The notes under the pieces: generated by a model
What the model was told of the DNA's origin: nothing
Seen by the model: the letters and a program-made list of their open reading frames with translations, nothing else
Databases searched by the model: none
Shown here: piece by piece, positions 1 through 37,417 of the stretch
How the letters are laid out: each line of letters opens with the position of its first letter
How positions within the stretch are numbered: position 1 is the stretch's first letter
From: a virus
DNA length: 37,417 nucleotides
UHGV virus genome: UHGV-0367149
Reading direction: 5' to 3' (one strand)
Program-made: the position numbers and the translations under genes

Positions 1-57
1 TACCAATAACGGCGAGTAAGTAGTACGCATCTTACCTCTTTTTTAGAGATAACCATT

Positions 58-168
58 ATGACAATAGAAAAACATGAAAGAAGCACTAAGGATTTGGTGA
101 AAGCAGCAGTATCGGGATGGCTGGGCACTGCGCTTGAATTTATGGATTTCAAGAGTCATACGTGTTAA
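58..168 (+). pseudogene. 5' fragment of a host MFS-type transporter gene (ydfJ-like), cut off at the prophage junction
   Basis: ATG at 58, 36 codons, TAA at 166-168 (MTIEKHERSTKDLVKAAVSGWLGTALEFMDFKSHTC). The N-terminus resembles MFS transporters; the frame ends where AT-rich phage arm DNA begins. Below the ORF-track length cut-off. Confidence 0.3.
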
Positions 169-187
169 CTATTTGATAAATATTAAA

Positions 188-1483
188 TTAATTTTTCATT
201 GCTTCGTTATGGGGCATGGTTGGGGCAAACTCGCTTAACTGTGTATTTAACAAAGCTACCTGTGCATTATTGTTTTCAGACATCCATTTTCCGTATACCT
301 GAAATACCATTTGCGCATCTGCATGGCCCATCTGGTTTGCTATAAATGCCGGGTTAGCACCAGCTGTCAGCGACCAGCAGGCATAAGTATGTCTCGACTG
401 ATATGATTTTCGATGGCGGAGTCCGGCACGTTTTATCGCTGCGTCCCACATCTGCCTTATTGAGTCAACGGTAAAATGGTCACCATAATTTTTTACTCTC
501 GCTGACACTTCAGGTTGAAAAACAAAGGTGCATTTTTGTTTTTCTGTTCTGCCATACTCTCTGAGGTGAACATCAATGATATGCTCTTTGCTCAGTCTCG
601 TTAATGTCATCTGACTCCGGAGAGCGTCGATTGCTGGCTTAATAAGATGAATGACCCGATTGGTTCCCGCCTGTGTTTTTGGTACCGTGAAACGGTCTTT
701 TGCTAAATTTCTCCTGATCATCATTGTTCCATTTTTCAGATCTATGTCCTCCCATCCAAGTGCACACAGCTCACCAGGGCGAACGCCAGTATAAACAGAA
801 ACACACCATAAATTTTTGGCTTGCTGATTTCTGCACGCATCGATAAGACGGATGAATTCCTCCCGCGAAAGAGGATCCGGAATGGTTCTTGATTCCTTTA
901 ATGGCGAGATCCCCTTAAACGGGTTATCTGCCAAGTAACCGTTATCAACACCAAACTGGAACACGGCGTTAAGATTTGTCATGTAATTATTTACAGTTAC
1001 AGCCGATCTCCCTGGTTGTGTAACAATATAGTTACTTTTGGGGATCTGGTATCCAGTCAGTAGCTCTTTACGAACCTCCAGTAATTTTTCTTTATTAATC
1101 GATGAGGCAAGATTTTTTTCACCGATTATGCTCAGGATATTTTTGATGACGGCACGGTATGTGTTGAGTGATGTTTTTGCGACTTCAGTTTCTTTCAGTG
1201 CCAGAAATTTTTCAGCCAGTTCTTTTATGGTTAAATCTTGTCGGGCCTCACCAAATTTTTCCAGATTGCGTGAGGAGGGAAACTGTTTTGCATAGTCGAA
1301 AACACCAGTTTTTATTGCGTAACAAACAGAGGCGCGTAGTTCACCTGCAACGCGCCTGTTTTTTGCTGTGTCAGGAACCCCCAGATTTTCCCTGACTCTT
1401 ACGCCTTTATAAACAAACCAGATACGTAATTTCCCTCCATGGTTTTCCACGCCTGTCGGATATTTCATTTCAACTTCTCTCAT
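188..1483 (-). CDS. int: phage integrase (tyrosine recombinase)
   Basis: 431-aa ORF at the prophage end. C-terminal region has a tyrosine-recombinase-like signature (...RHTYACWSL...GHADAQMVFQVYGKW). Start could instead be Met6 (1468). Confidence 0.88.
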   Translation of the reverse strand: MREVEMKYPTGVENHGGKLRIWFVYKGVRVRENLGVPDTAKNRRVAGELRASVCYAIKTGVFDYAKQFPSSRNLEKFGEARQDLTIKELAEKFLALKETEVAKTSLNTYRAVIKNILSIIGEKNLASSINKEKLLEVRKELLTGYQIPKSNYIVTQPGRSAVTVNNYMTNLNAVFQFGVDNGYLADNPFKGISPLKESRTIPDPLSREEFIRLIDACRNQQAKNLWCVSVYTGVRPGELCALGWEDIDLKNGTMMIRRNLAKDRFTVPKTQAGTNRVIHLIKPAIDALRSQMTLTRLSKEHIIDVHLREYGRTEKQKCTFVFQPEVSARVKNYGDHFTVDSIRQMWDAAIKRAGLRHRKSYQSRHTYACWSLTAGANPAFIANQMGHADAQMVFQVYGKWMSENNNAQVALLNTQLSEFAPTMPHNEAMKN

Positions 1484-1502
1484 TAGTTAGTGTGGCTTTT
1501 AG

Positions 1503-1754
1503 TCAAGTAAGATGACGTCTTGGTCTCGCTGATGCCTGGCGCTCAATCCAGCGATCAATTTCTTCCAGGTTGTAAAAGCATGGGCTGTTATCCCATGGCA
1601 TACCGTCATGAGCGACATGCTTATATTCCCTTCCTTCCATAAACGATTTTTCCCGGGCCTTTTTTAACGTACCTTTTTTTATTCCTTTCAGCGCAATTAA
1701 CTGCTCTTCGGATACCCATTTGCCGGGAGAGACAATCATGATTACTTCGCTCAT
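1503..1754 (-). CDS. excisionase-like / AlpA-type small DNA-binding protein
   Basis: 83-aa ORF immediately upstream of int on the same strand, the usual xis position. Small basic protein. Assignment is by position and composition only. Confidence 0.5.
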   Translation of the reverse strand: MSEVIMIVSPGKWVSEEQLIALKGIKKGTLKKAREKSFMEGREYKHVAHDGMPWDNSPCFYNLEEIDRWIERQASARPRRHLT

Positions 1755-1826
1755 CGATTTCTTTATCTCTTACATTAGACGAGCGCCGGTTGCAGAATAC
1801 CAGTCACAACCGGCGACAGTTGAACA

Positions 1827-4298
1827 TTAAGAATCAGCCTGACTCGGGATCAGTTTTTGCCAGATAACTGAAACGTATTTTGCCTGGTAACGGGCGTCAT
1901 CAAGTGCATTATGGCGCTCACCTTCGAATGGAATAGCCGTTCTGGCATCGAAGTCTATGGCTTTCCCCAGCTCAACGATTGTGCGTACATCGCGATCGTT
2001 GTAGTAACGCCACGGGCAGGGGATCCCCTGCCGTTCGTATGAACGGCGCAAAATCGTGTTGTCGAAGTTGGCTCCATTTCCCCAGACCTGAACAAAAAAT
2101 TCACCGGAGTTTTCGTCGATAAATTCCCGCAATTGTAACAGTGCATCATCTAACGGGATTTCATCGGTCATAATGGCAGATTGCGCTTCGCGTGATTGCT
2201 TAAGCCACCATTTAATGGTGTCCCGATCAATGACTCCGCCAGCAGTTTCCAGATCGATAGTCTTACTAAATTCCGGTCCCATATCTCCGGTTTGCGGATC
2301 GAAAAATATTGCACCTATTGAGATGATCGGGGCATCAGGATTTTTTCCCATGGTTTCAAGGTCTATCATTAGATGGTCACACGTCCTGCTGGTGGATGTG
2401 ATTTCGTGATGACCGTTCACCTTAATTGAGTGATCTGCCGTCTCGCCAGTTTCATTATCGCTATCGTGATGCTGATTGCCGCCAGCATTCTCCTTGTGTG
2501 GATGTTCAGCGCCTTCCATTTTCTCCGGATCATCTTCCTGAACTTCAACCTGATACTCTTCATCGAATGTTTCTTGGTATGTTGCGTCGCCCATCACCGC
2601 GCCACAATCAGGGCAGTTGCCACCGCCGGTCTGACCGCAGGCGGTGCAGACTTTTTCCACTTCCTGATGCGCCACTGGCTCAGGCTGTTTCGTTTCTGGC
2701 TCGTTTTGTAACGCATTTGGGCTGTTTTGTTCCGCTTTTTGGTAGTTCCGTTCCGATTCATGCTGGTTCTGGTTCACAGAATCGCGGGTCTGGATCCCCT
2801 TAACCCATTTCGGATCATTCGGGTCACTAATCCCTTCAACAAATTCACCACGTGATGCAGCAAGCAACTTATCGGCGTCAGGCTGGCTGATATTGGCTGC
2901 CTGCATAATTTTGTTTACTTCGTCAGCGGTAACTTTTATCGGCTCTGGTTGTTCTGAATCTTCAGCGGTATCTACATTTTGCGGTAAGCCCGTGTATGTG
3001 CCATTTTTTCGGGCAAAATATTCTTCTTTTGTGATTTCAGTGGCGCCAGCAGCCAGTGCCTTATCCAGACCAGAAAGTTTGTTTGCGCGACCGTATTTTT
3101 CTCCGTCCTTATCTGCGAAGAGGAAATAGAACGGCCCCTCACGCTCTACAGATGGTTCAGCTTCCGGCGCGGTTTCATTTTTTGGGATATCAGATACCTC
3201 AGTTTCCACTGCATCAGTTTGTGTTTCTGATGACTGGAGAACATCAACAGTGCCCAGGTCTGTTTCTTCATTCTCAAACACGCCCTTTGTCGTCAGGTAT
3301 TCGCAGATATATTTGTTCAGTGCTATGGGATCTTTGTGAATGTCGATCGGACGCTCACGGACAAGGCCAAAAATAGTTTGGCGGTCGTAGCGAAGGGCAT
3401 CAGGCTGTTTGCGCATTGATGCCGAGATACGCTTCCAGTCTTCGCGGTCGTTGTCGATAACTTCATTTTTTGCCCAGCGATGGATGCTGCCATCAATGTT
3501 TCCGGCATCCACATCACCAGGCCAGAGAGCGTAGGCCAGTTCGTCATCCAGTGTTTTCCATGTCTGCTTGTATTCGCGATGGATGGCAGCAATGACCGGG
3601 CTGATTTTTCCTGTTGAATTTTCAGTGTACTGTTGATTGGCTCTGGCGCGGGCGAGATCAACAACAGACGTGTATTTTCCGGTTTCCTTGCGTTCACCTT
3701 CGCGACGTTTTTTCCAGATGCGCATCTCTGCCTGAATTTCGGGCCATTTAGCACCAGGAATACATTTATGCTTAACCCACCCAATGGCGTGCAACTTAAG
3801 CTCCGGATACATGGCGTTAACTTCTGGCATTTTCATCAACGCTTCAACGATATGTCCGTCGAATGTTGCCATGTCTTCCTGCAACAATTCCTGTGCGCTA
3901 ATAACCATATCAACGGTGATGTTTTCACATGTGTCGAACTTAACCATGACAGCGTTCTGTACTTCAGGGGCCAGCTTGTCAAAAGTGACGTTCATCGGAT
4001 CGGATTCAGTCTCAACCGGGACAAAAGAAGCAGACTCCTCATCCCAGCGGTTTTCCTGCATATATTCAGCATCCCATGAATCGAGGGCAGGGCGGGGTAT
4101 GCCAGGTTTATCCTCGCAGACAATAAATTTATAAGCGCAGTCCTGAGCAGCCGGATAATGTTCCAGGAATTGCCAGTGAAATTTTGCGCGGGCGCGACGT
4201 TCATCACCGGCTTCAATGGCAGTGGCTACAGCGACGGCACCTTCTTCCTTTATTGCCTGTTCGCCCGGAATGGCGGCGCAAATAAAGACTTTACTCAT
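1827..4298 (-). CDS. exodeoxyribonuclease VIII-like protein (RecE/YdfE family) with C-terminal DnaQ-like 3'-5' exonuclease domain
   Basis: 823-aa ORF. Central segment ...PDADKLLAASRGEFVEGISDPNDPKWVKGIQTRD... recalled as RecE-like. C-terminus has DEDDh-type motifs (MIDLETMG..., ...WGNGANFD..., ...HNALDDARY). A CxxC...CxxC zinc ribbon (CTACGQTGGGNCPDCG) lies between them. Confidence 0.75.
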   Translation of the reverse strand: MSKVFICAAIPGEQAIKEEGAVAVATAIEAGDERRARAKFHWQFLEHYPAAQDCAYKFIVCEDKPGIPRPALDSWDAEYMQENRWDEESASFVPVETESDPMNVTFDKLAPEVQNAVMVKFDTCENITVDMVISAQELLQEDMATFDGHIVEALMKMPEVNAMYPELKLHAIGWVKHKCIPGAKWPEIQAEMRIWKKRREGERKETGKYTSVVDLARARANQQYTENSTGKISPVIAAIHREYKQTWKTLDDELAYALWPGDVDAGNIDGSIHRWAKNEVIDNDREDWKRISASMRKQPDALRYDRQTIFGLVRERPIDIHKDPIALNKYICEYLTTKGVFENEETDLGTVDVLQSSETQTDAVETEVSDIPKNETAPEAEPSVEREGPFYFLFADKDGEKYGRANKLSGLDKALAAGATEITKEEYFARKNGTYTGLPQNVDTAEDSEQPEPIKVTADEVNKIMQAANISQPDADKLLAASRGEFVEGISDPNDPKWVKGIQTRDSVNQNQHESERNYQKAEQNSPNALQNEPETKQPEPVAHQEVEKVCTACGQTGGGNCPDCGAVMGDATYQETFDEEYQVEVQEDDPEKMEGAEHPHKENAGGNQHHDSDNETGETADHSIKVNGHHEITSTSRTCDHLMIDLETMGKNPDAPIISIGAIFFDPQTGDMGPEFSKTIDLETAGGVIDRDTIKWWLKQSREAQSAIMTDEIPLDDALLQLREFIDENSGEFFVQVWGNGANFDNTILRRSYERQGIPCPWRYYNDRDVRTIVELGKAIDFDARTAIPFEGERHNALDDARYQAKYVSVIWQKLIPSQADS

Positions 4299-4391
4299 TT
4301 TGTTTTAACCTCATGACAGATTTAAGGATGAACAAATCCCTGCCATTGCTGGCATATAAGAATGAAACCGGATATTTATTACGGAACTGTT

Positions 4392-4583
4392 TTAAAGACC
4401 TGCCGGGATTTCGATATTATCCTGGTGAATAACTTTATCGACCGGGTAACAGTTACCGGGAATTTTCTGTTCGGTTGCTGCAGTCATACACTCCTGCATT
4501 GTCCTGTGAACACTGACTGCAATATCAACTGGCACTCCGGAAACAAGAAAAACTGTCAGAACAAGCGCAAATGCTGAATTCAT
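4392..4583 (-). CDS. ydfD: Qin-prophage small protein YdfD
   Basis: 63-aa product from the internal ATG at 4583 (MNSAFALVLTVFLVSGVPVDIAVSVHRTMQECMTAATEQKIPGNCYPVDKVIHQDNIEIPAGL), recalled as K-12 YdfD. Start overlaps the dicB stop (ATGA). Confidence 0.7.
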   Translation of the reverse strand: MNSAFALVLTVFLVSGVPVDIAVSVHRTMQECMTAATEQKIPGNCYPVDKVIHQDNIEIPAGL

Positions 4584-4768
4584 TGTGCACATCCTTTTGG
4601 CATCAGACGTAAACGAGCCAGCATTGAAACAATGCATATTTTATTTAATAGCTCCCGTTCTTGTTTTCTCTTGTTAATGGCATCTTCAGTAAATACAGGG
4701 TTACTGATAGTGACACCAATTTCAAAACAACCTTCAGACGTATTAACGTTTGGTAATAACGTTTTCAT
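4580..4768 (-). CDS. dicB: cell-division inhibitor DicB
   Basis: 62-aa product from the ATG at 4768 (MKTLLPNVNTSEGCFEIGVTISNPVFTEDAINKRKQERELLNKICIVSMLARLRLMPKGCAQ), matching DicB as recalled. GAGGA Shine-Dalgarno 7 nt upstream. The ORF track gives a longer GTG-initiated frame. Confidence 0.85.
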   Translation of the reverse strand: MKTLLPNVNTSEGCFEIGVTISNPVFTEDAINKRKQERELLNKICIVSMLARLRLMPKGCAQ

Positions 4769-4937
4769 TATCGCGTCCTCAACAATGAATTTTGTGATGC
4801 AGTGCCTGGTGCCTCCAGGTGACGTTAACCAGTTAACAATTAACGTCGGATACAGAGAATCCACCCATAACACTGTTTTTGGTTTTAACTGTTCCGCGTG
4901 CGCTTAGCCGTATTCACCGCATCACAAAATTCACTTT

Positions 4938-4995
4938 AAAAAGGGCGGCAGAGCAGTCACGGAGTAAAACTGATACCGCCAAACGTCACCAGAAA
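4938..4995 (-). ncRNA. dicF: DicF small regulatory RNA (ftsZ-targeting), including its intrinsic terminator
   Basis: Minus-strand sequence UUUCUGGUGACGUUUGGCGGUAUCAGUUUUACUCCGUGACUGCUCUGCCGCCCUUUUU matches DicF as recalled. GC stem plus U-tract at the 3' end. Lies between the ydfB-like gene and dicB, as in Qin. Confidence 0.8.
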
Positions 4996-5254
4996 ATTGA
5001 TAACAGAGGGCGTTGCAGCGGGGTTGTCACTTAAGCGTATGGTCAACCTGACAACCCGGTGTCCTCAACGGGGAAGGAATAACCCCGCCATACTTACCGC
5101 CGCGCCATTTTGCGGGTTGCCACAACCGGAAGCGCACGGTCGAATTAAATTTAACGACACCGTACAGTGAGACGAACTTCGCCGTGCGCTTTCGTGTTGT
5201 GTGCCTGCTTTTAACCACGTCAGGCGAGGTGGTATCCTTAAAATCACCACAGTT

Positions 5255-5830
5255 TTAAGGATTCATTAAGCAATGTCGCAACCACCAATAAATCCGCTTA
5301 AGAACATGAAAATTGATTACTGGTATAAAGCTCTTACAGTTGTTGGCGCAGCGTTGTTTGTCTTTAATGGAACGTCTTTTTTTGACAGATATCCCGTTGT
5401 TCCATTGGGTTTTTTGTCCTCCGGCATCTTTTTTATTGGTTTGGGGGAGTGGATTAATCACCCTCTCATAGTGAGATTTATTGGTCCTGGAGTTTGGACT
5501 CGTGGATATAATCGTTCTTCGTGCGCACTCGGTATCATCTTCGACATACTTGGTTGTTTCCTGATTGTTACAGGAGTCGTCAAGTTCTTCTGATGTAAAA
5601 CCGCAAATGGGGCACGTAACGGGAATTTTGAAAAGCGTTTCTCCGGGTTCCAGAACAAAATTTTCTGCGGTCTGATTTTGCTTCTCATATTTGTGCTCCG
5701 CGTCATTGTGAGAGCACATTCTTATTCTGAGTGCCTGTTTAAACTCACTGAAGCTGAGAGCTTCTTCGCCTTCGGCAAGGCCTTCGAAGTATTCTTCGTA
5801 AGCCTTTTCCATGATTGTGTCGAAATCCAT
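5255..5830 (-). CDS. hypothetical protein at the ydfB/ydfC position of the dicB operon (extended ORF with a CPICG motif)
   Basis: ATG at 5830 lies 1 nt after the ydfA stop with an AGGTGAG Shine-Dalgarno. N-terminus MDFDTIMEKAYEEYFEGLAEGEEALSFSEFKQAL... is acidic and protein-like. The 3' two-thirds is low-complexity and overlaps an antisense ORF, so the true 3' end is uncertain. Confidence 0.4.
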   Translation of the reverse strand: MDFDTIMEKAYEEYFEGLAEGEEALSFSEFKQALRIRMCSHNDAEHKYEKQNQTAENFVLEPGETLFKIPVTCPICGFTSEELDDSCNNQETTKYVEDDTECARRTIISTSPNSRTNKSHYERVINPLPQTNKKDAGGQKTQWNNGISVKKRRSIKDKQRCANNCKSFIPVINFHVLKRIYWWLRHCLMNP

Positions 5831-5831
5831 A

Positions 5832-5987
5832 TCACTCACCTGAGTTTCTTTCCAGCCAGCGACGGGCACCATTTTCGGTTTTAAACGTTTTGCTTTTGGT
5901 ATACGTCATCGCGGTGAACGTGCCGTCCTGGTTGGGGAACACGCCACATACCAGAGATTCGCTGTTGCCAAGATCGATAGTATCCAT
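5832..5987 (-). CDS. ydfA: Qin-prophage small protein YdfA
   Basis: 51-aa product from the ATG at 5987 (MDTIDLGNSESLVCGVFPNQDGTFTAMTYTKSKTFKTENGARRWLERNSGE), recalled as near-identical to K-12 YdfA. Immediately downstream of the DicA-like gene. Confidence 0.72.
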   Translation of the reverse strand: MDTIDLGNSESLVCGVFPNQDGTFTAMTYTKSKTFKTENGARRWLERNSGE

Positions 5988-6179
5988 GCTGACCTCATTT
6001 CCCCTTAACGCCGGGGTAGCGGAACTGTTTGCTGAGAACACCGTGCGGTGTCTTGATGGAGGTAATTTAGTTTTCTCATTATTTTTCGTCAAGGTTTTTT
6101 GATGAGAAAACTCAAGTGTTGGCGCAAGATAAAGCCAATACATTGAAATGTAAGGCTTTAAAATTTTGTGAAGGGATGA

Positions 6180-6587
6180 TTATTGATGCTTGTTGCGTTT
6201 GCGAGCCTCTAATAGCTCGGTGAACAGGCGATTAAAATTCTCAACGCGGGCGCGGAGTTCGCTGAGTTGTGCTTGTTGCTCTGATTTAGGAAGTGCGCGA
6301 TACAAACGCAGCATCTCTAACTCATCTTCCGATAAGTCTAAGGCACTATCGAGTGAAACAGGGGGAGCTGGTGTTTTGTCCTCGTCGCCAAACAGTATCC
6401 AAGTTGGTGAACATTGCAATACCTCGGCGAGGCGATGCAAATTTTGCCCGCGCGGGGCTGTATGGTCACTTTCCCATAATGAAATTGATGAGCCAGATAC
6501 GCCAGCAGCTTTGCTTAAACCGTTTTGACTTAAGCCTACCTGCTTACGTCTTTCTCTAATGCGTTGACCTAAAGTTTTCTCGTTCAT
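6180..6587 (-). CDS. DicA-like HTH (XRE-family) prophage repressor
   Basis: Product from the ATG at 6587 (MNEKTLGQRIRERRKQVGLSQNGLSKAAG...LQCSPTWILFGDEDK...) is colinear with K-12 DicA as recalled, roughly half identical. Divergent from the Cro-like gene. Confidence 0.85.
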   Translation of the reverse strand: MNEKTLGQRIRERRKQVGLSQNGLSKAAGVSGSSISLWESDHTAPRGQNLHRLAEVLQCSPTWILFGDEDKTPAPPVSLDSALDLSEDELEMLRLYRALPKSEQQAQLSELRARVENFNRLFTELLEARKRNKHQ

Positions 6588-6664
6588 ATTTAGATATCTT
6601 AATAACCCTTGACTTGAGATTCCTTGAGTGATTAGCATTGAGAAAACTCAATATTGGAGGTGCG
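6588..6664. promoter_or_regulatory. divergent promoter/operator region between the DicA-like repressor and DicC-like Cro genes
   Basis: 77-bp AT-rich intergenic region between divergently oriented repressor and Cro-like genes. Contains TTGACTTGAGATTCCTTGAGTGATTAGCATTGAGAAAACTCAATATTG with repeated TTGAG/CTCAA half-site-like elements. Operator positions not resolved. Confidence 0.45.
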
Positions 6665-6892
6665 ATGTTTAAATCAGACGTAATTAATTTTTACGGTACG
6701 AAAGCCAAAGTAGCGAAAGCTGCTGGCGTTGACCCATCTGCTGTTTCTCAATGGCAAGAGCTGGTTCCTGAAGGTCGCGCGATGCGTCTACAGGAGGCAT
6801 CTGGCGGCGAGCTTCTGTATGATCCCAAGGTTTATGACGAATATCGTAAGACGAAGCGGGCGGGGCGGTTGAACAATGAAAATCACTCCTGA
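6665..6892 (+). CDS. DicC-like Cro-type small regulator
   Basis: ATG at 6665 with GGAGG Shine-Dalgarno (6656-6660). 75-aa product MFKSDVINFYGTKAKVAKAAGVDPSAVSQWQ...; its C-terminal half resembles DicC as I recall it, but I am unsure of that recollection. Confidence 0.7.
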   Translation: MFKSDVINFYGTKAKVAKAAGVDPSAVSQWQELVPEGRAMRLQEASGGELLYDPKVYDEYRKTKRAGRLNNENHS

Positions 6893-7397
6893 ACAGGCTC
6901 GTGAGGCTCTGGATGCCTGGATATGTCGACCAGGAATGACACAGGAGCAGGCGACGATATTAATCACTGAAGCATTCTGGGCTTTGAAAGAGCGCCCGAA
7001 CATCGATGTTCAGCGTGTCACAGATGAAGGTGGCGCGGTTGATCAGCGAGCACTTGGCGTTAATCGAGTGAAGATATTCGAACGCTGGAAGGCTATCGAC
7101 ACCAGGGATAAGCGTGAAAAGTTCACGGCGCTAGTGCCTGCAATTATGGAGGCTATTCGGATTAATGATTTCAGGTTGTATCGTGAAATTAGTGACGGAA
7201 AAAGCATCACGTACATGATCGCCGGGTTAAACAAAGAATATGGCGATGTGGTGGAGTCCGGACTGCTTTTTGCTGATCCTGCCGTAGTGGATCGTGAAAC
7301 TGACGAACTTATAGAAAAAGCAATTGCTTTCAAACTTGCGTATCGACAGCAATACCAACAAAAAGCTGGATGGAATTATGAGCCTTCTTTTTGCTGA
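6876..7397 (+). CDS. YdaT-family protein (CII-like / putative toxin family)
   Basis: 173-aa ORF whose start overlaps the Cro-like stop. The segment ...VKIFERWKAIDTRDKREKFTALVPAIMEAI... parallels Rac YdaT (...NIYHRWLKGETKTAREKIQKLIPAILAIL...) as recalled. Confidence 0.55.
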   Translation: MKITPEQAREALDAWICRPGMTQEQATILITEAFWALKERPNIDVQRVTDEGGAVDQRALGVNRVKIFERWKAIDTRDKREKFTALVPAIMEAIRINDFRLYREISDGKSITYMIAGLNKEYGDVVESGLLFADPAVVDRETDELIEKAIAFKLAYRQQYQQKAGWNYEPSFC

Positions 7398-8343
7398 ACG
7401 CCCACTGGTTATAAACACACAGCTTGCGATGAAGATTGGCTTAAATGAAGCCATTGTGTTGCAGCAGTTGCATTACTGGTTGAGAGATACCAATTCCGGC
7501 ATGGAATGTGATGGTGTTCGCTGGATTTACAACACAACGGAACAATGGCTGGAACAGTTCCCATTCTGGTCAGAGTCAACGTTAAAGCGCGCGTTTGCAA
7601 GTCTGAAAACGCTGGGGCTTTTGCGTTGTGAAAAGCTCAATAAATCAAAGCGCGATATGACCAATTTCTACACGATCAACTACGGGAGCGAGCTTTTAGA
7701 TGGTGGCAAATTGAGCGAATCCATCGGTTTAAAATGCGCCGCTCCATCAGGTCAAAATGACACGATGGAAGAGGTCAAAATGAAACGCTCCATTGGTTCA
7801 AAACGACCCAATGTCATCGGGTCAAAATGGCCTGATGATCTTACAGAGAATACAACAGAGATTACTACAGAGAATAAAAACACTTTTCGTCCGGAAGCTT
7901 CGCAACCGGACCCGCAGACCGCTGAACAGGATTTTTTAACCCGGAACCCCGACGCGGTTGTGTTTAGTGCGAAAAAACGCCAGTGGGGTAGCAGGGAGGA
8001 TTTGGCGTGTGCGCAGTGGATTTGGGGGCGGATCGTGAACCTTTACGAACAGGCTGCCAGCGACGATGGAGAGATCATGCGACCAAAAGAGCCTAACTGG
8101 ACAGCCTGGGCCAATGACGTGCGCACAATGCGGATGCTGGATGGCAGAAGCCACAGACAAATTTGCGAAATGTTTGGTCGGGTACAGCGAGATCAATTCT
8201 GGGTAAAAAACATCATGAGCCCGTCAAAACTCCGCGAAAAATGGGACGAACTGGTCATCCGCCTGGGACGTTCACCTGTAAAGCGTTGTGTGAATCATAT
8301 TTCTGAACCGGATACAGAAATTCCGCCTGGTTTCAGGGGATAA
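7378..8343 (+). CDS. phage replication initiation (O-like / replisome-organizer) protein
   Basis: ATG at 7378 (the ORF track begins at an upstream TTG at 7324). N-terminal HTH-like region MSLLFAERPLVINTQLAMKIGLNEAIVLQQLHYWL... Sits after the Cro/YdaT genes, as YdaU does in Rac. Confidence 0.5.
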   Translation: MSLLFAERPLVINTQLAMKIGLNEAIVLQQLHYWLRDTNSGMECDGVRWIYNTTEQWLEQFPFWSESTLKRAFASLKTLGLLRCEKLNKSKRDMTNFYTINYGSELLDGGKLSESIGLKCAAPSGQNDTMEEVKMKRSIGSKRPNVIGSKWPDDLTENTTEITTENKNTFRPEASQPDPQTAEQDFLTRNPDAVVFSAKKRQWGSREDLACAQWIWGRIVNLYEQAASDDGEIMRPKEPNWTAWANDVRTMRMLDGRSHRQICEMFGRVQRDQFWVKNIMSPSKLREKWDELVIRLGRSPVKRCVNHISEPDTEIPPGFRG

Positions 8344-8383
8344 GTGTTGATTTTAGGGTATAAAGTAATGTTCAGGAGGACTT

Positions 8384-8803
8384 GTGGCAAAAGTTTTTAC
8401 ACAAGAAGAGCGGGAAAAAATTAAAGGGCAGGTGGTGGAACTCGTACGCCAGAGTGGGCGCGAGACGTTACGACAACTGGAAGCTAAAACTGGGGCAACA
8501 AGATATCTGATGAGCGTTCTGGCCAGAGAGCTGGTTGCCAGTGGCGATGTATACAGCTCTGGTTACGGGTTATTCCCGTCTGAACAGGCGCGTAAGGACT
8601 GGCAAAACGCCCGCAAAAAACTCTCGAGGGCAAAGGTGAAGAAACCTGCTGTGGTTGATCCGGACCTTATCTGGTCATTACCTGACGGAGAAATACGTCG
8701 CTACGACAGTCGTCTAAACATAATCTGTCGCGAGTGCCGGAAGGCAAGGAGAAGCAGGCTATTGTTAACACCAAGCTGTAATGTCCCCTTTGAACCATTC
8801 TAA
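8384..8803 (+). CDS. hypothetical protein; 3' end abuts or enters the IS left end
   Basis: GTG start with AGGAGGA Shine-Dalgarno. 139-aa product with no recognised family. Stop lies only 33 nt before the transposase ATG, so the C-terminus may be IS-derived. Confidence 0.4.
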   Translation: MAKVFTQEEREKIKGQVVELVRQSGRETLRQLEAKTGATRYLMSVLARELVASGDVYSSGYGLFPSEQARKDWQNARKKLSRAKVKKPAVVDPDLIWSLPDGEIRRYDSRLNIICRECRKARRSRLLLTPSCNVPFEPF

Positions 8804-10540
8804 AATGTCCCCAGACAATTCTCTGGGGGATTTTTCATGATCAAAGAGACTGTTACGATGAGTCATAAGGAACTCCACCGACTTCAGATTATTCAGGAGT
8901 CAATTAATCGACATATTACTCAGGAACAAGCTGCGGCACGCATTGGCATTTCTATTCGGCAGGTTAAACGTCTGGTGCAACGGTATAGAAATGAAGGGCC
9001 TTCTGGTCTGGTTTCCCACCGACGTGGAAAGCGTCCTAATAATTCCTTTTCTACTGAATTCAGAGCAACAGTAATTTCACTCCTCAAAGGCCGTTACGCT
9101 GATTTTGGACCTACGTTTGCGTGCGAAAAATTGCGCGAGATACACGGTTTATCTTTATCCGTTGAAACTCTCAGAAAGTGGATGATAGAAGAGGGGTTAT
9201 GGCGTGAACGCCGTCGTAAAATTGCCCGTATATATCAACGCCGCATGCGACGACCATCTTACGGTGAACTGATCCAGATTGATGGCTCACCTCATGACTG
9301 GTTTGAAAATCGAGGCCCCAGATGTACACTGATCGTTTTCATTGATGATGCCACCAGTGCGTTGATGGCGTTGCGTTTTGTGCCTGCTGAAACAACCCGG
9401 GCTTACATGGAAACCCTCCGGGGTTACCTTAATGATCATGGCGTACCGCTCGCTCTCTACTCTGATAGACACAGTATATTCAGGGTAAATAACCCAGAGC
9501 GGGAAGGTGAGCTGACCCAGTTCACTCGTGCGATAAAGACACTGGGCATCGAGCCAATCCATGCCAACAGCCCGCAGGCAAAAGGGCGGGTAGAGCGCGC
9601 CAATCAGACACTACAGGACAGGCTGGTCAAAGAAATGCGGCTTCAGAATATCAGTGATATTGAAACAGCAAATGCATGGTTGCCGACCTTTATTGAAGCC
9701 TATAACAACCGGTTCGCTACGTCGCCTCATACTACTGATAATGCTCATCTTGATGTGCACCATTCTGAAGAGGAACTGGGTTATATCTTCAGCCTACAGG
9801 CGAAGCGCGTTCTGTCTAAAAATCTCACTTTCCAGTACAAAAGCAGTGCGTTTCAGGTACGCAGTGAGGGCCGGGGATATCGACTTAGGCATTCGGTTGT
9901 TACTGTATGTGAGAACTTTGACGGTGAAATTAACGTTCTGTATGACGGGAAAGCGCTGGGCTGGGAAAAGTATGTTGATGGCCCGGAGCCTATACCACTG
10001 GATGATGAAAAGAGTGTCCATGAACGAGTGGATAATGCCCGTATTGATTTACGCTCAAAATACTATGTTAAATCTAAAGCTGACCATCCCTGGCTTACGC
10101 GCCGAACGCAAAGTCATCAGCAAGTTAAGCCCCCGAAGTTACCTAAAAAGAAGCCTGATCCCGATAAAATAGATTGAAACCAAGATCGATTCGGTTGAGT
10201 GCATATCCATTCATAGGGTAGATTCTTAAGTCGCGTTTCTGGTGTTCATTTTCGGGTGGTTTGTTACTTGTTTTACCGGGGATATGCCAGAAACGCGCTG
10301 AGTCAGTCTGGGCGGTGCGCGTAATGAGGCGTTATGGTAAATAGCCTATGCTAATGTCCGCTAAGAGCAAGAAGCGGAAGTTGGCAGTTTTGTGGACTGT
10401 CCCCACAAAAGTGACTACAGAAATAGTTGCAATTCATAATTGATCATGGGTTGTCAGTTAAACTCGTGGCGATTTAAATAGACTAATTGGGAGGGCGTCC
10501 ATTACTTATATCTTGTAATGTTAACTATCAGAAATGATAC
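8780..10540 (+). mobile_element. insertion sequence (single-ORF DDE transposase, IS481/ISNCY-like); ends not resolved
   Basis: Transposase ORF 8837-10177 plus about 350 bp of non-phage-like flank. I could not identify terminal inverted repeats or a target-site duplication by eye, so the boundaries are approximate. Confidence 0.4.
8837..10177 (+). CDS. IS transposase (N-terminal HTH, rve/DDE integrase core)
   Basis: 446-aa ORF. N-terminal HTH (...AAARIGISIRQVKRLVQRY...). Candidate DDE triad in ...LIQIDGSPHDW..., ...ALYSDRHSIF..., ...AKGRVERANQTLQ... Confidence 0.85.
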   Translation: MIKETVTMSHKELHRLQIIQESINRHITQEQAAARIGISIRQVKRLVQRYRNEGPSGLVSHRRGKRPNNSFSTEFRATVISLLKGRYADFGPTFACEKLREIHGLSLSVETLRKWMIEEGLWRERRRKIARIYQRRMRRPSYGELIQIDGSPHDWFENRGPRCTLIVFIDDATSALMALRFVPAETTRAYMETLRGYLNDHGVPLALYSDRHSIFRVNNPEREGELTQFTRAIKTLGIEPIHANSPQAKGRVERANQTLQDRLVKEMRLQNISDIETANAWLPTFIEAYNNRFATSPHTTDNAHLDVHHSEEELGYIFSLQAKRVLSKNLTFQYKSSAFQVRSEGRGYRLRHSVVTVCENFDGEINVLYDGKALGWEKYVDGPEPIPLDDEKSVHERVDNARIDLRSKYYVKSKADHPWLTRRTQSHQQVKPPKLPKKKPDPDKID

Positions 10541-10613
10541 AAAGATAATATGTCTTTAAAGAAAAGGCTGATGGCGAAAAGTGGCCCGATGAGGGCCACA
10601 ATACGGCTGTCAC

Positions 10614-10946
10614 TTAGACGTAAATATCAATGGTGCCAGCGGTATTTGTATCGTCTTTTTTCTCTTCTTTTTTATCAGGCTGAACTGTCGCGTCTTTATT
10701 CTTTTTCTCTGCCTGCTGCCTTAACAACTGCTCCAGTTGAGCCCTGAGGCTTTCAATTTGCTTCTGTACCAATGCAGCCATTTCTTTTTTCTGCTGTGTC
10801 GTCATCCCCTCTTCCGATGAGATTTTCCCAAGCTTTTCAGTCAACACCTGAATTTGTCTTGTGATTTTGGCTATTTCTGATGTTCCTTCCGGGGCGGAGT
10901 TGTTTGAAATAACGGTTGAGGTATTTCCCTGAATTGTGACAGACAT
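10614..10946 (-). CDS. flxA: FlxA (FliA-dependent Qin-prophage protein)
   Basis: 110-aa ORF MSVTIQGNTSTVISNNSAPEGTSEIAKITRQIQVLTEKLGK... matching K-12 FlxA as recalled. AAGGAG Shine-Dalgarno. Preceded by a sigma28-type promoter. Confidence 0.85.
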   Translation of the reverse strand: MSVTIQGNTSTVISNNSAPEGTSEIAKITRQIQVLTEKLGKISSEEGMTTQQKKEMAALVQKQIESLRAQLEQLLRQQAEKKNKDATVQPDKKEEKKDDTNTAGTIDIYV

Positions 10947-10969
10947 AGATTTCTCCTTTTAAAAAAGCA

Positions 10970-10996
10970 CTATCGGCATGCACAAAAAAATCTTTA
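10970..10996 (-). promoter_or_regulatory. sigma28 (FliA) promoter of flxA
   Basis: On the minus strand: TAAAGATT, an 11-nt spacer, then GCCGATAG, against the sigma28 consensus TAAAGTTT-N11-GCCGATAA. Positioned about 25 nt upstream of the flxA ATG. Confidence 0.65.
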
Positions 10997-11148
10997 ATCG
11001 TATTTCTTGTGTCATTAATTGTTTGATGTTCAGATTGTTTTCCTCGCGGGCTGGCGCGCCTCAGAAAGTAAAGCTTGTTGACAGGGGTAAACGTTCGGCA
11101 ATAATTTTCTGCCGCATGCGGGTGTTGCATAAAACGTGCTACGTTCCT

Positions 11149-11454
11149 TTATCGACAGGTCAGGTCACCGCTCACCCGCCGACGAGAAAGCAACACTGAC
11201 ATGCTAAAGCAAAAAATAGATGAATAAGTTGAGTTGTGCATATGTAGCCTGACCGTCACAAAGTATATGGTGTCTGTACCAGTAAGATGATGGCCGGACT
11301 CTTTAAAAGCGAGCTGACCTGCACAATACAGGATGGACTTAGCAATGGCTGCTCCTGGCACAAAGCGGACAGTGATCACCGTTCTTACGACTACTTTCTG
11401 ACTTCCTTCGTGACTTGCCCTAAGCATGTTGTAGTGCGATACTTGTAATGACAT
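11149..11454 (-). CDS. YdfV-like hypothetical protein
   Basis: 101-aa ORF between flxA and relB, the position and length of K-12 ydfV. Sequence is not strongly protein-like. Confidence 0.4.
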   Translation of the reverse strand: MSLQVSHYNMLRASHEGSQKVVVRTVITVRFVPGAAIAKSILYCAGQLAFKESGHHLTGTDTIYFVTVRLHMHNSTYSSIFCFSMSVLLSRRRVSGDLTCR

Positions 11455-11478
11455 TTGTAATTACAAGAGGTGTAAGAC

Positions 11479-11718
11479 ATGGGTAGCATTAACCTGCGTA
11501 TTGACGATGAACTTAAAGCGCGTTCTTACGCCGCGCTTGAAAAAATGGGTGTAACTCCTTCTGAAGCGCTTCGTCTCATGCTCGAGTATATCGCTGACAA
11601 TGAACGCTTGCCGTTCAAACAGACACTCCTGAGTGATGAAGATGCTGAACTTGTGGAGATAGTGAAAGAACGGCTTCGTAATCCTAAGCCAGTACGTGTG
11701 ACGCTGGATGAACTCTGA
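11479..11718 (+). CDS. relB: RelB antitoxin
   Basis: 79-aa ORF MGSINLRIDDELKARSYAALEKMGVTPSEALRLMLEYIADNERLPFKQTLLSDEDAELVEIVKERLRNPKPVRVTLDEL, matching K-12 RelB as recalled. Confidence 0.92.
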   Translation: MGSINLRIDDELKARSYAALEKMGVTPSEALRLMLEYIADNERLPFKQTLLSDEDAELVEIVKERLRNPKPVRVTLDEL

Positions 11719-12005
11719 TGGCGTATTTTCTGGATTTTGACGAGCGGGCACTAAAGGAATGGCGAAAGCTGGGCTCGACGGTACGTGAACAGTTGAAAAA
11801 GAAGCTGGTTGAAGTACTTGAGTCACCCCGGATTGAAGCAAACAAGCTCCGTGGTATGCCTGATTGTTACAAGATTAAGCTCCGGTCTTCAGGCTATCGC
11901 CTTGTATACCAGGTTATAGACGAGAAAGTTGTCGTTTTCGTGATTTCTGTTGGGAAAAGAGAACGCTCGGAAGTATATAGCGAGGCGGTCAAACGCATTC
12001 TCTGA
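11718..12005 (+). CDS. relE: RelE mRNA-interferase toxin
   Basis: 95-aa ORF MAYFLDFDERALKEWRKLGSTVREQLKKKLVEVLESPRIEANKLRGMPDCYKIKLRSSGYRLVYQVIDEKVVVFVISVGKRERSEVYSEAVKRIL. Start overlaps the relB stop. Confidence 0.92.
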   Translation: MAYFLDFDERALKEWRKLGSTVREQLKKKLVEVLESPRIEANKLRGMPDCYKIKLRSSGYRLVYQVIDEKVVVFVISVGKRERSEVYSEAVKRIL

Positions 12006-12076
12006 ACCAAAGCATGACATCTCTGTTTCGCACCGAAGGTGACACTTCTGCTTTGCGTTGACAGGAGAAGCAGGCT

Positions 12077-12232
12077 ATGAAGCAGCAAAAGGCGATGTTA
12101 ATCGCCCTGATCGTCATCTGTTTAACCGTCATAGTGACGGCACTGGTAACGAGGAAAGACCTCTGCGAGGTACGAATCCGAACCGGCCAGACGGAGGTCG
12201 CTGTCTTCACAGCTTACGAACCTGAGGAGTAA
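12077..12232 (+). CDS. hokD: HokD (RelF) Hok-family membrane toxin
   Basis: Not in the ORF track (51 aa). ATG at 12077 to TAA at 12230-12232 encodes MKQQKAMLIALIVICLTVIVTALVTRKDLCEVRIRTGQTEVAVFTAYEPEE, matching HokD as recalled. Directly downstream of relE. Confidence 0.88.
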   Translation: MKQQKAMLIALIVICLTVIVTALVTRKDLCEVRIRTGQTEVAVFTAYEPEE

Positions 12233-12299
12233 GAGACCCGGCGGGGGAGAAATCCCTCGCCACCTCTGATGTGGCAGGCATCCTCAACGCACCCGCACT

Positions 12300-12330
12300 T
12301 AACCCGCTTCGGCGGGTTTTTGTTTTTATT
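12300..12330 (+). terminator. intrinsic terminator after relB-relE-hokD
   Basis: AACCCGCTTCGGCGGGTTTTTGTTTTTATT: GC-rich hairpin followed by a T-tract. Confidence 0.65.
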
Positions 12331-12448
12331 TTCAACGCGTTTGAAGTTCTGGACGGTGCCGGAATAGAATCAAAAATACTTAAGTAGCGCGCAGGGATAA
12401 GAGGGATGGTCCCTTAAAGGGGAGAGCTAATTATCCGGAAGGATTCTG

Positions 12449-12700
12449 ATGATGAACATCGAAGAACTGCGTAAAATTTTTTGTGAAGATGGCCTCTATG
12501 CTGTGTGCGTTGAAAATGGAAATCTTGTTAGTCATTACCGCATTATGTGTTTGCGAAAGAATGGGGCTGCGTTAATTAATTTTGTGGATGCTCGGGTCAC
12601 GGACGGATTTATCTTGCGCGAAGGTGAGTTTGTCACTTCATTACAGGCATTGAAAGAGATCGGAATAAAAGCTGGCTTTTCTGCTTTTTCAGGAGAATAA
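12449..12700 (+). CDS. rem: Rem (Qin-prophage small protein)
   Basis: 83-aa ORF downstream of hokD, the position and length of K-12 rem. Sequence identity is recalled only weakly. Confidence 0.6.
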   Translation: MMNIEELRKIFCEDGLYAVCVENGNLVSHYRIMCLRKNGAALINFVDARVTDGFILREGEFVTSLQALKEIGIKAGFSAFSGE

Positions 12701-12766
12701 ACTCATCTACAATCTTGCGCGGGGCTGAACTCCCGCTGAGTAACACCGTGCCACCGGAGAAAACCG

Positions 12767-13045
12767 ATGGCACGCAACGCAAAATATTACAATTCTGATA
12801 ATTCGCCCGTTCTTGCCTGCACGCACGGGCGGTATTCTCACGCATTCAAGTCTGAATGGTTCCAGCACCCTCCATGCACTGCAGAACAGGCCGAATGGCT
12901 GATTCATTCTTACCGCAGGCGCGGGTTCGAGGTTAAGAAAGCTCTCAGTCTCGACTATCGGCACTGGATAATCTCTGTCAGGCTGCCTTATTCCGAACGC
13001 CCACCACGTGCGTCCCGCACTTTCCAGCAACGGATCTGGAGGTAA
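12767..13045 (+). CDS. hypothetical 92-aa protein, translationally coupled to ydfU
   Basis: ATG at 12767 preceded by GGAG. Its TAA stop (13043-13045) sits inside the GGAGG Shine-Dalgarno of the downstream GTG start. No recognised family. Confidence 0.4.
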   Translation: MARNAKYYNSDNSPVLACTHGRYSHAFKSEWFQHPPCTAEQAEWLIHSYRRRGFEVKKALSLDYRHWIISVRLPYSERPPRASRTFQQRIWR

Positions 13046-13046
13046 C

Positions 13047-14096
13047 GTGCGGGTATTACTTAGACCTGTTCTGGTGCCTGAGCTTGGGCTGGTGGTCCTT
13101 AAGCCGGGCCGTGAATCCATACAGATATTTCATAATCCTCGAGTGCTGGTGGAACCGGAACCAAAAAGCATGCGTAATCTGCCATCCGGAGTCGTTCCTG
13201 CCGTTCGCCAGCCGCTGGCGGAAGACAAAACATTGCTGCCGTTTTTTAGTAACGAACGGGTGATTCGTGCTGCTGGCGACGTTGGCGCATTGTCCGACTG
13301 GCTATTACGTCATGTTACATCCTGCCAGTGGCCTAATGGCGATTACCATCACACTGAAACAGTCATTCACCGTTATGGTACCGGCGCAATGGTGTTGTGC
13401 TGGCACTGCGACAACCAACTGCGTGACCAGACATCGGAATCACTGGAGCTGCTTGCTCAACAAAATCTGACAGCATGGGTGATTGACGTCATCCGTCACG
13501 CAATAAGCGGTACGCAGGAGCGGGAATTATCTTTGGCTGAATTATCCTGGTGGGCGGTCTGCAATCAGGTGGTGGATGCACTACCTGAGGCTGTATCGCG
13601 TCGTTCGCTGGGATTACCAGCGGAAAAAATCTGCTCGGTGTACCGCGAAAGCGACATCGTACCGGGAGAGCAGACCGCCACCAGCATATTGAAACAACGC
13701 ACAAAAAATCTTGCACCGTTGCCTTACGCCCACCAGCAACAAAAATCACCACAGGAAAAGACGGTGGTAAGCATCACCGTTGATCCAGAGTCTCCGGAAT
13801 CTTTCATGAAGCTGCCTAAACGTCGCCGCTGGGTTAAGGAGAAATACACACGTTGGGTTAAGACACAGCCGTGTGCTTGCTGCGGTATGCCAGCCGACGA
13901 TCCGCATCATCTGATTGGTCACGGGCAGGGCGGAATGGGAACAAAAGCACATGATCTCTTTGTGTTGCCTTTGTGCAGAAAGCATCACAACGAGCTGCAT
14001 ACGGATACAGTGGCATTTGAAGATAAGTATGGCTCCCAACTGGAGCTGATATTTCGTTTTATCGATCGCGCGCTGGCAATTGGCGTACTGGCGTAA
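13047..14096 (+). CDS. ydfU: YdfU (DUF968) protein with HNH-like Cys/His motif
   Basis: GTG at 13047 with GGAGG 5 nt upstream gives 349 aa, the K-12 YdfU length as recalled. C-terminus ...CACCGMPADDPHHLIGHGQGG...CRKHHNELH is an HNH/zinc-finger-like signature. The ORF-track ATG at 13008 is the alternative start. Confidence 0.75.
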   Translation: MRVLLRPVLVPELGLVVLKPGRESIQIFHNPRVLVEPEPKSMRNLPSGVVPAVRQPLAEDKTLLPFFSNERVIRAAGDVGALSDWLLRHVTSCQWPNGDYHHTETVIHRYGTGAMVLCWHCDNQLRDQTSESLELLAQQNLTAWVIDVIRHAISGTQERELSLAELSWWAVCNQVVDALPEAVSRRSLGLPAEKICSVYRESDIVPGEQTATSILKQRTKNLAPLPYAHQQQKSPQEKTVVSITVDPESPESFMKLPKRRRWVKEKYTRWVKTQPCACCGMPADDPHHLIGHGQGGMGTKAHDLFVLPLCRKHHNELHTDTVAFEDKYGSQLELIFRFIDRALAIGVLA

Positions 14097-14109
14097 GTGG
14101 AGAACGAGC

Positions 14110-14862
14110 ATGAACCTTGAAGCCTTACCAAAATATTACTCCCCAAAATCTCCAAAATTGAGCGATGACGCTCCAGCGACAGGCACCGGTTGTTTAACAA
14201 TTACGGATGTAATGGCAGCGCAGGGGATGGTGCAGTCGAAAGCACCACTTGGGTTGGCCTTATTTCTGGCAAAAGTTGGTGTTCAGGACCCTCAGTTTGC
14301 GATTGAAGGCCTGCTAAATTACGCGATGGCACTGGATAACCCGACATTGAACAAATTGAGTGAAGAAATCCGGTTACAGATTATTCCTTACCTCGTGAGT
14401 TTTGCCTTTGCTGATTACTCCAGGTCTGCGGCAAGTAAGGCTCGCTGTGAGCATTGTTCAGGTACGGGATTTTATAATGTATTGCGCGAAGTGGTGAAAC
14501 ACTACAGACGCGGGGAATCTGTAATCAAGGAAGAATGGGTGAAGGAACTATGTCAGCATTGCCATGGTAAGGGCGAAGCCAGCACAGCGTGCAGAGGGTG
14601 TAAGGGTAAAGGGATTGTTCTGGATGAAAAAAGAACCCGGTTTCATGGCGTACCGGTATATAAGATTTGTGGGCGTTGTAATGGAAACCGGTTTAGTCGT
14701 TTACCGACCACGCTGGCACGACGTCATGTCCAGAAGCTGGTACCAGACCTGACCGATTATCAGTGGTATAAGGGGTATGCGGACGTCATTGGTAAACTGG
14801 TAACAAAGTGCTGGCAGGAAGAAGCATACGCGGAAGCGCAATTGAGGAAGGTGACGAGATAA
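14110..14862 (+). CDS. quuQ: late-gene antiterminator Q
   Basis: ATG at 14110 gives 250 aa (MNLEALPKYY...). Cys-rich region CEHCSGTGF...CQHCHGKGE...CRGCKGKG...CGRCNG typical of Q-family antiterminators. Upstream of the lysis genes. Confidence 0.8.
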   Translation: MNLEALPKYYSPKSPKLSDDAPATGTGCLTITDVMAAQGMVQSKAPLGLALFLAKVGVQDPQFAIEGLLNYAMALDNPTLNKLSEEIRLQIIPYLVSFAFADYSRSAASKARCEHCSGTGFYNVLREVVKHYRRGESVIKEEWVKELCQHCHGKGEASTACRGCKGKGIVLDEKRTRFHGVPVYKICGRCNGNRFSRLPTTLARRHVQKLVPDLTDYQWYKGYADVIGKLVTKCWQEEAYAEAQLRKVTR

Positions 14863-14893
14863 ATGATTTTTGCTGAAGATGGCGACATGATGT

Positions 14894-14922
14894 TTGCATT
14901 TTTCAAAAAATATGGATAAAAT
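14894..14922 (+). promoter_or_regulatory. candidate late promoter (PR'-like) downstream of Q
   Basis: TTGCAT (14894-14899), a 17-nt spacer, then TAAAAT (14917-14922), about 30 nt after the Q stop. Followed about 50 nt later by an intrinsic terminator, the classic PR'/qut/tR' arrangement. Confidence 0.4.
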
Positions 14923-14968
14923 TTTTTCAACGATGGGCTTTGTATACCCGACGTTAAGAAAAAGTAGA

Positions 14969-14996
14969 AAACCCGCTGATGAGCGGGTTTTGTGCT
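14969..14996 (+). terminator. intrinsic terminator (tR'-like) downstream of the candidate late promoter
   Basis: AAAACCCGCTGATGAGCGGGTTTTGTGCTTT: hairpin plus T-tract. Confidence 0.5.
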
Positions 14997-15283
14997 TTAA
15001 ATGGGGCAATGGTAATGTTGAATCTCATCCCGGGACTCATGTCTGTTAACTTATTATTTAGCTGGTGACTTGGTTATTTGCCTGATGTTTAAAATGTTTT
15101 CTTCCAGTACAATGTCCCTAAACACAATGAGTCTGCTTATTATATTATTAGCAGAGCTATTACGGCCAAAGTACAGCATAAGCTTTTAAAGCCAATCAAC
15201 CAGTCATCAAGACAGACGGGGTTATTCATAAAAACTCTCCATGTGTGATCCGATGGGGCCTGAAATTAAAGCTTTAATATAGC

Positions 15284-15496
15284 TCATGAAAGGTAAACAT
15301 TGGCAGCTGAAGGGCCACGCAGACCATTTATCCGGCAAAATTCCACGCGTAATCCGGTGGTAATTTCTTCTGCATCGCGGAGATTGAGCGCTGAAACATG
15401 AAGCTGGACATCGATACGACCATCGGATGGGGTGATAAGACCCTTGCCGCTTTTGCCGTCAAAGGTTTTGACAATTCCTGTCATTTTACGGGACAA
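15284..15496 (-). CDS. cspF: cold-shock-domain protein CspF
   Basis: 70-aa [44 protein letters not shown]...; Csp fold with divergent RNP motifs, typical of CspF. Confidence 0.85.
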
Positions 15497-15796
15497 AAAA
15501 ATTCCTTAATACTGATAACTTGGCGCACTATACACACGTTCCTGAAGAAAGCTATAGTTTTTTGATGGGGTTGAAGATGGCTGGATGTCTAAAATAAACA
15601 TTGCTTCATATGTTCAACTATGCGTTAATGATTGCGTCGGTTTGAAGAACAGACGATATACGAAGTAGTTTACTAAAGCAGTTCTCATTTCAGGTGTTAT
15701 TCACTTATTCCTTCTTTGAGTCTCTCCAATTAAGTACGAAGTCGTTTCTGTTATGCAAACCATTTATGCCGAAAGGCTCAAGTTAAGGAATGTAGA

Positions 15797-16012
15797 ATGT
15801 CAAATAAAATGACTGGTTTAGTAAAATGGTTTAACGCTGATAAAGGTTTCGGCTTTATTTCTCCTGTTGATGGTAGTAAAGATGTGTTTGTGCATTTTTC
15901 TGCGATTCAGAATGATAATTATCGAACCTTATTTGAAGGTCAAAAGGTTACCTTCTCTATAGAGAGTGGTGCTAAAGGTCCTGCAGCAGCAAATGTCATC
16001 ATTACTGATTAA
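15797..16012 (+). CDS. cspB: cold-shock protein CspB
   Basis: 71-aa [74 protein letters not shown] with canonical RNP1/RNP2 motifs. Divergent from cspF, as in Qin. Confidence 0.85.
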
Positions 16013-16294
16013 AATTCATCGCTCGTCTGTATACGATAACGAAGAAGGCTGATGCCTGAGTAGAGATACGGACAGAGTAGTGAATATTGGATCTCTTTAA
16101 TAAAAAGTAAGGAGGTCCAATACATGAAACAATGGCTAGCATATTTGGCAAAATCTTAATCAGGAAAAGTATGCTAACCATTGTGGTGAAGTGCAGGTTT
16201 GCTGCATGAATAGTTTTACAGCAGAAGCTAACTGCTGGCATGGCAAAACAAAGTGCGTAAGTGGATGACTCCCACAAAAAGCACCACAATCTCA

Positions 16295-16316
16295 AACCCG
16301 CTCAGGCGGGTTTTTT
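16295..16316 (+). terminator. intrinsic terminator downstream of cspB
   Basis: AAACCCGCTCAGGCGGGTTTTTTATT: hairpin plus T-tract. Confidence 0.55.
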
Positions 16317-16375
16317 ATTATCTGCTTTAAATATATTATTAAAATATAAAAAATACTTGTTACTAATAAAATCAA

Positions 16376-16546
16376 TCAGGCTACAGCTTTAAGATTTGTC
16401 TGGAATACTTTGTTGCAATGAGGGCAGATCAAAAGGGCACCTTTTTGTACTCTTGAAAAACTGTGTTGTGACTCTTGGGTGCAGTTTGGGCAGGAACATT
16501 TAACGAGATAATTACGGCGTGATTTTGAGTTTTTACGTTCTGACAT
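16376..16546 (-). CDS. small zinc-ribbon protein (YnfU-like)
   Basis: 56-aa product from the ATG at 16546 (MSERKNSKSRRNYLVKCSCPNCTQESQHSFSRVQKGALLICPHCNKVFQTNLKAVA) with two CxxC pairs. The ORF track gives a longer upstream-extended frame. Confidence 0.5.
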   Translation of the reverse strand: MSERKNSKSRRNYLVKCSCPNCTQESQHSFSRVQKGALLICPHCNKVFQTNLKAVA

Positions 16547-16765
16547 AGGCTTTTCCTGTATAAATGGCCGTATACAGTACACTAAATATGAAAACATTTC
16601 TCGTATTATTATTTTATATATGACTTTCTTTCAAAATAATTACCCACATTTTTAATGTGTATGTTTTTTTAGCGCCGTTGAGAACAACGTGTGCTGTCAA
16701 AACTACCCCGTAGACTCCGATCTTTTCAAACATATTGCACCATCCATGTACATCGGGGTGAGGAT

Positions 16766-16981
16766 ATGAAATCAATGGATAAGTTAACAACAGGTGTTGC
16801 CTATGGCACATCGGCGGGTAATGCTGGTTTCTGGGCATTGCAGTTACTCGATAAAGTAACTCCGTCACAGTGGGCTGCAATCGGTGTGCTGGGTAGCCTG
16901 GTTTTTGGCCTGCTGACGTATCTGACAAATCTTTATTTCAAGATTAAAGAAGACAGGCGTAAGGCTGCGAGAGGAGAGTAA
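16766..16981 (+). CDS. essQ: holin, phage-21 S-type pinholin with dual-start motif
   Basis: ATG at 16766 with GGGGTGAGGA Shine-Dalgarno. 71 aa [71 protein letters not shown], closely resembling phage 21 S. Two transmembrane segments. Confidence 0.85.
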
Positions 16982-16985
16982 TCCA

Positions 16986-17293
16986 ATGACTCAAGACTAT
17001 GAACTGGTTGTGAAAGGAGTCCGTAATTTTGAGAATAAAGTTACGGTAACTGTAGCCTTACAGGACAAAGAACGCTTTGACGGTGAAATTTTTGACCTGG
17101 ATGTCGCCATGGACCGTGTTGAAGGAGCTGCGCTGGAGTTTTATGAGGCAGCAGCCAGAAGGAGCGTCCGGCAAGTCTTCCTGGAAGTAGCAGAAAAATT
17201 GTCAGAAAAAGTTGAGTCTTATCTGCAGCATCAGTACTCCTTTAAGATTGAAAATCCTGCCAATAAGCACGAGCGTCCTCATCATAAATATCT

Positions 17294-17297
<4 letters not shown>
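16986..17297 (+). CDS. ydfR: YdfR (protein of unknown function between holin and endolysin)
   Basis: 103-aa ORF MTQDYELVVKGVRNFENKVTVTVALQDKERFDGEIFDLDVAMDRVEGAALEFYEAAARRSVRQVF..., recalled as K-12 YdfR. Confidence 0.7.
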
Positions 17298-18321
<1,024 letters not shown>

Positions 18322-18683
18322 GGTAATATTAAATCGGAACATTTACATCGCGGAATGTAAAATTTAAATAAAAAGGACTCTTCCATGAGCCAAAATTCCT
18401 GAAATCTTAAGGGTAAGATAAAAGGTCTTAATCAGAATGACACGTTTTATTAATAAATAAAGCTATTCTTTCATTGCTGTGTTTTTCTTTACAAAAGTAA
18501 TCCTTGCCATGGGTGGTTAATCATGCGTTAATGGTGTTCTGGTTTGTTACAAATTTATCTGAAGCAGTCATTGTTATAATTTTATTATTTGTACCTCTTG
18601 AGATTTCCTTGTTGGTTTTTCTCTCTGATATTTTTTTTCGGACCATTCTGCCCAAGGGCTAATTTCTTCAAAAGGTAATAATT

Positions 18684-18896
18684 ATGTCTAACAAAATGAC
18701 TGGTTTAGTGAAATGGTTTAACCCTGAAAAAGGTTTTGGTTTCATCACGCCGAAAGATGGCAGCAAAGATGTGTTTGTCCATTTCTCAGCAATTCAGAGC
18801 AACGATTTCAAAACATTAACTGAGAATCAGGAAGTTGAATTTGGTATTGAGAACGGACCTAAAGGTCCTGCCGCTGTTCATGTAGTGGCGCTTTGA
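18684..18896 (+). CDS. cspI: cold-shock protein CspI
   Basis: 70-aa [73 protein letters not shown]. Long upstream untranslated region (18322-18683), typical of cold-shock genes. Confidence 0.85.
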
Positions 18897-19102
18897 GGTA
18901 GACAATATTACAAACCATATTCACTTTAGATGCCCGTGTTGTCATGGTTCCCAGTATAGAACATCATCTTTTGATGTTTCTGACATGAATCCTTTCGGGG
19001 CAAAATGTATCTTTTGTAAATCAATGATGATTACATTTGATAATATTTCACAATACTTAAATGCCAGCCGTCTGTCGTTGGATTTAAAAAAGTGAAAATG
19101 AA

Positions 19103-19124
19103 GGCTCCTTCGGGAGCTTTTTTG
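19103..19124 (+). terminator. intrinsic terminator downstream of cspI
   Basis: GGCTCCTTCGGGAGCTTTTTTGC: hairpin plus T-tract. Confidence 0.5.
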
Positions 19125-19167
19125 CTTGGTGTCTATTCGATGGATACTCACATACTACGGTAACATC

Positions 19168-19398
19168 ATGAAAAAAATCATAGTTTTTTTTAACTCTGAA
19201 CCAGCAGTGGTAGTGCCAGCGATGACTGGAGTTAACACCATCATGCGTGAATATCCAAATGGCGAAAAAACACACCTTACTGTAATGGCCGCAGGGTTTC
19301 CATCTCTGACCGGAGATCATAAAGTCATTTATGTAGCCGCGGATCGACATGTTACTTCAGAAGAAATTCTGGAAGCAGCAATAAGGCTCTTGAGTTGA
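19168..19398 (+). CDS. hypothetical small protein (ynfN position)
   Basis: ATG at 19168 (MKKIIVFFNSEPAVVVPAMTGVNTIMREYPNGEKTHLTVMAAGF...), 76 aa. Lies between cspI and gnsB. The ORF track begins at an upstream TTG (19126). Confidence 0.4.
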   Translation: MKKIIVFFNSEPAVVVPAMTGVNTIMREYPNGEKTHLTVMAAGFPSLTGDHKVIYVAADRHVTSEEILEAAIRLLS

Positions 19399-19566
19399 TT
19401 TGATGCTATTGCATTGATAATTCAGGAAAATTCTCTTTGTCTGTTTGTGTAAAATTTAGACTATCGTATGTTGATTATTGCGATGTTTCATCTTATCTTT
19501 TACACGTTTGCACCATATAATCGACTTACTGTGTAACTGGAAAGTCATAACAGACTAAAAGAGGAA

Positions 19567-19743
19567 ATGATGAATATTGAAAACTTAAAAACAAAAGCAG
19601 AAGCAGATATTTCTGAATATATAACAAAAAAAATTATTGAACTTAAGAAAAAGACCGGGAAAGAAGTTACCAGTATTCAGTTTACCGCACGGGAAAAAAT
19701 GACGGGTCTTGAAAGCTATGATGTCAAGATTAATTTAATCTGA
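19567..19743 (+). CDS. gnsB: GnsB (GnsA/GnsB family small protein)
   Basis: Not in the ORF track. ATG at 19567 (or 19570) to TGA at 19741-19743: MMNIENLKTKAEADISEYITKKIIELKKKTGKEVTSIQFTAREKMTGLESYDVKINLI, recalled as GnsB-like. GAGGAAA upstream. Confidence 0.72.
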   Translation: MMNIENLKTKAEADISEYITKKIIELKKKTGKEVTSIQFTAREKMTGLESYDVKINLI

Positions 19744-19894
19744 TGTATTCAATAATAAAATTTATCCATAAACCTCGTTTTTACGGGGTTTTGTTATATT
19801 TGAATGGTTCCGAATATCTAAATCACAATTGTTGATGGTTTTTATTAAACCAATGCAGTCCGGCTCAGGAGTGAGAGAAGCCGGACGTTATGGT

Positions 19895-20305
19895 TTAGCG
19901 TGGTAAGATCTGTGTAGTTTTCTGGATGCTTTCAGTAAATAGTAATGAATTATCAAAGGTATAGTAATATCTTTTTTGTTCGTGGATATTTGTAACCCAC
20001 CGAAAAACTCCTGCTTTAGCAAGGTTTCTTCTGTATTCCTGAAATGTGATCTCTCTGGATTTCAGCTTATTAGAGGTCGTTTCTATAAGATGCCTATCCT
20101 TTGAAAATTTGACAGACACAATGTTTTTTAGGCCCTTTAATAACACTGTATTATCATTTTTTAATACAATATGAACATTCTCTGTGGCTAAATAGTAAAT
20201 GTAATGTGAGACATTGTGACGTTTTAGCTCAGAATAAAACCATTGATAGTTTAAATCGTTTCGAACTTTATCAAATATTTGTTTAAAAATGACTACCTGA
20301 TCCAT
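19895..20305 (-). CDS. ydfO: YdfO (DUF1398) protein
   Basis: 136-aa product from the ATG at 20305 ([59 protein letters not shown]...), recalled as K-12 YdfO. Confidence 0.75.
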
Positions 20306-20362
20306 AGATAAACCTTCCATGTGATATGATGGGGCGTAGTCTGCACGATTATCTAAATTGCT

Positions 20363-20596
20363 TCAATCTGGTCTGACCTGTTTTCTGAGCAATTCAGTAA
20401 TGTCACTCTTTTCTTTGTTTGCTTCAGGCGAAACTCTTTTTTCTGAGCACAGTCTCCGGCGGCAGGCTTCAATGACCCAGGCTGAGAAATTCCCAGACCC
20501 TTTTTGCTCAAGAGCGATGTTAATTTGTTCAATCATTTGGTTAGGAAAGCGGATGTTGCGGGTTGTTGTTCTGCGGGTTCTGTTCTTCGTTGACAT
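20363..20596 (-). CDS. ynfO: YnfO, small basic protein with ribbon-helix-helix-like N-terminal region
   Basis: 77-aa ORF. The segment TRNIRFPNQMIEQINIALEQKGSGNFSAWVIEACRRRL fits a beta-strand, helix, helix RHH pattern (Arc/CopG-like). Lies 57 nt upstream of ydfO on the same strand. Confidence 0.6.
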   Translation of the reverse strand: MSTKNRTRRTTTRNIRFPNQMIEQINIALEQKGSGNFSAWVIEACRRRLCSEKRVSPEANKEKSDITELLRKQVRPD

Positions 20597-20795
20597 GAGG
20601 TTGTCCCGTATTCAGTGTCGCTGATTTGTATTGTCTGAAGTTGTTTTTACGTTAAGTTGATGCAGATCAATTAATACGATACCTGCGTCATAATTGATTA
20701 TTTGACGTGGTTTGATGGAGTAGATGCACGTTGTGACATGTAGATGATAATTATTATCATTTTGCGGGTCCTTTCCGGCGATCCGACAGGTTACG

Positions 20796-20807
20796 GGGCG
20801 GCGACCT
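20796..20807 (+). other. cosN cohesive-end site (lambda-type 12-nt GGGCGGCGACCT), with cosQ/cosB flanks at about 20740-20984
   Basis: ...ATCCGACAGGTTACG|GGGCGGCGACCTCGCGGGTTTTCGCTATTTATGAAAATTTTCCGG... matches the lambda right-end/left-end junction as recalled. The nu1 start lies 189 nt downstream, as in lambda. Confidence 0.85.
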
Positions 20808-20984
20808 CGCGGGTTTTCGCTATTTATGAAAATTTTCCGGTTTAAGGCGTTTCCGTTCTTCTTCGTTGTAACTTAATGTTTTTATTTAAAATACCCCCTG
20901 AAAAGAAAGGAAACGACAGGTGCTGAAAACGAGCTTTTGGGCCTCTGTCGTTTCCTTTCTCTGTTTTTGGCCGTGGAATGAACA

Positions 20985-21504
20985 ATGGAAGTCAACAAAA
21001 AGCAGCTGGCTGACATTTTCGGTGCGAGTATCCGTACCATTCAGAACTGGCAGGAACAGGGAATGCCCGTTCTGCGAGGCGGTGGCAAGGGTAATGAGGT
21101 GCTTTATGACTCTGCCGCCGTTATAAGATGGTATGCCGAAAGGGATGCTGAAATTGAGAACGAAAAGCTGCGCCGGGAAGTTGAAGAACTGCGGCAGGCC
21201 AGCGAGGCAGATCTCCAGCCAGGGACTATTGAGTACGAACGCCATCGACTTACGCGTGCGCAGGCCGACGCACAGGAACTGAAGAATGCCAGAGACTCCG
21301 CTGAAGTGGTGGAAACCGCATTCTGTACTTTCGTGCTGTCGCGGATCGCAGGTGAAATTGCCAGTATTCTCGACGGGATCCCCCTGTCGGTGCAGCGGCG
21401 TTTTCCGGAACTGGAAAACCGACATGTTGATTTCCTGAAACGGGATATCATCAAAGCCATGAACAAAGCAGCCGCGCTGGATGAACTGATACCGGGGTTG
21501 CTGA

Positions 21505-21530
<26 letters not shown>
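20985..21530 (+). CDS. nu1: terminase small subunit Nu1
   Basis: 181 aa MEVNKKQLADIFGASIRTIQNWQEQGMPVLRGGGKGNEVLYDSAAV..., near-identical to lambda gpNu1 as recalled. Confidence 0.95.
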
Positions 21531-25211
<3,681 letters not shown>

Positions 25212-25231
<20 letters not shown>

Positions 25232-26531
25232 TCTCCCGCATATTGCCAGCATGGCCTTTAATGAGCCGCTGATGCTTGAACCCGCCTATGCGCGGGTTTT
25301 CTTTTGTGCGCTTGCAGGCCAGCTTGGGATCAGCCGCCTGACGGATGCGGTGTCCGGCGACAGCCTGACTGCCCAGGAGGCACCCGCGACGCTGGCATTA
25401 TCCGGTGATGATGACGGACCACGACAGGCCCGCAGTTATCAGGTCATGAACGGCATCGCCGTGCTGCCGGTGTCCGGCACGCTGGTCAGCCGGACGCGGG
25501 CGCTGCAGCCGTACTCGGGGATGACCGGTTACAACGGCATTATCGCCCGTCTGCAACAGGCTGCCAGCGACCCGATGGTGGACGGCATTCTGCTCGATAT
25601 GGACACACCGGGCGGAATGGTGGCGGGAGCATTTGACTGCGCTGACATCATCGCCCGTGTGCGTGACATAAAGCCGGTATGGGCGCTGGCCAACGACATG
25701 AACTGCAGTGCAGGTCAGCTGCTTGCCAGTGCCGCCTCCCGACGTCTGGTCACGCAGACCGCCCGGACAGGCTCCATCGGCGTCATGATGGCTCACAGTA
25801 ATTACGGCGCTGCGCTGGAGAAACAGGGCGTGGAAATCACGCTGATTTACAGCGGCAGCCATAAGGTGGATGGCAACCCCTACAGCCATCTTCCGGATGA
25901 CGTCCGGGAGACACTGCAGTCCCGGATGGATGCAACCCGCCGGATGTTTGCGCAGAAGGTGTCGGCATATACCGGCCTGTCCGTGCAGGCTGTGCTGGAT
26001 ACCGAGGCTGCAGTGTACAGCGGTCAGGAGGCCATTGATGCCGGACTGGCTGATGAACTTGTCAACAGCACCGATGCGATCACCGTTATGCGTGATGCAC
26101 TGGATGCACGTAAATCCCGTCTCTCAGGAGGGCGAATGACCAAAGAGACTCAATCAACAACTGTTTCAGCCACTGCTTCGCAGGCTGACGTTACTGACGT
26201 GGTGCCAGCGACGGAGGGCGAAAACGCCAGCGCGGCGCAGCCGGACGTGAACGCGCAGATCACCGCTGCGGTTGCGGCAGAAAACAGCCGCATTATGGGG
26301 ATCCTCAACTGTGAGGAGGCTCACGGACGCGAAGAACAGGCCCGCGTGCTGGCAGAAACCCCCGGTATGACCGTGGAAACGGCCCGCCGCATTCTGGCCG
26401 CAGCACCACAGAGTGCACAGGCGCGCAGTGACACTGCGCTGGATCGTCTGATGCAGGGGGCACCGGCACCGCTGGCTGCAGGTAACCCGGCATCTGATGC
26501 CGTTAACGATTTGCTGAACACACCAGTGTAA
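25212..26531 (+). CDS. C: head maturation protease / scaffold C
   Basis: GTG at 25212 after GGAGGAGAAGA gives 439 aa (VTAELRNLPHIASMAFNEPLMLEP...), lambda gpC-like. 20-nt overlap with B, as in lambda. The ORF track shows a longer upstream-extended frame. Confidence 0.9.
25926..26531 (+). CDS. nu3: scaffolding protein Nu3 (in-frame internal start within C)
   Basis: ATG at 25926, in the C frame 714 nt from the C start, the lambda Nu3 offset as recalled (MDATRRMFAQKVSAYTGL...). Inferred from lambda gene organisation. Confidence 0.6.
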   Translation: MDATRRMFAQKVSAYTGLSVQAVLDTEAAVYSGQEAIDAGLADELVNSTDAITVMRDALDARKSRLSGGRMTKETQSTTVSATASQADVTDVVPATEGENASAAQPDVNAQITAAVAAENSRIMGILNCEEAHGREEQARVLAETPGMTVETARRILAAAPQSAQARSDTALDRLMQGAPAPLAAGNPASDAVNDLLNTPV

Positions 26532-26540
26532 GGGATGTTT

Positions 26541-26873
26541 ATGACGAGCAAAGAAACCTTTACCCATTACCAGCCGCTGGGCAACAGTGACCCGGCTCAT
26601 ACCGCAACCGCGCCCGGCGGATTGAGTGCGAAAGCGCCTGCAATGACCCCGCTGATGCTGGACACCTCCACCCGTAAGCTGGTTGCGTGGGATGGCACCA
26701 CCGACGGTGCTGCCGTTGGCATTCTGGCGGTTGCTGCTGACCAGACCAGCACCACACTGATGTTCTACAAGTCCGGCACGTTCCGTTATGAGGATGTGCT
26801 CTGGCCGGAGGCTGCCAGCGACGAGACGAAAAAACGGACCGCGTTTGCCGGAACGGCAATCAGCATCGTTTAA
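26541..26873 (+). CDS. D: head decoration protein D
   Basis: 110 aa [43 protein letters not shown]..., lambda gpD-like. Confidence 0.92.
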
Positions 26874-26928
26874 CCTTACCCTTCATCACTAAAGGCCGCC
26901 TGTGCGGCTTTTTTTATGGGATTTTTTT

Positions 26929-27954
26929 ATGTCGATGTACACAACCGCCCAGCTGCTGGCGGCAAATGAGAAGAAATTTAAGTTTGATCCGCTGTTTCTG
27001 CGTCTCTTTTTCCGTGAGAGCTATCCCTTCACCACGGAGAAAGTCTATCTCTCACAAATTCCGGGACTGGTAAACATGGCGCTGTACGTTTCGCCGATTG
27101 TTTCCGGTGAGGTTATCCGCTCCCGTGGCGGCTCCACCTCTGAATTTACACCGGGATATGTCAAGCCGAAGCATGAGGTGAATCCGCAGATGACCCTGCG
27201 TCGCCTGCCGGATGAAGATCCGCAGAATCTGGCGGACCCGGCTTACCGCCGCCGTCGCATCATCATGCAGAACATGCGAGACGAAGAGCTGGCCATTGCT
27301 CAGGTCGAAGAGATGCAGGCAGTTTCTGCTGTGCTTAAGGGCAAATACACCATGACCGGTGAAGCCTTCGATCCGGTTGAGGTGGATATGGGCCGCAGTG
27401 CGGCGAACAACATCACACAGTCCGGTGGTACGGAGTGGAGCAAGCGTGACAAGTCCACGTATGACCCGACCGACGATATCGAAGCCTATGCGCTGAACGC
27501 CAGCGGAGTGGTGAATATCATCGTGTTTGATCCGAAAGGCTGGGCGCTGTTCCGTTCCTTCAAAGCCGTCAGGGAGAAGCTGGATACCCGTCGCGGCTCT
27601 AATTCCGAGCTGGAGACAGCGGTAAAAGACCTGGGCGAAGCGGTGTCCTATAAGGGGATGTATGGCGATACGGCGATCGTCGTGTATTCCGGACAGTACG
27701 TGGAAAACGACGTCAAAAAGAACTTCCTTCCGGACAACACGATGGTGCTGGGGAACACTCAGGCACGCGGTCTGCGCACCTATGGCTGCATTCAGGATGC
27801 GGACGCACAGCGCGAAGGTATTAACGCCTCTGCCCGCTACCCGAAAAACTGGGTGACCACCGGCGATCCGGCGCGTGAGTTCACCATGATTCAGTCAGCA
27901 CCGCTGATGCTGCTGGCTGATCCTGATGCGTTCGTGTCCGTACAACTGGCGTAA
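26929..27954 (+). CDS. E: major capsid protein E
   Basis: ATG at 26929 gives 341 aa (MSMYTTAQLLAANEKKFKFDPLFLRLFFRESYPFTTEKVYLSQIPGLVNMALYVSP...), lambda gpE-like. Confidence 0.95.
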   Translation: MSMYTTAQLLAANEKKFKFDPLFLRLFFRESYPFTTEKVYLSQIPGLVNMALYVSPIVSGEVIRSRGGSTSEFTPGYVKPKHEVNPQMTLRRLPDEDPQNLADPAYRRRRIIMQNMRDEELAIAQVEEMQAVSAVLKGKYTMTGEAFDPVEVDMGRSAANNITQSGGTEWSKRDKSTYDPTDDIEAYALNASGVVNIIVFDPKGWALFRSFKAVREKLDTRRGSNSELETAVKDLGEAVSYKGMYGDTAIVVYSGQYVENDVKKNFLPDNTMVLGNTQARGLRTYGCIQDADAQREGINASARYPKNWVTTGDPAREFTMIQSAPLMLLADPDAFVSVQLA

Positions 27955-27995
27955 TCATGGCCCTTCGGGGCCATTTTCTCTCTGTGGAGGAGTCC

Positions 27996-28391
27996 ATGAC
28001 GAAAGATGAACTGATTGCCCGTCTTCAGGTGCTGGGTGAGCAACTGAACCGTGATGTCAGCCTGACGGGGACGAAAGAAGAACTGGTGCTCCGTGTGGCA
28101 GAGCTGGAAGAGGAGCTTGATGACACGGATGACGCTGCCGGTCAGGACACATCTGTCAGCCCGGAAAATGCGCTGACCGGACATGAAAATGAGGTGGTAT
28201 CAGCGCAGCCGGATACCGTGACTGATACGGCTGATCTGGTCACGGTTGTGGCACTGGTGACGCTGCATACTGATGCACTTCACGCCACGCGGGATGAGGC
28301 TGTGGCATTTGTGCTGCCGGGAACGGCGTTCCGTGTCTCTGCCGGTGTGTCAGCTGAAATGACAGACCGCGGCCTGGCCAGAATGCAATAA
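27996..28391 (+). CDS. FI: DNA-packaging protein FI
   Basis: ATG at 27996 with GGAGG upstream (MTKDELIARLQVLGEQLNRDVSLTGTKEEL...), lambda gpFI-like. Confidence 0.85.
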   Translation: MTKDELIARLQVLGEQLNRDVSLTGTKEELVLRVAELEEELDDTDDAAGQDTSVSPENALTGHENEVVSAQPDTVTDTADLVTVVALVTLHTDALHATRDEAVAFVLPGTAFRVSAGVSAEMTDRGLARMQ

Positions 28392-28402
28392 CGGGAGGCG
28401 CT

Positions 28403-28756
28403 GTGGCTGATTTCGATAACCTGTTCGATGCTGCCATTGCCCGCGCCGATGAAACGATACGCGGGTACATGGGAACGTCAGCCACCATGACATCCGGTGA
28501 GCAGTCCGGTGCTGTGATACGTGGTGTTTTTGATGACCCTGAAAATATCAGCTATGCCGGACAGGGCGTGCGCGTTGAAGGCTCCAGCCCGTCCCTGTTT
28601 GTCCGGACTGATGATGTGCGGCAGCTGCGGCGCGGCGACACGCTGACCATCGGTGAGGAAAACTTCTGGATAGACCGGATTTCGCCAGATGATGGCGGAA
28701 GCTGTCATCTCTGGCTTGGGCGGGGCGTACCGCCTGCCGTTAACCGTCGCCGCTGA
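28403..28756 (+). CDS. FII: head completion protein FII
   Basis: 117 aa MADFDNLFDAAIARADETIRGYMGTSATMTSGEQSGAVIRGVFDDPENISYAG..., lambda gpFII-like. Confidence 0.92.
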   Translation: MADFDNLFDAAIARADETIRGYMGTSATMTSGEQSGAVIRGVFDDPENISYAGQGVRVEGSSPSLFVRTDDVRQLRRGDTLTIGEENFWIDRISPDDGGSCHLWLGRGVPPAVNRRR

Positions 28757-28767
28757 AAGGGGGATGT

Positions 28768-29346
28768 ATGGCCATAAAAGGTCTTGAGCAGGCCGTTGAA
28801 AACCTCAGCCGTATCAGCAGAACGGCGGTGCCCGGTGCCGCCGCAATGGCCATTAACCGCGTTGCTTCATCCGCGATATCGCAGTCGGCGTCACAGGTTG
28901 CCCGTGAGACAAAGGTACGCCGGAAACTGGTAAAGGAAAGGGCCAGGCTGAAAAGGGCCACGGTCAAAAATCCGCAGGCCAGAATCAAGGTTAACCGGGG
29001 GGATTTGCCCGTAATAAAGCTGGGTAACGCGCGGATTGTCCTGTCCCGACGCAGGCGTCGTAAAAAGGGGCAGCGTTCAGCCCTGAAAGGTGGCGGCAGC
29101 GTGCTTGTGGTGGGAAACCGTCGTATTCCCGGCGCGTTTATTCAGCAACTGAAAAATGGCCGCTGGCATGTCATGCAGCGTGTGGCCGGGAAAAATCGTT
29201 ACCCCATTGATGTGGTGAAAATCCCGATGGCGGTGCCGCTGACCACGGCGTTTAAACAGAATATTGAGCGGATACGGCGTGAGCGTCTTCCGAAAGAGCT
29301 GGGCTATGCGCTGCAGCATCAACTGAGGATGGTAATAAAGCGATGA
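28768..29346 (+). CDS. Z: tail completion protein Z
   Basis: 192 aa, lambda gpZ-like in position and length. Confidence 0.9.
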   Translation: MAIKGLEQAVENLSRISRTAVPGAAAMAINRVASSAISQSASQVARETKVRRKLVKERARLKRATVKNPQARIKVNRGDLPVIKLGNARIVLSRRRRRKKGQRSALKGGGSVLVVGNRRIPGAFIQQLKNGRWHVMQRVAGKNRYPIDVVKIPMAVPLTTAFKQNIERIRRERLPKELGYALQHQLRMVIKR

Positions 29347-29738
29347 AACATACTGAACTCCGAGCAGCCGTACTGGATGCACTGGAGAAGCATGACACCG
29401 GGGCGACGCTTTTTGATGGTCGCCCCGCTGTTTTTGATGAGGCGGATTTTCCGGCAATTGCCGTTTATCTCACCGGCGCTGAATACACGGGCGAAGAGCT
29501 GGACAGCGATACCTGGCAGGCGGAGCTGCATATTGAAGTTTTCCTGCCTGCTCAGGTGCCGGATTCAGAGCTGGATGCGTGGATGGAGTCCCGGATTTAT
29601 CCGGTGATGAGTGATATCCCGGCACTGTCAGATTTGATCACCAGTATGGTGACCAGCGGCTATGACTATCGGCGCGACGATGATGCGGGCCTGTGGAGTT
29701 CAGCCGATCTGACTTATGTCATTACCTATGAAATGTGA
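29343..29738 (+). CDS. U: tail terminator protein U
   Basis: 131 aa [54 protein letters not shown]..., lambda gpU-like. Confidence 0.9.
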
Positions 29739-29745
29739 GGACGCT

Positions 29746-30486
29746 ATGCCTGTACCAAATCCTGTAATGCCGGTGAAAGGGGCCGGGACCACCCTGTGGG
29801 TTTATAAGGGGAGTGGTGACCCTTATGCGAATCCGCTTTCAGACGTTGACTGGTCGCGTCTGGCAAAAGTTAAAGACCTGACGCCCGGCGAACTGACCGC
29901 TGAGTCTTATGACGACAGCTATCTCGATGATGAAGATGCAGACTGGACTGCGACCGGGCAGGGGCAGAAATCTGCCGGAGATACCAGCTTCACGCTGGCG
30001 TGGATGCCCGGAGAGCAGGGGCAGCAGGCGCTGCTGGCGTGGTTTAATGAAGGCGATACCCGTGCCTATAAAATCCGCTTCCCGAACGGCACGGTCGATG
30101 TGTTCCGTGGCTGGGTCAGCAGTATCGGTAAGGCGGTGACGGCGAAGGAAGTGATTACCCGCACGGTGAAGGTCACCAATGTGGGACGTCCGTCGATGGC
30201 AGAAGATCGCAGCACGGTGACGGCGACAACCGGCATGACGGTGACACCCGCCAGTGCTTCCGTAGTGAAAGGGCAGAGCACCACGCTGACCGTGGCATTC
30301 CAGCCGGATGGCGCAACCGACAAGAGCTTCCGTGCGGTGTCTGCGGATAAAACAAAAGCCACCGTGTCGGTCAGTGGTATGACCATCACCGTGAAAGGTG
30401 TTGCTGCAGGCAAGGTCAACATTCCGGTCGTATCCGGTAATGGTGAGTTTGCTGCGGTTGCAGAAATTACCGTCACCGCCAGTTAA
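29746..30486 (+). CDS. V: major tail tube protein V
   Basis: ATG at 29746 gives 246 aa ([36 protein letters not shown]...), lambda gpV-like. Confidence 0.92.
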
Positions 30487-30501
30487 TCCGGAGAGTCAGC
30501 G

Positions 30502-30924
30502 ATGTTCCTGAAAACCGAATCATTTGAACATAACGGTGTGACCGTCACGCTTTCTGAACTGTCAGCCCTGCAGCGCATTGAGCATCTCGCCCTGATGAAA
30601 CGGCAGGCAGAACAGGCGGAGTCAGACAGCAACCGGAAGTTTACTGTGGAAGACGCCATCAGAACCGGCGCGTTTCTGGTGGCGATGTCCCTGTGGCATA
30701 ACCATCCGCAGAAGACGCAGATGCCGTCCATGAATGAAGCCGTTAAACAGATTGAGCAGGAAGTGCTTACCACCTGGCCCACGGAGGCAATTTCTCATGC
30801 TGAAAACGTGGTGTACCGGCTGTCCGGTATGTATGAGTTTGTTGTGAATGATGCTCCTGAACAGGCAGAGGACGCCGGGCCTGCAGAGCCTGTTTCTGCG
30901 GGAAAGTGTTCGACGGTGAGCTGA
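30502..30924 (+). CDS. G: tail assembly chaperone G
   Basis: 140 aa MFLKTESFEHNGVTVTLSELSALQRIEHLALMKRQAEQAESDSNRKFTVEDAIRTG..., lambda gpG-like. Slippery heptamer near the 3' end. Confidence 0.92.
   Translation: MFLKTESFEHNGVTVTLSELSALQRIEHLALMKRQAEQAESDSNRKFTVEDAIRTGAFLVAMSLWHNHPQKTQMPSMNEAVKQIEQEVLTTWPTEAISHAENVVYRLSGMYEFVVNDAPEQAEDAGPAEPVSAGKCSTVS
30900..30906 (+). other. programmed -1 ribosomal frameshift site (slippery heptamer GGGAAAG) producing the G-T fusion
   Basis: G GGA AAG in the G frame, 6 codons before the G stop. The T frame opens at 30906 in the -1 frame, identical to the lambda G/GT arrangement. Confidence 0.8.
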
Positions 30925-31340
30925 GTTTTGCCCTGAAACTGGCGCGTGAGATGGGGCGACCCGACTGGCGCGCCATGCTTGCCGGGATGTCATCCACGGA
31001 GTATGCCGACTGGCACCGCTTTTACAGTACCCATTATTTTCATGATGTTCTGCTGGATATGCACTTTTCCGGGCTGACGTACACCGTGCTCAGCCTGTTT
31101 TTCAGCGATCCGGAGATGCATCCGCTGGATTTCAGTCTGCTGAACCGGCGCGAGGCTGACGAAGAGCCTGAAGATGATGTGCTGATGCAGAAAGCGGCAG
31201 GGCTTGCCGGAGGCGTTCGTTTTGGCCCGGACGGGAATGAAGTTATCCCCGCTTCCCCGGATGTGGCGGACATGACGGAGGATGACGTAATGCTGATGAC
31301 AGTATCAGAAGGGATCGCAGGAGGAGTCCGGTATGGCTGA
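30906..31340 (+). CDS. T: T frame of tail assembly chaperone (expressed as G-T fusion via -1 frameshift)
   Basis: 144-codon frame (VFDGELSFALKLAREMGRPDWRAMLAGMSSTEYADWHRFY...) with no independent Shine-Dalgarno/ATG, lambda gpT-like. Confidence 0.82.
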   Translation: MFDGELSFALKLAREMGRPDWRAMLAGMSSTEYADWHRFYSTHYFHDVLLDMHFSGLTYTVLSLFFSDPEMHPLDFSLLNRREADEEPEDDVLMQKAAGLAGGVRFGPDGNEVIPASPDVADMTEDDVMLMTVSEGIAGGVRYG

Positions 31341-33912
31341 ACCGGTAGGCGATCTGGTCGTTGATTTAAGTCTGGATGCGGCCAGATTTGACGAGCAGAT
31401 GGCCAGAGTCAGGCGTCATTTTTCCGGTACGGAAACTGATGCGAAAAAAACAGCGGCAGTCGTTGAACAGTCGCTGAGCCGACAGGCGCTGGCTGCACAG
31501 AAAGCGGGGATTTCCGTCGGGCAGTATAAAGCCGCCATGCGTATGCTGCCTGCACAGTTCACCGACGTGGCCACGCAGCTTGCAGGCGGGCAAAGCCCGT
31601 GGCTGATCCTGCTGCAACAGGGTGGTCAGGTTAAGGACTCCTTCGGCGGGATGATCCCCATGTTCAGGGGGCTTGCCGGTGCGATCACCCTGCCGATGGT
31701 GGGGGCCACCTCGCTGGCGGTGGCGACCGGTGCGCTGGCGTATGCCTGGTATCAGGGCAACTCAACCCTGTCCGATTTCAACAAAACGTTGGTCCTTTCC
31801 GGCAATCAGGCGGGACTGACGGCAGATCGTATGCTGGTCCTGTCCAGAGCCGGGCAGGCGGCAGGGCTGACGTTTAACCAGACCAGCGAGTCACTGACGG
31901 CGCTGGTGAATGCCGGTGTGCGTGGTGGTGAGCAGTTTGAGGCGATCAGCCAGAGTGTGGCGCGTTTCTCCTCTGCATCCGGCGTGGAGGTGGACAAGGT
32001 CGCTGAAGCCTTCGGGAAGCTGACCACAGACCCGACGTCGGGACTGACAGCGATGGCACGTCAGTTCCATAACGTGACGGCGGAGCAGATTGCGTATGTT
32101 GCTCAGTTGCAGCGTTCCGGAGATGAAGCCGGGGCATTGCAGGCGGCGAACGAGGCCGCAACGAAAGGGTTTGATGACCAGACCCGCCGCCTGAAAGAGA
32201 ACATGGGCACGCTGGAGACCTGGGCAGACAGGACAGCACGGGCATTCAAATCCATGTGGGATTCGGTGCTGGATATTGGTCGCCCGGACACTGCCCAGGG
32301 AATGCTGGAGAAAGCAGAAAAGGCTTTTGATGAGGCGGACAAAAAATGGCAGTGGTATCAGAGCCGGAGCCACCGGCGCGGTAAAACCTCAGCATTTCTT
32401 GCCAATCTCCGGGGAGCATGGGAGGACAGAGCGAATGCGCAACTTGGGCTTTCAGCCGCCACGTTGCAGGCCGATCTTGAAAAGGCCAGAGAGATGGCAG
32501 CAAAGGACTGGGCCGAGTCTGAGGCATCACGGCTGAAATATACCGAAGAGGCGCAGAAGGCTTACGAACGCCTGCAGACGCCGCTGGAGAAATATACCGC
32601 CCGTCAGGAAGAACTGAACAAGGCACTGAAGGACGGGAAAATTCTGCAGGCAGATTACAACACGCTGATGGCGGCGGCGAAAAAGGACTATGAAGCGACG
32701 CTGAAAAAGCCGAAACAGTCCGGCGTGAAGGTGTCTGCGGGCGATCGTCAGGAAGACAGTGCTCATGCTGCCCTGCTGACGCTTCAGGCAGAACTCCGGA
32801 CGCTGGAGAAGCATGCCGGAGCAAATGAGAAAATCAGCCAGCAGCGCCGGGATTTGTGGAAGGCGGAGAGTCAGTTCGCGGTACTGGAGGAGGCGGCGCA
32901 ACGTCGCCAGCTGTCTGCACAGGAGAAATCCCTGCTGGCGCATAAAGATGAGACGCTGGAGTACAAACGCCAGCTGGCTGCACTTGGCGACAAGGTTACG
33001 TATCAGGAGCGCCTGAACGCGCTGGCGCAGCAGGCGGATAAATTCGCACAGCAGCAACGGGCAAAACGGGCCGCTATTGATGCGAAAAGCCGGGGGCTGA
33101 CTGACCGGCAGGCAGAACGGGAAGCCACGGAACAGCGCCTGAAGGAACAGTATGGCGATAATCCTCTGGCGCTGAATAACGTCATGTCAGAGCAGAAAAA
33201 GACCTGGGCGGCTGAAGACCTGCTTCGCGGGAACTGGATGGCAGGCCTCAGGTCCGGCTGGAGCGAGTGGAAAGAGAGTGCCACGGACAGTATGTCGCAG
33301 GTTAAAAGTGCAGCCACGCAGACCTTTGATGGTATTGCGCAGAATATGGCGGCGATGCTGACCGGCAGTGAACAGAACTGGCGCAGCTTCACCCGCTCCG
33401 TGCTGTCCATGATGACAGAAATTCTGCTTAAGCAGGCAATGGTGGGGATTGTCGGGAGTATCGGCAGCGCCATTGGCGGGGCTGTTGGTGGCGGCGCATC
33501 CGCGTCAGGCGGTACAGCCATTCAGGCCGCTGCGGCGAAATTCCATTTTGCGACCGGGGGATTTACGGGAACCGGCGGCAAATATGAGCCAGCGGGGATT
33601 GTTCACCGTGGTGAATTTGTCTTCACGAAGGAGGCAACCAGCCGGATTGGTGTCGGCAACCTGTACCGCCTGATGCGGGGCTATGCGGAAGGTGGTTATG
33701 TGGGCGGTGCCGGAAGTCCGGCGCAGATGCGGCGGGCTGAAGGCATTAATTTTAATCAGAACAATCACGTGGTGATTCAGAACGACGGTACGAATGGTCT
33801 GCCAGGTCCACAGATGATGAAGGCGGTGTATGACATGGCCCGCAAGGGTGCCCGTGATGAAATCCAGGCACAGATGCGCGATGGTGGTCTGTTCTCCGGA
33901 GGTGGACGATGA
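31333..33912 (+). CDS. H: tail tape-measure protein H
   Basis: 859 aa (lambda H is 853 aa as recalled). Coiled-coil-rich with a Gly-rich C-terminal segment, lambda gpH-like. Confidence 0.92.
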   Translation: MAEPVGDLVVDLSLDAARFDEQMARVRRHFSGTETDAKKTAAVVEQSLSRQALAAQKAGISVGQYKAAMRMLPAQFTDVATQLAGGQSPWLILLQQGGQVKDSFGGMIPMFRGLAGAITLPMVGATSLAVATGALAYAWYQGNSTLSDFNKTLVLSGNQAGLTADRMLVLSRAGQAAGLTFNQTSESLTALVNAGVRGGEQFEAISQSVARFSSASGVEVDKVAEAFGKLTTDPTSGLTAMARQFHNVTAEQIAYVAQLQRSGDEAGALQAANEAATKGFDDQTRRLKENMGTLETWADRTARAFKSMWDSVLDIGRPDTAQGMLEKAEKAFDEADKKWQWYQSRSHRRGKTSAFLANLRGAWEDRANAQLGLSAATLQADLEKAREMAAKDWAESEASRLKYTEEAQKAYERLQTPLEKYTARQEELNKALKDGKILQADYNTLMAAAKKDYEATLKKPKQSGVKVSAGDRQEDSAHAALLTLQAELRTLEKHAGANEKISQQRRDLWKAESQFAVLEEAAQRRQLSAQEKSLLAHKDETLEYKRQLAALGDKVTYQERLNALAQQADKFAQQQRAKRAAIDAKSRGLTDRQAEREATEQRLKEQYGDNPLALNNVMSEQKKTWAAEDLLRGNWMAGLRSGWSEWKESATDSMSQVKSAATQTFDGIAQNMAAMLTGSEQNWRSFTRSVLSMMTEILLKQAMVGIVGSIGSAIGGAVGGGASASGGTAIQAAAAKFHFATGGFTGTGGKYEPAGIVHRGEFVFTKEATSRIGVGNLYRLMRGYAEGGYVGGAGSPAQMRRAEGINFNQNNHVVIQNDGTNGLPGPQMMKAVYDMARKGARDEIQAQMRDGGLFSGGGR

Positions 33913-34238
33913 AAACCTTCCGCTGGAAAGTGAAACCCGGTATGGATGTGGCTTCGGCCCCTTCTGTAAGAAAGGTGCGCTTTGGTGATGGCTATTCCCA
34001 GCGAGCGCCTGCCGGGCTGAATGCCAACCTGAAAACGTACAGCGTGACGCTTTCTGTCCCCCGTGAGGAGGCCACGGTACTGGAGTCGTTTCTGGAAGAG
34101 CACGGGGGCTGGAAAGCCTTTCTGTGGACGCCGCCTTATGAGTGGCGGCAGATAAAGGTGACCTGCGCAAAATGGTCGTCGCGGGTCAGTATGCTGCGTG
34201 TTGAGTTCAGCGCAGAGTTTGAACAGGTGGTGAACTGA
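33909..34238 (+). CDS. M: tail tip protein M
   Basis: 109 aa MKTFRWKVKPGMDVASAPSVRKVRFGDGYSQRAPAGLNANLKTYSVTL..., lambda gpM-like. Confidence 0.92.
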   Translation: MKTFRWKVKPGMDVASAPSVRKVRFGDGYSQRAPAGLNANLKTYSVTLSVPREEATVLESFLEEHGGWKAFLWTPPYEWRQIKVTCAKWSSRVSMLRVEFSAEFEQVVN

Positions 34239-34936
34239 TGCAGGATATCCGGCAGGAAACACTGAATGAATGCACCCGTGCGGAGCAGTCGGCCAGCGTG
34301 GTGCTCTGGGAAATCGACCTGACAGAGGTCGGTGGAGAACGTTATTTTTTCTGTAATGAGCAGAACGAAAAAGGTGAGCCGGTCACCTGGCAGGGGCGAC
34401 AGTATCAGCCGTATCCCATTCAGGGGAGTGGTTTTGAACTGAATGGCAAAGGCACCAGTACGCGCCCCACGCTGACGGTTTCTAACCTGTACGGTATGGT
34501 CACCGAGATGGCGGAAGATCTGCAGAGTCTGGTCGGCGGAACGGTGGTCCGGCGTAAGGTTTACGCCCGTTTTCTGGATGCGGTGAACTTCGTCAACGGA
34601 AACAGCGACGCCGATCCGGAGCAGGAGGTGATCAGCCGCTGGCGCATCGAGCAGTGCAGCGAACTGAGCGCGGTCAGTGCTTCCTTTGTGCTCTCCACAC
34701 CGACGGAAACGGATGGTGCCGTTTTTCCGGGCCGCATCATGCTGGCTAATACCTGCACCTGGACCTATCGCGGTGATGAGTGCGGTTATCACGGTCCGGC
34801 TGTCGCGGATGAATATGACCAGCCGACGTCCGATATCACGAAGGATAAATGCAGCAAATGCCTGAGCGGTTGTAAGTTTCGCAATAACGTCGGCAACTTT
34901 GGCGGCTTCCTTTCCATTAACAAACTTTCGCAGTAA
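34238..34936 (+). CDS. L: tail tip protein L
   Basis: 232 aa with a C-terminal Cys cluster (CTWTYRGDECGYHGP...DKCSKCLSGCKF), lambda gpL-like. Confidence 0.92.
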   Translation: MQDIRQETLNECTRAEQSASVVLWEIDLTEVGGERYFFCNEQNEKGEPVTWQGRQYQPYPIQGSGFELNGKGTSTRPTLTVSNLYGMVTEMAEDLQSLVGGTVVRRKVYARFLDAVNFVNGNSDADPEQEVISRWRIEQCSELSAVSASFVLSTPTETDGAVFPGRIMLANTCTWTYRGDECGYHGPAVADEYDQPTSDITKDKCSKCLSGCKFRNNVGNFGGFLSINKLSQ

Positions 34937-34941
34937 ATCCC

Positions 34942-35685
34942 ATGACAGAGACAGAATCAGCGATTCTGGCGCACGCCCGGCGATGTGCGCCAGCGGAGTC
35001 GTGCGGCTTCGTGGTAAGCACGCCGGAAGGGGAAAGATATTTTCCCTGCGTGAATATCTCCGGTGAGCCGGAGGCGTATTTCCGGATGGCTCCGGAGGAC
35101 TGGCTGCGGGCAGAAATGCAGGGTGAGATTGTGGCGCTGGTCCACAGTCACCCCGGTGCTCTGCCCTGGCTGAGTGAGGCCGACCGGCGGCTGCAGGTGC
35201 AGAGTGATTTGCCGTGGTGGCTGGTCTGCCGGGGGGCGATTCACAAGTTCCGCTGTGTGCCACATCTTACCGGGCGGCGCTTTGAGCACGGGGTGACGGA
35301 CTGTTACACGCTGTTCCGGGATGCTTACCATCTGGCGGGAATTGAGATGCCTGATTTTCATCGTGAGGATGACTGGTGGCGTCACGGTCAGAATCTCTAT
35401 CTGGATAATCTGGAGGCCACAGGGCTGTATCAGGTGCCGTTGTCAGCGGCGCAGCCGGGCGATGTGCTGCTGTGCTGTTTTGGTTCATCGGTGCCGAATC
35501 ATGCCGCCATTTACTGCGGCGACGGCGAGCTGTTGCACCATATTCCTGAACAACTGAGCAAACGAGAGAGGTACACCGACAAATGGCAGCGACGCACACA
35601 CTCCCTCTGGCGTCACCGGGCATGGCACGCATCTGCCTTTACGGGGATTTACAACGATTTGGCCGCCGCATCGACCTTCGTGTGA
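34942..35685 (+). CDS. K: tail tip assembly protein K (JAMM/MPN plus NlpC/P60-like)
   Basis: 247-aa ORF. The classical lambda K (199 aa as recalled) would begin at the internal Met at 35086. The JAMM-like motif HSHPGALPWLSEAD lies near that start and the upstream extension is protein-like, so the long form is preferred. Confidence 0.8.
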   Translation: MTETESAILAHARRCAPAESCGFVVSTPEGERYFPCVNISGEPEAYFRMAPEDWLRAEMQGEIVALVHSHPGALPWLSEADRRLQVQSDLPWWLVCRGAIHKFRCVPHLTGRRFEHGVTDCYTLFRDAYHLAGIEMPDFHREDDWWRHGQNLYLDNLEATGLYQVPLSAAQPGDVLLCCFGSSVPNHAAIYCGDGELLHHIPEQLSKRERYTDKWQRRTHSLWRHRAWHASAFTGIYNDLAAASTFV

Positions 35686-36224
35686 AAACGGGGGCCGAAG
35701 CCATCCGGGCGCTGGCCACGCAGCTTCCGTCGTTTCGCCAGAAACTGAATGAGGGCTGGTATCAGGTGCGCATTGCCGGGCGTGATGCAGGCGAAAATGA
35801 ATTATCAGCCCGTCTTAATGAACCGCTGGCAAATGGTGCTGTGATCCATATCGTGCCGCGTCTGGCAGGAGCCAAAAGTGGCGGTGTGTTTCAGGCTGTG
35901 CTGGGGGCGGCTGTTATGGCGGTTGCTATATGGATGCCGGGGGTAGGAATTATGGCGAGTAATCTGCTGTTTTCTCTCGGTGCCAGTATGGTGCTCGGTG
36001 GTGTGGCGCAGATGCTGGCACCGAAAGCCAGAACTCCCCGCACACAGACAACGGATAACGGCAAACAGAACACCTATTTTTCTTCACTGGATAATATGGT
36101 TGCCCAGGGCAATGTCCTGCCCGTTCTGTACGGTGAAATGCGTGTGGGGTCGCGGGTGGTATCTCAGGAGATCAGCACAGCAGATGAAGGGGATGGTGGT
36201 CAGGTTGTGGTGATTGGTCGCTGA
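35583..36224 (+). CDS. I: tail tip assembly protein I
   Basis: 213 aa MAATHTLPLASPGMARICLYGDLQRFGRRIDLRVKTGAEAIRALATQLP..., lambda gpI-like. 103-nt overlap with K, as in lambda. About 10 aa shorter than lambda I as recalled. Confidence 0.88.
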   Translation: MAATHTLPLASPGMARICLYGDLQRFGRRIDLRVKTGAEAIRALATQLPSFRQKLNEGWYQVRIAGRDAGENELSARLNEPLANGAVIHIVPRLAGAKSGGVFQAVLGAAVMAVAIWMPGVGIMASNLLFSLGASMVLGGVAQMLAPKARTPRTQTTDNGKQNTYFSSLDNMVAQGNVLPVLYGEMRVGSRVVSQEISTADEGDGGQVVVIGR

Positions 36225-36284
36225 TGCAAAATGTTTTATGTGAAACCGCCTGCGGGCGGTTTTGTCGTTTATGGAGCGTGAGGA

Positions 36285-37329
36285 ATGGGTAAAGGAAGCA
36301 GTAAGGGGCATACTCCGCGCGAAGCGAAGGACAACCTGAAGACCACGCAGTTGCTGAGTGTGATCGATGCCATCAGCGAAGGGCCGATTGAAGGTCCGGT
36401 GGAGGGATTAAAAAGCGTGCTGCTGAACAGTACGCCGGTGCTGGACAGTGAGGGGAATACCAATATCTCCGGCGTCACGGTGGTGTTCCGGGCCGGTGAG
36501 CAGGAGCAGACTCCGCCGGAGGGATTTGAATCCTCCGGCTCCGAGACGGTGTTGGGTACGGAAGTGAAATACGACACGCCGATCACCCGCGCCATCACGT
36601 CGGCAAACATCGACCGACTGCGCTTTACCTTCGGTGTGCAGGCACTGGTGGAAACCACCTCAAAGGGGGACCGGAATCCGTCGGAAGTTCGCCTGCTGGT
36701 TCAGATACAGCGTAATGGTGGCTGGGTGACGGAAAAAGACATCACCATTAAGGGCAAAACCACCTCGCAGTATCTGGCCTCGGTGGTGGTGGATAACCTG
36801 CCGCCGCGCCCGTTTAATATCCGGATGCGCAGAATGACGCCGGACAGTACCACAGACCAGCTGCAGAACAAAACGCTCTGGTCGTCATACACCGAAATCA
36901 TCGATGTGAAACAGTGCTACCCGAACACGGCACTGGTCGGCGTACAGGTGGATTCGGAGCAGTTCGGCAGCCAGCAGGTGAGCCGTAATTATCATCTGCG
37001 CGGGCGTATTCTGCAGGTGCCGTCGAATTATAACCCGCAGACGCGGCAATACAGCGGTATCTGGGACGGAACGTTTAAACCGGCATACAGCAACAACATG
37101 GCCTGGTGTCTGTGGGATATGCTGACCCACCCGCGCTACGGCATGGGGAAACGTCTTGGTGCGGCAGATGTGGATAAATGGGCGCTGTATGTCATCGGCC
37201 AGTACTGCGACCAGTCGGTGCCGGACGGCTTTGGCAGCACGGAGCCGCGCATCACCTGTAATGCCTGGCTGACCACACAGCGCAAGGCGTGGGATGTGCT
37301 CAGTGATTTCTGCTCGGCGATGCGCTGTA
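36285..37329 (+). CDS. J: tail tip/host-specificity protein J, N-terminal portion only (disrupted by foldback at 37330)
   Basis: MGKGSSKGHTPREAKDNLKTTQLLSVIDAISEGPIEGPVEGLKSVLLNSTPVLD..., lambda gpJ-like. Colinearity with lambda J ends after ...DFCSAMRC; from 37330 the sequence is the reverse complement of upstream J sequence. The ORF-track stop at 37352 is created by the rearrangement. Confidence 0.85.
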
Positions 37330-37417
37330 GGTCAGCCAGGCATTACAGGTGATGCGCGGCTCCGTGCTGCCAAAGCCGTCCGGCACCGACTGGTCGCAGT
37401 ACTGGCCGATGACATAC
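37187..37417. repeat. perfect 88-bp inverted (foldback) duplication: arm 37187-37274, 55-bp spacer, inverted arm 37330-37417 reaching the window end
   Basis: The last 88 nt of the window are the exact reverse complement of 37187-37274. The junction at 37329/37330 coincides with loss of the J reading frame. Confidence 0.85.

What the first reader, a model, noticed from the sequence alone, without database searches (positions are those of the whole stretch)
4392..6892. Complete Qin-type dicA/dicC - ydfA - DicF - dicB - ydfD module, including an sRNA absent from the ORF track
The immunity region is of DicA/DicC type, not lambda cI/cro. Downstream of the repressor, on the same strand, are ydfA, a ydfB-position gene, the DicF sRNA (4938-4995, recognisable by sequence and its terminator), dicB and ydfD. 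DicB (MinC-dependent) and DicF (ftsZ mRNA targeting) are two independent division inhibitors normally silenced by DicA. An ORF-only annotation misses DicF entirely. Here the repressor is a diverged homologue of K-12 DicA, so operator specificity may differ.
Basis: partly seen in the sequence, partly recalled or inferred. Interest (0 to 1): 0.45.

Follow-up and report, generated by a model that had tools for sequence, protein, structure and literature searches.

The report
Qin-type dicA/dicC–DicF–dicB prophage module

Summary
Confirmed, and already known. All operon parts lie on the minus strand. DicF is at 4995..4943 (Rfam RF00039, 76.7 bits against a gathering score of 48, E 2e-15). It is identical to K-12 dicF and is followed by a U5 tail. 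dicB is 62/62 identical to K-12, ydfD 61/63 and ydfA 49/51.

The repressor (6587..6180) passes the NCBIfam DicA model. It is 57% identical to K-12 DicA and 100% identical to DicA of the functional phage mEp460_ev081. dicC (6665..6892, + strand) is 70% identical to K-12 DicC.

The K-12 operator Oc is absent. A 13-mer, TGAGAAAACTMAA, occurs exactly three times in the window.

"Complete" is overstated. ydfB is cut after codon 34 and ydfC is missing. A 518-bp cassette replaces them. It carries an unannotated + strand gene (5273..5593) for a conserved small membrane protein. The antisense frame of that gene stays open in every virus-borne lineage checked except Bcep176.

The window is a Qin-site lambdoid prophage that is far more complete than K-12 Qin. 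No expression data were available.

The parts
6180..6587 (-). dicA-type repressor, 135 aa, of the mEp460_ev081 immunity type
   Evidence: NF007257 at 239 bits against a cut-off of 101. Pfam finds HTH_3 only, with no peptidase domain. It is 57% identical to K-12 DicA and 100% identical to the repressor of phage mEp460_ev081.
6665..6892 (+). dicC, the Cro-like regulator, 75 aa, transcribed divergently from dicA
   Evidence: NF007282 at 165 bits against a cut-off of 130 and PF14549 P22_Cro. It is 70% identical to K-12 DicC. The N-terminal third has 12 identities in 34 aligned columns and the rest 41 in 42.
6639..6651 (+). Operator-like 13-mer TGAGAAAACTCAA. It is part of the palindrome TTGAGAAAACTCAA and directly follows the -10 of the dicC promoter-like site (-35 TTGACT 6609-6614, -10 TAGCAT 6633-6638).
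   Evidence: The motif occurs 3 times in the window against 0.14 expected, and 0 of 100 shuffles reached 3. It holds the same position relative to the promoter as Oc does in K-12 (sequence; Oc defined in PMC3441716).
6103..6115 (+). Operator-like 13-mer TGAGAAAACTCAA, just upstream of the -35 of the dicB promoter-like site
6066..6078 (-). Operator-like 13-mer TGAGAAAACTAAA, covering the spacer and the -10 of the dicB promoter-like site (-35 TTGACG 6092..6087, -10 TAAATT 6069..6064, minus strand)
   Evidence: Similarity to K-12 resumes at 6058, right after this promoter.
5832..5987 (-). ydfA (DUF1391), 51 aa
   Evidence: PF07151, E 9e-28. 49/51 identical to K-12 YdfA.
5255..5830 (-). ydfB' fusion ORF. 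Codons 1-34 are ydfB (5830..5729). The frame then runs on with no stop to 5255, through the whole + strand gene. An internal ATG at 5719 would give 154 aa with a conserved CPxCG motif.
   Evidence: Similarity to K-12 ends at 5730. RefSeq calls it a ydfB pseudogene missing its C-terminus. The N-terminal motif is conserved in L007, L013, L098 and L143. The frame is kept open.
5273..5593 (+). Gene for a 106-aa membrane protein with three predicted helices. It lies on the opposite strand, inside the 518-bp segment (5213-5729) that replaces the ydfB 3' end and ydfC. It carries no CDS in the RefSeq record that is collinear with this window.
   Evidence: Similarity in the + frame is 72.8 bits over the full length to mEp390 and 53.5 bits to Bcep176 gp33. 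The antisense frame gives only 20 bits over 21 aa. There are 60 homologues of about 102-110 aa in Yersinia, Herminiimonas, Reinekea and others. The invariant residues are W17-Y18-K19-A20 (D15 and Y16 in at least 90% of sequences), G56, G58-E59-W60, N62-H63-P64, G87 and G94. AlphaFold2 mean pLDDT is 86.7.
4943..5132 (-). Equivalent of the 190-nt pre-DicF species made by RNase III. The 5' end is placed by length only.
   Evidence: There is only one substitution against K-12 between 5143 and 4930. The predicted long stem has its 3' arm ending near 5132. The processing pathway comes from PMC10448788.
4943..4995 (-). DicF sRNA, 53 nt. A U5 terminator tail follows at 4942..4938.
   Evidence: RF00039 at 76.7 bits, E 2e-15. 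53/53 identical to K-12 dicF. The fold shows a single-stranded 5' end of 15 nt plus a terminator hairpin, -15.9 kcal/mol.
4580..4768 (-). dicB, 62 aa
   Evidence: PF05358 E 2e-40 and NF049927 at 132.8 bits. 62/62 identical to K-12 DicB.
4392..4583 (-). ydfD (DUF1482), 63 aa, lysis protein
   Evidence: PF07358 E 2e-25. 61/63 identical to K-12 YdfD.
12449..12700 (+). rem, the antirepressor of DicA in K-12. It lies outside the reported span but belongs to the same circuit.
   Evidence: 83/83 identical to K-12 Rem. Its function in K-12 is from PMC10448788.

Best explanation
The region is the early-left (PL-like) control module of a Qin-site lambdoid prophage of E. coli.

Shown by sequence:
- A short DicA-family repressor and a Cro-like DicC are transcribed divergently.
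- Three copies of a 13-mer lie on the two flanking promoter-like sites.
- On the minus strand, the site equivalent to dicBp leads into ydfA, a ydfB' fusion ORF, a nearly unchanged pre-DicF region, DicF with its terminator, dicB and ydfD. After these come an intact exonuclease, xis and int.

Inferred from work on K-12:
1. DicA dimers on the operators keep dicBp and the dicC promoter off.
2. Repression is lifted by the antirepressor Rem, which is present and identical here, or by stochastic or stress-driven switching through DicC.
3. The polycistronic RNA is cut by RNase III to a 190-nt species and by RNase E to the 53-nt DicF, whose 3' end is set by the terminator.
4. DicF, with Hfq, blocks translation of ftsZ and of manX, xylR and pykA.
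5. Read-through RNA gives DicB, which directs MinC to the septum and inhibits ManYZ. It also gives YdfD, which causes lysis.

The immunity cassette (window 6058-6764) is a heteroimmune swap relative to K-12. It has different recognition helices and different operators but the same architecture, and it is the type carried by phage mEp460_ev081.
For: - Identity of the parts: family models and residue-level comparison with K-12.
- Mosaic boundaries against K-12: 7155-6764 at 97.7%, 6764-6058 diverged, 6058-5730 at 97%, 5730-5212 unrelated, 5212-4277 at 96.8%.
- Operators: the 13-mer occurs 3 times against 0.14 expected, only at the two promoter-like sites. The K-12 motif is absent. The positions relative to -35/-10 mirror K-12.
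- DicA is 100% identical to that of a functional temperate phage, and the whole intergenic region is nearly identical.
- Processing region: one substitution across the 190-nt precursor, with the stem retained.
- Rem is identical.
- The mechanism in K-12 is taken from PMC10448788, PMC3441716 and PMC5069750.
Against: - Nothing here shows expression.
- Binding of this DicA to the 13-mer is inferred only from its position and its repetition.
- Rem has been shown to act on K-12 DicA, which is only 57% identical to this one.
- In K-12, DicF comes solely from dicBp transcripts. Here those transcripts must cross a 518-bp foreign cassette that holds a convergently oriented gene, which could lower or change DicF and DicB output.
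- The consensus scan found no more promoter-like sites than in shuffled sequence (4 against 3.7), so the promoter calls rest on their correspondence in position with K-12.
Confidence: 0.9

Rival explanations
1. The parts are all present, but the operon is uncoupled. The inverted membrane-protein cassette between ydfA and pre-DicF blocks or strongly attenuates transcription from dicBp, by convergent transcription, antisense RNA or polarity. DicF and dicB would then be silent relics, or would depend on another promoter.
For: ydfB is truncated and ydfC is replaced by 518 bp unrelated to K-12, carrying a real gene on the opposite strand. In K-12 no promoter other than dicBp feeds DicF (PMC10448788).
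Against: - DicF, pre-DicF, dicB and ydfD are kept at 97-100% identity with intact ORFs.
- The same arrangement is in 427 complete genomes and, at 99.4%, in the deposited phage genome HannyBb.
- No terminator-like site was found on the minus strand within 5212-5730.
- The operon-sense frame across the cassette has no stop codon in the enterobacterial prophage lineages, with four rare exceptions among about 165 E. coli-type loci. This is what one would expect if translation through the cassette is needed to keep downstream genes expressed.
Confidence: 0.1
2. The immunity region works like lambda CI/Cro: an SOS-cleavable repressor inactivated by RecA-stimulated self-cleavage.
For: The layout is the same as in lambdoid immunity regions, with divergent repressor and cro genes and operators at two promoters.
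Against: The repressor is 135 aa, and Pfam finds only HTH domains with no S24 peptidase domain. It passes the DicA model. K-12 DicA is controlled by an antirepressor, not by cleavage (PMC10448788), and that antirepressor gene is present here.
Confidence: 0.02
3. The Rfam hit is a chance or decayed DicF-like sequence and not a functional sRNA gene.
For: None found, apart from the lack of expression data.
Against: E 2e-15 over the full length of the model. 53/53 identity to the experimentally characterised K-12 DicF, the same flanks, and the terminator hairpin with its U5 tail.
Confidence: 0.02

Closest known systems
dicA/dicC-dicBF locus of the cryptic prophage Qin, E. coli K-12 MG1655 (b1569-b1576)
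   Same: - Same chromosomal site next to rspB.
- Same gene order and strands.
- DicF 53/53, DicB 62/62, YdfD 61/63, YdfA 49/51 and Rem 83/83 identical.
- The 190-nt pre-DicF region differs at one base.
   Different: - The immunity cassette is swapped: DicA is 57% identical, the DicC N-terminus is diverged and the operators are different.
- ydfB is truncated and ydfC is absent, replaced by a 518-bp cassette.
- Downstream, ydfE, insD and intQ are pseudogenes in K-12. Here there is an intact 823-aa exonuclease, xis and int, plus head and tail genes.
Temperate phage mEp460_ev081 (LR597641.1), noted in PMC10448788 as a functional phage carrying dicA/C, dicF, dicB and rem
   Same: DicA is 135/135 identical. 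The dicC-dicA-dicBp region is almost base-for-base the same, including all three 13-mers. DicF scores the same 76.7 bits.
   Different: The slot between ydfA and pre-DicF holds other cargo: a 125-aa minus-strand ORF and a small + strand ORF. Coverage of the 2.7-kb query is 78%.
Escherichia phage HannyBb (PP925841.1)
   Same: The whole 2.7-kb module matches at 99.4%, including the membrane-protein cassette. The DicF hit scores 72.5 bits.
   Different: Its annotation calls the 205-aa antisense ORF and not the 106-aa gene, and it does not annotate DicF.
Lambda / P22 immunity region (cI-cro, PL and PR with operators)
   Same: It works the same way: divergent repressor and Cro-like genes, with operators overlapping a leftward and a rightward early promoter-like site (analogy drawn in PMC10448788).
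   Different: The repressor is short and has no self-cleavage domain. In K-12, induction goes through an antirepressor.

Membership tests
DicF RNA (Rfam RF00039) | Covariance-model score at or above the gathering threshold over the full model | tested here: met
   76.7 bits against 48, model positions 1-52 of 52, E 2.1e-15.
DicF RNA (Rfam RF00039) | Single-stranded 5' region followed by a Rho-independent terminator hairpin and a U tract | tested here: met
   The MFE fold leaves nt 1-15 unpaired, then forms a hairpin followed by UUUUU at 4942..4938.
DicF RNA (Rfam RF00039) | Lies in the untranslated stretch upstream of dicB, within an operon headed by ydfA and controlled by DicA | tested here: met
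   Order on the minus strand: dicA, ydfA, ydfB', DicF, dicB, ydfD.
DicF RNA (Rfam RF00039) | [quoted passage not shown] | not testable with these tools
   Only the sequence basis could be checked. The precursor differs from K-12 at one base and DicF is identical. ftsZ is not in the window.
DicA repressor (NCBIfam NF007257) | Score above the curated cut-off over the full length of 135 aa | tested here: met
   239.4 bits against 101, residues 1-135 on profile positions 1-135.
DicA repressor (NCBIfam NF007257) | HTH domain without an S24 self-cleavage domain | tested here: met
   Pfam reports HTH_3, HTH_31 and HTH_19 only.
DicA repressor (NCBIfam NF007257) | Binds the K-12 operator Oc (TTGTTAGTCATAACTAACAA) | tested here: not met
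   No Oc-like site in the window. The only match with up to 3 mismatches is at 18677, which is at chance level. This concerns specificity, not family membership: a different 13-mer occupies the equivalent positions.
DicC (NCBIfam NF007282) | Score above the curated cut-off; divergent from dicA | tested here: met
   165.3 bits against 130. It lies on the + strand, 77 bp from the dicA start.
DicB (Pfam PF05358 / NCBIfam NF049927) | Full-length match to the 62-aa family | tested here: met
   136.8 and 132.8 bits. 62/62 identical to K-12.
YdfD lysis protein (Pfam PF07358, DUF1482) | Full-length match, with the ORF overlapping the dicB stop | tested here: met
   88.7 bits. 61/63 identical to K-12. 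The ORFs at 4392..4583 and 4580..4768 overlap by 4 nt.
Complete K-12 dicBF operon (ydfA-ydfB-ydfC-dicF-dicB-ydfD) | Full-length ydfB (42 aa) | tested here: not met
   Identity stops after codon 34 and the frame continues into foreign sequence. RefSeq marks it as a pseudogene.
Complete K-12 dicBF operon (ydfA-ydfB-ydfC-dicF-dicB-ydfD) | ydfC present | tested here: not met
   No similarity to K-12 between 5730 and 5212.
Lambda CI-type SOS-cleavable repressor | C-terminal S24 peptidase domain | tested here: not met
   No Peptidase_S24 hit. The protein is 135 aa.

The most novel reading that the evidence does not exclude
The 518-bp cassette that replaced ydfB'/ydfC is a two-strand unit under unusual selection.

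The + strand encodes a conserved small membrane protein that also occurs outside phages. The operon-sense minus strand carries an ORF with a conserved N-terminal CPxCG motif, and its frame is kept free of stop codons across the entire antisense gene.

The most novel reading is that ribosomes must translate through the antisense-embedded gene so that early-operon RNA escapes Rho-dependent polarity. In that case DicF, dicB, ydfD, exo, xis and int would all depend on this 'kept-open' frame. An alternative is that both strands encode functional proteins.

A second, smaller open point is that Rem is 100% conserved while DicA is only 57% identical to the K-12 protein. This predicts that Rem recognises the better-conserved C-terminal half of DicA.
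Probability: 0.3. Interest if true: 0.5.

Novelty: already known. Interest (0 to 1): 0.15.

Why it matters
The main finding matters little, because it re-identifies a textbook prophage module.

It does show that automatic annotation drops DicF: there is no DicF feature in the near-identical RefSeq record.

It also shows that the dicBF operon travels with at least two immunity types. That is relevant to anyone who extrapolates K-12 DicA/Oc regulation to other strains. The immunity type found here is in 797 of 5426 complete E. coli genomes, including O26 and other Shiga-toxin-producing strains.

The by-product is the part that could repay experiments. It is an unannotated conserved membrane-protein gene embedded antisense in the operon that feeds DicF, with an antisense frame kept open in six virus-borne lineages.

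Tried and rejected
- **K-12 operator search.** I searched for the K-12 operator motif with up to 3 mismatches. There was one match, far from the module, at chance level.
- **Relaxed 13-mer search.** With 3 mismatches there were 22 matches against 19.7 expected, so weaker 'third operators' cannot be called.
- **Terminator scan.** The simple scan did not report the DicF terminator. It only accepts loops of 3-8 nt, and the DicF hairpin is bulged with a 9-nt loop. The fold and the Rfam structure show it.
- **The 205-aa minus ORF as the only gene of the ydfB/ydfC slot.** Rejected. Over the overlap, the + frame is the conserved one: 72.8 bits against 20 bits. phrog_35040 merely collects gene-caller output for this ORF. 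Its homologues number only 23, at 47-100% identity; the few that carry a source name are all from E. coli.
- **Function of the 106-aa protein.**
  - No hit in Pfam, NCBIfam, PHROGs or PADLOC.
  - The AlphaFold2 model is confident, but Foldseek against the PDB found nothing (best E 0.45).
- **Selection on the minus-frame protein sequence within the overlap.** Codon identity at conserved residues is not above the saturation expectation (z 0.8-1.4). There is no evidence that the sequence is constrained, only that the frame stays open.
- **Annotation borrowed from NZ_CP019944.** It is valid only up to window position 27173, after which the two sequences are unrelated. Features read from that record beyond this point (a second integrase, a primase, a TIR protein) do not apply to this window and were dropped.
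- **Literature search.** A search for a described overlapping-gene pair at ydfB found nothing specific.
- **Viral-contig scans.** Two IMG/VR scans returned mostly near-identical E. coli copies and only two new divergent lineages.
Full report
**1. What is there**

The window is a lambdoid prophage at the Qin site of E. coli.
- Positions 1-27173 are collinear, at 99.89% identity, with E. coli DSM 103246. In that genome the prophage lies directly next to rspB, as Qin does in K-12.
- Beyond 27173 the window continues into intact capsid and tail genes.

A covariance-model scan of the whole window found three Rfam matches at gathering score.
- One is DicF, at 4994..4943 on the minus strand. It scores 76.7 bits against a gathering score of 48, with E 2.1e-15, over the full model.
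- With the extra 5' U at 4995 the sequence equals the 53-nt K-12 dicF.
- The fold leaves the first 15 nt unpaired and forms the terminator hairpin, which is followed by U5 at 4942..4938.

The protein genes all pass their family models.

| Gene | Coordinates | Family match | Identity to K-12 |
|---|---|---|---|
| dicA | 6587..6180 (-) | NF007257, 239 bits (cut-off 101) | 57% |
| dicC | 6665..6892 (+) | NF007282, 165 bits (cut-off 130) | 70% |
| ydfA | 5987..5832 (-) | PF07151 (DUF1391) | 49/51 |
| dicB | 4768..4580 (-) | PF05358 | 62/62 |
| ydfD | 4583..4392 (-) | PF07358 (DUF1482) | 61/63 |

**2. Mosaic structure relative to K-12**

blastn against MG1655 gives five blocks.

| Window | Similarity to K-12 | Content |
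|---|---|---|
| 7155-6764 | 97.7% | ydfX-like gene and the 3' two-thirds of dicC |
| 6764-6058 | diverged | 5' end of dicC, intergenic region, dicA, dicB promoter region |
| 6058-5730 | 97% | ydfA and ydfB codons 1-34 |
| 5730-5212 | none | foreign cassette |
| 5212-4277 | 96.8% | pre-DicF, DicF, dicB, ydfD, start of the exonuclease |

The first divergent block is a clean exchange of the immunity cassette.
- Its left junction falls right after the -10 of the dicB promoter-like site.
- Its right junction falls inside dicC.
- DicA diverges most in the HTH half: 24 identities in 56 aligned columns, against 51 in 81 in the C-terminal half.
- DicC diverges in its first 33 residues: 12 in 34 columns, against 41 in 42.

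**3. Operators**

The K-12 operator Oc, TTGTTAGTCATAACTAACAA, was defined by mutations and by an in vivo binding assay (PMC3441716). Nothing like it occurs in the module.

Instead, TGAGAAAACTMAA occurs exactly three times in 37 kb. The expectation is 0.14, and none of 100 shuffles reached three. The three copies are:
- 6639-6651, directly following the -10 of a promoter-like site facing dicC;
- 6103-6115, just upstream of the -35 of a promoter-like site facing ydfA;
- 6066-6078, over the spacer and the -10 of that same site.

K-12 has its own operator sequences at the same relative places. Binding itself was not tested.

This immunity type is not new.
- The repressor is 135/135 identical to that of mEp460_ev081, a functional temperate phage, and the whole control region is nearly identical.
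- PMC10448788 cites that phage as carrying dicA/C, dicF, dicB and rem.
- The cassette is present in 797 of 5426 complete E. coli genomes.

**4. How it most likely works**

The pathway is taken from K-12 studies.
1. dicBp is repressed by DicA.
2. DicF arises only from the polycistronic dicBp transcript. RNase III produces a 190-nt species and RNase E the 53-nt form.
3. Rem is an antirepressor of DicA.
4. DicC supports a bistable switch (PMC10448788).
5. DicF targets ftsZ, manX, xylR and pykA. DicB acts through MinC and also blocks ManYZ-dependent phages.
6. YdfD is a lysis protein (PMC8835842, from the abstract listed).

In the window:
- The 190-nt precursor region differs from K-12 at a single base.
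- The long stem is predicted, with its 3' arm ending near 5132, where a 190-nt species would begin.
- Rem (12449-12700) is 83/83 identical to the K-12 protein.
- The repressor has no S24 domain, so induction by an antirepressor, not by self-cleavage, is expected.

All steps after 'the sequences are present' are inference. No expression data were available.

**5. The ydfB/ydfC slot**

'Complete' is too strong. ydfB stops matching after codon 34 and ydfC is gone. The 518-bp replacement is found in 806 of 5426 genomes.

*The + strand gene*
- It lies at 5273-5593 and encodes 106 aa. It has no CDS in the collinear RefSeq record, and only 2 of the 30 sampled records list a 'hypothetical protein' under this segment.
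- Its translation aligns over the full length with a frame in phage mEp390 (72.8 bits) and with Bcep176 gp33 (53.5 bits). The opposite frame gives only 20 bits over 21 residues.
- Sixty homologues of about 102-110 aa were found, in Yersinia, Herminiimonas, Reinekea and metagenomes.
- The invariant residues are W17-Y18-K19-A20, G56, G58-E59-W60, N62-H63-P64, G87 and G94. D15 and Y16 are present in at least 90% of sequences.
- The model has three helices and a beta hairpin, with mean pLDDT 86.7. No solved structure matches it, and no library names the family.
- In a Yersinia prophage and in two further enterobacterial prophages the gene sits next to the repressor gene and converges on it, as it does here.
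- This suggests a gene expressed in the lysogen, possibly for exclusion of other phages. That is speculation.

*The antisense frame*

The minus-strand frame across this gene is the ydfB' fusion ORF. An internal ATG at 5719 would give 154 aa.
- This frame is codon-aligned with the + gene, so it has a stop wherever the + gene uses TTA, CTA or TCA.
- None of these codons occurs in six divergent virus-borne lineages. Four share 38-58% amino-acid identity with the window: Yersinia, the P0013 type, mEp390 and the window itself. The fifth is the 88%-identical P0003 type, and the sixth is an environmental phage contig, L098 (53% GC).
- A seventh viral contig, L099, also has none. At 61% GC this says little, and its antisense ORF from an ATG covers only 2495-2740.
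- Five homologues outside viral contexts, at 28-45% GC, have 3 to 17 such codons.
- Bcep176, a phage, has 3.
- With the window's own codon usage, the chance of having none is 1.6-4.2% per copy. The product for four copies is 6.6e-7 if they are independent, which overstates the significance because the copies are related.
- Four of about 165 E. coli-type loci do carry one such codon.
- Within the overlap the minus-frame protein is poorly conserved, and synonymous sites of the + gene show no excess constraint.
- Just outside the overlap the minus ORF has a conserved motif, xCPxCGxxSxE(L/F), in five lineages.

The frame thus looks kept open, not kept in sequence. One explanation is that translation of the early-operon RNA through the embedded gene prevents polarity on downstream genes, here DicF and dicB. 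A true dual-coding pair is the alternative. Neither was tested.

**6. Verdict**

- The module, the sRNA, the division inhibitors and this immunity type are all already described. Novelty is 'already known' and interest is low.
- One correction: the K-12 gene set is not complete.
- Two additions:
  - the heteroimmune operator set;
  - the antisense cassette in the path of the transcript that yields DicF.

Noticed in passing
window 5273-5593 (+): A gene for a conserved 106-aa protein with three predicted helices (invariant WYKA and GxGEWxNHP motifs). It has no CDS in the collinear RefSeq record and lies on the opposite strand inside the dicBF operon. Homologues occur in other prophages, next to the repressor gene, and also outside phages. 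No known family or fold matches.
   Followed up: yes
window 5255-5830 (-), and loci L004, L007, L013, L098, L143: The codon-aligned antisense frame of that gene contains no stop in six divergent virus-borne lineages. Five homologues outside viral contexts have 3-17 stops and phage Bcep176 has 3. The minus ORF has a conserved CPxCG motif just outside the overlap. The frame seems to be kept open, not conserved in sequence.
   Followed up: partly
window 5234-5262: A perfect 10-bp inverted repeat, ATCCTTAAAA (9 nt) TTTTAAGGAT, lies between the + gene start codon and pre-DicF and overlaps the minus ORF stop codon. A similar repeat precedes the homologous gene in locus L014 (3460-3490).
   Followed up: no
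window 4736-4945 (-): A match below threshold to Rfam STnc100 (RF02076): 34.6 bits against a gathering score of 47, E 4e-5, full model. It covers the DicF-dicB spacer and the first dicB codons and includes the hairpin CACCUGGAGGCACCAGGCAC. The Salmonella sRNA candidate may be the leader of a dicB-like gene.
   Followed up: partly
window 12449-12700 (+): The antirepressor gene rem is 100% identical to K-12 Rem, although the DicA it should act on is only 57% identical. The better-conserved C-terminal half of DicA is a candidate contact surface.
   Followed up: partly
window 188-4298 and 20985-37417: Unlike K-12 Qin, this prophage has an intact integrase, excisionase, 823-aa exonuclease, terminase, portal, capsid and tail genes. 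It may be close to functional. Phage HannyBb shares the early region at 99.4%.
   Followed up: partly
window 15636-16028 and 18538-18923 (+): Two cspA thermoregulator matches (RF01766, 158.8 and 112.8 bits). They are the 5' leaders of the prophage cold-shock genes cspB and cspI.
   Followed up: no
window 8858-9907 (+): A truncated ISEsa1-family transposase, directly after the replication-region genes. It may have removed part of the replication module.
   Followed up: no
L012 2235-3016 (mEp460_ev081) and L143: The slot between ydfA and pre-DicF holds different cargo in different phages: ydfB/ydfC in K-12, a 125-aa ORF in mEp460_ev081, and the antisense cassette followed by ydfC in L143. It is a variable cargo site.
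   Followed up: partly
window 11479-12232: The toxin-antitoxin genes relBE and hokD lie between the immunity region and rem, as in K-12 Qin.
   Followed up: no

What the first reader, a model, noticed from the sequence alone, without database searches (positions are those of the whole stretch)
5255..5872. ydfB-position gene is an extended ORF with a fully embedded antisense membrane-like ORF
Immediately after ydfA (1-nt gap, good Shine-Dalgarno) a minus-strand ORF begins that is 42 aa in K-12 as I recall, but here runs 192 aa without a stop. Its N-terminal 95 aa are acidic and contain CPICG; the remainder is low-complexity. A 106-aa ORF with three hydrophobic segments lies entirely within it on the opposite strand (5273-5593). 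Only one is likely to be real, or a frameshift or sequence error hides the true stop. This region is also the 5' flank from which DicF is processed.
Basis: seen in the sequence. Interest (0 to 1): 0.4.

Follow-up and report, generated by a model that had tools for sequence, protein, structure and literature searches.

The report
Membrane gene inside a read-through ORF
Both overlapping reading frames are genuine: the plus strand encodes a conserved small membrane protein, and the minus-strand 'long ydfB' runs antisense through it in a frame that many related elements keep free of stop codons although the tail's amino-acid sequence drifts freely.

Summary
It is not a sequencing error, because about 800 complete E. 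coli genomes carry the same cassette.

- **Cassette.** Window 5213-5729 is a mosaic cassette that replaces the K-12 ydfB 3' end and ydfC.
- **Plus ORF (5273-5593).** This is a real gene. It encodes a three-helix membrane protein of a large, unnamed family with invariant WYKA and GxGEWxNHP motifs. Substitutions inside it are almost all synonymous in the plus frame.
- **Minus ORF (5830-5255).** This is a chimera. The first 34 aa are YdfB. They are joined to the cassette's own small ORF, whose motif PGE..F.IP..CPxCGF is conserved with synonymous wobble.
- **Tail.** The last 112 codons run codon-for-codon antisense through the membrane gene. The tail's sequence is unconstrained and is predicted to be disordered. 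Yet the membrane gene lacks TTA, CTA and TCA (3-6 expected) in all ten diverged enterobacterial prophage lineages and in two of three relatives carrying the partner outside prophages. Relatives without this partner carry the expected number.

The most likely reason, which is inferred, is that translation must continue across the antisense gene so that the early-operon transcript survives. A functional disordered tail is the main rival.

The parts
5213..5729 (.). Mosaic cassette of 517 bp. It replaces the 3' end of ydfB plus ydfC of K-12 Qin.
   Evidence: The K-12-like locus L003 aligns to window 4300-5212 and 5730-6058 only. The cassette is present in 806 of 5426 complete E. coli genomes.
5273..5593 (+). 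Gene for a 106-aa three-helix membrane protein of an uncharacterised family. Invariant residues are W17 Y18 K19 A20 and G56 x G58 E59 W60 x N62 H63 P64.
   Evidence: Sixty homologues were found, down to 34% identity. There are 29 loci across phyla. There are 490 cluster representatives at E<=1e-3. The AF2 model has pLDDT 86.5 with helices at 17-32, 42-62 and 85-105. Substitutions are synonymous in this frame. It has no Pfam, PHROG, NCBIfam or PADLOC match.
5255..5830 (-). Chimeric minus ORF of 191 codons plus stop. It is translationally coupled to ydfA.
   Evidence: RefSeq annotates it as WP_000344958.1 in some genomes and as a ydfB pseudogene in others.
5729..5830 (-). YdfB-homologous N-terminal 34 codons.
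   Evidence: These codons are identical to K-12 YdfB residues 1-34. Homology to the K-12 locus resumes at 5730. The AF2 helices have pLDDT 65-77.
5594..5728 (-). Cassette-specific, non-overlapping part of the minus ORF (residues 35-79).
   Evidence: This part aligns with the start of the Rac-type ORF, MGIQKQQKSDGEYPYIEPGE.... SNPs fall mostly at the minus-frame third position.
5597..5650 (-). Conserved partner motif EPGETLFKIPVTCPICGF (residues 61-78). It ends one codon before the overlap.
   Evidence: The motif is conserved in the E. coli, Yersinia, Edwardsiella, Scandinavium, Roseateles, Methylomonas and metagenome lineages. Minus-frame synonymous wobble is seen (CCC/CCG/CCA/CCT, TGC/TGT, GGT/GGA/GGG, TTT/TTC). 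The alternative plus frame has stops here in several lineages.
5258..5593 (-). Antisense tail of the minus ORF (residues 80-191). Its codons are in register with the membrane gene. It is kept open, but its sequence is unconstrained.
   Evidence: The plus gene has no TTA, CTA or TCA, against 5.3 expected. 29 substitutions are plus-synonymous and minus-nonsynonymous, against 5 of the reverse kind. Minus-frame identity equals that expected from plus-frame constraint alone. AF2 pLDDT is below 50.
5196..5263 (.). Conserved block upstream of the plus gene, together with a hairpin (5234-5243 pairs with 5253-5262). The hairpin contains the plus gene's Shine-Dalgarno sequence and the stop codon of the minus ORF.
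   Evidence: The same block precedes an unrelated plus gene in L126. Its function and the strand on which it acts are not resolved.
5832..5987 (-). ydfA (DUF1391). This is the gene upstream in the operon.
6064..6092 (-). Promoter-like site for the early-left (dicBF-type) operon.
   Evidence: The site reads TTGACG-17-TAAATT. This is a consensus match only.
4943..4994 (-). DicF sRNA. It lies downstream in the same transcription unit.
   Evidence: Rfam RF00039, 76.7 bits.

Best explanation
The finding is a two-gene cassette with complete antisense overlap. It sits in the early-left (dicBF-type) operon of a Qin/Rac-like prophage, in the slot that holds sieB in Rac.

**Shown**
1. The plus ORF encodes a real, widely conserved three-helix membrane protein.
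2. The minus ORF is real in its first 79 codons. It is a recombinant of the YdfB N-terminus and the cassette's own small partner ORF, which ends in PGE..F.IP..CPxCGF.
3. The partner's frame continues, codon for codon antisense, through the whole membrane gene.
4. This frame is kept free of stop codons in many independent lineages, while its amino-acid sequence evolves as freely as the membrane protein's synonymous sites allow.

**Inferred**
- What selection preserves is translation across the antisense stretch, not the tail peptide.
- Ribosomes following RNA polymerase would keep the early-operon transcript from being terminated by Rho or degraded while it crosses about 320 nt that would otherwise be untranslated.
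- The transcript could then reach dicF and dicB here, or cII-like genes in relatives.
- It would also reach the ribosome-binding site of the membrane gene as an antisense RNA. That would switch off the membrane gene when the lytic operon fires.
- The membrane protein itself is probably expressed in the lysogen and probably acts as an exclusion or abortive-infection factor.
For: **The plus gene is real**
- 60 homologues, some in other bacterial classes.
- Invariant motifs.
- 29 loci across phyla.
- 490 cluster representatives.
- A confident three-helix model.
- Among 83 near-identical loci, 9 of 13 SNP sites in the overlap fall at plus-frame codon position 3.
- In the window versus L123, 29 single-change codons are plus-synonymous and minus-nonsynonymous, against 5 of the reverse kind.

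**The minus N-terminal part is real**
- 6 of 9 SNPs in 5594-5830 fall at minus-frame position 3.
- The motif is conserved with minus-frame synonymous wobble across lineages.
- The competing plus frame contains stops.

**The tail is kept open**
- Stops observed against expected from the gene's own composition are 0 against 2.5-6.3 in the window, L122-124, L113, L119, L210, L212-215, L007, L006 and L216.
- Scandinavium L217 is open across its 106-codon core, although one search counts 4 stops over the 141-aa gene call.
- Relatives without the partner match the null: 17/14.8, 5/5.9, 9/9.7, 10/12.3.
- By my reading, 20 of 22 metagenomic genes with a partner motif are open across the whole core.
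- Several lineage pairs have plus-frame third-position identity at the random level, so the open state is maintained independently.

**The tail sequence is unconstrained**
- Minus-frame identity equals that of synonymous-codon randomisations for saturated pairs, p 0.2-0.96.
- AF2 pLDDT is below 50 for residues 82-153.

**Embedding in early operons**
- The gene lies next to a cI-like or DicA-like repressor in E. coli, Yersinia, Providencia, Scandinavium and Pantoea.
- It lies between cro and cII-like genes in Salmonella, Enterobacter and Citrobacter.
- There the minus ORF ends 46 nt before the cII-like start, overlaps that start, or runs in frame into the cII-like gene.
- In Roseateles it lies in an early operon headed by a Cro-like HTH gene.
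- sieB occupies the same slot in Rac.
Against: - No expression data were available. Translation of either frame is inferred only from sequence evolution.
- The anti-termination reason has no direct support. The minus-strand RNA over the overlap is not notably C-rich or G-poor, with C/G of 0.8-1.3.
- Rac tolerates an untranslated antisense crossing of sieB, where the antisense frames are full of stops.
- The alternative cargo in L126 has only a 32-nt overlap.
- About 260 nt of untranslated RNA precede DicF in any case.
- The open frame also occurs where no downstream minus-strand gene was called, in Methylomonas L216.
- Rare alleles carry a stop with the plus gene intact: L112, L134, L263 and L122.
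- In Edwardsiella the partner ends two codons into the overlap.
- The function of the membrane protein rests on position only.
Confidence: 0.5

Rival explanations
1. True dual coding. The full 191-aa minus protein is functional, and its 112-residue polar, disordered tail is needed as a protein (for example as a spacer, a solubility or degradation tag, or a nucleic-acid-binding tail). Any amino-acid sequence compatible with the membrane gene is acceptable.
For: - Stop avoidance is maintained in many lineages.
- This includes Methylomonas, where no downstream minus-strand gene needs expression.
- In most lineages the partner's non-overlapping part is only 25-40 aa, so the tail is most of the protein.
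- The antisense of a membrane protein is always hydrophilic, so a composition-only requirement would be met automatically.
Against: - No constraint on the tail sequence exists beyond that imposed by the plus protein.
- Substitutions are overwhelmingly nonsynonymous in the minus frame.
- The tail has low-confidence structure.
- In Edwardsiella a 107-aa partner ends at CPICGFTSE, and in L122 the frame stops after CPVC. The conserved domain can therefore exist without the tail.
Confidence: 0.27
2. Only the membrane gene and the short N-terminal minus ORF matter. The long open tail is a by-product of codon usage or shared ancestry and has no selective value.
For: - 26% of 106-codon windows in the window's other genes also lack TTA, CTA and TCA.
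- Some high-GC relatives without a partner motif are also stop-free.
- Rare alleles with stops exist.
Against: - The plus gene has 41% GC. It uses other A-ending codons freely (28% of four-fold sites, and ATA three times) but never the three whose complement is a stop.
- The same holds in lineages whose synonymous sites are saturated relative to each other.
- Relatives without the partner and with similar GC carry 3-17 such codons, as expected.
Confidence: 0.08
3. Only the minus ORF is real, and the plus ORF is a shadow of it. Alternatively, the long ORF is an assembly or sequencing error that hides the ydfB stop.
For: - Gene callers and RefSeq often annotate only the minus strand.
- phrog_35040 is built on the long ORF.
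Against: - The plus protein family is conserved in contexts where the antisense frame is full of stops.
- Substitutions follow the plus frame.
- The sequence is identical in hundreds of complete genomes and viral contigs.
Confidence: 0.01

Closest known systems
YdfB and YdfC of the Qin prophage dicBF operon (E. coli K-12)
   Same: - The position is the same, directly after ydfA with a 1-nt gap.
- The first 34 residues are identical.
- The operon is the same, leading to dicF and dicB (PMC5069750).
   Different: - After residue 34 the sequence is unrelated.
- The K-12 stop and ydfC are replaced by a 517-bp cassette that carries a gene on the opposite strand.
- In some relatives (P0067, P0068, P0070) the minus frame runs on in frame into ydfC.
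sieB of Rac, P22 and lambda (superinfection exclusion B), with the sas antisense RNA of P22
   Same: - Both are membrane-protein genes on the opposite strand, inside the early-left operon.
- In Rac, sieB lies between the DUF1391 gene (ydaF, matching ydfA) and the kil/sRNA region.
- Antisense RNA control is documented for P22 sieB (PMC12197685).
   Different: - There is no sequence or Pfam relationship.
- The protein is 106 aa against 162 aa.
- The antisense frames of Rac sieB are full of stops, so sieB has no read-through ORF.
Published antisense overlapping gene pairs in E. coli and Pseudomonas (pop/ompA, ano, asa, laoB, olg1/olg2)
   Same: One ORF lies antisense to another protein-coding gene, and annotation pipelines keep only one of them (PMC7103648, PMC5960689, PMC8850804, bioRxiv 10.1101/2020.11.18.388249).
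   Different: - As far as their abstracts show, those cases rest mainly on RNA-seq and ribosome profiling. The papers themselves were not read for phylogenetic breadth.
- Here the evidence is comparative and covers many diverged lineages.
- The embedded gene is the ancient, constrained one.
- The enclosing ORF is conserved for openness only.
- This locus is not mentioned in those papers.
Rho-dependent polarity and the lambda tR1/tL1 terminators (textbook knowledge, not tested here)
   Same: - Untranslated stretches inside early operons are where Rho terminates.
- In Salmonella, Enterobacter and Citrobacter relatives the cassette sits between cro and cII-like genes. In lambda that is the position of tR1.
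   Different: - Lambda overcomes termination with N and nut sites.
- Here the proposal is that continuous translation does so.
- No rut-like composition was seen.

Membership tests
YdfB (K-12, 42 aa) | Sequence identity over the whole 42-aa protein, with the same stop | tested here: not met
   Residues 1-34 are identical. Residues 35-42 and the stop are absent, and the frame continues to 191 aa. RefSeq flags it as a partial ydfB pseudogene.
YdfB (K-12, 42 aa) | Position immediately downstream of ydfA in the dicBF operon | tested here: met
   The gap after the ydfA stop is 1 nt and a Shine-Dalgarno sequence (AGGTGAG) is present. dicF and dicB lie downstream.
SieB superinfection exclusion protein | Sequence homology to SieB | tested here: not met
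   The plus protein has no Pfam, PHROG, NCBIfam or PADLOC hit.
SieB superinfection exclusion protein | Membrane-protein gene on the opposite strand within the early-left operon of a lambdoid prophage | tested here: met
   The Rac arrangement is shown. The window arrangement is shown.
SieB superinfection exclusion protein | Aborts or excludes superinfecting phage | not testable with these tools
   This needs plaque assays. The only contextual hints are the prophage immunity-region position and an AbiH neighbour in Edwardsiella.
Antisense overlapping protein-coding gene pair | Both ORFs intact across diverged homologues | tested here: met
   Both ORFs are intact in the E. coli, Yersinia, Providencia, Salmonella, Enterobacter, Citrobacter, Pantoea, Scandinavium, Roseateles, Methylomonas and metagenome lineages.
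Antisense overlapping protein-coding gene pair | Purifying selection on the amino-acid sequence of both frames within the overlap | tested here: not met
   The plus frame is constrained. The minus frame shows only stop avoidance, and its identity equals the randomised expectation.
Antisense overlapping protein-coding gene pair | Transcription and translation of both frames | not testable with these tools
   No expression data were available, and the literature searches found no mention of this locus.
Zinc-ribbon or Lar-like small phage proteins | Two CxxC (or CxxC/CxxH) knuckles and a profile match | tested here: not met
   - Only one CxxC is conserved in the window-type partner.
- The Pfam search found no match. 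The best PHROG hit to a Lar-like family has E 0.77.
- The Edwardsiella and Scandinavium partners have an extra upstream CxxxxxxC, but they also have no significant family match.
Type I toxin-antitoxin (small hydrophobic toxin plus antisense RNA) | Toxin shorter than about 60 aa with one helix, and a short untranslated antisense RNA | tested here: not met
   The plus protein is 106 aa with three helices. The antisense transcript would be a translated ORF within an operon.
DicF precursor region | Lies upstream of DicF on the same strand, within the dicBF transcript | tested here: met
   DicF lies at 4943-4994 on the minus strand. The operon description is in PMC5069750. Processing itself is not testable here.

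The most novel reading that the evidence does not exclude
The cassette is a translation-dependent antisense switch.
- A sequence-free 'bridging ORF' lets an early lytic transcript cross a gene on the opposite strand without being terminated.
- The same transcript silences that gene.
- In a lysogen the abundant membrane-gene mRNA would do the reverse to a superinfecting relative. It would block translation of the bridging ORF and so cause premature termination of the incoming phage's early operon.
- The result would be an RNA-level exclusion layer added to a membrane-protein effector.
- Selection for an open reading frame without selection for its product would then be a general, unannotated class of feature.
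Probability: 0.2. Interest if true: 0.8.

Novelty: new variant of a known kind. Interest (0 to 1): 0.6.

Why it matters
- **Annotation.** About 15% of complete E. coli genomes carry this cassette. RefSeq annotates the same DNA in three incompatible ways: a ydfB pseudogene only, a 191-aa hypothetical protein, or a 106-aa hypothetical protein on the other strand. The comparative data show which parts are real. They also add an unnamed membrane-protein family with hundreds of clusters to the set of prophage accessory genes worth testing for phage exclusion.
- **Overlapping genes.** This is an unusually clean comparative case of complete antisense overlap. One frame is conserved for sequence and the other only for being open. 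That pattern separates 'translated' from 'encodes a functional protein', a distinction that the debate over bacterial overlapping genes has lacked.
- **dicF and dicB.** In these strains expression of dicF and dicB depends on a transcript that must cross a convergent gene.

Tried and rejected
- **Sequencing error or frameshift.** Rejected, because the same sequence is present in about 800 complete genomes and 80 viral contigs.
- **GC by codon position.** It is flat and uninformative: 0.44/0.40/0.41 for the plus gene.
- **Family libraries.** Pfam, NCBIfam and PADLOC gave nothing for either protein. PHROGs gave nothing for the plus protein, and phrog_35040 is simply the long ORF itself.
- **Neighbours of distant homologues.** They show no consistent partner or pathway.
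- **Rut-like C>G composition of the minus RNA.** Not seen.
- **Alternative coding frame for the conserved CPxCGF segment.** The plus frame whose third positions coincide with the minus frame was rejected, because it contains stops in six lineages.
- **Second zinc knuckle in the tail.** Its cysteines are not conserved.
- **Viral-contig scan with the Yersinia protein.** It found nothing.
- **Rfam.** Nothing but DicF in 4900-5900.
- **Literature.** No paper describes this ORF pair.
- **Formal pair counting for the upstream hairpin.** Not run, because the MAFFT alignment put the 3' arm out of register. Per-sequence folds were used instead.
Full report
**1. Observation**

ydfA (DUF1391) ends with TGA at 5832-5834. 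One base later an ATG (5828-5830), preceded by AGGTGAG, opens a minus-strand frame that runs 191 codons to a TAA at 5255-5257. The ORF listing reports 205 aa only because it starts at an upstream ATG inside ydfA.

K-12 YdfB is 42 aa and identical for its first 34 residues, after which the two sequences part. CPICG is at residues 73-77. Residues 1-95 are acidic (pI 4.3), and the remainder is basic and polar.

On the plus strand, 5273-5593 encodes 106 aa with three hydrophobic segments. Its codons are exactly in register with the minus codons. DicF lies downstream at 4943-4994 on the minus strand.

**2. Not an artefact; a mosaic cassette**

A K-12-like locus aligns with window 4300-5212 and 5730-6058 but not with 5213-5729. 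That 517-bp segment replaces the end of ydfB and all of ydfC.

The cassette occurs in 806 of 5426 complete E. coli genomes, nearly all at 95-100% identity, and in many viral contigs.

RefSeq treats the same DNA in three ways:
- a partial ydfB pseudogene alone;
- a 191-aa hypothetical protein, WP_000344958.1;
- a 106-aa plus-strand hypothetical protein, WP_127712993.1, together with the pseudogene.

**3. The plus ORF is a real gene**

- Its product has homologues of 100-110 aa down to 34% identity. They occur in Yersinia, Herminiimonas, Reinekea and many metagenomes.
- Invariant residues are W17 Y18 K19 A20 and G56 x G58 E59 W60 x N62 H63 P64. Conservation of N7 and L9 supports the start at 5273.
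- Genomic loci span Gamma- and Betaproteobacteria, Desulfobulbales, Nitrospirales, Arcobacter (three copies) and an Actinomycetes MAG.
- A profile search of 1.84 billion representatives finds 490 clusters at E<=1e-3.
- AlphaFold gives a confident model (pLDDT 86.5) with helices at 17-32, 42-62 and 85-105 and a hairpin at 65-79.
- The protein has no Pfam, PHROG, NCBIfam or PADLOC match, and no informative fold match.
- Evolution follows this frame. Among 83 near-identical loci, 9 of 13 polymorphic sites in the overlap are plus-frame third positions.
- Between the window and an 84%-identical Escherichia variant, 29 single-change codons are synonymous for the plus protein and nonsynonymous for the minus frame, against 5 of the reverse kind.

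**4. The minus ORF is also real, at least up to the overlap**

In 5594-5830, 6 of 9 polymorphisms are minus-frame third positions.

Immediately before the overlap the minus frame encodes EPGETLFKIPVTCPICGF. The same motif (PG.., I/F-P, CPxCG-F/C/H) sits at the same place in:
- Rac-like E. coli prophages;
- a 58%-identity lineage and Yersinia;
- Edwardsiella, Scandinavium and Methylomonas;
- Roseateles;
- metagenomic relatives.

Codon variation in the motif is synonymous in the minus frame (CCC/CCG/CCA/CCT, TGC/TGT, GGT/GGA/GGG, TTT/TTC). The plus frame that shares third positions cannot explain this, because it carries stops inside the segment in six lineages.

A second partner type, (A/F)PGSV..DG..V.L.GW, replaces the motif in Salmonella, Enterobacter, Citrobacter, Pantoea and some metagenomes.

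In Rac-like prophages the partner begins MGIQKQQKSDGEYPYIEPGE... and is the first ORF after the repressor gene. The window's residues 35-50 align with that start. The window ORF is therefore an in-frame recombinant of YdfB(1-34) and the cassette's partner.

In Edwardsiella the partner is about 107 aa. It has an extra QCxWxLKDCxMFRRWI segment and ends CPICGFTSE*, two codons into the membrane gene. Scandinavium has the same N-terminal segment but reads on.

**5. The tail is kept open but not conserved**

With codons in register, a minus-frame stop corresponds to TTA, CTA or TCA in the membrane gene.

- The window gene has 41% GC. It uses A at 28% of four-fold sites and ATA three times, yet none of its 16 Leu/TCN-Ser codons is TTA, CTA or TCA.
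- A null model built from each gene's own third-position composition predicts 5.3 such codons (P of none = 0.001). The same model fits relatives that lack the partner: observed/expected 17/14.8, 5/5.9, 9/9.7, 11/8.8, 10/12.3.
- A more conservative estimate from the window's own gene pool gives P of about 0.04. 26% of all 106-codon windows there are stop-free, mostly in high-GC late genes.
- The zero recurs in L122-124, the 58% lineage, Yersinia, Pantoea, Roseateles, Providencia, Salmonella, Enterobacter, Citrobacter and Methylomonas. It also recurs in Scandinavium across the 106-codon core.
- By my reading, 20 of 22 distinct metagenomic genes with a recognisable partner motif are open across the whole core.
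- Several of these lineages have third-position identity at the random level relative to each other (0.30-0.37 against 0.33-0.37 simulated). The state is therefore maintained independently, not inherited.
- The tail's amino-acid sequence is free. For saturated pairs, minus-frame identity and BLOSUM score equal those of synonymous-codon randomisations (p 0.2-0.96). Excess appears only in pairs that also retain excess third-position identity.
- AlphaFold gives pLDDT below 50 for residues 82-153. Only the YdfB-derived helices reach 65-77.
- Exceptions exist. L122 has TGA in place of the Gly of CPVCG. Three window-type alleles carry one stop. One metagenomic gene stops after 91 codons. The Edwardsiella gene has 8 antisense stops.

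**6. Context**

- In the E. coli, Yersinia, Providencia, Scandinavium and Pantoea lineages the membrane gene lies between the repressor gene and the early-left genes, convergent with the repressor.
- In Salmonella, Enterobacter and Citrobacter it lies between cro and a cII-like gene, antisense to the early-right operon. There the minus ORF ends 46 nt before the cII-like start, overlaps that start, or runs in frame into the gene.
- In Roseateles it lies in an early operon headed by a Cro-like HTH gene.
- In K-12 Rac the same slot, between the DUF1391 gene ydaF and kilS/kilR, holds sieB on the opposite strand. The antisense frames of sieB are full of stops.
- Another E. coli genome has an unrelated 66-aa plus gene in this slot.
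- Outside prophages the family sits among same-strand genes of unknown function, next to AbiH in Edwardsiella.

**7. Interpretation**

The shown facts are a real membrane-protein gene, a real partner ORF, complete in-register antisense overlap, and selection against stops without selection on sequence.

The reason is inferred. I favour a requirement for translation itself. Ribosomes crossing the antisense stretch would protect the early-operon transcript from Rho-dependent termination or decay. The transcript could then reach downstream genes (dicF and dicB here) and the far end of the membrane gene, where it can act as an antisense silencer once the lytic operon fires.

Points in favour:
- the embedding in early operons;
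- the close approach of the ORF's end to the next gene in the early-right lineages;
- the lack of sequence constraint;
- the Edwardsiella case, where a non-embedded partner stops at the edge of the overlap and the antisense frame is littered with stops.

Points against:
- no rut-like composition;
- Rac's untranslated crossing of sieB;
- the stop-free frame in Methylomonas, where no downstream minus gene was called;
- the complete absence of expression data.

The main rival is that the polar, disordered tail is needed as a polypeptide of any sequence. Chance is unlikely, and error is excluded.

The membrane protein's role as a lysogen-expressed exclusion or abortive-infection factor rests on position alone.

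**8. Comparison with known systems, and novelty**

- The minus ORF is not YdfB. It shares only the first 34 residues.
- The membrane protein is not SieB. It occupies sieB's slot, and P22 sieB is known to be under antisense RNA control (PMC12197685).
- Published bacterial antisense overlapping genes rest mainly on expression data, as far as their abstracts show (PMC7103648, PMC5960689, PMC8850804, bioRxiv 10.1101/2020.11.18.388249). None of them mentions this locus.
- This case is supported by broad comparative evidence and has an unusual asymmetry: sequence constraint on one strand and openness only on the other.
- I rate it a new variant of a known kind, of moderate to high interest.

Noticed in passing
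window 5196-5263: A conserved 48-nt block (GTTGTGTGCCTGCTTTTAACCACGTCAGGCGAGGTGGTATCCTTAAAA) precedes the plus gene in the E. coli, Yersinia and Scandinavium lineages, and more divergently in Providencia. It also precedes an unrelated plus gene in L126. Its end pairs with the plus gene's Shine-Dalgarno sequence (5234-5243 with 5253-5262). The distal stem covaries between lineages (UUAAAA/UUUUAA, AAAGC/GCUUU, AAAGG/CCUUU, UUCUU/AAGAA). It could be a leader that sequesters the Shine-Dalgarno sequence, a structure at the stop codon of the minus ORF, or an extended -10 element (TGgTATCCT).
   Followed up: partly
L126 2072-2606 (NZ_CP104618.1): The same slot in another E. coli prophage holds a different cargo. 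This is a 66-aa plus-strand gene whose 3' end overlaps a 121-aa minus-strand gene by 32 nt, behind the same conserved upstream block. The slot appears to be a hot spot for cargo on the opposite strand.
   Followed up: partly
L215 1979-2920 (Citrobacter); proteins P0067, P0068, P0070: In Citrobacter the open antisense frame runs 314 codons and is in frame with the cII-like gene. In some E. coli variants the minus ORF continues in frame into ydfC (245-271 aa). These may be fusion proteins, or simply loci that lack a stop.
   Followed up: no
L209 2816-3175 (Edwardsiella piscicida); L217 2591-3196 (Scandinavium): The partner ORF here has a longer N-terminal domain with a second cysteine pair (QCxWxLKDCxMFRRWI), which suggests an ancestral four-cysteine domain of about 100 aa. 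The E. coli versions look like remnants of it. An AbiH gene lies 460 nt upstream of the membrane gene in Edwardsiella.
   Followed up: partly
L015, L016, L017 (Arcobacter sp. chromosome NZ_CP182343.1): Three copies of the membrane-protein gene, with identical match statistics (38% identity, same residues and E-value), lie at distant places on one chromosome. This suggests that the gene rides on a repeated mobile element.
   Followed up: no
window 15636-16028 and 18538-18923: Two full-length matches to the cspA thermoregulator (RF01766; 158.8 and 112.8 bits) lie on the plus strand. These are presumably prophage-borne cold-shock genes.
   Followed up: no
L125 2406-2503 (K-12 Rac): In Rac an annotated sRNA, KilS, sits between sieB and kilR. 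This is the position that DicF holds relative to the cassette in the window. Both early-left operons therefore carry an sRNA just past the opposite-strand gene.
   Followed up: no
L113 about 4852-4875: The flank upstream of the conserved block in the 58%-identity prophage lineage contains a tRNA-like fragment (gctctaccaactgagctacacc).
   Followed up: no

Follow-up and report, generated by a model that had tools for sequence, protein, structure and literature searches.

The viral genome UHGV-0367149, analyzed as one stretch of 37,417 nucleotides (the window), carries a small Cro-type gene that overlaps the start of a gene for a 173-residue protein of the YdaT family. The question raised by this pair is whether it encodes a toxin and its antitoxin or two regulators of transcription. 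A first inspection made without database searches (the sequence-only reading) had noted that the analogous Rac pair, ydaS-ydaT, has been discussed in both senses, and the literature agrees; work on the CP-933P and Rac homologues favors regulators (PMC8630535, PMC9986795, PMC11879457). We conclude that the two genes are probably the cro and cII equivalents of a Qin-type lambdoid immunity region, that the 173-residue protein is best seen as a CII analogue at a predicted leftward promoter, and that the genes are very unlikely to form a toxin-antitoxin pair. The features needed for the argument are given by their positions in the window:

6180-6587, minus strand: gene of a DicA-like (CI-type) HTH repressor of 135 residues, divergent from the cro-like gene, with the start used in RefSeq.
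6609-6638, plus strand: candidate PR-type sigma-70 promoter TTGACT-18-TAGCAT, which would serve the dicC-ydaT-O operon.
6638-6651, unstranded: candidate DicA/DicC operator, the palindromic sequence TTGAGAAAACTCAA, with further copies at 6102-6115 and, inverted, at 6066-6079.
6665-6892, plus strand: Cro-type gene (DicC homologue, 75 residues), assigned by NCBIfam DicC, Pfam P22_Cro and PDB 1rzs.
6848-6843, minus strand: predicted -10 hexamer TACGAT of a leftward, YdaT-dependent PRE-type promoter, a TAnnnT at fixed spacing across loci.
6869-6886, unstranded: candidate YdaT-box TTGAAC-AATGAA-AATCAC, the six-nucleotide spacer of which contains the ATG of the 173-residue gene.
6876-7397, plus strand: YdaT-family (CII-analogue) gene, 173 residues, assigned by Pfam PF06254, PHROG 163 and AlphaFold2/Foldseek.
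7378-8343, plus strand: O-like replication initiator gene (PHROG 391 'replication initiation O-like', E=1e-92), with the same start in RefSeq.

Both members of the pair begin with ATG. The 75-residue frame has a GGAGG six nucleotides 5' of its start and shares 17 nucleotides (6876-6892) with the 173-residue frame. The positions and the overlap given in the sequence-only reading hold. As a special trait the overlap was rejected: related loci show the common 4-nt ATGA overlap, and the longer one seen here arises because the DicC C-terminus lies in a different reading frame. The start of the O-like gene overlaps the end of the 173-residue gene by 20 nt, and 3' of it lie a DUF977 gene and then an IS1202-like transposase gene. 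Within 6100-7500 the sole match to a promoter-like consensus is TTGACT-18-TAGCAT, which makes it the putative position of a PR-type promoter. An exact 13-mer of the candidate operator is found at both 6103-6115 and 6639-6651, and by likeness to OR and OL this repeat may be the site at which DicA and DicC act.

A 1.4-kb segment of the locus is 100% identical in many E. coli chromosomes, including that of O26:H11 11368, and at least 80% of the segment is present in 775 of 5426 complete genomes. RefSeq labels the two products 'Cro/CI family transcriptional regulator' and 'toxin YdaT family protein' (WP_000705349.1; the DNA is identical). The annotated neighbors in O26:H11 11368 are dicB, ydfD, ydfA, relBE, hokD, and flxA, which indicate a Qin-type prophage. 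An Rfam scan of 4000-10500 gave a single above-threshold match, the DicF RNA at 4943-4994, upstream of the cro/ydaT pair, and no RNA family within the pair. The dicC and 173-residue genes are thus the ordinary, already annotated lysis/lysogeny control module of a Qin-like E. coli prophage.

The 75-residue protein scored 165 bits against NCBIfam DicC NF007282 (cut-off 130) and 59 bits against Pfam P22_Cro PF14549 (cut-off 30), and its residues 1-58 matched P22 Cro (PDB 1rzs) with E=2e-12. Its small size, its HTH, and the CI-type repressor gene on the opposite strand are as expected of the DicC/P22-type Cro proteins. Its identity with K-12 DicC is 70%: the last 45 residues agree completely, and the N-terminal HTH part diverges. 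The divergently encoded repressor matched NCBIfam DicA NF007257 (239 bits, cut-off 101) over residues 18-152 of a longer open reading frame, has a Pfam HTH_3 domain, and is 57% identical to K-12 DicA.

A type II toxin-antitoxin module could also look like this, with two small genes that overlap and an HTH protein encoded by the first; the Cro-like protein would be both antitoxin and autorepressor, and the toxin would be the YdaT-family protein. Names in use at Pfam ('YdaS_toxin') and RefSeq ('toxin YdaT family protein') imply as much, and the Cro-like protein has a weak YdaS_toxin match that is below threshold (22.7 bits, cut-off 30). These toxin names stem from an early prediction. Rac YdaS and YdaT are reported to be toxic upon ectopic expression (PMC5700377, PMC5700373), but the toxicity of Rac YdaT is put down to transcriptional activation of the host rcsA gene. 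CP-933P YdaT is non-toxic and activates PRE (PMC8630535), and the paper on the YdaT structure explicitly discards the toxin-antitoxin model (PMC9986795).

The position of the gene also speaks against a toxin. In lambdoid immunity regions it always has cro on one side and the replication genes on the other; here, too, the cro-type gene precedes it, replication genes follow, and a repressor gene diverges upstream. The order of repressor gene (minus strand), cro or ydaS, ydaT, and replication genes (plus strand) is repeated in Salmonella, Citrobacter, and other loci, including some in which cro belongs to another family.

The 173-residue protein matched Pfam YdaT_toxin PF06254 with 26.1 bits (cut-off 21) over residues 59-131 and PHROG 163 'CII-like transcriptional activator' with E=2e-40 over residues 1-155. 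Together with the predicted structure described below, these matches bear out its assignment to the YdaT family. PF06254 was carried by all of the homologues found, which, in a search of 1.8 billion representative proteins, form a compact enterobacterial family of about 80 clusters at 50% identity. Some 40 full-length homologues of 159-173 residues, found in E. coli, Citrobacter, Salmonella, Raoultella, and Enterobacter, share 35-45% identity with the 173-residue protein over their whole length, and their C-terminal parts are conserved (S110 is invariant, whereas K120, R140, and R157 are each found in at least 90%). Judged by these relatives, 173 residues is a normal length for the enterobacterial subfamily, the norm of which is 160-173, and no oddity of one copy.

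The databases do hold many truncated and fused variants, several of which break after residue 93 (K-12 YdfX; P0035, a fusion with DUF968; and P0047, a fusion with a DnaC-like protein). One might therefore suppose that the 173-residue frame is an artefact in which a YdaT of the 140-residue type was lengthened by frameshift, readthrough, or fusion with a small downstream open reading frame. However, the C-terminal region with its invariant S110 is kept in the full-length homologues, both C-terminal helices are predicted by AlphaFold2, more distant relatives show a similar motif by eye, and the identical protein is encoded in hundreds of E. coli genomes. We consider the artefact reading refuted by this comparative evidence and assign it virtually no probability.

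In the recognition helix alpha3, R70 and W71 are invariant among 44 homologues. These residues and P88 match R57, W58, and P75 of Rac YdaT, in which R57-W58 has been tested by mutation (PMC11879457). The RW pair is also present in 3c4r and 8bt1, and E69 stands where Rac YdaT has H56 of its H56-R57 pair. The sequence-only reading had given 140 residues for K-12 Rac YdaT, which is its length, and had ascribed the difference to a C-terminal extension. This description fits 20 of the 33 extra residues, which follow the DNA-binding domain; the other 13 precede the recognition helix, and the C-terminus itself is a different module (see below). That reading had also staked its case on homology to YdaT or CII, of which only the former was detected. 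Lambda CII and the 173-residue protein gave no BLASTP alignment and an hhalign probability of 0.05, and no CII was among the PDB sequence matches. The term CII-like, as used here, refers to position and function only, not to sequence.

An AlphaFold2 model of the 173-residue protein, built with 44 sequences, had a mean pLDDT of 85.6. Helices were predicted at residues 5-16, 23-35, 57-73, 77-97, 99-106, 111-130, and 135-164, with a 21-residue loop at 36-56; the first five form, in this prediction, the POU-like HTH with an unusually long alpha2-alpha3 loop that is typical of the family. Residues 1-106 are thus a predicted POU-like HTH DNA-binding domain and residues 107-173 a predicted helix-loop-helix module. 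A fold of this kind, a POU-like HTH with an oligomerization module, is no toxin fold, and to the extent that the model is right it weighs further against a toxin. A Foldseek search of the PDB returned two YdaT structures, 8bt1_C (probability 1.0, target-normalized TM 0.62, 30% identity) and 3c4r_C (probability 1.0), with no credible match beyond these, and a search of the BFVD viral models was uninformative. The 44-sequence profile matched 8bt1 with E=1e-5 over positions 2-106 only. Note that single-sequence phmmer searches of the PDB gave only marginal YdaT matches (E of about 0.05-0.07), so profile and structure searches were needed to find them.

The C-terminal helices were modeled with block-mean pLDDT values of about 78-92 over residues 111-150. 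In solved YdaT one long helix, alpha6, forms an antiparallel four-helix-bundle tetramer (PMC9986795). [quoted passage not shown] A similar C-terminal two-helix motif can be read by eye in more distant relatives of 143-162 residues, and one of these relatives, P0181, is a chimera that combines a Rac-type DNA-binding domain with a C-terminus of the 173-residue type. From these sequences the C-terminal module appears to be interchangeable within the YdaT family. Since the module is unlike the solved tetramerization helix, the oligomeric state and the site recognition of the 173-residue protein may differ from those of solved YdaT. Tentatively, and with more doubt than conviction, one could go further and regard the 160-173-residue subfamily as a distinct structural branch in which a helix-loop-helix has replaced the tetramerizing helix, the oligomeric state has changed (for example to a hairpin-based dimer), the protein could act as a classical class-II-type activator on one box at -41.5, and the DNA-binding and oligomerization modules are shuffled at a conserved 'PAI' junction.

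Two YdaT sites are known. That of CP-933P is TTGATT-N6-AATCAA, located at the end of ydaS (PMC9986795), and the YdaT-box footprinted in Rac reads ATGATT-CATGAA-AATCAA and has the ATG of ydaT in its spacer (PMC11879457). The candidate box TTGAAC-AATGAA-AATCAC has the register of the Rac box, the ATG lying within the spacer in both. It matches TTGATT-N6-AATCAA at 9 of 12 positions and has an internal symmetry of 3/6. When the whole window was searched for TTGATT-N6-AATCAA with up to three mismatches, 18 sites were found against 22 expected. Given this lack of enrichment the box could not be claimed from the window alone, and the case for it is made by its register and its conservation across loci. 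The box is also too degenerate to have been picked up by a generic inverted-repeat scan of 6100-7500.

The first IMG/VR scan for related loci returned near-identical E. coli copies and a genome scan gave nine loci; it was a second scan, run with a divergent alignment, that supplied the diversity. In 94 of 95 related loci, including loci with an unrelated cro or a shifted ATG, the start of the gene carries a box of the form nTGAnn-N6-nnTCAn. As the right half-site and the spacer fall in codons 1-4, part of this conservation could come from a conserved N-terminus. Arguing against this is one subgroup with a 6-nt displacement of the ATG and an N-terminus that is shorter by one residue, in which the box (GTGAAC-AACCAT-GATCAC) is still present. 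Because this subgroup retains the box, its conservation argues for a constraint at the level of DNA rather than protein.

The box is accompanied by a second element. In 15 of 16 clusters with unrelated intervening sequence, Rac included, a minus-strand TAnnnT lies exactly 20-21 nt past the box (local background 0.012 per offset; binomial P of about 8e-24); the sole exception has CACGAT at the -10 position, and in Rac the hexamer is TATGAT on the minus strand, 20 nt from the YdaT-box. Relative to a leftward promoter, such spacing centers the box near -41.5 or -42.5, the geometry used by class II activators, and this fixed arrangement predicts a promoter of the CII/PRE type directed toward the repressor gene. 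Counting against an adjacent promoter, the Rac promoter that YdaT activates is put by Wons et al. some 190 bp away from the box (PMC11879457). In the tentative reading of a distinct structural branch, the shared geometry would imply that the actual YdaT-dependent promoter of Rac adjoins the box instead. A conserved operator and -10 element at the start of the gene is a further point against a toxin. The comparative evidence of gene order, YdaT-box, and -10 element points to regulators, and we regard the toxin-antitoxin reading as very improbable.

The resulting model is that a PR-like promoter would transcribe an operon encoding DicC (a repressor of the P22-Cro type), the 173-residue YdaT-family protein, and the O-like replication initiator. 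From its homologues we infer that the 173-residue protein is an oligomeric, DNA-binding activator, the target of which would be the inverted repeat TTGAAC-N6-AATCAC that covers the start codon of its own gene. The bound box, centered about 41.5 bp upstream of the leftward transcription start and served by the -10 hexamer TACGAT, would give a leftward transcript running antisense across dicC into the dicA-like gene. More of the DicA-like repressor would then be made and the repressed (lysogenic or silent) state favored. The precedents are CP-933P YdaT, a CII analogue whose target PRE lies between ydaS and ydaT (PMC8630535) and whose binding to its site requires oligomerization (PMC9986795), and Rac YdaT, which raises racR expression via its box (PMC11879457).

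A YdaT-family regulator might have another main role: repression of its own synthesis at its ribosome binding site and start codon, control of the O-like gene, or control of host genes. The box overlaps the translation start of the gene, Rac YdaT also binds PydaST (PMC11879457) and host rcsA, and the wide retention of a cryptic prophage could reflect a function at the level of the host. Mere autorepression does not predict the fixed spacing of an opposite-strand -10 element, whereas an activator-dependent leftward promoter fits it, and we consider another main role unlikely. Note that roles in autorepression, in control of the O-like gene, or in the host are not mutually exclusive with CII-like activation.

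Read as a CII-type regulator of Qin-like prophages, the 173-residue protein is misleadingly labeled 'toxin YdaT family protein' in hundreds of E. coli genomes. The analysis also provides an operator and promoter prediction (box at 6869-6886, -10 hexamer at 6848-6843) for an uncharacterized subfamily, and the geometry of box, 20-21 nt, and TAnnnT could help to find PRE-type promoters in lambdoid prophages. What is added here is the recognition of ydfX and ydfW as deletion remnants (see below), the alternative two-helix C-terminal module, and the family-wide geometry of box and -10 element; the importance of these points beyond annotation hygiene is little.

Among known systems the closest K-12 counterpart is dicC-ydfX of Qin (b1569-b1568) rather than ydaS-ydaT of Rac: dicA is divergent and the 17-nt overlap is the same. 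YdfX has already been named 'Qin prophage YdaT homolog' (PMC11879457). Its 96 residues consist of residues 1-93 of the 173-residue protein, with two substitutions, followed by three unrelated residues, TTG, and a stop codon. K-12 lacks window positions 7156-9992 (BLASTN), a deletion of 2.8 kb, and YdfW is the C-terminal tail of an IS1202-like transposase; by this comparison K-12 ydfX and ydfW are deletion remnants. Qin of K-12 thus has no O-like or DUF977 gene, and its YdfX does not extend beyond the DNA-binding domain, whereas in the window the 173-residue gene is intact. Because CP-933P YdaT truncated to residues 1-96 is a monomer that fails to bind DNA (PMC9986795), K-12 YdfX is, by analogy, probably inactive. 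The segment that covers the dicA-like gene, the adjoining intergenic region, and the 5' portion of dicC (window positions 6059-6763) gave no alignment with K-12 at the megablast level and on this comparison represents a different immunity allele, the usual lambdoid mosaic.

CP-933P YdaT (8bt1) and its relative 3c4r share with the 173-residue protein the POU-like HTH, the long alpha2-alpha3 loop, the conserved arginine of the recognition helix, and the place after a cro-type gene, and the CP-933P operator is likewise a 6-N6-6 inverted repeat at the cro/ydaT junction. Identity is only about 30% and is confined to the DNA-binding domain, the half-sites are TTGAAC and GTGATT here versus TTGATT, and a single alpha6 stands in place of the predicted helices 111-130 and 135-164.

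The Rac pair ydaS-ydaT (K-12 b1357-b1358) occupies the same position in its immunity region, and the register of its box is the one seen here. In the pairwise alignments to Rac proposed in the sequence-only reading, similarity to Rac YdaT is restricted to alpha3-alpha4 (41% identity in 29 residues). Rac YdaS, 33% identical over 46 residues, belongs to another HTH family than the P22-type Cro. Moreover, ydaS and ydaT are 22 nt apart rather than overlapping, and the 140-residue Rac YdaT has a single-helix C-terminus.

With lambda Cro-CII and PRE the locus shares the order cI (minus strand), cro, cII, and O, and, as predicted here, an activator site and leftward promoter that overlap the 5' end of the activator gene. 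The sites themselves differ: lambda CII binds the direct repeat TTGC-N6-TTGC flanking the -35 region, whereas the YdaT-box is an inverted repeat centered near -41.5. The function is analogous, as has been shown for the YdaT proteins of CP-933P and Rac.

The window was compared with the K-12 Qin prophage locus (L002), from which a 2837-bp stretch corresponding to window 7156-9992 is missing. Within it lie the O-like and DUF977 genes, flanked on one side by the last 80 codons of the gene for the YdaT-family protein and on the other by the greater part of the IS1202-like transposase gene. What K-12 keeps are two stumps: ydfX, which encodes the YdaT DNA-binding domain, and ydfW, which encodes the C-terminal tail of the transposase. 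The IS1202-like element also occurs in E. coli O26:H11 11368, where it carries the annotation of a partial pseudogene. The window reading frame is intact:

8837-10177, IS1202-like (ISEsa1 family) transposase reading frame, 446 aa, directly past the DUF977 gene

K-12 YdfX is broken directly past residue 93 ('PAIMEA'), where the DNA-binding domain ends, and the same break is found in two database variants, P0035, in which the fusion partner is a DUF968 protein, and P0047, in which it is a DnaC-like protein. A third relative, P0063, breaks earlier, past about residue 62, and is joined to an O-like protein. The repeated break at residue 93 could reflect a deletion or recombination hotspot, or it could be a module boundary.

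Copies of this E. coli prophage segment that are 99-100% identical (loci L009, L010, and L011) occur in metagenome-assembled genomes whose labels read Bacillota, Veillonella parvula, and Collinsella, and a fragment of 81% identity, listed with these loci and protein P0057, carries the label Rhodococcus qingshengii. All of these are probably artefacts of binning or contamination.

Upstream of the YdaT-family gene, window 6059-6763 gave no alignment to K-12 at the megablast level, although its flanks are 97-99% identical. The segment takes in the dicA-like gene, the 5' half of dicC and the intergenic region between them; it is a swapped immunity module with its right boundary in the middle of dicC. 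A repeated sequence, TGAGAAAACT(C/A)AA, was found at the following positions:

6066-6079, minus strand, repeat copy
6102-6115, plus strand, repeat copy
6638-6651, plus strand, repeat copy
6573-6584, weaker copy

Two copies, mutually inverted, lie downstream of the dicA-like gene, and one overlaps the -10 element and start of the PR-like promoter. The copies are likely to be operators, of the OR and OL types, for the DicA-like and DicC-like proteins that this immunity allele encodes. Farther to the left are two RNA matches and a reading frame:

4943-4994, minus strand, DicF sRNA gene (76.7 bits against a gathering threshold of 48)
4736-4945, minus strand, sub-threshold STnc100-like match adjoining DicF (34.6 bits against a threshold of 47)
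5255-5872, minus strand, 205-aa reading frame, sole match PHROG 35040 of unknown function (E=3e-148)

The 205-aa reading frame lies in a stretch, about 5213-5729, having no K-12 Qin counterpart.

In the K-12 Rac prophage locus (L003) a TATGAT hexamer is located at about 4652-4657 on the minus strand, 20 nt from the footprinted YdaT-box. YdaT-dependent activation of racR in Rac has been credited to PracR4, about 190 bp away (Wons et al. 2025, PMC11879457). A PRE-type promoter adjoining the Rac YdaT-box may have been overlooked, and the Rac arrangement of hexamer and box is common to nearly all YdaT-family members.

What the first reader, a model, noticed from the sequence alone, without database searches (positions are those of the whole stretch)
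8384..10613. IS transposase occupies the position of the helicase-loader and nin region, so the prophage is probably replication-defective
After the O-like initiator gene there is no DnaC/P-like loader and no nin-region genes. Instead a 139-aa orphan ORF runs into an IS transposase gene, and phage sequence resumes at flxA. The morphogenesis module is otherwise lambda-complete, so the element looks like a structurally intact prophage crippled in its early region (no identifiable N antiterminator, no loader, no Bet/RecT annealase). The IS ends and target duplication could not be identified by eye, so it is unclear whether this is a simple insertion or an insertion plus deletion.
Basis: partly seen in the sequence, partly recalled or inferred. 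Interest (0 to 1): 0.45.

Follow-up and report, generated by a model that had tools for sequence, protein, structure and literature searches.

The report
relBE transposon inside prophage hok gene
The "IS" is the left end of a 3.3-kb transposon that carries flxA and the relBE toxin-antitoxin genes and sits in the start of the phage's hok toxin gene; an unrelated small deletion lies next to it, and nothing shows that the prophage cannot replicate.

Summary

**What the element is**
- The transposase (8837-10177) belongs to the IS1202 family, ISEsa1 type.
- The mobile unit is not a 1.6-kb IS ending before flxA. It is a 3301-bp transposon, 8763-12063, with ends 5'-TGT…ACA-3' and 19/26 inverted repeats.
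- It carries tnp, flxA, ydfV, relB and relE.
- It has a perfect 15-bp target duplication, GGAGAAGCAGGCTAT, at 8748-8762 and 12064-12078.
- It is inserted at the ribosome-binding site and start codon of the phage hok gene (hokD).
- Empty sites exist in phages HannyBb and mEp460_ev081. The duplication changes with the hok allele in independent insertions on plasmids.

**The deletion**
- A 1.6-2.0-kb deletion at a 10-nt microhomology (8734-8743) removed the DUF977 C-terminus, accessory genes and the sok/hok leader.
- The junction lies outside the transposon end.

**Replication**
- No helicase loader was lost. Window 135-8743 is gaplessly 98.7% identical to phage HannyBb, which also has only the O-like initiator followed by DUF977.
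- A replication defect is therefore unsupported.

The same comparison places the E. coli K-12 relBE-hokD genes in a relic of this transposon. I found no paper describing it.

The parts
7378..8343 (+). O-like replication initiator. The annotated start gives 321 aa; the mechanical ORF starts at 7324. It is intact, and its last 21 residues are 16/21 identical to the C-terminus of host DnaT.
   Evidence: phrog_391 'replication initiation O-like', E = 1.2e-92, plus partial matches to DnaD-like helicase-loader and replisome-organizer PHROGs. DnaT tail match. 97-99% identical to the initiator of phages HannyBb, PhiR42_1 and mEp460_ev081.
7708..7837 (.). Five iteron-like direct repeats spaced about 23 bp apart inside the O-like gene. 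This is the probable origin of replication, and it is intact.
   Evidence: the repeat finder family D1. Placing an origin inside the initiator gene, as in lambda, is an inference.
8384..8803 (+). DUF977 ('Ren-like', LygF/YdaW-type) gene. Codons 1-119 are native. The last 19 codons are read from the hok leader and the transposon end.
   Evidence: Pfam PF06163 matches profile positions 1-115 of 134. phrog_142. Alignment A1 shows loss of the conserved C-terminus SEVMQRILAFYQ.
8734..8743 (.). Deletion junction at the 10-nt microhomology GTGCCGGAAG. Relatives have GTGCCGGAAG in DUF977 and GTGCCGAAAG in the hok leader.
   Evidence: blastn and direct sequence comparison with L001 and with HannyBb. 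The same junction occurs in 105 of 5426 complete E. coli genomes.
8744..8762 (+). Last 19 nt of the hok mRNA leader (Shine-Dalgarno region). The left copy of the 15-bp target duplication, GGAGAAGCAGGCTAT, is at 8748-8762.
   Evidence: In relatives a full-length Rfam sok (RF01794) match ends exactly here. Flank alignment. Target duplication.
8763..12063 (+). The complete transposon, 3301 bp, with ends 5'-TGT…ACA-3'.
   Evidence: Empty sites in HannyBb and mEp460_ev081, and an occupied site in PhiR42_1. The duplication covaries with the hok allele in independent insertions. The same ends occur in 17 further loci.
8763..8788 (+). Left terminal inverted repeat, TGTTAACACCAAGCTGTAATGTCCCC. A second AATGTCCCC motif lies at 8804-8812.
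   Evidence: 19/26 match to the right end. [quoted passage not shown]
8837..10177 (+). Intact transposase gene. It is 446 aa from the first Met and 439 aa from the second Met at 8858.
   Evidence: NF033594 ISNCY family transposase, E = 1.7e-139. Annotated as 'IS1202-like element ISEsa1 family transposase' in RefSeq. It is a pseudogene in L001, L002, L003, L007 and K-12.
8763..10382 (+). Conserved left module (tnp plus about 200 bp). This is the only part shared with versions of the transposon that carry other cargo.
   Evidence: blastn against L008, L015, L017 and L024 ends at 10368-10382. Plasmid matches end at 10382.
10614..10946 (-). flxA, a cargo gene of this version of the transposon.
   Evidence: Pfam PF14282. 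It lies inside the inverted repeats, and the identical 3301-bp unit sits in a different hok allele on an Enterobacter plasmid, L006.
11149..11454 (-). ydfV, a cargo gene. Its 5' stub belongs to the conserved right module.
   Evidence: Annotation of relatives. Right-module homology starts at 11351.
11479..12005 (+). relB (11479-11718) and relE (11718-12005), a type II toxin-antitoxin pair present at the right end of every copy examined.
   Evidence: tblastn finds RelB and RelE at 93-100% identity in all 21 delimited elements.
12038..12063 (+). Right terminal inverted repeat, GGTGACACTTCTGCTTTGCGTTGACA.
   Evidence: Identical in K-12 Qin.
12064..12078 (+). Right copy of the 15-bp target duplication, GGAGAAGCAGGCTAT. 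It supplies the Shine-Dalgarno sequence and the first two bases of the hokD ATG.
12077..12232 (+). hokD (relF) coding region. The transposon separates it from its own sok/mok leader and leaves it immediately downstream of relBE.
   Evidence: ORF. Uninterrupted sok-hok in HannyBb and mEp460_ev081.

Best explanation
Two separate events shaped this region of a Qin/mEp460-type lambdoid prophage.

**Event 1: transposon insertion.** An IS1202-family (ISEsa1-type) transposon inserted into the translation-initiation region of the phage's hok/sok locus and duplicated 15 bp. It has tnp at its left end, variable cargo in the middle (here flxA-ydfV) and relBE at its right end. The insertion splits the sok/mok/hok leader from the hok coding region. 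The hok coding region now lies directly downstream of relBE, with a duplicated Shine-Dalgarno sequence in front of it.

**Event 2: deletion.** Later, in the lineage of this window, a 1.6-2.0-kb deletion between two 10-nt near-repeats fused DUF977 codon 119 to the last 19 nt of the hok leader. It removed the DUF977 tail, a variable set of accessory genes and sok. The transposase did not make this deletion, because the transposon end and the left target duplication are untouched.

**Replication.** The replication module consists of the O-like initiator and iterons inside its gene. It is the same as in isolated phages that encode no helicase loader, so this phage type presumably uses host DnaB-DnaC. 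The prophage is therefore not demonstrably replication-defective.

**Shown:** the element boundaries, the target duplication, the empty sites, the deletion junction and the collinearity with phages.

**Inferred:** the order of the two events, the use of the host loader, and the dispensability of the DUF977 C-terminus.
For: **Boundaries and target duplication**
- The 15-mer is single in HannyBb and mEp460_ev081. It is duplicated around the element in the window and in PhiR42_1.
- In three different hok alleles the duplicated 15-mer differs, yet both copies are always identical: GGAGAAGCAGGCTAT, GGAGAAGAAGGCCAT and GGAGAAGTCAGCTAT.
- Twenty of the 21 delimited elements, from 11 genera, have perfect 10-16-bp duplications (13-16 bp in all but one); the exception is the tnp-truncated L083 copy, whose 15-bp repeats differ at 2 positions. 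All 21 have tnp on the left and relBE on the right, at lengths of 2.6-12.8 kb.
- A 62%-identical plain IS in Hahella has the same termini and 15-16-bp duplications.
- The inverted repeats match at 19/26.

**Target is hok**
- A full Rfam sok match abuts the left end in L001, L004 and L006.

**Deletion**
- Window 6761-8743 and 8734-13000 map to L001 2462-4444 and 6424-10691, with a 10-nt overlap.
- The window keeps the G variant of the DUF977 repeat copy, so the crossover lies at 8741-8743. That is 20 nt outside the left inverted repeat.

**No loader lost**
- Window 135-8743 is 98.7% identical and gapless to HannyBb 24078-32685.
- The annotations of HannyBb, PhiR42_1, mEp460_ev081 and mEp460_4F5 show the O-like gene followed by DUF977 or a PerC-like gene and no loader.
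- Iterons are present.
- The initiator has matches to DnaD-like loader PHROGs and a DnaT-like tail.
Against: - The window's DUF977 protein has lost a C-terminal motif that is conserved in all five relatives aligned. Its function is unknown, and if it acts in replication the prophage could be impaired.
- I could not find papers confirming that HannyBb and PhiR42_1 form plaques. Their viability rests on their GenBank records as complete phage genomes.
- I did not check the rest of the prophage for other lesions.
- The preference for hok could partly reflect selection or spread rather than active targeting.
Confidence: 0.8

Rival explanations
1. A simple IS inserted into the early-right operon and, with an associated deletion, removed the helicase loader and nin genes. 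The result is a structurally intact but replication-dead prophage.
For: No loader ORF lies between 8343 and 12063. A deletion next to the element is real. DUF977 is truncated.
Against: - The deleted interval in the closest relatives holds a methyltransferase (often a pseudogene), DUF7167, QueH, a KwaB-like gene or hypothetical genes, plus sok. It never holds a loader.
- Phage genomes with the same initiator have no loader anywhere in their annotation.
- The element is a 3.3-kb transposon located in hok, not in a replication gene.
Confidence: 0.08
2. The deletion is a transposase-mediated adjacent deletion (intramolecular transposition) starting from the left end of the element.
For: The deletion abuts the element. 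In another genome (L003) everything to the left is also missing close to the same place.
Against: - The junction is 20-29 nt outside the left inverted repeat.
- The left target duplication and 19 nt of hok leader are retained.
- A 9/10-nt microhomology spans the junction.
- In L003 the hok leader is likewise still present to the left of the element, so that deletion did not start at the element's end either.
Confidence: 0.05
3. DUF977 is a replication accessory factor of this phage type, sitting in the position of lambda P/ren. Its C-terminal replacement cripples replication even though no loader was lost.
For: DUF977 always directly follows the initiator, or the DnaC-like gene, in many E. coli prophages. 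Its C-terminal motif is conserved among close relatives.
Against: - PHROGs files it as a 'Ren-like exclusion protein' in the moron category.
- mEp460_4F5 has a 68%-identical initiator followed by a PerC-like gene and no DUF977.
- Natural C-termini vary in length from 132 to 140 aa.
- The deletion allele persists in 105 complete genomes of varied origin.
Confidence: 0.12
4. The association with hok is not target-site choice. It comes from one old insertion that spread among hok loci by homologous recombination, or from selection for insertions that inactivate hok.
For: Several loci share the same hok allele and may represent a single event. Relatives in Hahella and Scandinavium insert at unrelated sites.
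Against: - About ten different hok alleles, including a hokE-like one, carry the element within 10 nt of the ATG.
- Each has its own matching duplication, and one insertion is in the opposite orientation.
- Left flanks that look only about 70-80% alike by eye (not computed) lie next to an element that is 99.3-99.6% identical. That pattern does not fit homologous exchange.
Confidence: 0.2

Closest known systems
ISEsa1 and the IS1202 family, formerly the ISNCY IS1202 group (Harmer & Hall 2023, PMC10132070)
   Same: - The transposase family matches: NF033594, and RefSeq names it an ISEsa1 family transposase.
- From the second Met the protein is 439 aa, the size listed for ISEsa1.
- The conserved left module of 1606-1620 bp matches the listed ISEsa1 length of 1609 bp.
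- The ends are 5'-TGT…ACA-3' and the inverted repeats are imperfect and about 26 bp long.
- Other family members are known to be site-specific (for dif/pdif sites) and to make long duplications of 16-28 bp.
   Different: - The paper lists ISEsa1 as having no detectable target duplication.
- Here the functional unit extends to a distant right end after relBE, carries 1-11 kb of cargo, makes 13-16-bp duplications and is mostly found at hok start regions rather than dif sites.
- I could not retrieve the ISfinder entry, so the claim that it describes only the left module is an inference from sizes.
Toxin-antitoxin pairs that are integral parts of transposons, for example in the Tn3 family (recalled from memory, not checked here)
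   Same: A type II TA pair travels with the transposition module in every copy.
   Different: The transposase family is different, the TA pair sits at the end opposite to tnp, and the target is itself a toxin gene (hok).
The relBEF (relB-relE-hokD) locus of the E. coli K-12 Qin cryptic prophage
   Same: The gene order is identical (ydfW-flxA-ydfV-relB-relE-hokD-rem-ydfU) at 99.5% identity. K-12 keeps the right inverted repeat and the right copy of the duplication.
   Different: K-12 lacks the left end and most of tnp. ydfX is a fragment of the YdaT-like gene fused to the 3' end of tnp (ydfW). The window has an intact transposase and both ends.
The lambda O/P replication module with its nin region
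   Same: The initiator gene contains iterons and sits after cro and a cII-like gene. Accessory genes lie between the replication genes and Q.
   Different: This lineage has no P/DnaC/DnaB-type gene. The initiator has DnaD-like segments and a DnaT-like C-terminal tail. The 'nin' interval is filled by DUF977, variable cargo, hok/sok, rem and the DUF968-HNH protein.
Chromosomal hok loci of E. coli inactivated by IS elements (hokA, hokC and hokE with IS150/IS186; recalled from memory)
   Same: A hok locus is disrupted by a mobile element.
   Different: Those IS elements lie downstream of the hok reading frame. Here the insertion is at the Shine-Dalgarno sequence and ATG, and it places hok behind relBE.

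Membership tests
IS1202 family (ISEsa1 subgroup) | A large DDE transposase (394-507 aa) of the ISNCY_2 type with N-terminal HTH domains | tested here: met
   NF033594, E = 1.7e-139, 465 bits against a cutoff of 250. Pfam finds HTH_28/29/32/23 and rve_3.
IS1202 family (ISEsa1 subgroup) | Imperfect terminal inverted repeats of about 22-29 bp, with outer ends 5'-TGT and ACA-3' | tested here: met
   8763-8788 against 12038-12063 matches at 19/26, with TGT…ACA ends. The Hahella relative has the same termini.
IS1202 family (ISEsa1 subgroup) | A target-site duplication of a length characteristic for the subgroup (3-5 bp, 16-28 bp, or none reported for ISEsa1) | tested here: met
   Perfect 13-16-bp duplications (15 bp in the window) in 19 of the 21 delimited elements, plus one of 10 bp (L029); none was scored in tnp-truncated L083. 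Also 15-16 bp in 9 Hahella copies. This is close to the long-duplication subgroup and contradicts the 'none detected' entry for ISEsa1 (PMC10132070).
IS1202 family (ISEsa1 subgroup) | A compact IS of 1.3-1.75 kb, or a 'transporter IS' with one extra ORF | tested here: not met
   The units delimited by inverted repeats and duplications are 2.6-12.8 kb and hold 4 to more than 12 passenger genes. By structure this is a transposon, not a plain IS.
IS1202 family (ISEsa1 subgroup) | A second internal transposase-binding repeat near each end | tested here: inconclusive
   On the left, AATGTCCCC occurs at 8780-8788 and again at 8804-8812. On the right there are only degenerate copies (GTGTCACC and ATGTCATG on the complementary strand).
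Lambda-type O/P replication module | An origin-binding initiator with iterons inside its own gene | tested here: met
   phrog_391, E = 1.2e-92. Five repeats spaced about 23 bp apart at 7708-7837.
Lambda-type O/P replication module | A phage-encoded helicase loader or helicase (P, DnaC-like or DnaB-like) next to the initiator | tested here: not met
   None is present in the window. None is annotated in HannyBb, PhiR42_1, mEp460_ev081 or mEp460_4F5. The absence is a lineage trait and not a lesion.
hok/sok type I toxin-antitoxin locus | A sok antisense gene and hok leader contiguous with the hok ORF | tested here: not met
   There is no Rfam sok match in the window. Relatives have sok to the left of the transposon, and HannyBb has an uninterrupted locus. 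In the window only 19 nt of leader and the hokD ORF remain.

The most novel reading that the evidence does not exclude
ISEsa1-type elements of Enterobacteriaceae are not small IS elements without target duplications. They are cargo transposons with tnp at one end and relBE at the other. They make duplications of about 15 bp and insert preferentially at the Shine-Dalgarno/ATG region of hok genes on phages and F-like plasmids.

Each such insertion uncouples hok from Sok antisense control and places it behind relBE. The classical relB-relE-hokD (relF) operon of E. coli K-12 would then be a relic of one such event. The same vehicle moves nickel and chromate resistance clusters on plasmids.
Probability: 0.7. 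Interest if true: 0.65.

Novelty: new variant of a known kind. Interest (0 to 1): 0.5.

Why it matters
**For the original question:** the prophage should not be scored as replication-dead because a loader gene is missing. This phage lineage never has one.

**More broadly:**
- The analysis gives true ends and a target duplication for an IS type that curators list as having none.
- It shows that relBE, a model toxin-antitoxin system, is part of a mobile unit.
- It offers an origin for the odd relBE-hokD operon.
- It points to hok start regions as a preferred landing site. That would be a second kind of site preference in the IS1202 family, after dif sites.
- It identifies a vehicle for metal-resistance clusters in the leading regions of F-like plasmids.

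Tried and rejected
1. **Inverted repeats around 8700-10620.** A search by eye and with the repeat finder found nothing convincing, because the right end lies 1.7 kb further on.
2. **Left end at 8735.** I first took this as the left end because megablast homology in other genomes starts there. I rejected it when flank alignment and Rfam showed that 8735-8762 is conserved hok leader.
3. **Right end at 10382.** I first took this as the right end because the nickel-resistance plasmids diverge there. I rejected it because that point is the boundary between the tnp module and the cargo.
4. **The right repeat as native hok leader.** I considered this because GCTTTGCG also occurs in my recollection of the R1 hok leader. 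I rejected it because the sequence is identical in all copies whatever the hok allele, and because it matches the Hahella IS terminus.
5. **Literature.** Searches for a described relBE/hok-targeting transposon, and for phages HannyBb and PhiR42_1, found nothing relevant.
6. **DnaT preprimosome paper (PMC13377028).** It did not say what the extreme C-terminal tail of DnaT binds, so the DnaT-like tail of the initiator remains only a lead.
Full report
**What is in the window**

The window is a lambdoid prophage of the E. coli Qin/mEp460 type. It is 100% identical to part of the chromosome of strain VTB97432v.

From left to right the early region contains:
- integrase, excisionase and an 823-aa exonuclease;
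- DicF RNA;
- a cI-like repressor (6180-6638, minus strand);
- a P22-Cro-like gene (6638-6892);
- a YdaT/cII-like gene (6876-7397);
- an O-like initiator (7378-8343);
- a DUF977 ORF (8384-8803);
- a transposase (8837-10177);
- flxA, ydfV, relB, relE and hokD;
- rem, a DUF968-HNH protein and Q.

The 139-aa "orphan" is a DUF977 / "Ren-like" protein that matches only positions 1-115 of the 134-position Pfam profile.

**Finding the true ends of the mobile element**

The transposase is an ISNCY/IS1202-family protein (NF033594, E = 1.7e-139). RefSeq names it "IS1202-like element ISEsa1 family transposase".

No inverted repeats bracket 8700-10620. Comparison with other records explains why.

*Left side.*
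- In every related locus, on chromosomes and on F-like plasmids, the DNA directly left of the element is a full-length match to Rfam sok (RF01794, 100-107 bits). That is the 5' half of a hok/sok locus.
- The hok leader runs through its Shine-Dalgarno sequence to …GGAGAAGCAGGCTAT.
- The element then begins with 5'-TGTTAACACCAAGCTGTAATGTCCCC at window position 8763.

*Right side.*
- The sequence GGTGACACTTCTGCTTTGCGTTGACA (12038-12063) lies 30 nt after the relE stop codon.
- It is a 19/26 inverted match to the left end.
- It is followed by a second copy of GGAGAAGCAGGCTAT and then the G that completes the hokD ATG.

**Four lines of evidence that this is a real transposon with a 15-bp target duplication**

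1. *Empty sites.* Phages HannyBb and mEp460_ev081 have an uninterrupted sok-hok locus with one copy of the 15-mer. Phage PhiR42_1 and the window have two copies flanking the insert.
2. *Covariation with the target.* In an Enterobacter plasmid (L006) both copies read GGAGAAGAAGGCCAT. In a Phytobacter plasmid (L008) both read GGAGAAGTCAGCTAT. Each matches the local hok allele.
3. *Survey across species.* A scan of one genome per species found the same termini in 17 further loci. These came from Klebsiella, Enterobacter, Citrobacter, Kluyvera, Leclercia, Pantoea, Scandinavium, Shigella and other genera. Twenty of the 21 delimited elements have perfect duplications, 13-16 bp long in all but one (10 bp in L029); the tnp-truncated L083 copy has a 15-bp repeat with 2 mismatches.
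4. *A plain IS relative.* An IS in Hahella whose transposase is 62% identical is present in at least 11 copies. It has nearly the same termini (TGTTAGCCC…GGGTTGACA) and perfect 15-16-bp duplications.

**Structure of the transposon**

In the window the element is 8763-12063 (3301 bp).

Every delimited copy has tnp at the left end and relB-relE next to the right end, while the middle varies:
- flxA-ydfV in the 3.3-kb version (the window, Qin-type prophages and Enterobacter plasmids);
- about 11 kb of ncr nickel and chr chromate resistance genes in L008;
- other cargo of 1-6 kb elsewhere.

Only two modules are shared:
- window 8763 to about 10372-10382;
- window 11351-12063.

The left module is 1606-1620 bp long and its transposase is 439 aa from the second Met. 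These are the sizes listed for ISEsa1: 1609 bp, 439 aa, inverted repeats of 15/22 and "no TSD detected" (Harmer & Hall 2023, PMC10132070). I infer that the catalogued ISEsa1 is only the left module, which would explain the missing duplication. I could not retrieve the ISfinder sequence to confirm this.

**Target preference**

Among elements whose transposase is at least 86% identical to the window's, about ten different hok alleles carry the insertion within 10 nt of the hok ATG. One of these is a hokE-like gene, and one insertion is in the opposite orientation.

Four insertions are at unrelated sites. The Scandinavium/Dryocola (about 80% identical) and Hahella relatives show no link to hok.

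A site preference is likely and has a precedent in this family, whose other members target dif sites. It has not been demonstrated experimentally.

**The deletion**

Compared with the closest relatives that carry the transposon (L001, L002, PhiR42_1), the window lacks 1980 bp. Compared with HannyBb it lacks 1610 bp.

The junction is a 10-nt near-repeat:
- GTGCCGGAAG in DUF977 codons 116-119;
- GTGCCGAAAG in the hok leader.

The window has the G variant followed by hok-leader sequence. The crossover therefore lies at 8741-8743, which is 20 nt outside the transposon end, and the left target duplication is intact. This is a short-homology deletion, not a transposase-made one.

The deletion removed:
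- the last 20 codons of DUF977, including the conserved SEVMQRILAFYQ motif;
- sok and most of the hok leader;
- an interval that varies between relatives. It holds a methyltransferase (frameshifted in L001 and L002), DUF7167 and a hypothetical gene in some. It holds QueH and a KwaB-like gene in L007, and a methyltransferase fragment and QueH in HannyBb.

The same junction occurs in 105 of 5426 complete E. coli genomes, including O26:H11 strain 11368.

**Is the prophage replication-defective?**

I found no evidence for it.

- Window 135-8743 spans everything from the integrase to the deletion junction. It aligns without gaps at 98.7% identity to phage HannyBb.
- HannyBb, PhiR42_1 (which carries the transposon), mEp460_ev081 and the more distant mEp460_4F5 all lack a P/DnaC/DnaB-type gene. 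Their O-like gene is followed directly by DUF977 or a PerC-like gene.
- mEp460 was sequenced in a lambdoid-phage study that confirmed both lytic and lysogenic growth for its 26 focus phages. I did not check that mEp460 is on that list (PMC9836094).
- The initiator is intact and contains five iteron-like repeats.
- The initiator matches the PHROG "replication initiation O-like" over its whole length and matches "DnaD-like helicase loader" PHROGs in part.
- It ends in a 21-residue tail that is 16/21 identical to the C-terminus of the host primosome protein DnaT.

The most economical reading is that this initiator recruits host DnaB-DnaC itself. That is an inference.

The absence of N and of Bet/RecT is shared with HannyBb and is likewise a lineage trait.

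The one possible lesion is the altered DUF977 tail. PHROGs classes this family as a moron-type "Ren-like exclusion protein", and a phage with a related initiator does without it. I give a DUF977-dependent defect about 12%.

**Consequences and comparison with what is known**

The insertion separates hok from its Sok-controlled leader. It places the hok ORF, with a duplicated Shine-Dalgarno sequence, directly after relE.

E. coli K-12 Qin has the same right end, right duplication and hokD. It has lost the left end and most of tnp: ydfX is a fragment of the YdaT-like gene fused to the 3' end of tnp, which is annotated as ydfW. The K-12 relB-relE-hokD arrangement is therefore a relic of this transposon.

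Searches of the paper library found no description of this. The library does not include many subscription journals, so prior description cannot be excluded.

**Verdict**

- The idea of an insertion plus a deletion is right.
- The claims of a lost loader and a replication-dead prophage are not supported.
- As originally stated, the finding is ordinary.
- What lies behind it is a relBE-bearing cargo transposon associated with hok, which appears to resolve the "no TSD" status of ISEsa1. This is a new variant of a known kind and of moderate interest.

Noticed in passing
window 12064-12232; L093 (K-12 MG1655) 2223-4740: The E. coli K-12 relB-relE-hokD locus lies in a relic of the same transposon. 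The right inverted repeat and right duplication are intact. The left end and most of tnp are deleted. ydfX is a fragment of the YdaT-like gene fused to the 3' end of tnp, which is annotated as ydfW.
   Followed up: yes
L008 (Phytobacter plasmid NZ_AP018757.1) 1516-14358: A 12.8-kb version of the transposon sits in the hok locus of an IncF plasmid leading region, next to psiB-psiA. It carries ncrABCY nickel resistance and chrBA chromate resistance between tnp and relBE.
   Followed up: partly
L033-L043, L060 (Hahella sp. SMD15-11): At least 11 copies of a plain 1449-bp IS whose transposase is 62% identical. It has the same TGT…GTTGACA termini and perfect 15-16-bp target duplications at unrelated sites.
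   Followed up: yes
L029 (Leclercia) about 11554 onward; L028 (Citrobacter) about 9927: In L029 a second, related left end begins directly after the right duplication of the first element, which suggests a tandem insertion at the same hok site. In L028 the element sits at the same hok 15-mer in the opposite orientation, and no right end was found within 10 kb.
   Followed up: no
window 8281-8343 (last 21 codons of the O-like gene): The C-terminal tail of the initiator, VKRCVNHISEPDTEIPPGFRG, is 16/21 identical to the C-terminus of host DnaT (PDB 2ru8, 9zbt). This may be mimicry of a primosome contact. What the DnaT tail binds was not found in the paper consulted.
   Followed up: partly
window 4943-4994 (minus strand); 15636-16028; 18538-18923: A DicF antisense RNA (Rfam, 76.7 bits) lies in the early-left arm. 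Two cspA-type thermoregulator leaders lie in front of cold-shock genes in the late region.
   Followed up: no
between DUF977 and sok/hok in relatives: L001 4549-5892, L007 2107-4620, L009 8507-9943, L011 8897-10246: This interval varies between relatives and looks like a hot spot for accessory genes. It holds a methyltransferase, DUF7167, QueH, a KwaB-like (Kiwa) protein or a 449-aa reverse-strand ORF. It is the interval deleted in the window.
   Followed up: partly
window 10178-10382: About 200 bp after the tnp stop codon are conserved in all versions of the transposon. Fragments of this stretch also match small plasmids (H61, H90). Its function is unknown.
   Followed up: no
HannyBb 37137-38731, compared with window about 14902: HannyBb has a 1.6-kb stretch downstream of Q, annotated as many tiny ORFs, that is absent from the window.
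   Followed up: no

What the first reader, a model, noticed from the sequence alone, without database searches (positions are those of the whole stretch)
10947..11000. Near-consensus sigma28 promoter drives flxA inside the prophage
TAAAGATT, an 11-nt spacer, then GCCGATAG lies about 25 nt upstream of the flxA start. This couples a prophage gene of unknown function to the host flagellar regulon.
Basis: partly seen in the sequence, partly recalled or inferred. Interest (0 to 1): 0.35.

Follow-up and report, generated by a model that had tools for sequence, protein, structure and literature searches.

The report
Known FliA promoter of flxA
The motif is real, but it is the long-known flagellar sigma-28 promoter of the E. 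coli gene flxA, so the finding is ordinary; the only new detail is that flxA and its promoter ride on a small transposon inside the prophage.

Summary
On the minus strand, TAAAGATT (10996-10989), an 11-nt spacer and GCCGATAG (10977-10970) lie 23 nt upstream of the flxA ATG (10946). This is the best sigma-28 matrix score in the window: 21.9 bits against 14.6 for the runner-up.

The 114 nt upstream of flxA are identical to E. coli K-12. The same 28-mer is a published FliA ChIP-seq site, and flxA RNA falls from 280 to 2 in a fliA deletion (Fitzgerald 2014). Earlier evidence comes from Ide and Kutsukake 1997, Zhao 2007 and Shimada 2017.

Two refinements:
- **The coupling did not arise in the prophage.** 53 of 55 distinct upstream regions of distant FlxA-like genes carry a sigma-28 motif at the same position. 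These come from Enterobacter, Citrobacter, Kluyvera and Cedecea, and the Serratia gene carries the motif too. In Enterobacter and Serratia the gene sits at the same chromosomal locus.
- **flxA here is transposon cargo.** It lies in a 3,301-bp ISEsa1-family (IS1202-family) transposon, 8763-12063. The element has TGT...ACA ends, 19/26 inverted repeats, a 15-bp target duplication at the hokD start and a demonstrated empty site. It also carries relBE.

Interest is low and the novelty verdict is already known.

The parts
10989..10996 (-). -35 element of the sigma-28 promoter, TAAAGATT (consensus TAAAGTTT, 7 of 8)
   Evidence: Identical to the published flxA FliA site.
10978..10988 (-). 11-nt spacer, TTTTTGTGCAT
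   Evidence: The length is invariant across FlxA-family promoters while the sequence is not conserved (0.33 bits per column).
10970..10977 (-). -10 element of the sigma-28 promoter, GCCGATAG (consensus GCCGATAA, 7 of 8)
   Evidence: This is the most conserved block across 26 diverse FlxA-family upstream regions (1.57 bits per column).
10947..10969 (-). Initiation region and short 5' leader. The transcription start is inferred at about 10961-10964. Shine-Dalgarno AAGGAG is at 10958-10953, 6 nt before the ATG.
   Evidence: Sequence. The start position is inferred from the usual distance in sigma-28 promoters and was not measured here.
10614..10946 (-). flxA coding sequence, 110 aa. It differs from the K-12-lineage strain EC600 protein by 2 residues.
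   Evidence: The AlphaFold2 model shows disordered residues 1-19, helices 20-42 and 50-86, and a disordered tail.
10577..10599 (-). Terminator-like hairpin 15 nt after the flxA stop: GUGGCCC-UCAUC-GGGCCAC followed by UUUU
   Evidence: for the sequence. One search gives a fold of -15.6 kcal/mol with z = -2.7. It falls below the tool's T-run threshold, so one search did not list it. Its function is inferred.
10383..11350 (.). Variable cargo segment of the transposon. It holds flxA, its promoter, the hairpin and the 5' part of the ydfV ORF.
   Evidence: Other copies of the element share only 8735-10378/10382 and 11351-12081 with the window.
8763..12063 (+). 3,301-bp ISEsa1-family (IS1202-family) transposon that carries flxA. 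Left repeat TGTTAACACCAAGCTGTAATGTCCCC at 8763-8788. Right repeat GGTGACACTTCTGCTTTGCGTTGACA at 12038-12063. The two match at 19 of 26 positions.
   Evidence: The empty site is in E. coli 12689. The same unit sits in a plasmid hok gene with a different duplication.
8748..8762 (+). Left copy of the 15-bp target-site duplication, GGAGAAGCAGGCTAT, at the 3' end of the DUF977 gene
12064..12078 (+). Right copy of the target-site duplication. It contains the Shine-Dalgarno sequence and the first two bases of the hokD ATG (12077).
8837..10177 (+). Intact 446-aa ISEsa1-family transposase. K-12 'ydfW' is its C-terminal remnant.
   Evidence: for the ORF. One search gives the HTH_28 and rve_3 hits. An annotated 1,341-bp gene of the same length lies on a plasmid. 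K-12 lacks window 7156-9992.
11479..12005 (+). relB and relE toxin-antitoxin pair, at the conserved right arm of the transposon

Best explanation
This is flxAp, a class 3 flagellar promoter read by RNA polymerase carrying sigma-28 (FliA).

Mechanism:
- FliA region 4 contacts TAAAGATT and regions 2/3 contact GCCGATAG across the fixed 11-nt spacer.
- Transcription starts a few bases downstream, giving a leader of about 15-17 nt with a strong AAGGAG ribosome-binding site.
- The monocistronic flxA message ends at a hairpin plus U-run 15 nt after the stop codon.
- FliA is held inactive by FlgM until the hook-basal body is complete and FlgM is exported. flxA is therefore made together with flagellin, chemoreceptors and motor proteins.

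Shown for the identical K-12 sequence: the motif, FliA binding and FliA dependence. Inferred: the start site, the terminator function and the export-gated timing.

The promoter and gene travel as one cassette. Here the cassette is the cargo of an ISEsa1-family transposon that inserted at the hokD start codon of a Qin-type prophage.
For: - **Motif strength:** the site is unique in the window and has the best matrix score.
- **Identity to K-12:** the 114 nt upstream of flxA are identical to a K-12 derivative. The 60-mer is present in 1,199 of 5,426 complete E. coli genomes, and 1,105 records are at least 99% identical.
- **Published experiments on that sequence:** FliA ChIP-seq peak with RNA 280 versus 2 in a fliA deletion; a 28.4-fold drop in a fliA deletion and an 8.2-fold rise on sigma-F induction; genomic SELEX with RpoF holoenzyme alone; co-variation with flagellar genes in unrelated transcriptomes.
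- **No competing promoter:** no sigma-70-like site lies on the flxA strand between 10200 and 11500.
- **Close homologues:** FlxA proteins of 62-88% identity, found in five different genomic contexts, all keep the two boxes, the 11-nt spacer and the 23-nt distance to the ATG.
- **Distant homologues:** 53 of 55 distinct upstream regions score at least 12 bits, against a background frequency of 1e-5 per position. The -10 box lies 26-32 nt from the ATG.
- **Conservation pattern:** information is concentrated in the two boxes (1.24 and 1.57 bits per column), compared with 0.28-0.45 in the flanks and spacer.
- **Serratia:** the copy at the shared chromosomal locus has TAAAGTTT-N11-GCCGATAC, scoring 20.1 bits, the best hit in 12.5 kb.
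Against: - Nothing was measured in this strain.
- The last base of the -10 box is G, not the consensus A.
- The transcription start falls in a T-run and is only inferred.
- The hairpin has only four U residues, so termination may be partial.
- Some read-through from upstream on the same strand cannot be excluded, although the 140-fold loss in a fliA deletion leaves little room for it.
- The 55 upstream regions are related sequences, not independent samples.
Confidence: 0.96

Rival explanations
1. The motif is a chance match. flxA would then be expressed from another promoter, either a sigma-70 promoter or read-through from the ydfV region upstream on the same strand.
For: ydfV (11454-11149) lies upstream on the same strand. 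The region is AT-rich, and sigma-28 -35 boxes are AT-rich.
Against: Only 0.05 matches are expected by chance. The score exceeds all 100 shuffled windows. No sigma-70-like site lies on that strand. flxA RNA falls from 280 to 2 in a fliA deletion for the identical sequence. The motif is conserved in position across the whole gene family.
Confidence: 0.01
2. The gene is phage-born and was recruited to the flagellar regulon by a promoter that arose inside the prophage. This is the literal reading of 'couples a prophage gene to the host regulon'.
For: In E. coli the gene sits within a Qin-type prophage in nearly all cases. One relative lies next to phage lysis genes (L013).
Against: FlxA-like genes with the same promoter architecture occupy a conserved chromosomal locus in both Enterobacter and Serratia. 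In both genera the gene is followed by a LysR-family regulator, an SBF-family transporter gene, ligA and zipA; gltX precedes it in Enterobacter only. Close homologues with the promoter also occur on plasmid-like and island contexts. In this window the gene lies inside a transposon whose empty site exists in another Qin-type prophage. Only one record among 50,697 phage genomes encodes it.
Confidence: 0.04
3. The site binds FliA but is a transcriptionally unimportant by-product, like many intragenic FliA sites in E. coli.
For: Most newly found FliA sites in E. coli are intragenic and poorly conserved.
Against: This site is intergenic and correctly placed before a gene with a strong ribosome-binding site. 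It gives one of the largest fliA-dependent changes in the published table, and it is conserved across genera.
Confidence: 0.01

Closest known systems
flxAp, the FliA-dependent promoter of flxA (b1566) in the Qin prophage of E. coli K-12 (Ide and Kutsukake 1997, Gene 199:19; Fitzgerald et al. 2014, PMC4183435)
   Same: The 114 nt upstream of the ATG are identical. The 28-mer is the same as in the published table. The neighbours relBE, hokD and ydfV are the same.
   Different: This strain keeps the whole transposon and an almost complete lambdoid prophage. K-12 has lost window 7156-9992, which holds the left transposon end and most of the transposase. FlxA differs at 2 residues.
Canonical class 3 flagellar promoters (fliC, tar, flgM, tsr, yhjH)
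   Same: Same two boxes and 11-nt spacer. The score of 21.9 bits lies within the range of those sites, 15-29 bits. Same dependence on FliA.
   Different: The gene is not needed for motility, according to the title of Ide and Kutsukake 1997. It is also carried on a mobile element.
IS1202-family insertion sequences, in particular ISEsa1 (Harmer and Hall 2023, PMC10132070)
   Same: 5'-TGT...ACA-3' ends, imperfect 26-bp terminal repeats (19 of 26), a second internal copy of the repeat core near the left end (D1), a 446-aa transposase, a target duplication of similar length to the family's 16-17 bp class, and site-specific insertion.
   Different: The element is 3.3 kb, not 1.6 kb. It carries relBE plus exchangeable cargo. 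It targets the start of hok genes rather than dif sites. ISEsa1 is listed as 1,609 bp with no detectable duplication, and no right-end repeat was found where the conserved left arm ends (10372-10382).
Prophage 'morons' (independently transcribed accessory genes with their own promoter and terminator)
   Same: A self-contained unit of promoter, gene and hairpin, transcribed against the flow of neighbouring genes and controlled by the host.
   Different: It entered the prophage as transposon cargo rather than between phage genes. Its promoter is read by an alternative sigma factor.

Membership tests
Sigma-28 (FliA) class 3 promoter | -35 element close to TAAAGTTT | tested here: met
   TAAAGATT, 7 of 8
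Sigma-28 (FliA) class 3 promoter | -10 element close to GCCGATAA | tested here: met
   GCCGATAG, 7 of 8
Sigma-28 (FliA) class 3 promoter | 11-nt spacer between the two 8-mers | tested here: met
   TTTTTGTGCAT, 11 nt. The spacer length is the same in all family members scored.
Sigma-28 (FliA) class 3 promoter | Score comparable with experimentally bound sites and above chance | tested here: met
   21.9 bits, top of the window and above all shuffles; bound sites score 9-29 bits
Sigma-28 (FliA) class 3 promoter | FliA binding and FliA-dependent transcription in vivo | not testable with these tools
   Published for the identical K-12 sequence: ChIP-seq, RNA-seq 280 versus 2, arrays and SELEX. Not measured in this strain.
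FlxA family (Pfam PF14282) | Profile match above the curated cut-off | tested here: met
   54.1 bits against a cut-off of 26.3, residues 7-101
IS1202-family transposable element | Outer ends 5'-TGT and ACA-3' with imperfect 24-26 bp terminal inverted repeats | tested here: met
   TGT at 8763-8765 and ACA at 12061-12063; 19 of 26 match (criteria)
IS1202-family transposable element | Large transposase (394-507 aa) with N-terminal HTH domains and an RNase H/DDE fold | tested here: met
   446 aa with HTH_28, HTH_29, HTH_32 and rve_3 hits. Annotated as ISEsa1 family in identical copies.
IS1202-family transposable element | Target-site duplication, verified against an empty site | tested here: met
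   A 15-bp duplication. The empty site in E. coli 12689 holds one copy of the target. Two other insertions have different duplications.
IS1202-family transposable element | Simple IS of about 1.3-1.75 kb that encodes only the transposase | tested here: not met
   The element is 3,301 bp and carries flxA, ydfV and relBE. Other copies carry metal-transport cargo. It is therefore a cargo-carrying transposon built on an IS1202-family transposase, not a plain IS.
Qin-type lambdoid prophage | Gene order int-xis-exo ... dicB-DicF-dicA-dicC ... relBE-hokD-rem ... Q ... cspB/F, lysis genes, cspI ... terminase-head-tail, next to rspB | tested here: met
   The window is 90.8-99.8% identical by segment to the annotated prophage of E. 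coli A11; positions 6059-6763 did not align. DicF and cspA-type leaders were found by Rfam.

The most novel reading that the evidence does not exclude
The flxA cassette is cargo of a transposon type I could not find described. It is an ISEsa1-family (IS1202-family) element whose true right end lies beyond relBE. It carries relBE as a built-in addiction module, exchanges cargo between its two conserved arms (flxA here; nickel or cation transporters on plasmids), and inserts specifically at the ribosome-binding site and start codon of hok toxin genes.

This would explain two things. ISEsa1 is listed as having no target duplication because its right end was mis-assigned. The classical relB-relE-hokD ('relBEF') arrangement of E. 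coli K-12 is the scar of such an insertion.

Separately, FlxA would be an ancestral sigma-28 regulon member of Enterobacterales, possibly a late substrate of the flagellar export apparatus.
Probability: 0.4. Interest if true: 0.45.

Novelty: already known. Interest (0 to 1): 0.15.

Why it matters
The finding itself adds nothing new. flxA has been a recognised FliA-dependent gene since 1997, and the site appears in genome-wide FliA maps.

What the follow-up adds is context.
- **Ancestral control:** sigma-28 control is a conserved trait of the whole FlxA family. That argues FlxA has a real, still unknown role linked to flagellar assembly or motility.
- **Horizontal spread of a regulon member:** the E. 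coli copy is spread by a relBE-carrying, hok-targeting transposon, so a host-regulon gene can move between prophages and plasmids with its regulation intact.
- **Routes to function:** the disordered N-terminus, class 3 timing, detection in a culture-supernatant proteome alongside known flagellar export substrates, and discordant protein and mRNA behaviour when flagellar secretion is impaired together make an export test worthwhile.

Tried and rejected
- **Protein searches:** the first two were swamped by near-identical E. coli sequences. Distant relatives came only from the exhaustive representative search and a third search seeded with distant members.
- **Over-divergent alignment:** a 15-sequence alignment was too divergent for locus finding, so I used a 4-sequence alignment instead.
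- **Discarded locus:** L012 has homopolymer errors and a false N-terminal extension.
- **Structure searches:** sequence and fold searches of solved structures gave only generic coiled-coil or helical-hairpin matches, none below E = 0.001 by fold. No functional inference was drawn.
- **Original paper:** Ide and Kutsukake 1997 is not held, so the published primer-extension start site could not be checked.
- **A plain 1,609-bp IS:** I looked for an ISEsa1 right end where plasmid alignments stop, at 10372-10382. No inverted copy of the left repeat exists in the window outside 12038-12063, so I rejected the idea of a plain IS next to unrelated genes.
- **Repeat as chance or recombination scar:** I rejected this for the 16-nt direct repeat after finding the empty site and independent insertions with different duplications.
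- **Literature:** no paper in the held library links IS1202-family elements to hok, or describes FlxA-like promoters across species.

Full report
**1. The observation**

The features all lie on the minus strand:
- TAAAGATT at 10996-10989
- an 11-nt spacer, TTTTTGTGCAT, at 10988-10978
- GCCGATAG at 10977-10970
- 23 further bases containing AAGGAG (10958-10953)
- the ATG at 10946 of a 110-aa ORF that ends at 10614

The degenerate pattern TAAAGWTT-N11-GCCGATAR, allowing two mismatches, hits only this site in the window; 0.05 hits are expected. I built a weight matrix from 24 published FliA sites, leaving flxA out. With all columns the site scores 21.85 bits, above the best of 100 shuffled windows (20.06). 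With the two boxes only it scores 21.9 bits, the top of 74,780 positions (mean -20.0, sd 7.9); the runner-up scores 14.6. The ORF matches Pfam FlxA, PF14282, at 54.1 bits against a cut-off of 26.3.

**2. Where the window comes from**

The window is an E. coli chromosome segment next to rspB that holds a nearly complete Qin-type lambdoid prophage. The gene order is int, xis, exo, dicB, DicF, dicA, dicC, relBE, hokD, rem, Q, cspB/F, lysis genes, cspI, terminase, head and tail genes. It is 90.8-99.8% identical, by aligned segment, to strain A11; positions 6059-6763 did not align.

The 1.1 kb around flxA occurs in 1,283 of 5,426 complete E. coli genomes. The 60-nt promoter and leader occur in 1,199 genomes, and 1,105 records are at least 99% identical. 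The 114 nt upstream of the ATG are identical to a K-12 derivative, and FlxA differs at two residues.

**3.

- Fitzgerald et al. 2014 list exactly TAAAGATTTTTTTGTGCATGCCGATAGT as the flxA FliA ChIP-seq site. Normalised RNA is 280 in motile MG1655 and 2 in a fliA deletion, marked significant. They call flxA a well-characterised FliA-dependent promoter and cite Ide and Kutsukake 1997.
- Zhao et al. 2007 report a 28.4-fold drop in a fliA deletion and an 8.2-fold rise five minutes after sigma-F induction.
- Shimada et al. 2017 recover the ydfV/flxA spacer in genomic SELEX with RpoF holoenzyme alone.
- flxA also tracks flagellar genes in unrelated transcriptome studies.

No sigma-70-like site lies on the flxA strand nearby.

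**4. Mechanism**

Sigma-28 holoenzyme recognises the two boxes across the fixed spacer. Initiation is inferred at about 10961-10964, giving a 15-17-nt leader with a strong ribosome-binding site.

A hairpin, GUGGCCC-UCAUC-GGGCCAC followed by UUUU, lies 15 nt after the stop codon at 10599-10577. It folds at -15.6 kcal/mol with z = -2.7 and probably ends a monocistronic transcript.

Timing follows from the established FlgM/FliA checkpoint: the promoter fires only after hook-basal-body completion. The start site, the termination and the timing are inferences. Binding and FliA dependence are published for the identical sequence.

**5. The promoter belongs to the gene family, not to the prophage**

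FlxA homologues of 62-88% identity lie in five different contexts:
- the Qin prophage
- an integrase/DUF3800 island in Enterobacter
- two chromosomal settings
- a setting next to TraI

All keep a TAAA-type -35 box, an 11-nt spacer, an (A/G)CCGATA -10 box and the 23-nt distance to the ATG, while the flanks diverge.

An exhaustive profile search finds only 64 clusters at 50% identity with E of 0.001 or better. The distant members are 29-38% identical to E. coli FlxA, and the Serratia proteins 21-22%. They are named FlxA-like in Enterobacter, Kluyvera, Citrobacter, Cedecea, Superficieibacter, Pseudocitrobacter and Serratia.

I fetched 80 metagenomic loci encoding these distant members. Of 55 distinct upstream regions, 53 have a sigma-28 score of at least 12 bits, against a background frequency of 1e-5 per position. 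The typical site is TCAAGCTA-N11-GCCGATAC, and the -10 box always lies 26-32 nt from the ATG.

Across 26 diverse regions aligned on the motif, information per column is:

| Region | Bits per column |
|---|---|
| -35 box | 1.24 |
| -10 box | 1.57 |
| spacer | 0.33 |
| upstream flank | 0.28 |
| downstream flank | 0.45 |

. Anchoring the alignment on the motif inflates the box values somewhat, but the fixed position does not depend on it.

In Enterobacter and in Serratia the gene occupies the same chromosomal locus: it is followed by a LysR-family regulator, an SBF-family transporter gene, ligA and zipA, and in Enterobacter it is preceded by gltX. The Serratia copy carries TAAAGTTT-N11-GCCGATAC at 20.1 bits, the best hit in 12.5 kb. 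Sigma-28 control is therefore ancestral to the family.

I found no paper in the held library that states this.

**6. In this window flxA is transposon cargo**

The repeat search found a perfect 16-nt direct repeat at 8747-8762 and 12063-12078. The stretch between has these features:
- it begins TGTTAACACCAAGCTGTAATGTCCCC and ends GGTGACACTTCTGCTTTGCGTTGACA
- the two ends are inverted repeats matching at 19 of 26 positions
- the outer bases are TGT...ACA
- this leaves a 15-bp duplication, GGAGAAGCAGGCTAT

These are the hallmarks Harmer and Hall give for the IS1202 family. The element (8763-12063, 3,301 bp) encodes an intact 446-aa ISEsa1-family transposase, flxA with its promoter, ydfV and relBE.

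Three lines show it is a real transposon:
- **Empty site.** In E. coli 12689 the DUF977 gene runs directly into hokD, with one copy of the target.
- **Independent insertion.** The same 3.3-kb unit sits in a different hok gene on an Enterobacter asburiae IncF plasmid. It is 99.55% identical but has a different duplication, GGAGAAGAAGGCCA(T).
- **Same ends, other cargo.** A Citrobacter freundii plasmid has the same ends and relBE but carries a cytochrome b and a cation-diffusion transporter as cargo, again at a hok start with its own duplication.

A Phytobacter plasmid has nickel-resistance genes after the transposase.

Comparison defines three parts: a conserved left arm (8763 to about 10380), a conserved right arm (11351-12063) and a variable cargo segment (10383-11350) that holds the flxA cassette.

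Further points:
- ISEsa1 is listed as 1,609 bp with no detectable duplication. The likely reason is that its real right end lies beyond relBE.
- K-12 has lost window 7156-9992, so only the transposase C-terminus ('ydfW') remains.
- The insertion places hokD downstream of relBE. This probably created the relB-relE-hokD arrangement known from K-12.
- The transposase region occurs on 841 plasmids.
- I found no paper linking IS1202-family elements to hok.

**7. The FlxA protein**

The AlphaFold2 model has mean pLDDT 66. It shows a disordered N-terminus (residues 1-19), helices 20-42 and 50-86, and a disordered tail. No solved structure is related beyond generic coiled coils.

Two published observations are leads only:
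- FlxA is enriched in a culture-supernatant proteome together with FlgK, FliD, FliC, FlgL and FlgM, although cytoplasmic proteins were present too.
- FlxA shows opposite protein and mRNA regulation at 42 degrees C, where flagellar secretion is inefficient.

Together with class 3 timing, these make export by the flagellar apparatus a testable idea, not a conclusion.

**8. Verdict**

Interest is low. The family-wide promoter conservation and the relBE-carrying, hok-targeting transposon are by-products that may deserve their own follow-up.

Noticed in passing
window 8763-12063 (ends 8763-8788 and 12038-12063; duplication 8748-8762 and 12064-12078): A 3.3-kb ISEsa1-family (IS1202-family) transposon carries flxA, ydfV and relBE. 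It inserted at the hokD ribosome-binding site and start codon. An empty site exists in E. coli 12689. Independent insertions into plasmid hok genes have different duplications, and some carry different cargo. ISEsa1 is listed in the literature as 1,609 bp with no duplication.
   Followed up: yes
L019-L098 (metagenome loci), L099-L103 (Enterobacter and Serratia genomes): Distant FlxA-like genes almost all carry a sigma-28 promoter at a fixed distance from the ATG. In both Enterobacter and Serratia the gene lies at the same chromosomal locus, followed by a LysR-family regulator, an SBF-family transporter gene, ligA and zipA; gltX precedes it in Enterobacter.
   Followed up: yes
window 7156-9992, compared with L110 (K-12 derivative EC600): K-12 lacks this 2.8-kb stretch, which holds part of the ydaT-like gene, a hypothetical gene, DUF977, the left transposon end and most of the transposase. 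K-12 'ydfW' is the transposase C-terminus and 'ydfX' is a truncated ydaT-like gene.
   Followed up: yes
window 11149-11454 (minus strand, ydfV) and 11078-11105 (plus strand): The ydfV ORF straddles the junction between cargo and right arm at 11351 and has no Pfam match, so it may not be a real gene. A strong sigma-70-like site (TTGACA, 16 nt, AATAAT; 11 of 12) points along the plus strand, antisense to ydfV and towards relB. It is followed by the palindrome CCGCATGCGG.
   Followed up: no
window 10614-10946 (FlxA protein): FlxA has a disordered N-terminus and a helical hairpin. It was reported in an E. coli supernatant proteome with flagellar export substrates. It was also reported to show opposite protein and mRNA changes at 42 degrees C. 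It may be a flagellar export substrate.
   Followed up: partly
window 37187-37274 and 37330-37417: An 88-nt perfect inverted repeat with a 55-nt loop runs exactly to the end of the window, inside the tail-tip gene J. Similarity to strain A11 stops at about 37206. This looks like a fold-back artefact at a contig end, or an inversion breakpoint.
   Followed up: partly
window 3434-3461 (plus strand): The second-best sigma-28 matrix hit is TCCAGTCTTCGCGGTCGTTGTCGATAAC, 14.6 bits with the two boxes only. It lies antisense inside the exonuclease gene and is within the range seen in shuffled sequence.
   Followed up: no
window 4943-4994 (minus), 15636-16028 and 18538-18923 (plus): Rfam finds DicF RNA and two cspA-type thermoregulator leaders (cspB and cspI), as expected for a Qin-type prophage.
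   Followed up: no
L107 1680-1942 (E. coli BL21(DE3)): BL21-lineage strains have neither the transposon nor the simple empty site. About 240 nt of unrelated sequence lie between DUF977 and hokD.
   Followed up: no
L104 (Edwardsiella tarda plasmid NZ_MF925337, 6.5 kb): A fragment equal to window 10294-12064 (flxA, ydfV, relBE and the right transposon end, without the transposase) is 99% identical on a small mobilizable plasmid of a different bacterial family.
   Followed up: partly

Follow-up and report, generated by a model that had tools for sequence, protein, structure and literature searches.

[quoted passage not shown] Toxin-antitoxin genes are also carried as passengers by transposons, as in elements of the Tn3 family. 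Canonical hok/sok loci are found in prophages (e.g., L003) upstream of rem, ydfU and the Q antiterminator. They have tac, mok, a promoter of their own and a Sok gene that exceeds 100 bits with the Rfam sok model, and one of them, hokW-sokW of the Sakai prophage Sp5, is a working toxin-antitoxin pair (PMC8621323). Qin-type lambdoid prophages contain the relBEF operon, in which hokD (relF) follows relB and relE. Northern blots with relB, relE, and relF probes revealed one full-length relBEF mRNA, whose induction is lost on deletion of PrelBEF and whose relF portion accumulates after toxin-induced cleavage (PMC3598666). RelB-RelE autorepression at the relBE promoter has been published (bioRxiv 10.1101/239335). 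RelF was reported as a hok-like membrane toxin, and HokD, toxic when overexpressed, has been used as a toxic control (PMC3598666 among the sources). The IS1202 family of insertion sequences has inverted repeats of about 22-29 bp and target duplications of 5-6, 15-17 or 27-28 bp, those of the ISTde1 subgroup being 15-17 bp long. ISEsa1, a member of this family, is catalogued as 1609 bp long with no detectable duplication and no known target (ISfinder; Harmer & Hall).

The relB-relE-hokD cluster described here lies in a stretch of 37,417 nucleotides (the window) of the virus genome UHGV-0367149. Positions are those of the window and features are on the plus strand unless stated otherwise. The antitoxin gene relB (11479-11718) encodes 79 aa and matches Pfam RelB (E=1e-32). 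It overlaps by 1 nt with relE (11718-12005), which encodes a 95-aa toxin, a ribosome-dependent mRNA endonuclease. The product matches Pfam ParE_toxin/RelE (E=2e-13), and the PDB RelE chains 4FXE/4V7K match its residues 1-95 (E~1e-57, phmmer). A small antitoxin gene is found directly 5' of a RelE/ParE-fold toxin gene. After a gap of 71 nt comes hokD (12077-12232), which encodes a Hok/Gef-family membrane toxin that begins MKQQKAMLIALIVICLTVIVTALVTRKDLCEV. [quoted passage not shown] In the profile search proposed for this peptide it matched HOK_GEF over residues 6-47 (E=1.2e-23, 82.9 bits against a cut-off of 22). The protein is 51 aa long and therefore hidden by the 60-aa cut-off of the open reading frame track, as the first-pass annotation had remarked. 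RefSeq names relB, relE, and hokD in K-12 with identical protein accessions (WP_000534858.1, WP_000323025.1, and WP_000813254.1, respectively). The interval 11400-12400 (1001 bp) recurs with 100% identity in E. coli K-12 MG1655 and in many further strains, and at least 80% of it is present in 1162 of 5426 complete E. coli genomes. The Pfam matches and the identity to K-12 bear out the type II pair with a Hok-family gene behind it and the Qin-like order of the three genes, both of which had been read from the sequence at first pass. The cluster is the relBEF operon of Qin-type lambdoid prophages, a locus already known. K-12 Qin has the same three proteins, terminator and flanking ydfV, flxA, and rem genes, and the window is 99.75% identical to it from 9993 onward. 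The window prophage is more complete, with int, xis, exo, replication genes, terminase and portal. It also keeps the segment 8748-9907, which holds a left duplication, the left end of a transposable element and a transposase fragment, and which K-12 Qin lost by deletion. The Tyr47 codon of hokD (TAC, 12215-12217) is followed by G, giving the TadA editing motif TACG; Tyr to Cys editing of hokD has been published at a low level, 6% (PMC5630033, PMC12214031).

Upstream of relB, a putative promoter (11415-11467) was read by eye with the -35 hexamer TTGCCC (11415-11420), the -10 hexamer GATACT (11438-11443) and an operator palindrome (11442-11467). The two hexamers match at 8 of 12 positions, under the threshold of the promoter scan, while the palindrome is 92% complementary, and K-12 has this same promoter sequence without a difference. 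Neither a promoter-like nor a terminator-like site was found by the scan in the relE-hokD gap. The sole terminator-like site in 11200-12500 is the strong intrinsic terminator that had been noted after hokD (12301-12328), with a 7-bp stem and the loop TTCG (stem-loop 12301-12318) and a T run behind. The canonical alleles L003 and L006 carry an identical terminator, and that of hokD is inherited from the hok locus. Transcription would start at the relBE promoter, continue through relB, relE, and the 71-nt spacer into hokD, and stop at this hok-derived terminator. The RelB-RelE complex would repress the promoter at its palindromic operator, labile RelB would restrain RelE, and the level of hokD mRNA would track relBE autoregulation. 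The proposal that hokD is regulated through the relBE operon is supported, as regards transcription, by the single relBEF transcript of the published Northern blots (PMC3598666). A 13-codon upstream reading frame with a GTG start spans 12039-12080. Long-range structure of the hok mRNA near the start site probably holds hokD translation at a low level, without mok coupling; in the predicted fold of the operon hokD mRNA the start region is mostly paired, as it is in the canonical mRNA.

Downstream of the Shine-Dalgarno (SD) sequence, hokD shares with R1 hok/sok the Hok/Gef-family toxin and the mRNA architecture, including the 3' fold-back element. The hok body, 3' UTR and terminator of canonical prophage loci such as L003 are 99.6% identical to those of the window, and the prophage position is the same. 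A weak Rfam isrK match on the hokD 3' UTR (25 bits, gathering score 50) was treated as a two-hairpin resemblance. The 5' side is different. Unlike R1 hok/sok, the window hokD has no antisense RNA, no mok and no 5'-3' tac-fbi lock, and unlike the canonical prophage loci it is a third cistron without a promoter of its own. The fbi element CCTCAACGCACCCGC of the hok mRNA is retained at 12282-12296, whereas its 5' partner tac GCGGGTGCTTGAGG is lost. The tac motif GCGGGTGC is absent from the plus strand of the transcription unit. The full-length canonical mRNA of L003 folds with the tac-fbi pairing between its 5' and 3' ends (z=-7.8).

The retained SD, fold-back element and terminator, and the presence of a sok/mok leader at most E. 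coli hokD-like genes, would suit a hokD that is still a normal type I locus, with a Sok-like antisense RNA and mok overlooked at first reading. The Rfam sok model (RF01794) found no match at E<=10 in 10800-13000 and none at the gathering score anywhere in the 37-kb window, whereas it scores 104-108 bits upstream of hokD in L003, L005, L295, and L294, whose hokD bodies are 99.6% identical. The promoter scan found no minus-strand promoter near hokD, so both halves of the suggested check of 11950-12100 for an antisense promoter or sok-like element came out negative. Homology to the canonical sok-linked alleles ends at 12063, 14 nt before the hokD ATG, and the sequence that corresponds to the -35 region of the L003 Sok promoter is replaced at that point. 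The in-frame extension upstream of hokD, which would be the mok frame, is closed by a TGA at 12059-12061; L003 has an in-frame ATG in the mok frame 19 codons upstream of hok. The sequence already refutes a normal Sok-controlled locus, and we give this reading next to no credence. The first-pass annotation was correct that mok and sok are missing upstream of hokD. The gene has lost all 5' hok/sok control, namely the hok promoter, tac, mok, the Sok gene and the Sok target, and retains its SD, coding sequence, 3' fold-back element and terminator. Without any 5' control element, hokD is therefore an orphan among type I toxin genes. Sok RNA produced at another locus finds no pairing site here, because the Sok target region is missing.

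Two candidates for a remnant of this control, or a replacement for it, were rejected. The 58-nt tail of relE (12006-12063) or the left edge of the relBE module might be a diverged hok leader; a presumed 8-mer resemblance to the R1 leader was set aside. Their similarity to four canonical leaders is not above that of shuffles. The tail sequence UGCGUUGA (12054-12061) could pair with the hokD fbi element as a substitute for tac. Among the fused hok types this complementarity is limited to hokD, so it is probably due to chance.

The hok leader is very probably missing at hokD because of an IS-type insertion, the left end of which lies 3.3 kb upstream in the window. The segment 8763-12063 (3301 bp) has an IS1202-family (ISEsa1-like) signature and contains inverted ends, a decayed transposase, flxA and, at its right end, relBE. 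An inverted-match search identified the left terminal inverted repeat (IRL, TGTTAACACCAAGCTGTAATGTCCCCTT, 8763-8790) and the right one (IRR, reverse complement TGTCAACGCAAAGCAGAAGTGTCACCTT, 12036-12063). Positions 8763-8788 and 12038-12063 agree at 19/26, better than IRL does with any other inverted sequence in the 37 kb, and an end-anchored alignment of IRL and IRR gives 20/27. Immediately outside both inverted ends is a perfect 15-bp direct repeat, GGAGAAGCAGGCTAT. The left copy (8748-8762) comprises the hok SD, spacer and 'AT' of ATG with the hok body gone, and the same repeat follows the complete leader in L295. The right copy (12064-12078) holds the SD and the 'AT' of the hokD start codon; the terminal A of IRR is the first base of the SD AGGAG. 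An end identical to IRL abuts the duplicated hok SD in L297 and L292, and the same end as IRR adjoins the duplicated target in L295, L297, and L296.

The IS1202/ISNCY-family transposase in the window (8858-10177) is a pseudogene that consists of a fragment (8858-9907) and ydfW (10028-10177). The fragment is labeled by RefSeq as 'IS1202-like element ISEsa1 family transposase, incomplete' and scores 454 bits with NCBIfam NF033594. ydfW is the C-terminal 49 codons and shares 84% identity with residues 398-446 of the intact transposase (446 aa; WP_000589001.1 in L297), which is found in L293 and L297. At the DNA level, 8787-10372 is 91% homologous to the intact copy. Comparison with plasmid copies revealed a stem-loop 3' of the transposase, ATGTCCGCT...AGCGGAAGT (10354-10383, no strand assigned), and in the plasmids an IS110-like element (ISEsa2) lies inside the equivalent hairpin. 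The right end is a conserved 717-bp relBE module (11347-12063) that comprises the promoter, relB, relE, the 58-nt tail and IRR, and is found in many genera with 90-100% identity. relBE lacks its own terminator, and the element has the order IRL, transposase, passenger DNA, relBE, IRR.

In its transposase, imperfect inverted repeats and duplication of family-typical length, the element has the properties of the IS1202 family. It resembles ISEsa1, the ISTde1 subgroup and the ISKpn21-like transporter IS in having an ISNCY/IS1202-type DDE transposase, imperfect inverted repeats of ~26 bp and target duplications of some length, and target specificity is marked in the family. It is found at hok ribosome-binding sites, not at dif sites. 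The window-type unit differs from the catalogued ISEsa1 in having 3.3-6 kb between its duplications and a relBE module as its end. ISEsa1 is listed without a duplication and at less than half this length, so the relBE-side end, if it is the functional right end, would conflict with the current ISEsa1 definition. A type II pair inside a transposable element is a likeness to the Tn3-family transposons that carry toxin-antitoxin genes. Here the transposase belongs to another family, the pair sits at the very end and reads outward, and the target is itself a toxin-antitoxin locus.

We consider it very likely that, as a whole, the cluster is explained as the known relBEF operon, formed by an IS1202-family insertion at a hok start. 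An ISEsa1-like element would have landed in the translation-initiation region of a prophage hok/sok locus of canonical type and duplicated the 15 bp GGAGAAGCAGGCTAT, so that the right copy would have rebuilt the SD and ATG of hokD behind the outward-reading relBE. The perfect ribosome-binding site and start codon of hokD would have been kept because both are target duplication. A later 1.8-kb deletion in the window would have removed the stranded sok/mok leader, and K-12 would additionally have lost the left end of the element. Over 6571-8743 and 12063-14000, the window and prophage L003 are collinear. At the deletion junction (8735-8744), placed by collinearity, sequence of a DUF977 gene, GTGCCGGAAG, now adjoins the few bases left at the end of the former hok leader (intact alleles read GTGCCGAAAG there) with 9/10 microhomology, and the 1.8 kb missing here is still present in L295. 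From such sequence comparisons we infer in which order these steps took place, as well as joint mobilization of IRL and the relBE-side end by the transposase.

The intermediate of this pathway is extant, for instance in strains TUM1880 and LD39-1. L295 and L294 have the complete leader, duplication, element, duplication and hokD in succession, and other E. coli strains likewise keep a complete sok/mok leader left of the element. Both element ends are readable in 37 of 77 IMG/VR loci; 32 of these 37 have the perfect 15-bp repeat, and the leader is still present in 28 of the 32. L120, also from IMG/VR, has the same 3301-bp element with a flanking repeat of only 6 bp. Independent insertions are found at other hok genes. 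The IncHI2A plasmid L297 has the same ends and a 15-bp duplication, GGAGAAGAAGGCCAT, and its uninterrupted site is represented by L088. The K. pneumoniae plasmid NZ_CP024490 has the same ends and a 16-bp duplication, GGAGATGTATGGGTCC, beside a hok leader. A hok body 99.6% identical to the canonical IncFII allele is joined to the right end of the element at the same position, and in L017 the element lies at a hok start in the opposite orientation. Empty and filled sites can be paired as L088 with L297 and as L003 with L295.

The literature ascribes the absence of canonical components at hokD to genomic rearrangement ('inactivated by a major genetic rearrangement'), and the relE-hokD junction could be a one-off illegitimate event, a random deletion or fusion, instead of a transposition. 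K-12, in which neither left end nor duplication is found, would fit such an origin, and secondary deletions are clearly seen at the microhomology junction (8735-8744), in the L006-type allele and in L126. A single random event does not predict that 15 bp are repeated perfectly, in direct orientation, precisely beyond the two terminal inverted repeats, nor an extant intermediate with an intact leader. It also does not predict that the ends of this element recur in at least three more junctions at other hok genes, of which two carry 15-16-bp duplications of their own, or a right end that is nucleotide-identical in more than 20 unrelated contexts. We regard a one-off rearrangement as very improbable.

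Other routes to the same junctions were considered and rejected. Spread by homologous recombination in the conserved hok SD-ATG block fits three junctions, and does not fit the non-hok contexts or the +3/+10 junctions; the duplications explain the junction pattern better. Integron attC, dif/Xer, IS26, IS200/IS605 and REP were examined by motif inspection as sources of the sharp right edge of the module (...GCGTTGACA), and none fitted. About 900 PLSDB records contain the 717-bp module, whose neighboring sequence in them is of at least 12 kinds on the left and at least 15 on the right. Its left edge is also sharp in many contexts without a nearby transposase, and is common to a different toxin-antitoxin cassette. 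A simple transposon model does not account for this sharp left edge. The module was considered as a self-contained miniature element. The inverted similarity between its two edges is significant in the window (29 against 12.9+-2.3) but disappears in diverged copies of 90-94% identity; the module by itself is not flanked by a duplication, and the larger element is preferred.

The relBE-hok fusion could be an old, selected three-gene operon with Hok as a functional second toxin, released on derepression of relBE, and its recurrence at eight hok genes could stem from selection and not from target preference alone. The relBE module precedes, across different genera, seven distinct Hok ORFs other than hokD, each verified with Pfam, and hokD is intact in all 62 relBE-hokD loci of IMG/VR. 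Accumulation of the relF part of the mRNA after toxin-induced cleavage (PMC3598666) and the toxicity of expressed HokD point the same way. On the other side, identities of 99.6-100% between the fused hok bodies and canonical alleles mark the fusions as recent, and some of the fused hok genes are frameshifted or truncated (L018, L035, L126). The L017 insertion, in opposite orientation, produced no fusion, and preservation of SD and ATG is explained by the target duplication alone. The fused hokD sequences are identical in 59 of 62 loci, so there is too little variation for a selection test. We consider an old, selected operon unlikely, though less so than a random rearrangement.

We lean towards the view that relBE is the right-end module of an ISEsa1-like transposon specific for the hok SD/start region, that it makes 15-16-bp duplications, cuts the toxin gene off from promoter, mok and Sok and re-attaches it as a third cistron, and that this is both correct and previously undescribed. 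No description of the transposon origin or of hok targeting was found in the searchable literature, and both appear to be undescribed. The cluster itself is textbook material and its confirmation adds little; it is the mechanism behind the cluster that matters. The vague 'major rearrangement' that orphaned hokD would be replaced by a specific event, an IS insertion. The findings point to a transposon whose target is unusual and very narrow, namely the translation-initiation region of hok genes, in prophages and in large resistance plasmids (IncHI2, IncF), and they suggest new limits for ISEsa1 as well as its target. If this is true, the catalogued ISEsa1 would be mis-delimited, its listed right end coinciding with the point at which ISEsa2 (IS110-like) is inserted in plasmid copies. 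For users of K-12 relBE/hokD knockouts or of a relF kill switch, these genes would be parts of one mobile element that inserted into a second one. K-12 relBEF would be the decayed product of a hok-targeted insertion, in which one addiction module hijacks another.

The relB-relE-hokD cluster of this Qin-like lambdoid prophage is the relBEF operon of E. coli K-12 (relF being hokD), a locus that is already known. The product of relB (11479-11718, + strand; 79 aa) matches Pfam RelB at E=1e-32. That of relE (11718-12005, + strand; 95 aa), which overlaps relB by one base, matches the Pfam ParE/RelE toxin family at E=2e-13 and, over its full length, the E. coli RelE chains of the solved structures 4FXE and 4V7K. 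hokD (12077-12232, + strand) encodes 51 aa that score 82.9 bits against Pfam Hok/Gef (E=1.2e-23; cut-off 22). The sole terminator-like site of 11200-12500 lies at 12301-12318 and is followed by a T run, while a scan of the 71-nt relE-hokD spacer returned neither promoter-like nor terminator-like sites. The stretch 11400-12400 is 100% identical in K-12 MG1655, as it is in many further strains. Of 5426 complete E. coli genomes, 1162 contain 80% or more of it, and the RefSeq accessions of the three proteins are common to this stretch and MG1655. Northern blots with relB, relE and relF probes revealed a single full-length relBEF mRNA, whose induction is abolished by promoter deletion (PMC3598666), and the promoter is repressed by RelB-RelE (bioRxiv 10.1101/239335). 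The first-pass annotation had described a type II RelB/RelE pair followed by a 51-aa Hok-family ORF and a terminator, arranged as one operon as in K-12 Qin; this observation is real and was rightly interpreted. A 55-codon TTG ORF in another frame (12058-12225) overlaps hokD, lacks support and is probably spurious.

The prophage is fuller than K-12 Qin and carries genes for integrase, excisionase, exonuclease, dicB, repressor/cro, ydaT, O, DUF977, Q, lysis, terminase and portal. Its closest match as a whole is strain DSM 103246, and the relBE-hokD stretch is 100% identical in the induced-phage record PhiR42_1 (ECOR13). As expected in a Qin-type prophage, it holds the DicF antisense RNA (4943-4994, - strand; Rfam 76.7 bits) and two cspA-type thermoregulator leaders on the + strand, upstream of cspB (15636-16028; 158.8 bits) and cspI (18538-18923; 112.8 bits).

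The leader elements of hok/sok control are missing from the operon. The Rfam sok model (RF01794), which describes the hok leader including its Sok gene, finds nothing in 10800-13000 with the threshold relaxed to E<=10, nor anything at the gathering score across the whole window. The negative carries weight, since this model reaches 104-122 bits upstream of hokC (L004) and of the hokD alleles L003, L005, L295 and L294, the last four having hokD bodies 99.6% identical to that of the window. Similarity to the canonical alleles starts at 12063, 14 nt upstream of the hokD ATG. In L003, a prophage with the canonical allele, the mok ATG lies in frame 19 codons upstream of hokD; in the window the mok frame is shut by TGA 12059-61. 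The canonical hok mRNA fold shows the expected 5'-3' lock (z=-7.8). The 5' tac motif was not found in the operon, and its 3' pairing partner fbi is kept at 12282-12296. The protein is a Hok/Gef member, but the locus lacks three defining features of hok/sok systems: Sok, mok and tac. The earlier remark that no mok/sok-like elements precede hokD is borne out, and regulation through relBE agrees, on the transcription side, with the single mRNA and its RelB-RelE-repressed promoter. The hokD 3' UTR and terminator (12241-12322; L006:2723-2804 in a rare allele) weakly match Rfam isrK, a Salmonella Gifsy-1 Hfq-binding RNA, at 25-27 bits (gathering score 50), which may be mere two-hairpin resemblance.

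The 15 nt GGAGAAGCAGGCTAT that comprise the hokD SD, the spacer and the "AT" of the start codon have a second copy at 8748-8762. This left copy adjoins TGTTAACACCAAGCTGTAATGTCCCC at 8763, the left end of a putative element. The best inverted match of the 26-nt left end in the whole 37-kb window is 12038-12063 (19/26), which coincides exactly with the right edge of a 717-bp relBE module (11347-12063); with the ends anchored at both termini, 20/27 aligned positions agree. Because inverted ends and a perfect 15-bp direct repeat bound 8763-12063 (3301 bp), this segment bears, on sequence grounds, the signature of transposition. Its transposase, which RefSeq names "IS1202-like element ISEsa1 family transposase" and marks incomplete, is a fragment that scores 454 bits (NCBIfam NF033594). 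ydfW (10028-10177) is no independent gene; it is the last 49 codons of the decayed transposase, matching residues 398-446 of an intact 446-aa copy at 84% identity.

The predicted intermediate is present in E. coli TUM1880 and LD39-1 (L295, L294). From left to right they carry DUF977 and small ORFs, then a full hok leader that scores 104 bits with Rfam sok, and next the 15-bp repeat and the left inverted repeat; the transposase fragment, ydfW, flxA and relBE follow, and after these come the right inverted repeat, the 15-bp repeat again and hokD. Relative to the intermediate, the window has a 1.8-kb deletion from GTGCCGGAAG in the DUF977 gene to GTGCCGAAAG in the leader hairpin. K-12 additionally lost window 7156-9992, and with it both the left end and the left repeat. 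Both element ends are readable in 37 of 77 IMG/VR loci; the 15-bp repeat is perfect in 32 of the 37, and the leader is still present in 28 of those 32. On the IncHI2A plasmid NZ_CP073658 the same two ends surround transposase, ISEsa2, cytochrome b, a CDF transporter and relBE, flanked by GGAGAAGAAGGCCAT at 4739-4753 and 10847-10861 within a hok locus whose uninterrupted form is seen in L088. The same ends occur on the K. pneumoniae plasmid NZ_CP024490, with a 16-bp flanking repeat, GGAGATGTATGGGTCC, that starts at a hok SD. In L017 the reverse complement of the target stands straight after the right end, an insertion in the opposite orientation. The same transposon model explains further derivatives: the rare L006 allele, where the last 44 nt of the element alone remain between leader and hokD, and L126 and L118, where deletions starting at the right end reach into the coding part of hokD. 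In the IMG/VR loci L120/L147, one 3301-bp copy sits at a non-hok site with only a 6-bp flanking repeat (CGCCTT), which the model leaves unexplained, and the target GGAGGGGCTATGATG lies left of one copy and right of another, which suggests a further hok-like target and recombination between element copies.

The right end is a sharp break elsewhere too: thousands of E. coli genomes align solely from 12063 on (BLAST, 5426 genomes). Copies of the relBE module with 90-100% identity occur in Kluyvera, Enterobacter, Klebsiella, Citrobacter, Pantoea and further genera, as well as on about 900 plasmids of PLSDB. The right edge reads ...GCGTTGACA in every case, regardless of the downstream sequence, and a hok gene very often lies directly beyond. 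Seven different Pfam-verified Hok ORFs begin 3-13 nt past this edge, and at one locus an inverted hok leader adjoins it. Three hok lineages have both a canonical and a fused allele, 99.6-100% identical with the break at the identical nucleotide: hokD of the window versus L003, IncHI2 hok (L008 versus L088) and IncFII hok (L013 versus L167).

A sharp left edge of the module is likewise seen in many contexts that lack a nearby transposase. The first ~25 nt of the module form a stem-loop, GTCCGCTT-CTGGCAC-AAAGCGGAC. It is shared by a different TA cassette that occupies the same plasmid site, and it stands next to other modules in at least 120 IMG/VR contigs. This sharpness and sharing are left unexplained by the transposon model. 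Stem-loops of the type ATGTCCGCTT-N7-AAGCGGACAT (window 11343-11371, degenerate there; L170:3195-3225; L172-L251) mark the left edge of the relBE module. They also bound a Klebsiella plasmid's tacAT-like cassette and, in 50 or more prophage contigs, a 620-bp DUF977-side module. Within the element, at 10354-10383, lies a related hairpin; in plasmid copies this is where the IS110-like ISEsa2 has inserted. NZ_CP024490 has a DUF1778 and GNAT (tacAT-like) pair (L170:3307-4064) where other plasmids hold relBE; about 260 nt beyond it, a partial hok leader (L170:4320-4393 / L292) ends at its SD, where the ISEsa1-like element is inserted. TA cassettes seem to have been swapped at a shared boundary. ydfV (11149-11454, - strand) spans the left boundary (about 11347) antisense across the relBE promoter. 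Its counterpart on plasmid L008 agrees with it only over the first ~32 residues, which fall within the module, and differs beyond them; ydfV is probably no genuine gene.

The element matches the IS1202 family in three sequence features: transposase, inverted repeats and a long duplication. Two surveys of this family give direct-repeat classes of 5-6, 15-17 and 27-28 bp, the short class targeting dif sites, and list ISEsa1 as 1609 bp without detectable duplication or conserved target, whereas the window element has 3301 bp and a 15-bp repeat. We suspect that the catalogued right end of ISEsa1 is the ISEsa2 insertion point, because 1609 bp from 8763 end at 10371, the exact point where the IS110-like element, annotated ISEsa2 in the IncHI2A copy, breaks plasmid-copy homology.

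Expressed HokD is toxic (PMC3598666). TadA edits its Tyr47 codon to a Cys codon at about 6% (PMC5630033, PMC12214031); here this codon is TAC (12215-12217) followed by G, giving TACG. The most likely mechanism is as follows. relBE lies at the far right of the element without its own terminator, and its transcripts therefore exit the element. Because the duplicated target includes the hok SD and "AT", the right-hand duplicate and the following G restore the full hok translation start, the terminal A of the element completing AGGAG of the SD. hokD thereby becomes a third cistron ending at its own terminator, and the old hok promoter, tac, mok and Sok gene are stranded beyond the element, unable to act on hokD. 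The predicted relE-hokD mRNA fold places the SD and AUG in the long-range helices that also hold them in the canonical mRNA. In hok systems, such structure puts hok translation under mok dependence. For both reasons we infer that hokD translation would be low and the gene tolerated without an antitoxin. The terminal TGA of a 13-codon GTG uORF in the relE frame (12039-12080) shares bases with the hokD start codon (ATGA), and many non-E. coli module copies have an ATG ahead of this uORF (caccgATGgtg). The uORF could pass ribosomes on to the hok start, replacing mok; it has no SD and is not kept in diverged module copies.

A search of the accessible literature found no paper tying this IS to relBE or hok, and the account of a hok-targeting relBE transposon is apparently previously undescribed. 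A relBE-carrying IS1202-family transposon aimed at hok ribosome-binding sites is well supported, and the window still shows the left half of the event from which relBE-hokD arose.

What the first reader, a model, noticed from the sequence alone, without database searches (positions are those of the whole stretch)
12767..14096. Unannotated 92-aa gene translationally coupled to ydfU; YdfU carries an HNH-like motif
A 92-aa ORF with its own Shine-Dalgarno ends with a TAA embedded in the GGAGG Shine-Dalgarno of the ydfU GTG start, which suggests coupled expression. YdfU (DUF968) ends with a Cys/His-rich segment resembling HNH nuclease or zinc-finger motifs and sits where NinG-type nucleases sit in other lambdoids. 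The pair may be a two-component nuclease or regulator of unknown function.
Basis: partly seen in the sequence, partly recalled or inferred. Interest (0 to 1): 0.35.

Follow-up and report, generated by a model that had tools for sequence, protein, structure and literature searches.

The report
Overlooked small phage gene before ydfU
The 92-codon reading frame just upstream of ydfU in the E. coli K-12 Qin prophage is a real, conserved small phage gene that the K-12 reference annotation misses, and it is wired to be translated together with the nuclease gene that follows, but nothing shows the two proteins work as one enzyme.

Summary
The window is the Qin cryptic prophage of E. coli K-12 (relBE, hokD, rem, ydfU, quuQ).

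**Observation holds.** ORF 12767-13045 (92 aa) has a GGAG 7 nt before its ATG. Its last two codons, TGG AGG, form the GGAGG for the ydfU GTG (13047), with TAA and one base between. The gene is absent from the MG1655 reference annotation, but PGAP calls it a hypothetical protein.

**It is coding.**
- Core residues 29-92 have dN/dS 0.125.
- It matches PHROG 1212, a small family confined to enterobacterial phages.
- The model gives a confident beta-alpha-beta-beta core.
- The product is basic (pI about 10).

**Coupling is conserved.** The junction TGG-(A/G)GG-stop-1 or 2 nt-ATG/GTG recurs across the family. The genes downstream are DUF968, NinG, YbcO and a fourth HNH type; RusA also follows directly, its junction not read.

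**Partnership is not supported.**
- The same small-protein lineage (identical in one case) pairs with different nucleases.
- Some DUF968 genes lack the small gene.
- In distant phages other genes intervene.

**Already published.** YdfU's HNH (His-Me finger) nature is in the literature.

**Verdict:** an ordinary, mostly known lambdoid nin-region gene pair, plus a useful annotation fix. Biochemical function remains unknown.

The parts
12708..12713 (+). Promoter -10-like hexamer TACAAT. It lies at the point where homology begins between modules that have unrelated upstream genes.
   Evidence: The consensus scan gives TTTTCA-16-TACAAT, 9 of 12 matches. T(A/T)CAAT or GACAAT is kept about 55 nt before the ATG in copies that follow rem, parDE, hok or other genes. 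No transcription evidence was obtained.
12719..12736 (+). Leader hairpin GCGGGG-CTGAAC-TCCCGC in the 5' untranslated region of the small gene.
   Evidence: Read directly from the sequence. The second leader type has GCCAG-CCTGAACAA-CTGGC at the same place. With only two sequence types, alignment folding gives weak support: -3.45 kcal/mol and 2 pairs changed on both sides. Function unknown.
12756..12759 (+). Shine-Dalgarno GGAG of the 92-aa gene, 7 nt before its ATG.
   Evidence: GGAG or GAGA is kept at this position in other copies.
12767..13045 (+). 92-aa gene (PHROG 1212 family; RefSeq WP_012304870.1). Residues 1-26 form a disordered, weakly constrained extension specific to the Escherichia lineage (E. 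coli and sister species). Residues 27-92 are the conserved basic beta-alpha-beta-beta core plus a PRxSRxxQQRIW tail.
   Evidence: - ORF.
- PHROG 1212 at E=1.7e-35 over residues 27-92.
- dN/dS: core 0.125, N-terminal extension 1.1.
- 558 clusters at 90% identity and 105 clusters at 50% identity among 1.84 billion representatives.
- AlphaFold2 pLDDT about 90 for residues 31-70 (10-residue block means), below 50 for 1-24.
- pI 10.2.
13014..13053 (+). Predicted RNA hairpin. CCCGCAC pairs with GTGCGGG (the ydfU start codon), and UUUCCAG pairs with CUGGAGG (the ydfU Shine-Dalgarno sequence). Ribosomes finishing the small gene would melt it.
   Evidence: The structure appears in the MFE and centroid folds. 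The unpaired probability of SD plus start is 0.036, against a mean of 0.234 in 1000 synonymous-codon randomisations; only 9% are as low, which is not significant. It is present in most DUF968-type copies.
13038..13046 (+). Coupling junction GGAGG-TAA-C. The SD for ydfU is built from the last two codons (TGG AGG) of the small gene, followed by the stop codon and a 1-nt spacer.
   Evidence: The terminal codon is AGG in 34 of 34 Arg-ending distinct genes and GGG in 39 of 45 Gly-ending ones. Internally, AGG is 12% of Arg codons and GGG 26% of Gly codons.
13047..14096 (+). ydfU, GTG start, 349 aa, a DUF968 protein.
   Evidence: RefSeq coordinates. PF06147 at E=1.4e-76 over residues 160-346. PHROG 96 'HNH endonuclease' at E=1.9e-170 over the full length. 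The alternative upstream GTG at 13008 is not conserved in relatives.
13872..14000 (+). Cys/His-rich HNH (His-Me finger)-like segment of YdfU, residues 276-318: C276 x C278 C279 ... H287 H288 ... C310 xx H313 H314 ... H318.
   Evidence: - Residue positions.
- HNHc_6 scores 26.3 bits, just under its 26.6-bit cutoff; RecA_dep_nuc E=0.0037.
- The best PDB profile hit is YbcO 3G27 over residues 276-323, at E=0.88 only.
- hhalign against a YbcO alignment gives E=0.006 but a probability of only 6%.
- The model shows beta285-288, beta306-309 and helix 311-319; block-mean pLDDT is 73 for 271-280, 33-59 for 281-310 and 76-81 for 311-340.
- Published classification: PMC5714182.

Best explanation
The 92-codon frame is a genuine phage gene that the MG1655 reference annotation omits.

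**What it encodes.** It encodes a small basic protein of an enterobacterial-phage family (PHROG 1212; N15 'Orf QD1' is a relative). The conserved 66-residue core folds as beta-alpha-beta-beta and is followed by a conserved Arg/Gln/Trp-rich tail. The Escherichia lineage adds a 26-residue disordered N-terminal extension.

**Where it sits.** The gene belongs to the lambdoid nin-region DNA-recombination cluster. Its usual place is after NinB/Orf-type genes and directly before the junction or HNH nuclease gene, which here is ydfU.

**How expression is linked (inferred from sequence, not demonstrated).** Expression of the nuclease gene is tied to the small gene by translational coupling.
- The last two codons (TGG AGG or TGG GGG) are themselves the Shine-Dalgarno sequence of the next gene.
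- The stop codon lies 1-2 nt before that gene's start.
- In the Qin type, a hairpin hides the ydfU SD and GTG until a ribosome translating the small gene opens it.

**What the protein does (inference).** Given its charge and its neighbourhood, it most likely binds nucleic acid and acts as an accessory factor in phage recombination or DNA processing. It is not an obligate subunit or inhibitor of YdfU.

**YdfU itself.** It is a DUF968 His-Me finger (HNH) nuclease candidate, as already published.
For: **Coding**
- Core dN/dS is 0.125, and variable sites by codon position are 31/41/65.
- It is the only frame always open.
- In-frame 2-codon indels occur among homologues.
- 558 clusters at 90% identity, all without a Pfam domain on record among the 120 listed; 105 clusters at 50% identity.
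- PHROG 1212 at E=1.7e-35.
- The fold model is confident for the core.

**Coupling**
- Junction sequences from 211 loci all read TGG-(A/G)GG or GGA/GGT, then stop, then 1-2 nt, then ATG/GTG. Exceptions occur only where the next gene is not adjacent or not a nuclease (L004/L212, L187) or in an apparent fusion (L210).
- The terminal codon is biased: AGG 34/34 and GGG 39/45.
- The same junction, TGG AGG TAA AT ATG, appears in a distant family member, weakly matched (E=1e-5), that precedes a fourth HNH nuclease type.
- A hairpin sequesters the SD and start codon.

**Neighbourhood**
- In the redundant locus set, the downstream gene is DUF968 in 89 loci, NinG in 92 and YbcO in 14.
- NinB, YbcN or DUF1367 lies upstream in many loci.
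- The Escherichia long form always precedes DUF968, while its own upstream and downstream flanks vary.

**Basic character:** pI 8.9-10.6 across the family.

**YdfU:**; PMC5714182; PMC4118853.
Against: - No expression data could be found for the small gene.
- A published study places one of the strongest Rho-dependent terminators in K-12 upstream of ydfU (PMC9160355). The region may therefore be poorly transcribed or translated in uninduced K-12.
- The SD/start-hiding hairpin is not significantly better than synonymous randomisations (p about 0.1). It is weak in the Klebsiella-type copies.
- The first 28 codons show dN/dS about 1.1, so that part of the frame is not supported by selection, although no other start codon exists.
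- No fold or family match says what the protein does. The 'nucleic-acid-binding accessory' role rests only on charge and context.
- The locus census is heavily redundant: many loci are near-identical prophages.
Confidence: 0.7

Rival explanations
1. Two-component nuclease, or nuclease plus regulator. The small protein would bind YdfU, and likewise NinG or YbcO in other phages, as a specificity, activating or restraining subunit. Coupling would then exist to set their stoichiometry.
For: - The small gene is directly adjacent, with a conserved coupling junction, to four different HNH-type nuclease families.
- The Escherichia long form is always found with DUF968 even though its other neighbours change.
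- Two natural in-frame fusions exist: small gene to YbcO in L210, and ORF92 to YdfU in P0261.
Against: - Small proteins of one Klebsiella-type lineage (one sequence identical, the rest differing at a few residues) precede either YbcO (98 aa) or NinG (195 aa).
- Family members precede RusA, which has a different fold, or unknown genes or a methyltransferase. The N15 and PY54 types are not next to a recognisable HNH nuclease gene.
- DUF968 genes with the same C-terminus lack the small gene.
- To my knowledge lambda NinG and DLP12 YbcO have no such partner (own knowledge).
- Each fusion is a single record, so each may be a deletion or a sequencing error.
- The protein is basic, not acidic like the nuclease immunity proteins I know of.
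Confidence: 0.2
2. Leader ORF. What matters is the act of translating the frame, not its product. Translation would control ydfU expression by opening the hairpin and shielding the RNA from Rho, as orf45 does for anrP in Gifsy-1.
For: - The coupling geometry and the hairpin fit this reading.
- Strong Rho-dependent termination has been reported upstream of ydfU.
- There is a precedent: orf45-anrP, where the nucleotide sequence is conserved but the peptide is not (PMC4825925).
- The first 28 codons have dN/dS about 1.1.
Against: - The 66-residue core is under strong purifying selection (dN/dS 0.125).
- The core stays recognisable as a protein in sequences down to about 36-40% identity, and in weaker profile matches, in other genera.
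- A confidently predicted fold is the opposite of the orf45 pattern.
- The two roles are not exclusive.
Confidence: 0.08
3. Chance ORF in an untranslated region between rem and ydfU, as the MG1655 reference annotation implies.
For: No gene is listed there in NC_000913.3. There is no Pfam or NCBIfam match.
Against: - The frame is conserved, with purifying selection on the core.
- Hundreds of homologues occur in several enterobacterial genera.
- It matches PHROG 1212, and PGAP calls it.
Confidence: 0.02

Closest known systems
PHROG 1212 (function unknown): Gifsy-2 STM1021.1n, mEp237 gp51, phiES15 gp17; more distantly PY54 ORF47 and N15 'Orf QD1'
   Same: - Same protein family: HMM E=1.7e-35 over residues 27-92.
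- tblastn identities are 38-48%.
- N15 QD1 is the best hit in the viral structure library (E=2e-3, 32% identity).
- It occupies the same nin-region slot and has the same W-G/R-stop junction.
   Different: - The Escherichia/Qin lineage has a 26-residue N-terminal extension and its own SD after a 66-nt gap, instead of being packed against NinB.
- It is followed by DUF968 rather than NinG or YbcO.
DLP12 YbcO (PF07102, PDB 3G27) and His-Me finger group 7 of Jablonska et al. 2017
   Same: The YdfU C-terminus aligns with the YbcO Cys/His motif: YdfU 276-323 to YbcO 19-67. Both were placed in one His-Me finger group (PMC5714182). Both sit before the Q gene and, in several phages, after a PHROG 1212 gene.
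   Different: YdfU is 349 aa, with about 270 further N-terminal residues of unknown fold (pLDDT below 50 for much of that stretch). The sequence similarity found here is statistically weak (E=0.88; hhalign probability 6%).
Lambda NinG/Rap (PF05766), a branched-DNA endonuclease
   Same: It holds the same genomic slot, between the nin genes and Q, and is also a His-Me finger-type nuclease. In Gifsy-2 and GF-2 it is the gene that follows the small gene, with the same junction.
   Different: YdfU does not match the NinG model at E up to 1. It is a positional analogue, not a family member.
orf45-anrP of Gifsy-1: an upstream ORF translationally coupled to a prophage regulator (PMC4825925)
   Same: A short upstream ORF whose stop abuts the start of the next prophage gene. 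For orf45, translation was shown experimentally to be needed for expression of the downstream gene.
   Different: The orf45 peptide is not conserved, whereas the ORF92 core is strongly conserved as a protein. No sRNA control is known here, and coupling has not been tested.

Membership tests
PHROG 1212 small phage protein | Significant match to the family profile over its full length. | tested here: met
   E=1.7e-35; residues 27-92 match profile positions 1-66 of 66.
DUF968 (PF06147), for YdfU | Score above the Pfam gathering threshold. | tested here: met
   256.8 bits against a 27.8-bit cutoff; residues 160-346 cover the whole profile.
His-Me finger / HNH nuclease, for YdfU | Cys/His zinc-binding and catalytic His motif in a beta-beta-alpha arrangement. 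| tested here: inconclusive
   - The motif residues are present: C276, C279, H287/H288, C310, H313/H314 and H318.
- The predicted elements are beta285-288, beta306-309 and helix 311-319, but the model is poor overall (mean pLDDT 51).
- HNHc_6 scores 26.3 bits against a 26.6-bit cutoff.
- The top Foldseek hits are HNH domains at a non-significant E=0.64.
- PHROG 96 is annotated 'HNH endonuclease'.
- The published assignment is in PMC5714182.
His-Me finger / HNH nuclease, for YdfU | Metal-dependent nuclease activity. | not testable with these tools
   Needs purified protein. None of the papers read here reports an assay of YdfU.
NinG/Rap (PF05766), for YdfU | Match to the NinG profile. | tested here: not met
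   NinG is not among the Pfam hits at E up to 1. True NinG proteins from related loci score 1.2e-83.
Translationally coupled gene pair (termination-reinitiation) | The stop of the upstream gene lies within a few nt of the downstream start, with the SD inside the upstream coding sequence. | tested here: met
   GGAGG 13038-13042, TAA 13043-13045, GTG 13047.
Translationally coupled gene pair (termination-reinitiation) | The arrangement is conserved in relatives beyond what coding alone requires. | tested here: met
   The junction is kept before four nuclease types. The terminal codon is AGG in 34/34 and GGG in 39/45 distinct genes, against 12% and 26% internally. The sequences are related, so these counts are not independent events.
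Translationally coupled gene pair (termination-reinitiation) | The downstream initiation site is occluded by structure that upstream translation opens. | tested here: inconclusive
   A hairpin is predicted, with an unpaired probability of 0.036. However, 9-12% of synonymous randomisations do as well, and the hairpin is weak in some family branches.
Translationally coupled gene pair (termination-reinitiation) | Downstream translation depends on upstream translation. | not testable with these tools
   Needs reporter fusions with stop or start mutants.
Nuclease plus cognate inhibitor/immunity or obligate subunit pair | Strict co-occurrence of the two partners. | tested here: not met
   DUF968 genes occur without the small gene. 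The small gene occurs without an adjacent nuclease, or next to RusA or other genes. One small-protein type pairs with two nuclease types.
Nuclease plus cognate inhibitor/immunity or obligate subunit pair | Physical interaction. | not testable with these tools
   No complex-prediction tool was available here. It needs pull-down assays or co-folding.

The most novel reading that the evidence does not exclude
The PHROG 1212 protein is a general accessory factor of the lambdoid recombination module. It would be a small basic DNA-branch or ssDNA binder that hands substrates from NinB/Orf to whichever resolving nuclease follows it (NinG, YbcO, DUF968, RusA), or that restrains that nuclease. This would explain why its gene is kept directly upstream of, and translationally locked to, interchangeable nuclease genes.
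Probability: 0.15. Interest if true: 0.5.

Novelty: new member of a known kind. Interest (0 to 1): 0.25.

Why it matters
- **Annotation.** It corrects a gap in the reference annotation of the best-studied bacterial genome. The 346-bp stretch between rem and ydfU, which has no annotated gene, holds a conserved gene.
- **Rho studies.** Studies of Rho-dependent termination upstream of ydfU would need to take a translated frame there into account.
- **Phage genomics.** It defines a small, Pfam-less family whose gene is consistently locked to the recombination-nuclease slot of lambdoid phages.
- **A testable example.** The pair is a clean case of an SD built into the last two codons of the preceding gene.

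It does not reveal a new kind of system.

Tried and rejected
**Searches for the small protein's function that found nothing**
- Pfam, NCBIfam and PADLOC gave no hit.
- Foldseek of the ORF92 model found nothing significant in PDB; the weak top hits were small alpha/beta domains such as PlyG CBD, R3H and KH, all at E>0.2. In BFVD only the homologue N15 QD1 appeared.

**YdfU structure**
- Only close homologues (at least 77% identity) were listed.
- The resulting model was poor (pLDDT 51), so the fold search was uninformative.
- phmmer against PDB found nothing.

**Collection scans**
- The genome-contig scan with a family alignment used one narrow pattern and returned only 5 loci.

**Expression evidence**
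- A search for the MG1655 start coordinate and a look in the Weaver et al. preprint supplements found nothing usable.

**Ideas considered and dropped**
- The antisense 137-aa ORF (12707-13120, minus strand) is interrupted in most relatives.
- The upstream GTG at 13008 as the ydfU start is not conserved.
- The fusions P0261 and L210 as Rosetta-stone evidence are single records only.
- The leader hairpin as a conserved RNA element rests on only two sequence types, and alignment folding is weak.
Full report
**Where we are.** The window is the Qin cryptic prophage of E. coli K-12. A megablast of 12700-14120 hits K-12 genomes at 99.9-100% identity. The RefSeq features map as follows:

| Gene | Window coordinates |
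|---|---|
| relB | 11479-11718 |
| relE | 11718-12005 |
| hokD | 12077-12232 |
| rem | 12449-12700 |
| ydfU | 13047-14096 |
| quuQ/ydfT | 14110-14862 |

**Check of the observation.**
- The ORF runs from ATG 12767 to TAA 13043-13045 and encodes 92 aa.
- GGAG at 12756-12759 lies 7 nt before the ATG.
- The last two codons, TGG AGG, spell the GGAGG (13038-13042) that serves the ydfU GTG at 13047. The TAA and one C lie between. The stop therefore abuts the Shine-Dalgarno sequence rather than sitting inside it.
- The MG1655 reference record lists no gene in the 346 bp between rem and ydfU.
- NCBI's PGAP pipeline does call the ORF, as hypothetical protein WP_012304870.1, in other K-12 and E. coli genomes. 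Several phage records also annotate it. 'Unannotated' is therefore true only of the reference annotation.

**Is it a gene? Yes.**
- I extracted the ORF from 94 related loci, which gave 34 distinct DNA sequences.
- Pooled pairwise dN/dS is 0.23 overall and 0.125 for codons 29-92. Variable sites by codon position are 31/41/65.
- The sense frame is the only one of six that stays open in all copies. The overlapping antisense 137-aa ORF is broken in most.
- Homologues at 63-99% identity keep the length at 90-92 aa, with in-frame two-codon indels.
- A profile search finds 558 protein clusters at 90% identity, none of the 120 listed with a Pfam domain on record.
- An exhaustive HMMER scan of 1.84 billion cluster representatives finds only 105 clusters at 50% identity. 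This is a small, narrow family.
- Residues 27-92 match PHROG 1212, a 66-residue family of unknown function, at E=1.7e-35.
- Outside Escherichia the protein is about 66 aa and starts at the position equivalent to residue 27. Examples are Gifsy-2, mEp237, phiES15, PY54, and Klebsiella, Edwardsiella and Hafnia phages.
- The first 26-28 residues are thus specific to the Escherichia lineage (E. coli, E. albertii, E. marmotae). They show dN/dS about 1.1 and are predicted disordered. They are still needed, because no other in-frame start codon precedes the conserved core.

**What the protein looks like.**
- AlphaFold2 with a 29-sequence alignment gives pLDDT about 90 over residues 31-70 (10-residue block means). 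The model has strands 28-33, 55-60 and 67-75, a helix at 39-52, a less confident Pro/Arg-rich linker (PRxSR), and a short C-terminal helix at 84-91.
- Foldseek finds nothing significant in PDB (best E=0.22). In the viral library the only notable hit is the homologue N15 'Orf QD1'.
- Pfam, NCBIfam and PADLOC give nothing.
- The family is consistently basic, with pI 8.9-10.6.
- Function cannot be read from fold or family.

**The junction is the most interesting feature.**
- I located the small gene and the next gene in 211 loci from E. coli genomes, IMG/VR contigs and GenBank phages.
- The junction almost always reads TGG-(A/G)GG, then TAA or TGA, then 1-2 nt, then ATG or GTG.
- Among 81 distinct small-gene sequences the terminal codon is AGG in all 34 that end in Arg, and GGG in 39 of 45 that end in Gly. 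Inside the same genes, AGG is 12% of Arg codons and GGG is 26% of Gly codons.
- The two exceptions are PY54 (AAA) and L210 (GCA). In PY54 the next gene is 48 nt away; L210 is an apparent fusion.
- These sequences are related, so the counts are not independent events.
- The pattern nevertheless holds in a distant family member, weakly matched (P0245, E=1e-5; locus L221). Its junction is TGG AGG TAA AT ATG.
- In the K-12 sequence a 14-bp interrupted hairpin (13014-13053) pairs the ydfU start codon and SD with codons 83-87 of the small gene.
- The SD and start codon have an unpaired probability of 0.036, against a mean of 0.234 for 1000 synonymous-codon randomisations. About 9% of those randomisations do as well, so this is suggestive but not significant.
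- The hairpin is present in most DUF968-type copies and weaker in some other branches.
- Taken together, the geometry for termination-reinitiation coupling is conserved and probably selected. Coupling itself has not been tested.

**What lies downstream.** In my redundant locus set, with Pfam confirmation of representatives:

| Next gene | Loci |
|---|---|
| NinG | 92 |
| DUF968 (YdfU type) | 89 |
| YbcO | 14 |

- The Escherichia long form always precedes DUF968. Its other neighbours vary: rem, parDE, hok or unknown genes upstream, and RusA plus a lambda-Q-type antiterminator or a Qin-type Q downstream.
- A fourth HNH type follows a distant member. It matches PHROG 5034, annotated NinG/Rap endonuclease, and has no Pfam match.

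**The link to the nuclease is not specific.**
- Klebsiella-type small proteins of one lineage (one identical sequence among them) precede either YbcO (98 aa) or NinG (195 aa).
- Other members are followed by RusA, in one case with DUF968 after it.
- Others are followed by one to four unrelated genes and then NinG. These are Hafnia, Erwinia and Pantoea phages plus the members P0204, P0259 and P0213.
- Members in the linear plasmid-prophages PY54 and N15-like YDC107_1 are followed by genes that are not recognisable HNH-type nuclease genes: an unknown ORF in PY54 and a gene annotated 'putative exonuclease' in YDC107_1.
- Conversely, E. coli DUF968 genes that share YdfU's C-terminal third are preceded by a KilA-N gene, with no small gene present.
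- Upstream of the small gene one often finds NinB/Orf, YbcN or DUF1367.
- The picture is a gene with a fixed slot in the nin-region recombination cluster: after the Orf-type mediator and before the resolving nuclease. It is not a dedicated partner of DUF968.
- Two in-frame fusions exist: small gene to YbcO in L210, and ORF92 to YdfU in P0261, the latter consistent with a 13-nt deletion at the junction (inferred from the protein sequence). Each is a single record and cannot carry weight.

**YdfU.**
- It matches DUF968 at E=1.4e-76, HNHc_6 at 26.3 bits (cutoff 26.6) and RecA_dep_nuc at E=0.0037.
- It matches PHROG 96 'HNH endonuclease' over the full length.
- The Cys/His cluster lies at residues 276-318.
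- A profile search of PDB sequences puts YbcO (3G27) first, but only at E=0.88. hhalign against a YbcO alignment gives E=0.006 with low probability.
- The structure model is poor (mean pLDDT 51), with a beta-beta-alpha element at 285-319 whose helix is modelled at pLDDT about 76-81. Its top fold hits are HNH domains at non-significant E-values.
- My own tests are thus consistent but weak.
- The assignment is already in the literature. Jablonska et al. 2017 put YdfU and YbcO together in His-Me finger group 7 and noted RusA and Q as neighbours (PMC5714182).
- Curtis et al. [quoted passage not shown]
- YdfU does not match the NinG model, so it is a positional analogue of NinG and not a member of that family.

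**Expression context.**
- I found no ribosome-profiling or proteomic evidence for the small gene.
- One study lists the terminator upstream of ydfU among the strongest Rho-dependent terminators in K-12 (PMC9160355). This fits a silenced cryptic prophage and may explain the lack of expression data.
- It also means that what has been treated as an untranslated region upstream of ydfU contains a conserved coding frame.

**Interpretation.**
- Most likely (about 0.7): a genuine, conserved small basic phage protein of the nin recombination cluster. Its gene is translationally coupled to the following nuclease gene. The protein's own role is unknown and is guessed to be an accessory role in nucleic-acid binding.
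- A pure 'leader ORF' role, as for orf45-anrP of Gifsy-1 (PMC4825925), conflicts with the strong protein-level conservation of the core (about 0.08).
- A chance ORF is excluded.

**Novelty and interest.**
- Already on record: the gene call in PGAP, the PHROG family, and YdfU's HNH classification.
- Possibly new: that this family is locked, through an SD built into its last two codons, to whichever nuclease gene occupies the next slot; and that the MG1655 reference lacks the gene.
- This is a useful annotation correction and a tidy coupling example, not a new kind of system. Interest is 0.25.

Noticed in passing
window 12241-12322 (+): Weak Rfam match to the Gifsy-1 sRNA family isrK (25.1 bits against a gathering score of 50; E=0.016). 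It ends at the intrinsic-terminator-like hairpin at 12301-12318 just after hokD. The same terminator sequence lies directly upstream of the small-gene leader in relatives that lack rem (L086, L098, L099).
   Followed up: partly
window 12708-12736 (+): A -10-like TACAAT and a hairpin with a CUGAAC loop mark the exact point where modules with unrelated upstream genes (rem, parDE, hok) become homologous. A second leader type has a different stem (GCCAG/CUGGC) around the same loop motif. This may be a promoter plus a leader element for the small-gene/ydfU unit, but with only two sequence types the covariation support is weak.
   Followed up: partly
window 12767-12850 (+), codons 1-28 of the small gene: The N-terminal extension has dN/dS about 1.1. 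Its synonymous divergence is also much lower than in the core (pS 0.11 against 0.31), an odd combination. Possible causes are a different recombination history or an overlapping nucleotide-level constraint.
   Followed up: no
P0261 (one E. coli contig); L210:about 2800-3400: Two single-record in-frame fusions of the small protein to its downstream nuclease. In P0261, ORF92 residues 1-89 are fused to YdfU, consistent with a 13-nt deletion of the junction (inferred from the protein sequence). In L210 a 194-aa protein joins the small protein to YbcO. Either could be a real deletion or an assembly error.
   Followed up: partly
L218:2329-3318 and L219:2326-3315 (E. coli chromosomes): A second class of DUF968 protein (329 aa) shares only the C-terminal, HNH-containing third with ydfU at the DNA level. 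It is preceded by a KilA-N domain gene and RusA instead of the small gene, so the DUF968 N-terminal region appears to be modular.
   Followed up: partly
window 12449-12700 (+), rem: Rem (83 aa) matches only PHROG 340 (function unknown), plus a far sub-threshold hit to SocB toxin (14.9 bits against a 210-bit cutoff). Some phage records label the small gene 'toxin to Rem' with no evidence that I could find. In relatives rem is absent, or is replaced by parDE or hok, so it behaves as an inserted moron.
   Followed up: no
window 12701-13046, the region upstream of ydfU: A published RT-qPCR study ranks the Rho-dependent terminator upstream of ydfU among the strongest in K-12 (PMC9160355). That zone would lie somewhere upstream of ydfU, a region that includes the conserved 92-aa coding frame; the passages read give no coordinates and do not mention such a frame.
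   Followed up: partly
window 14110-14862 (+), quuQ: Besides the Antiterm domain, the Q antiterminator matches a DnaJ-type CXXCXGXG zinc-finger domain (35.4 bits, above its 32.7-bit cutoff).
   Followed up: no
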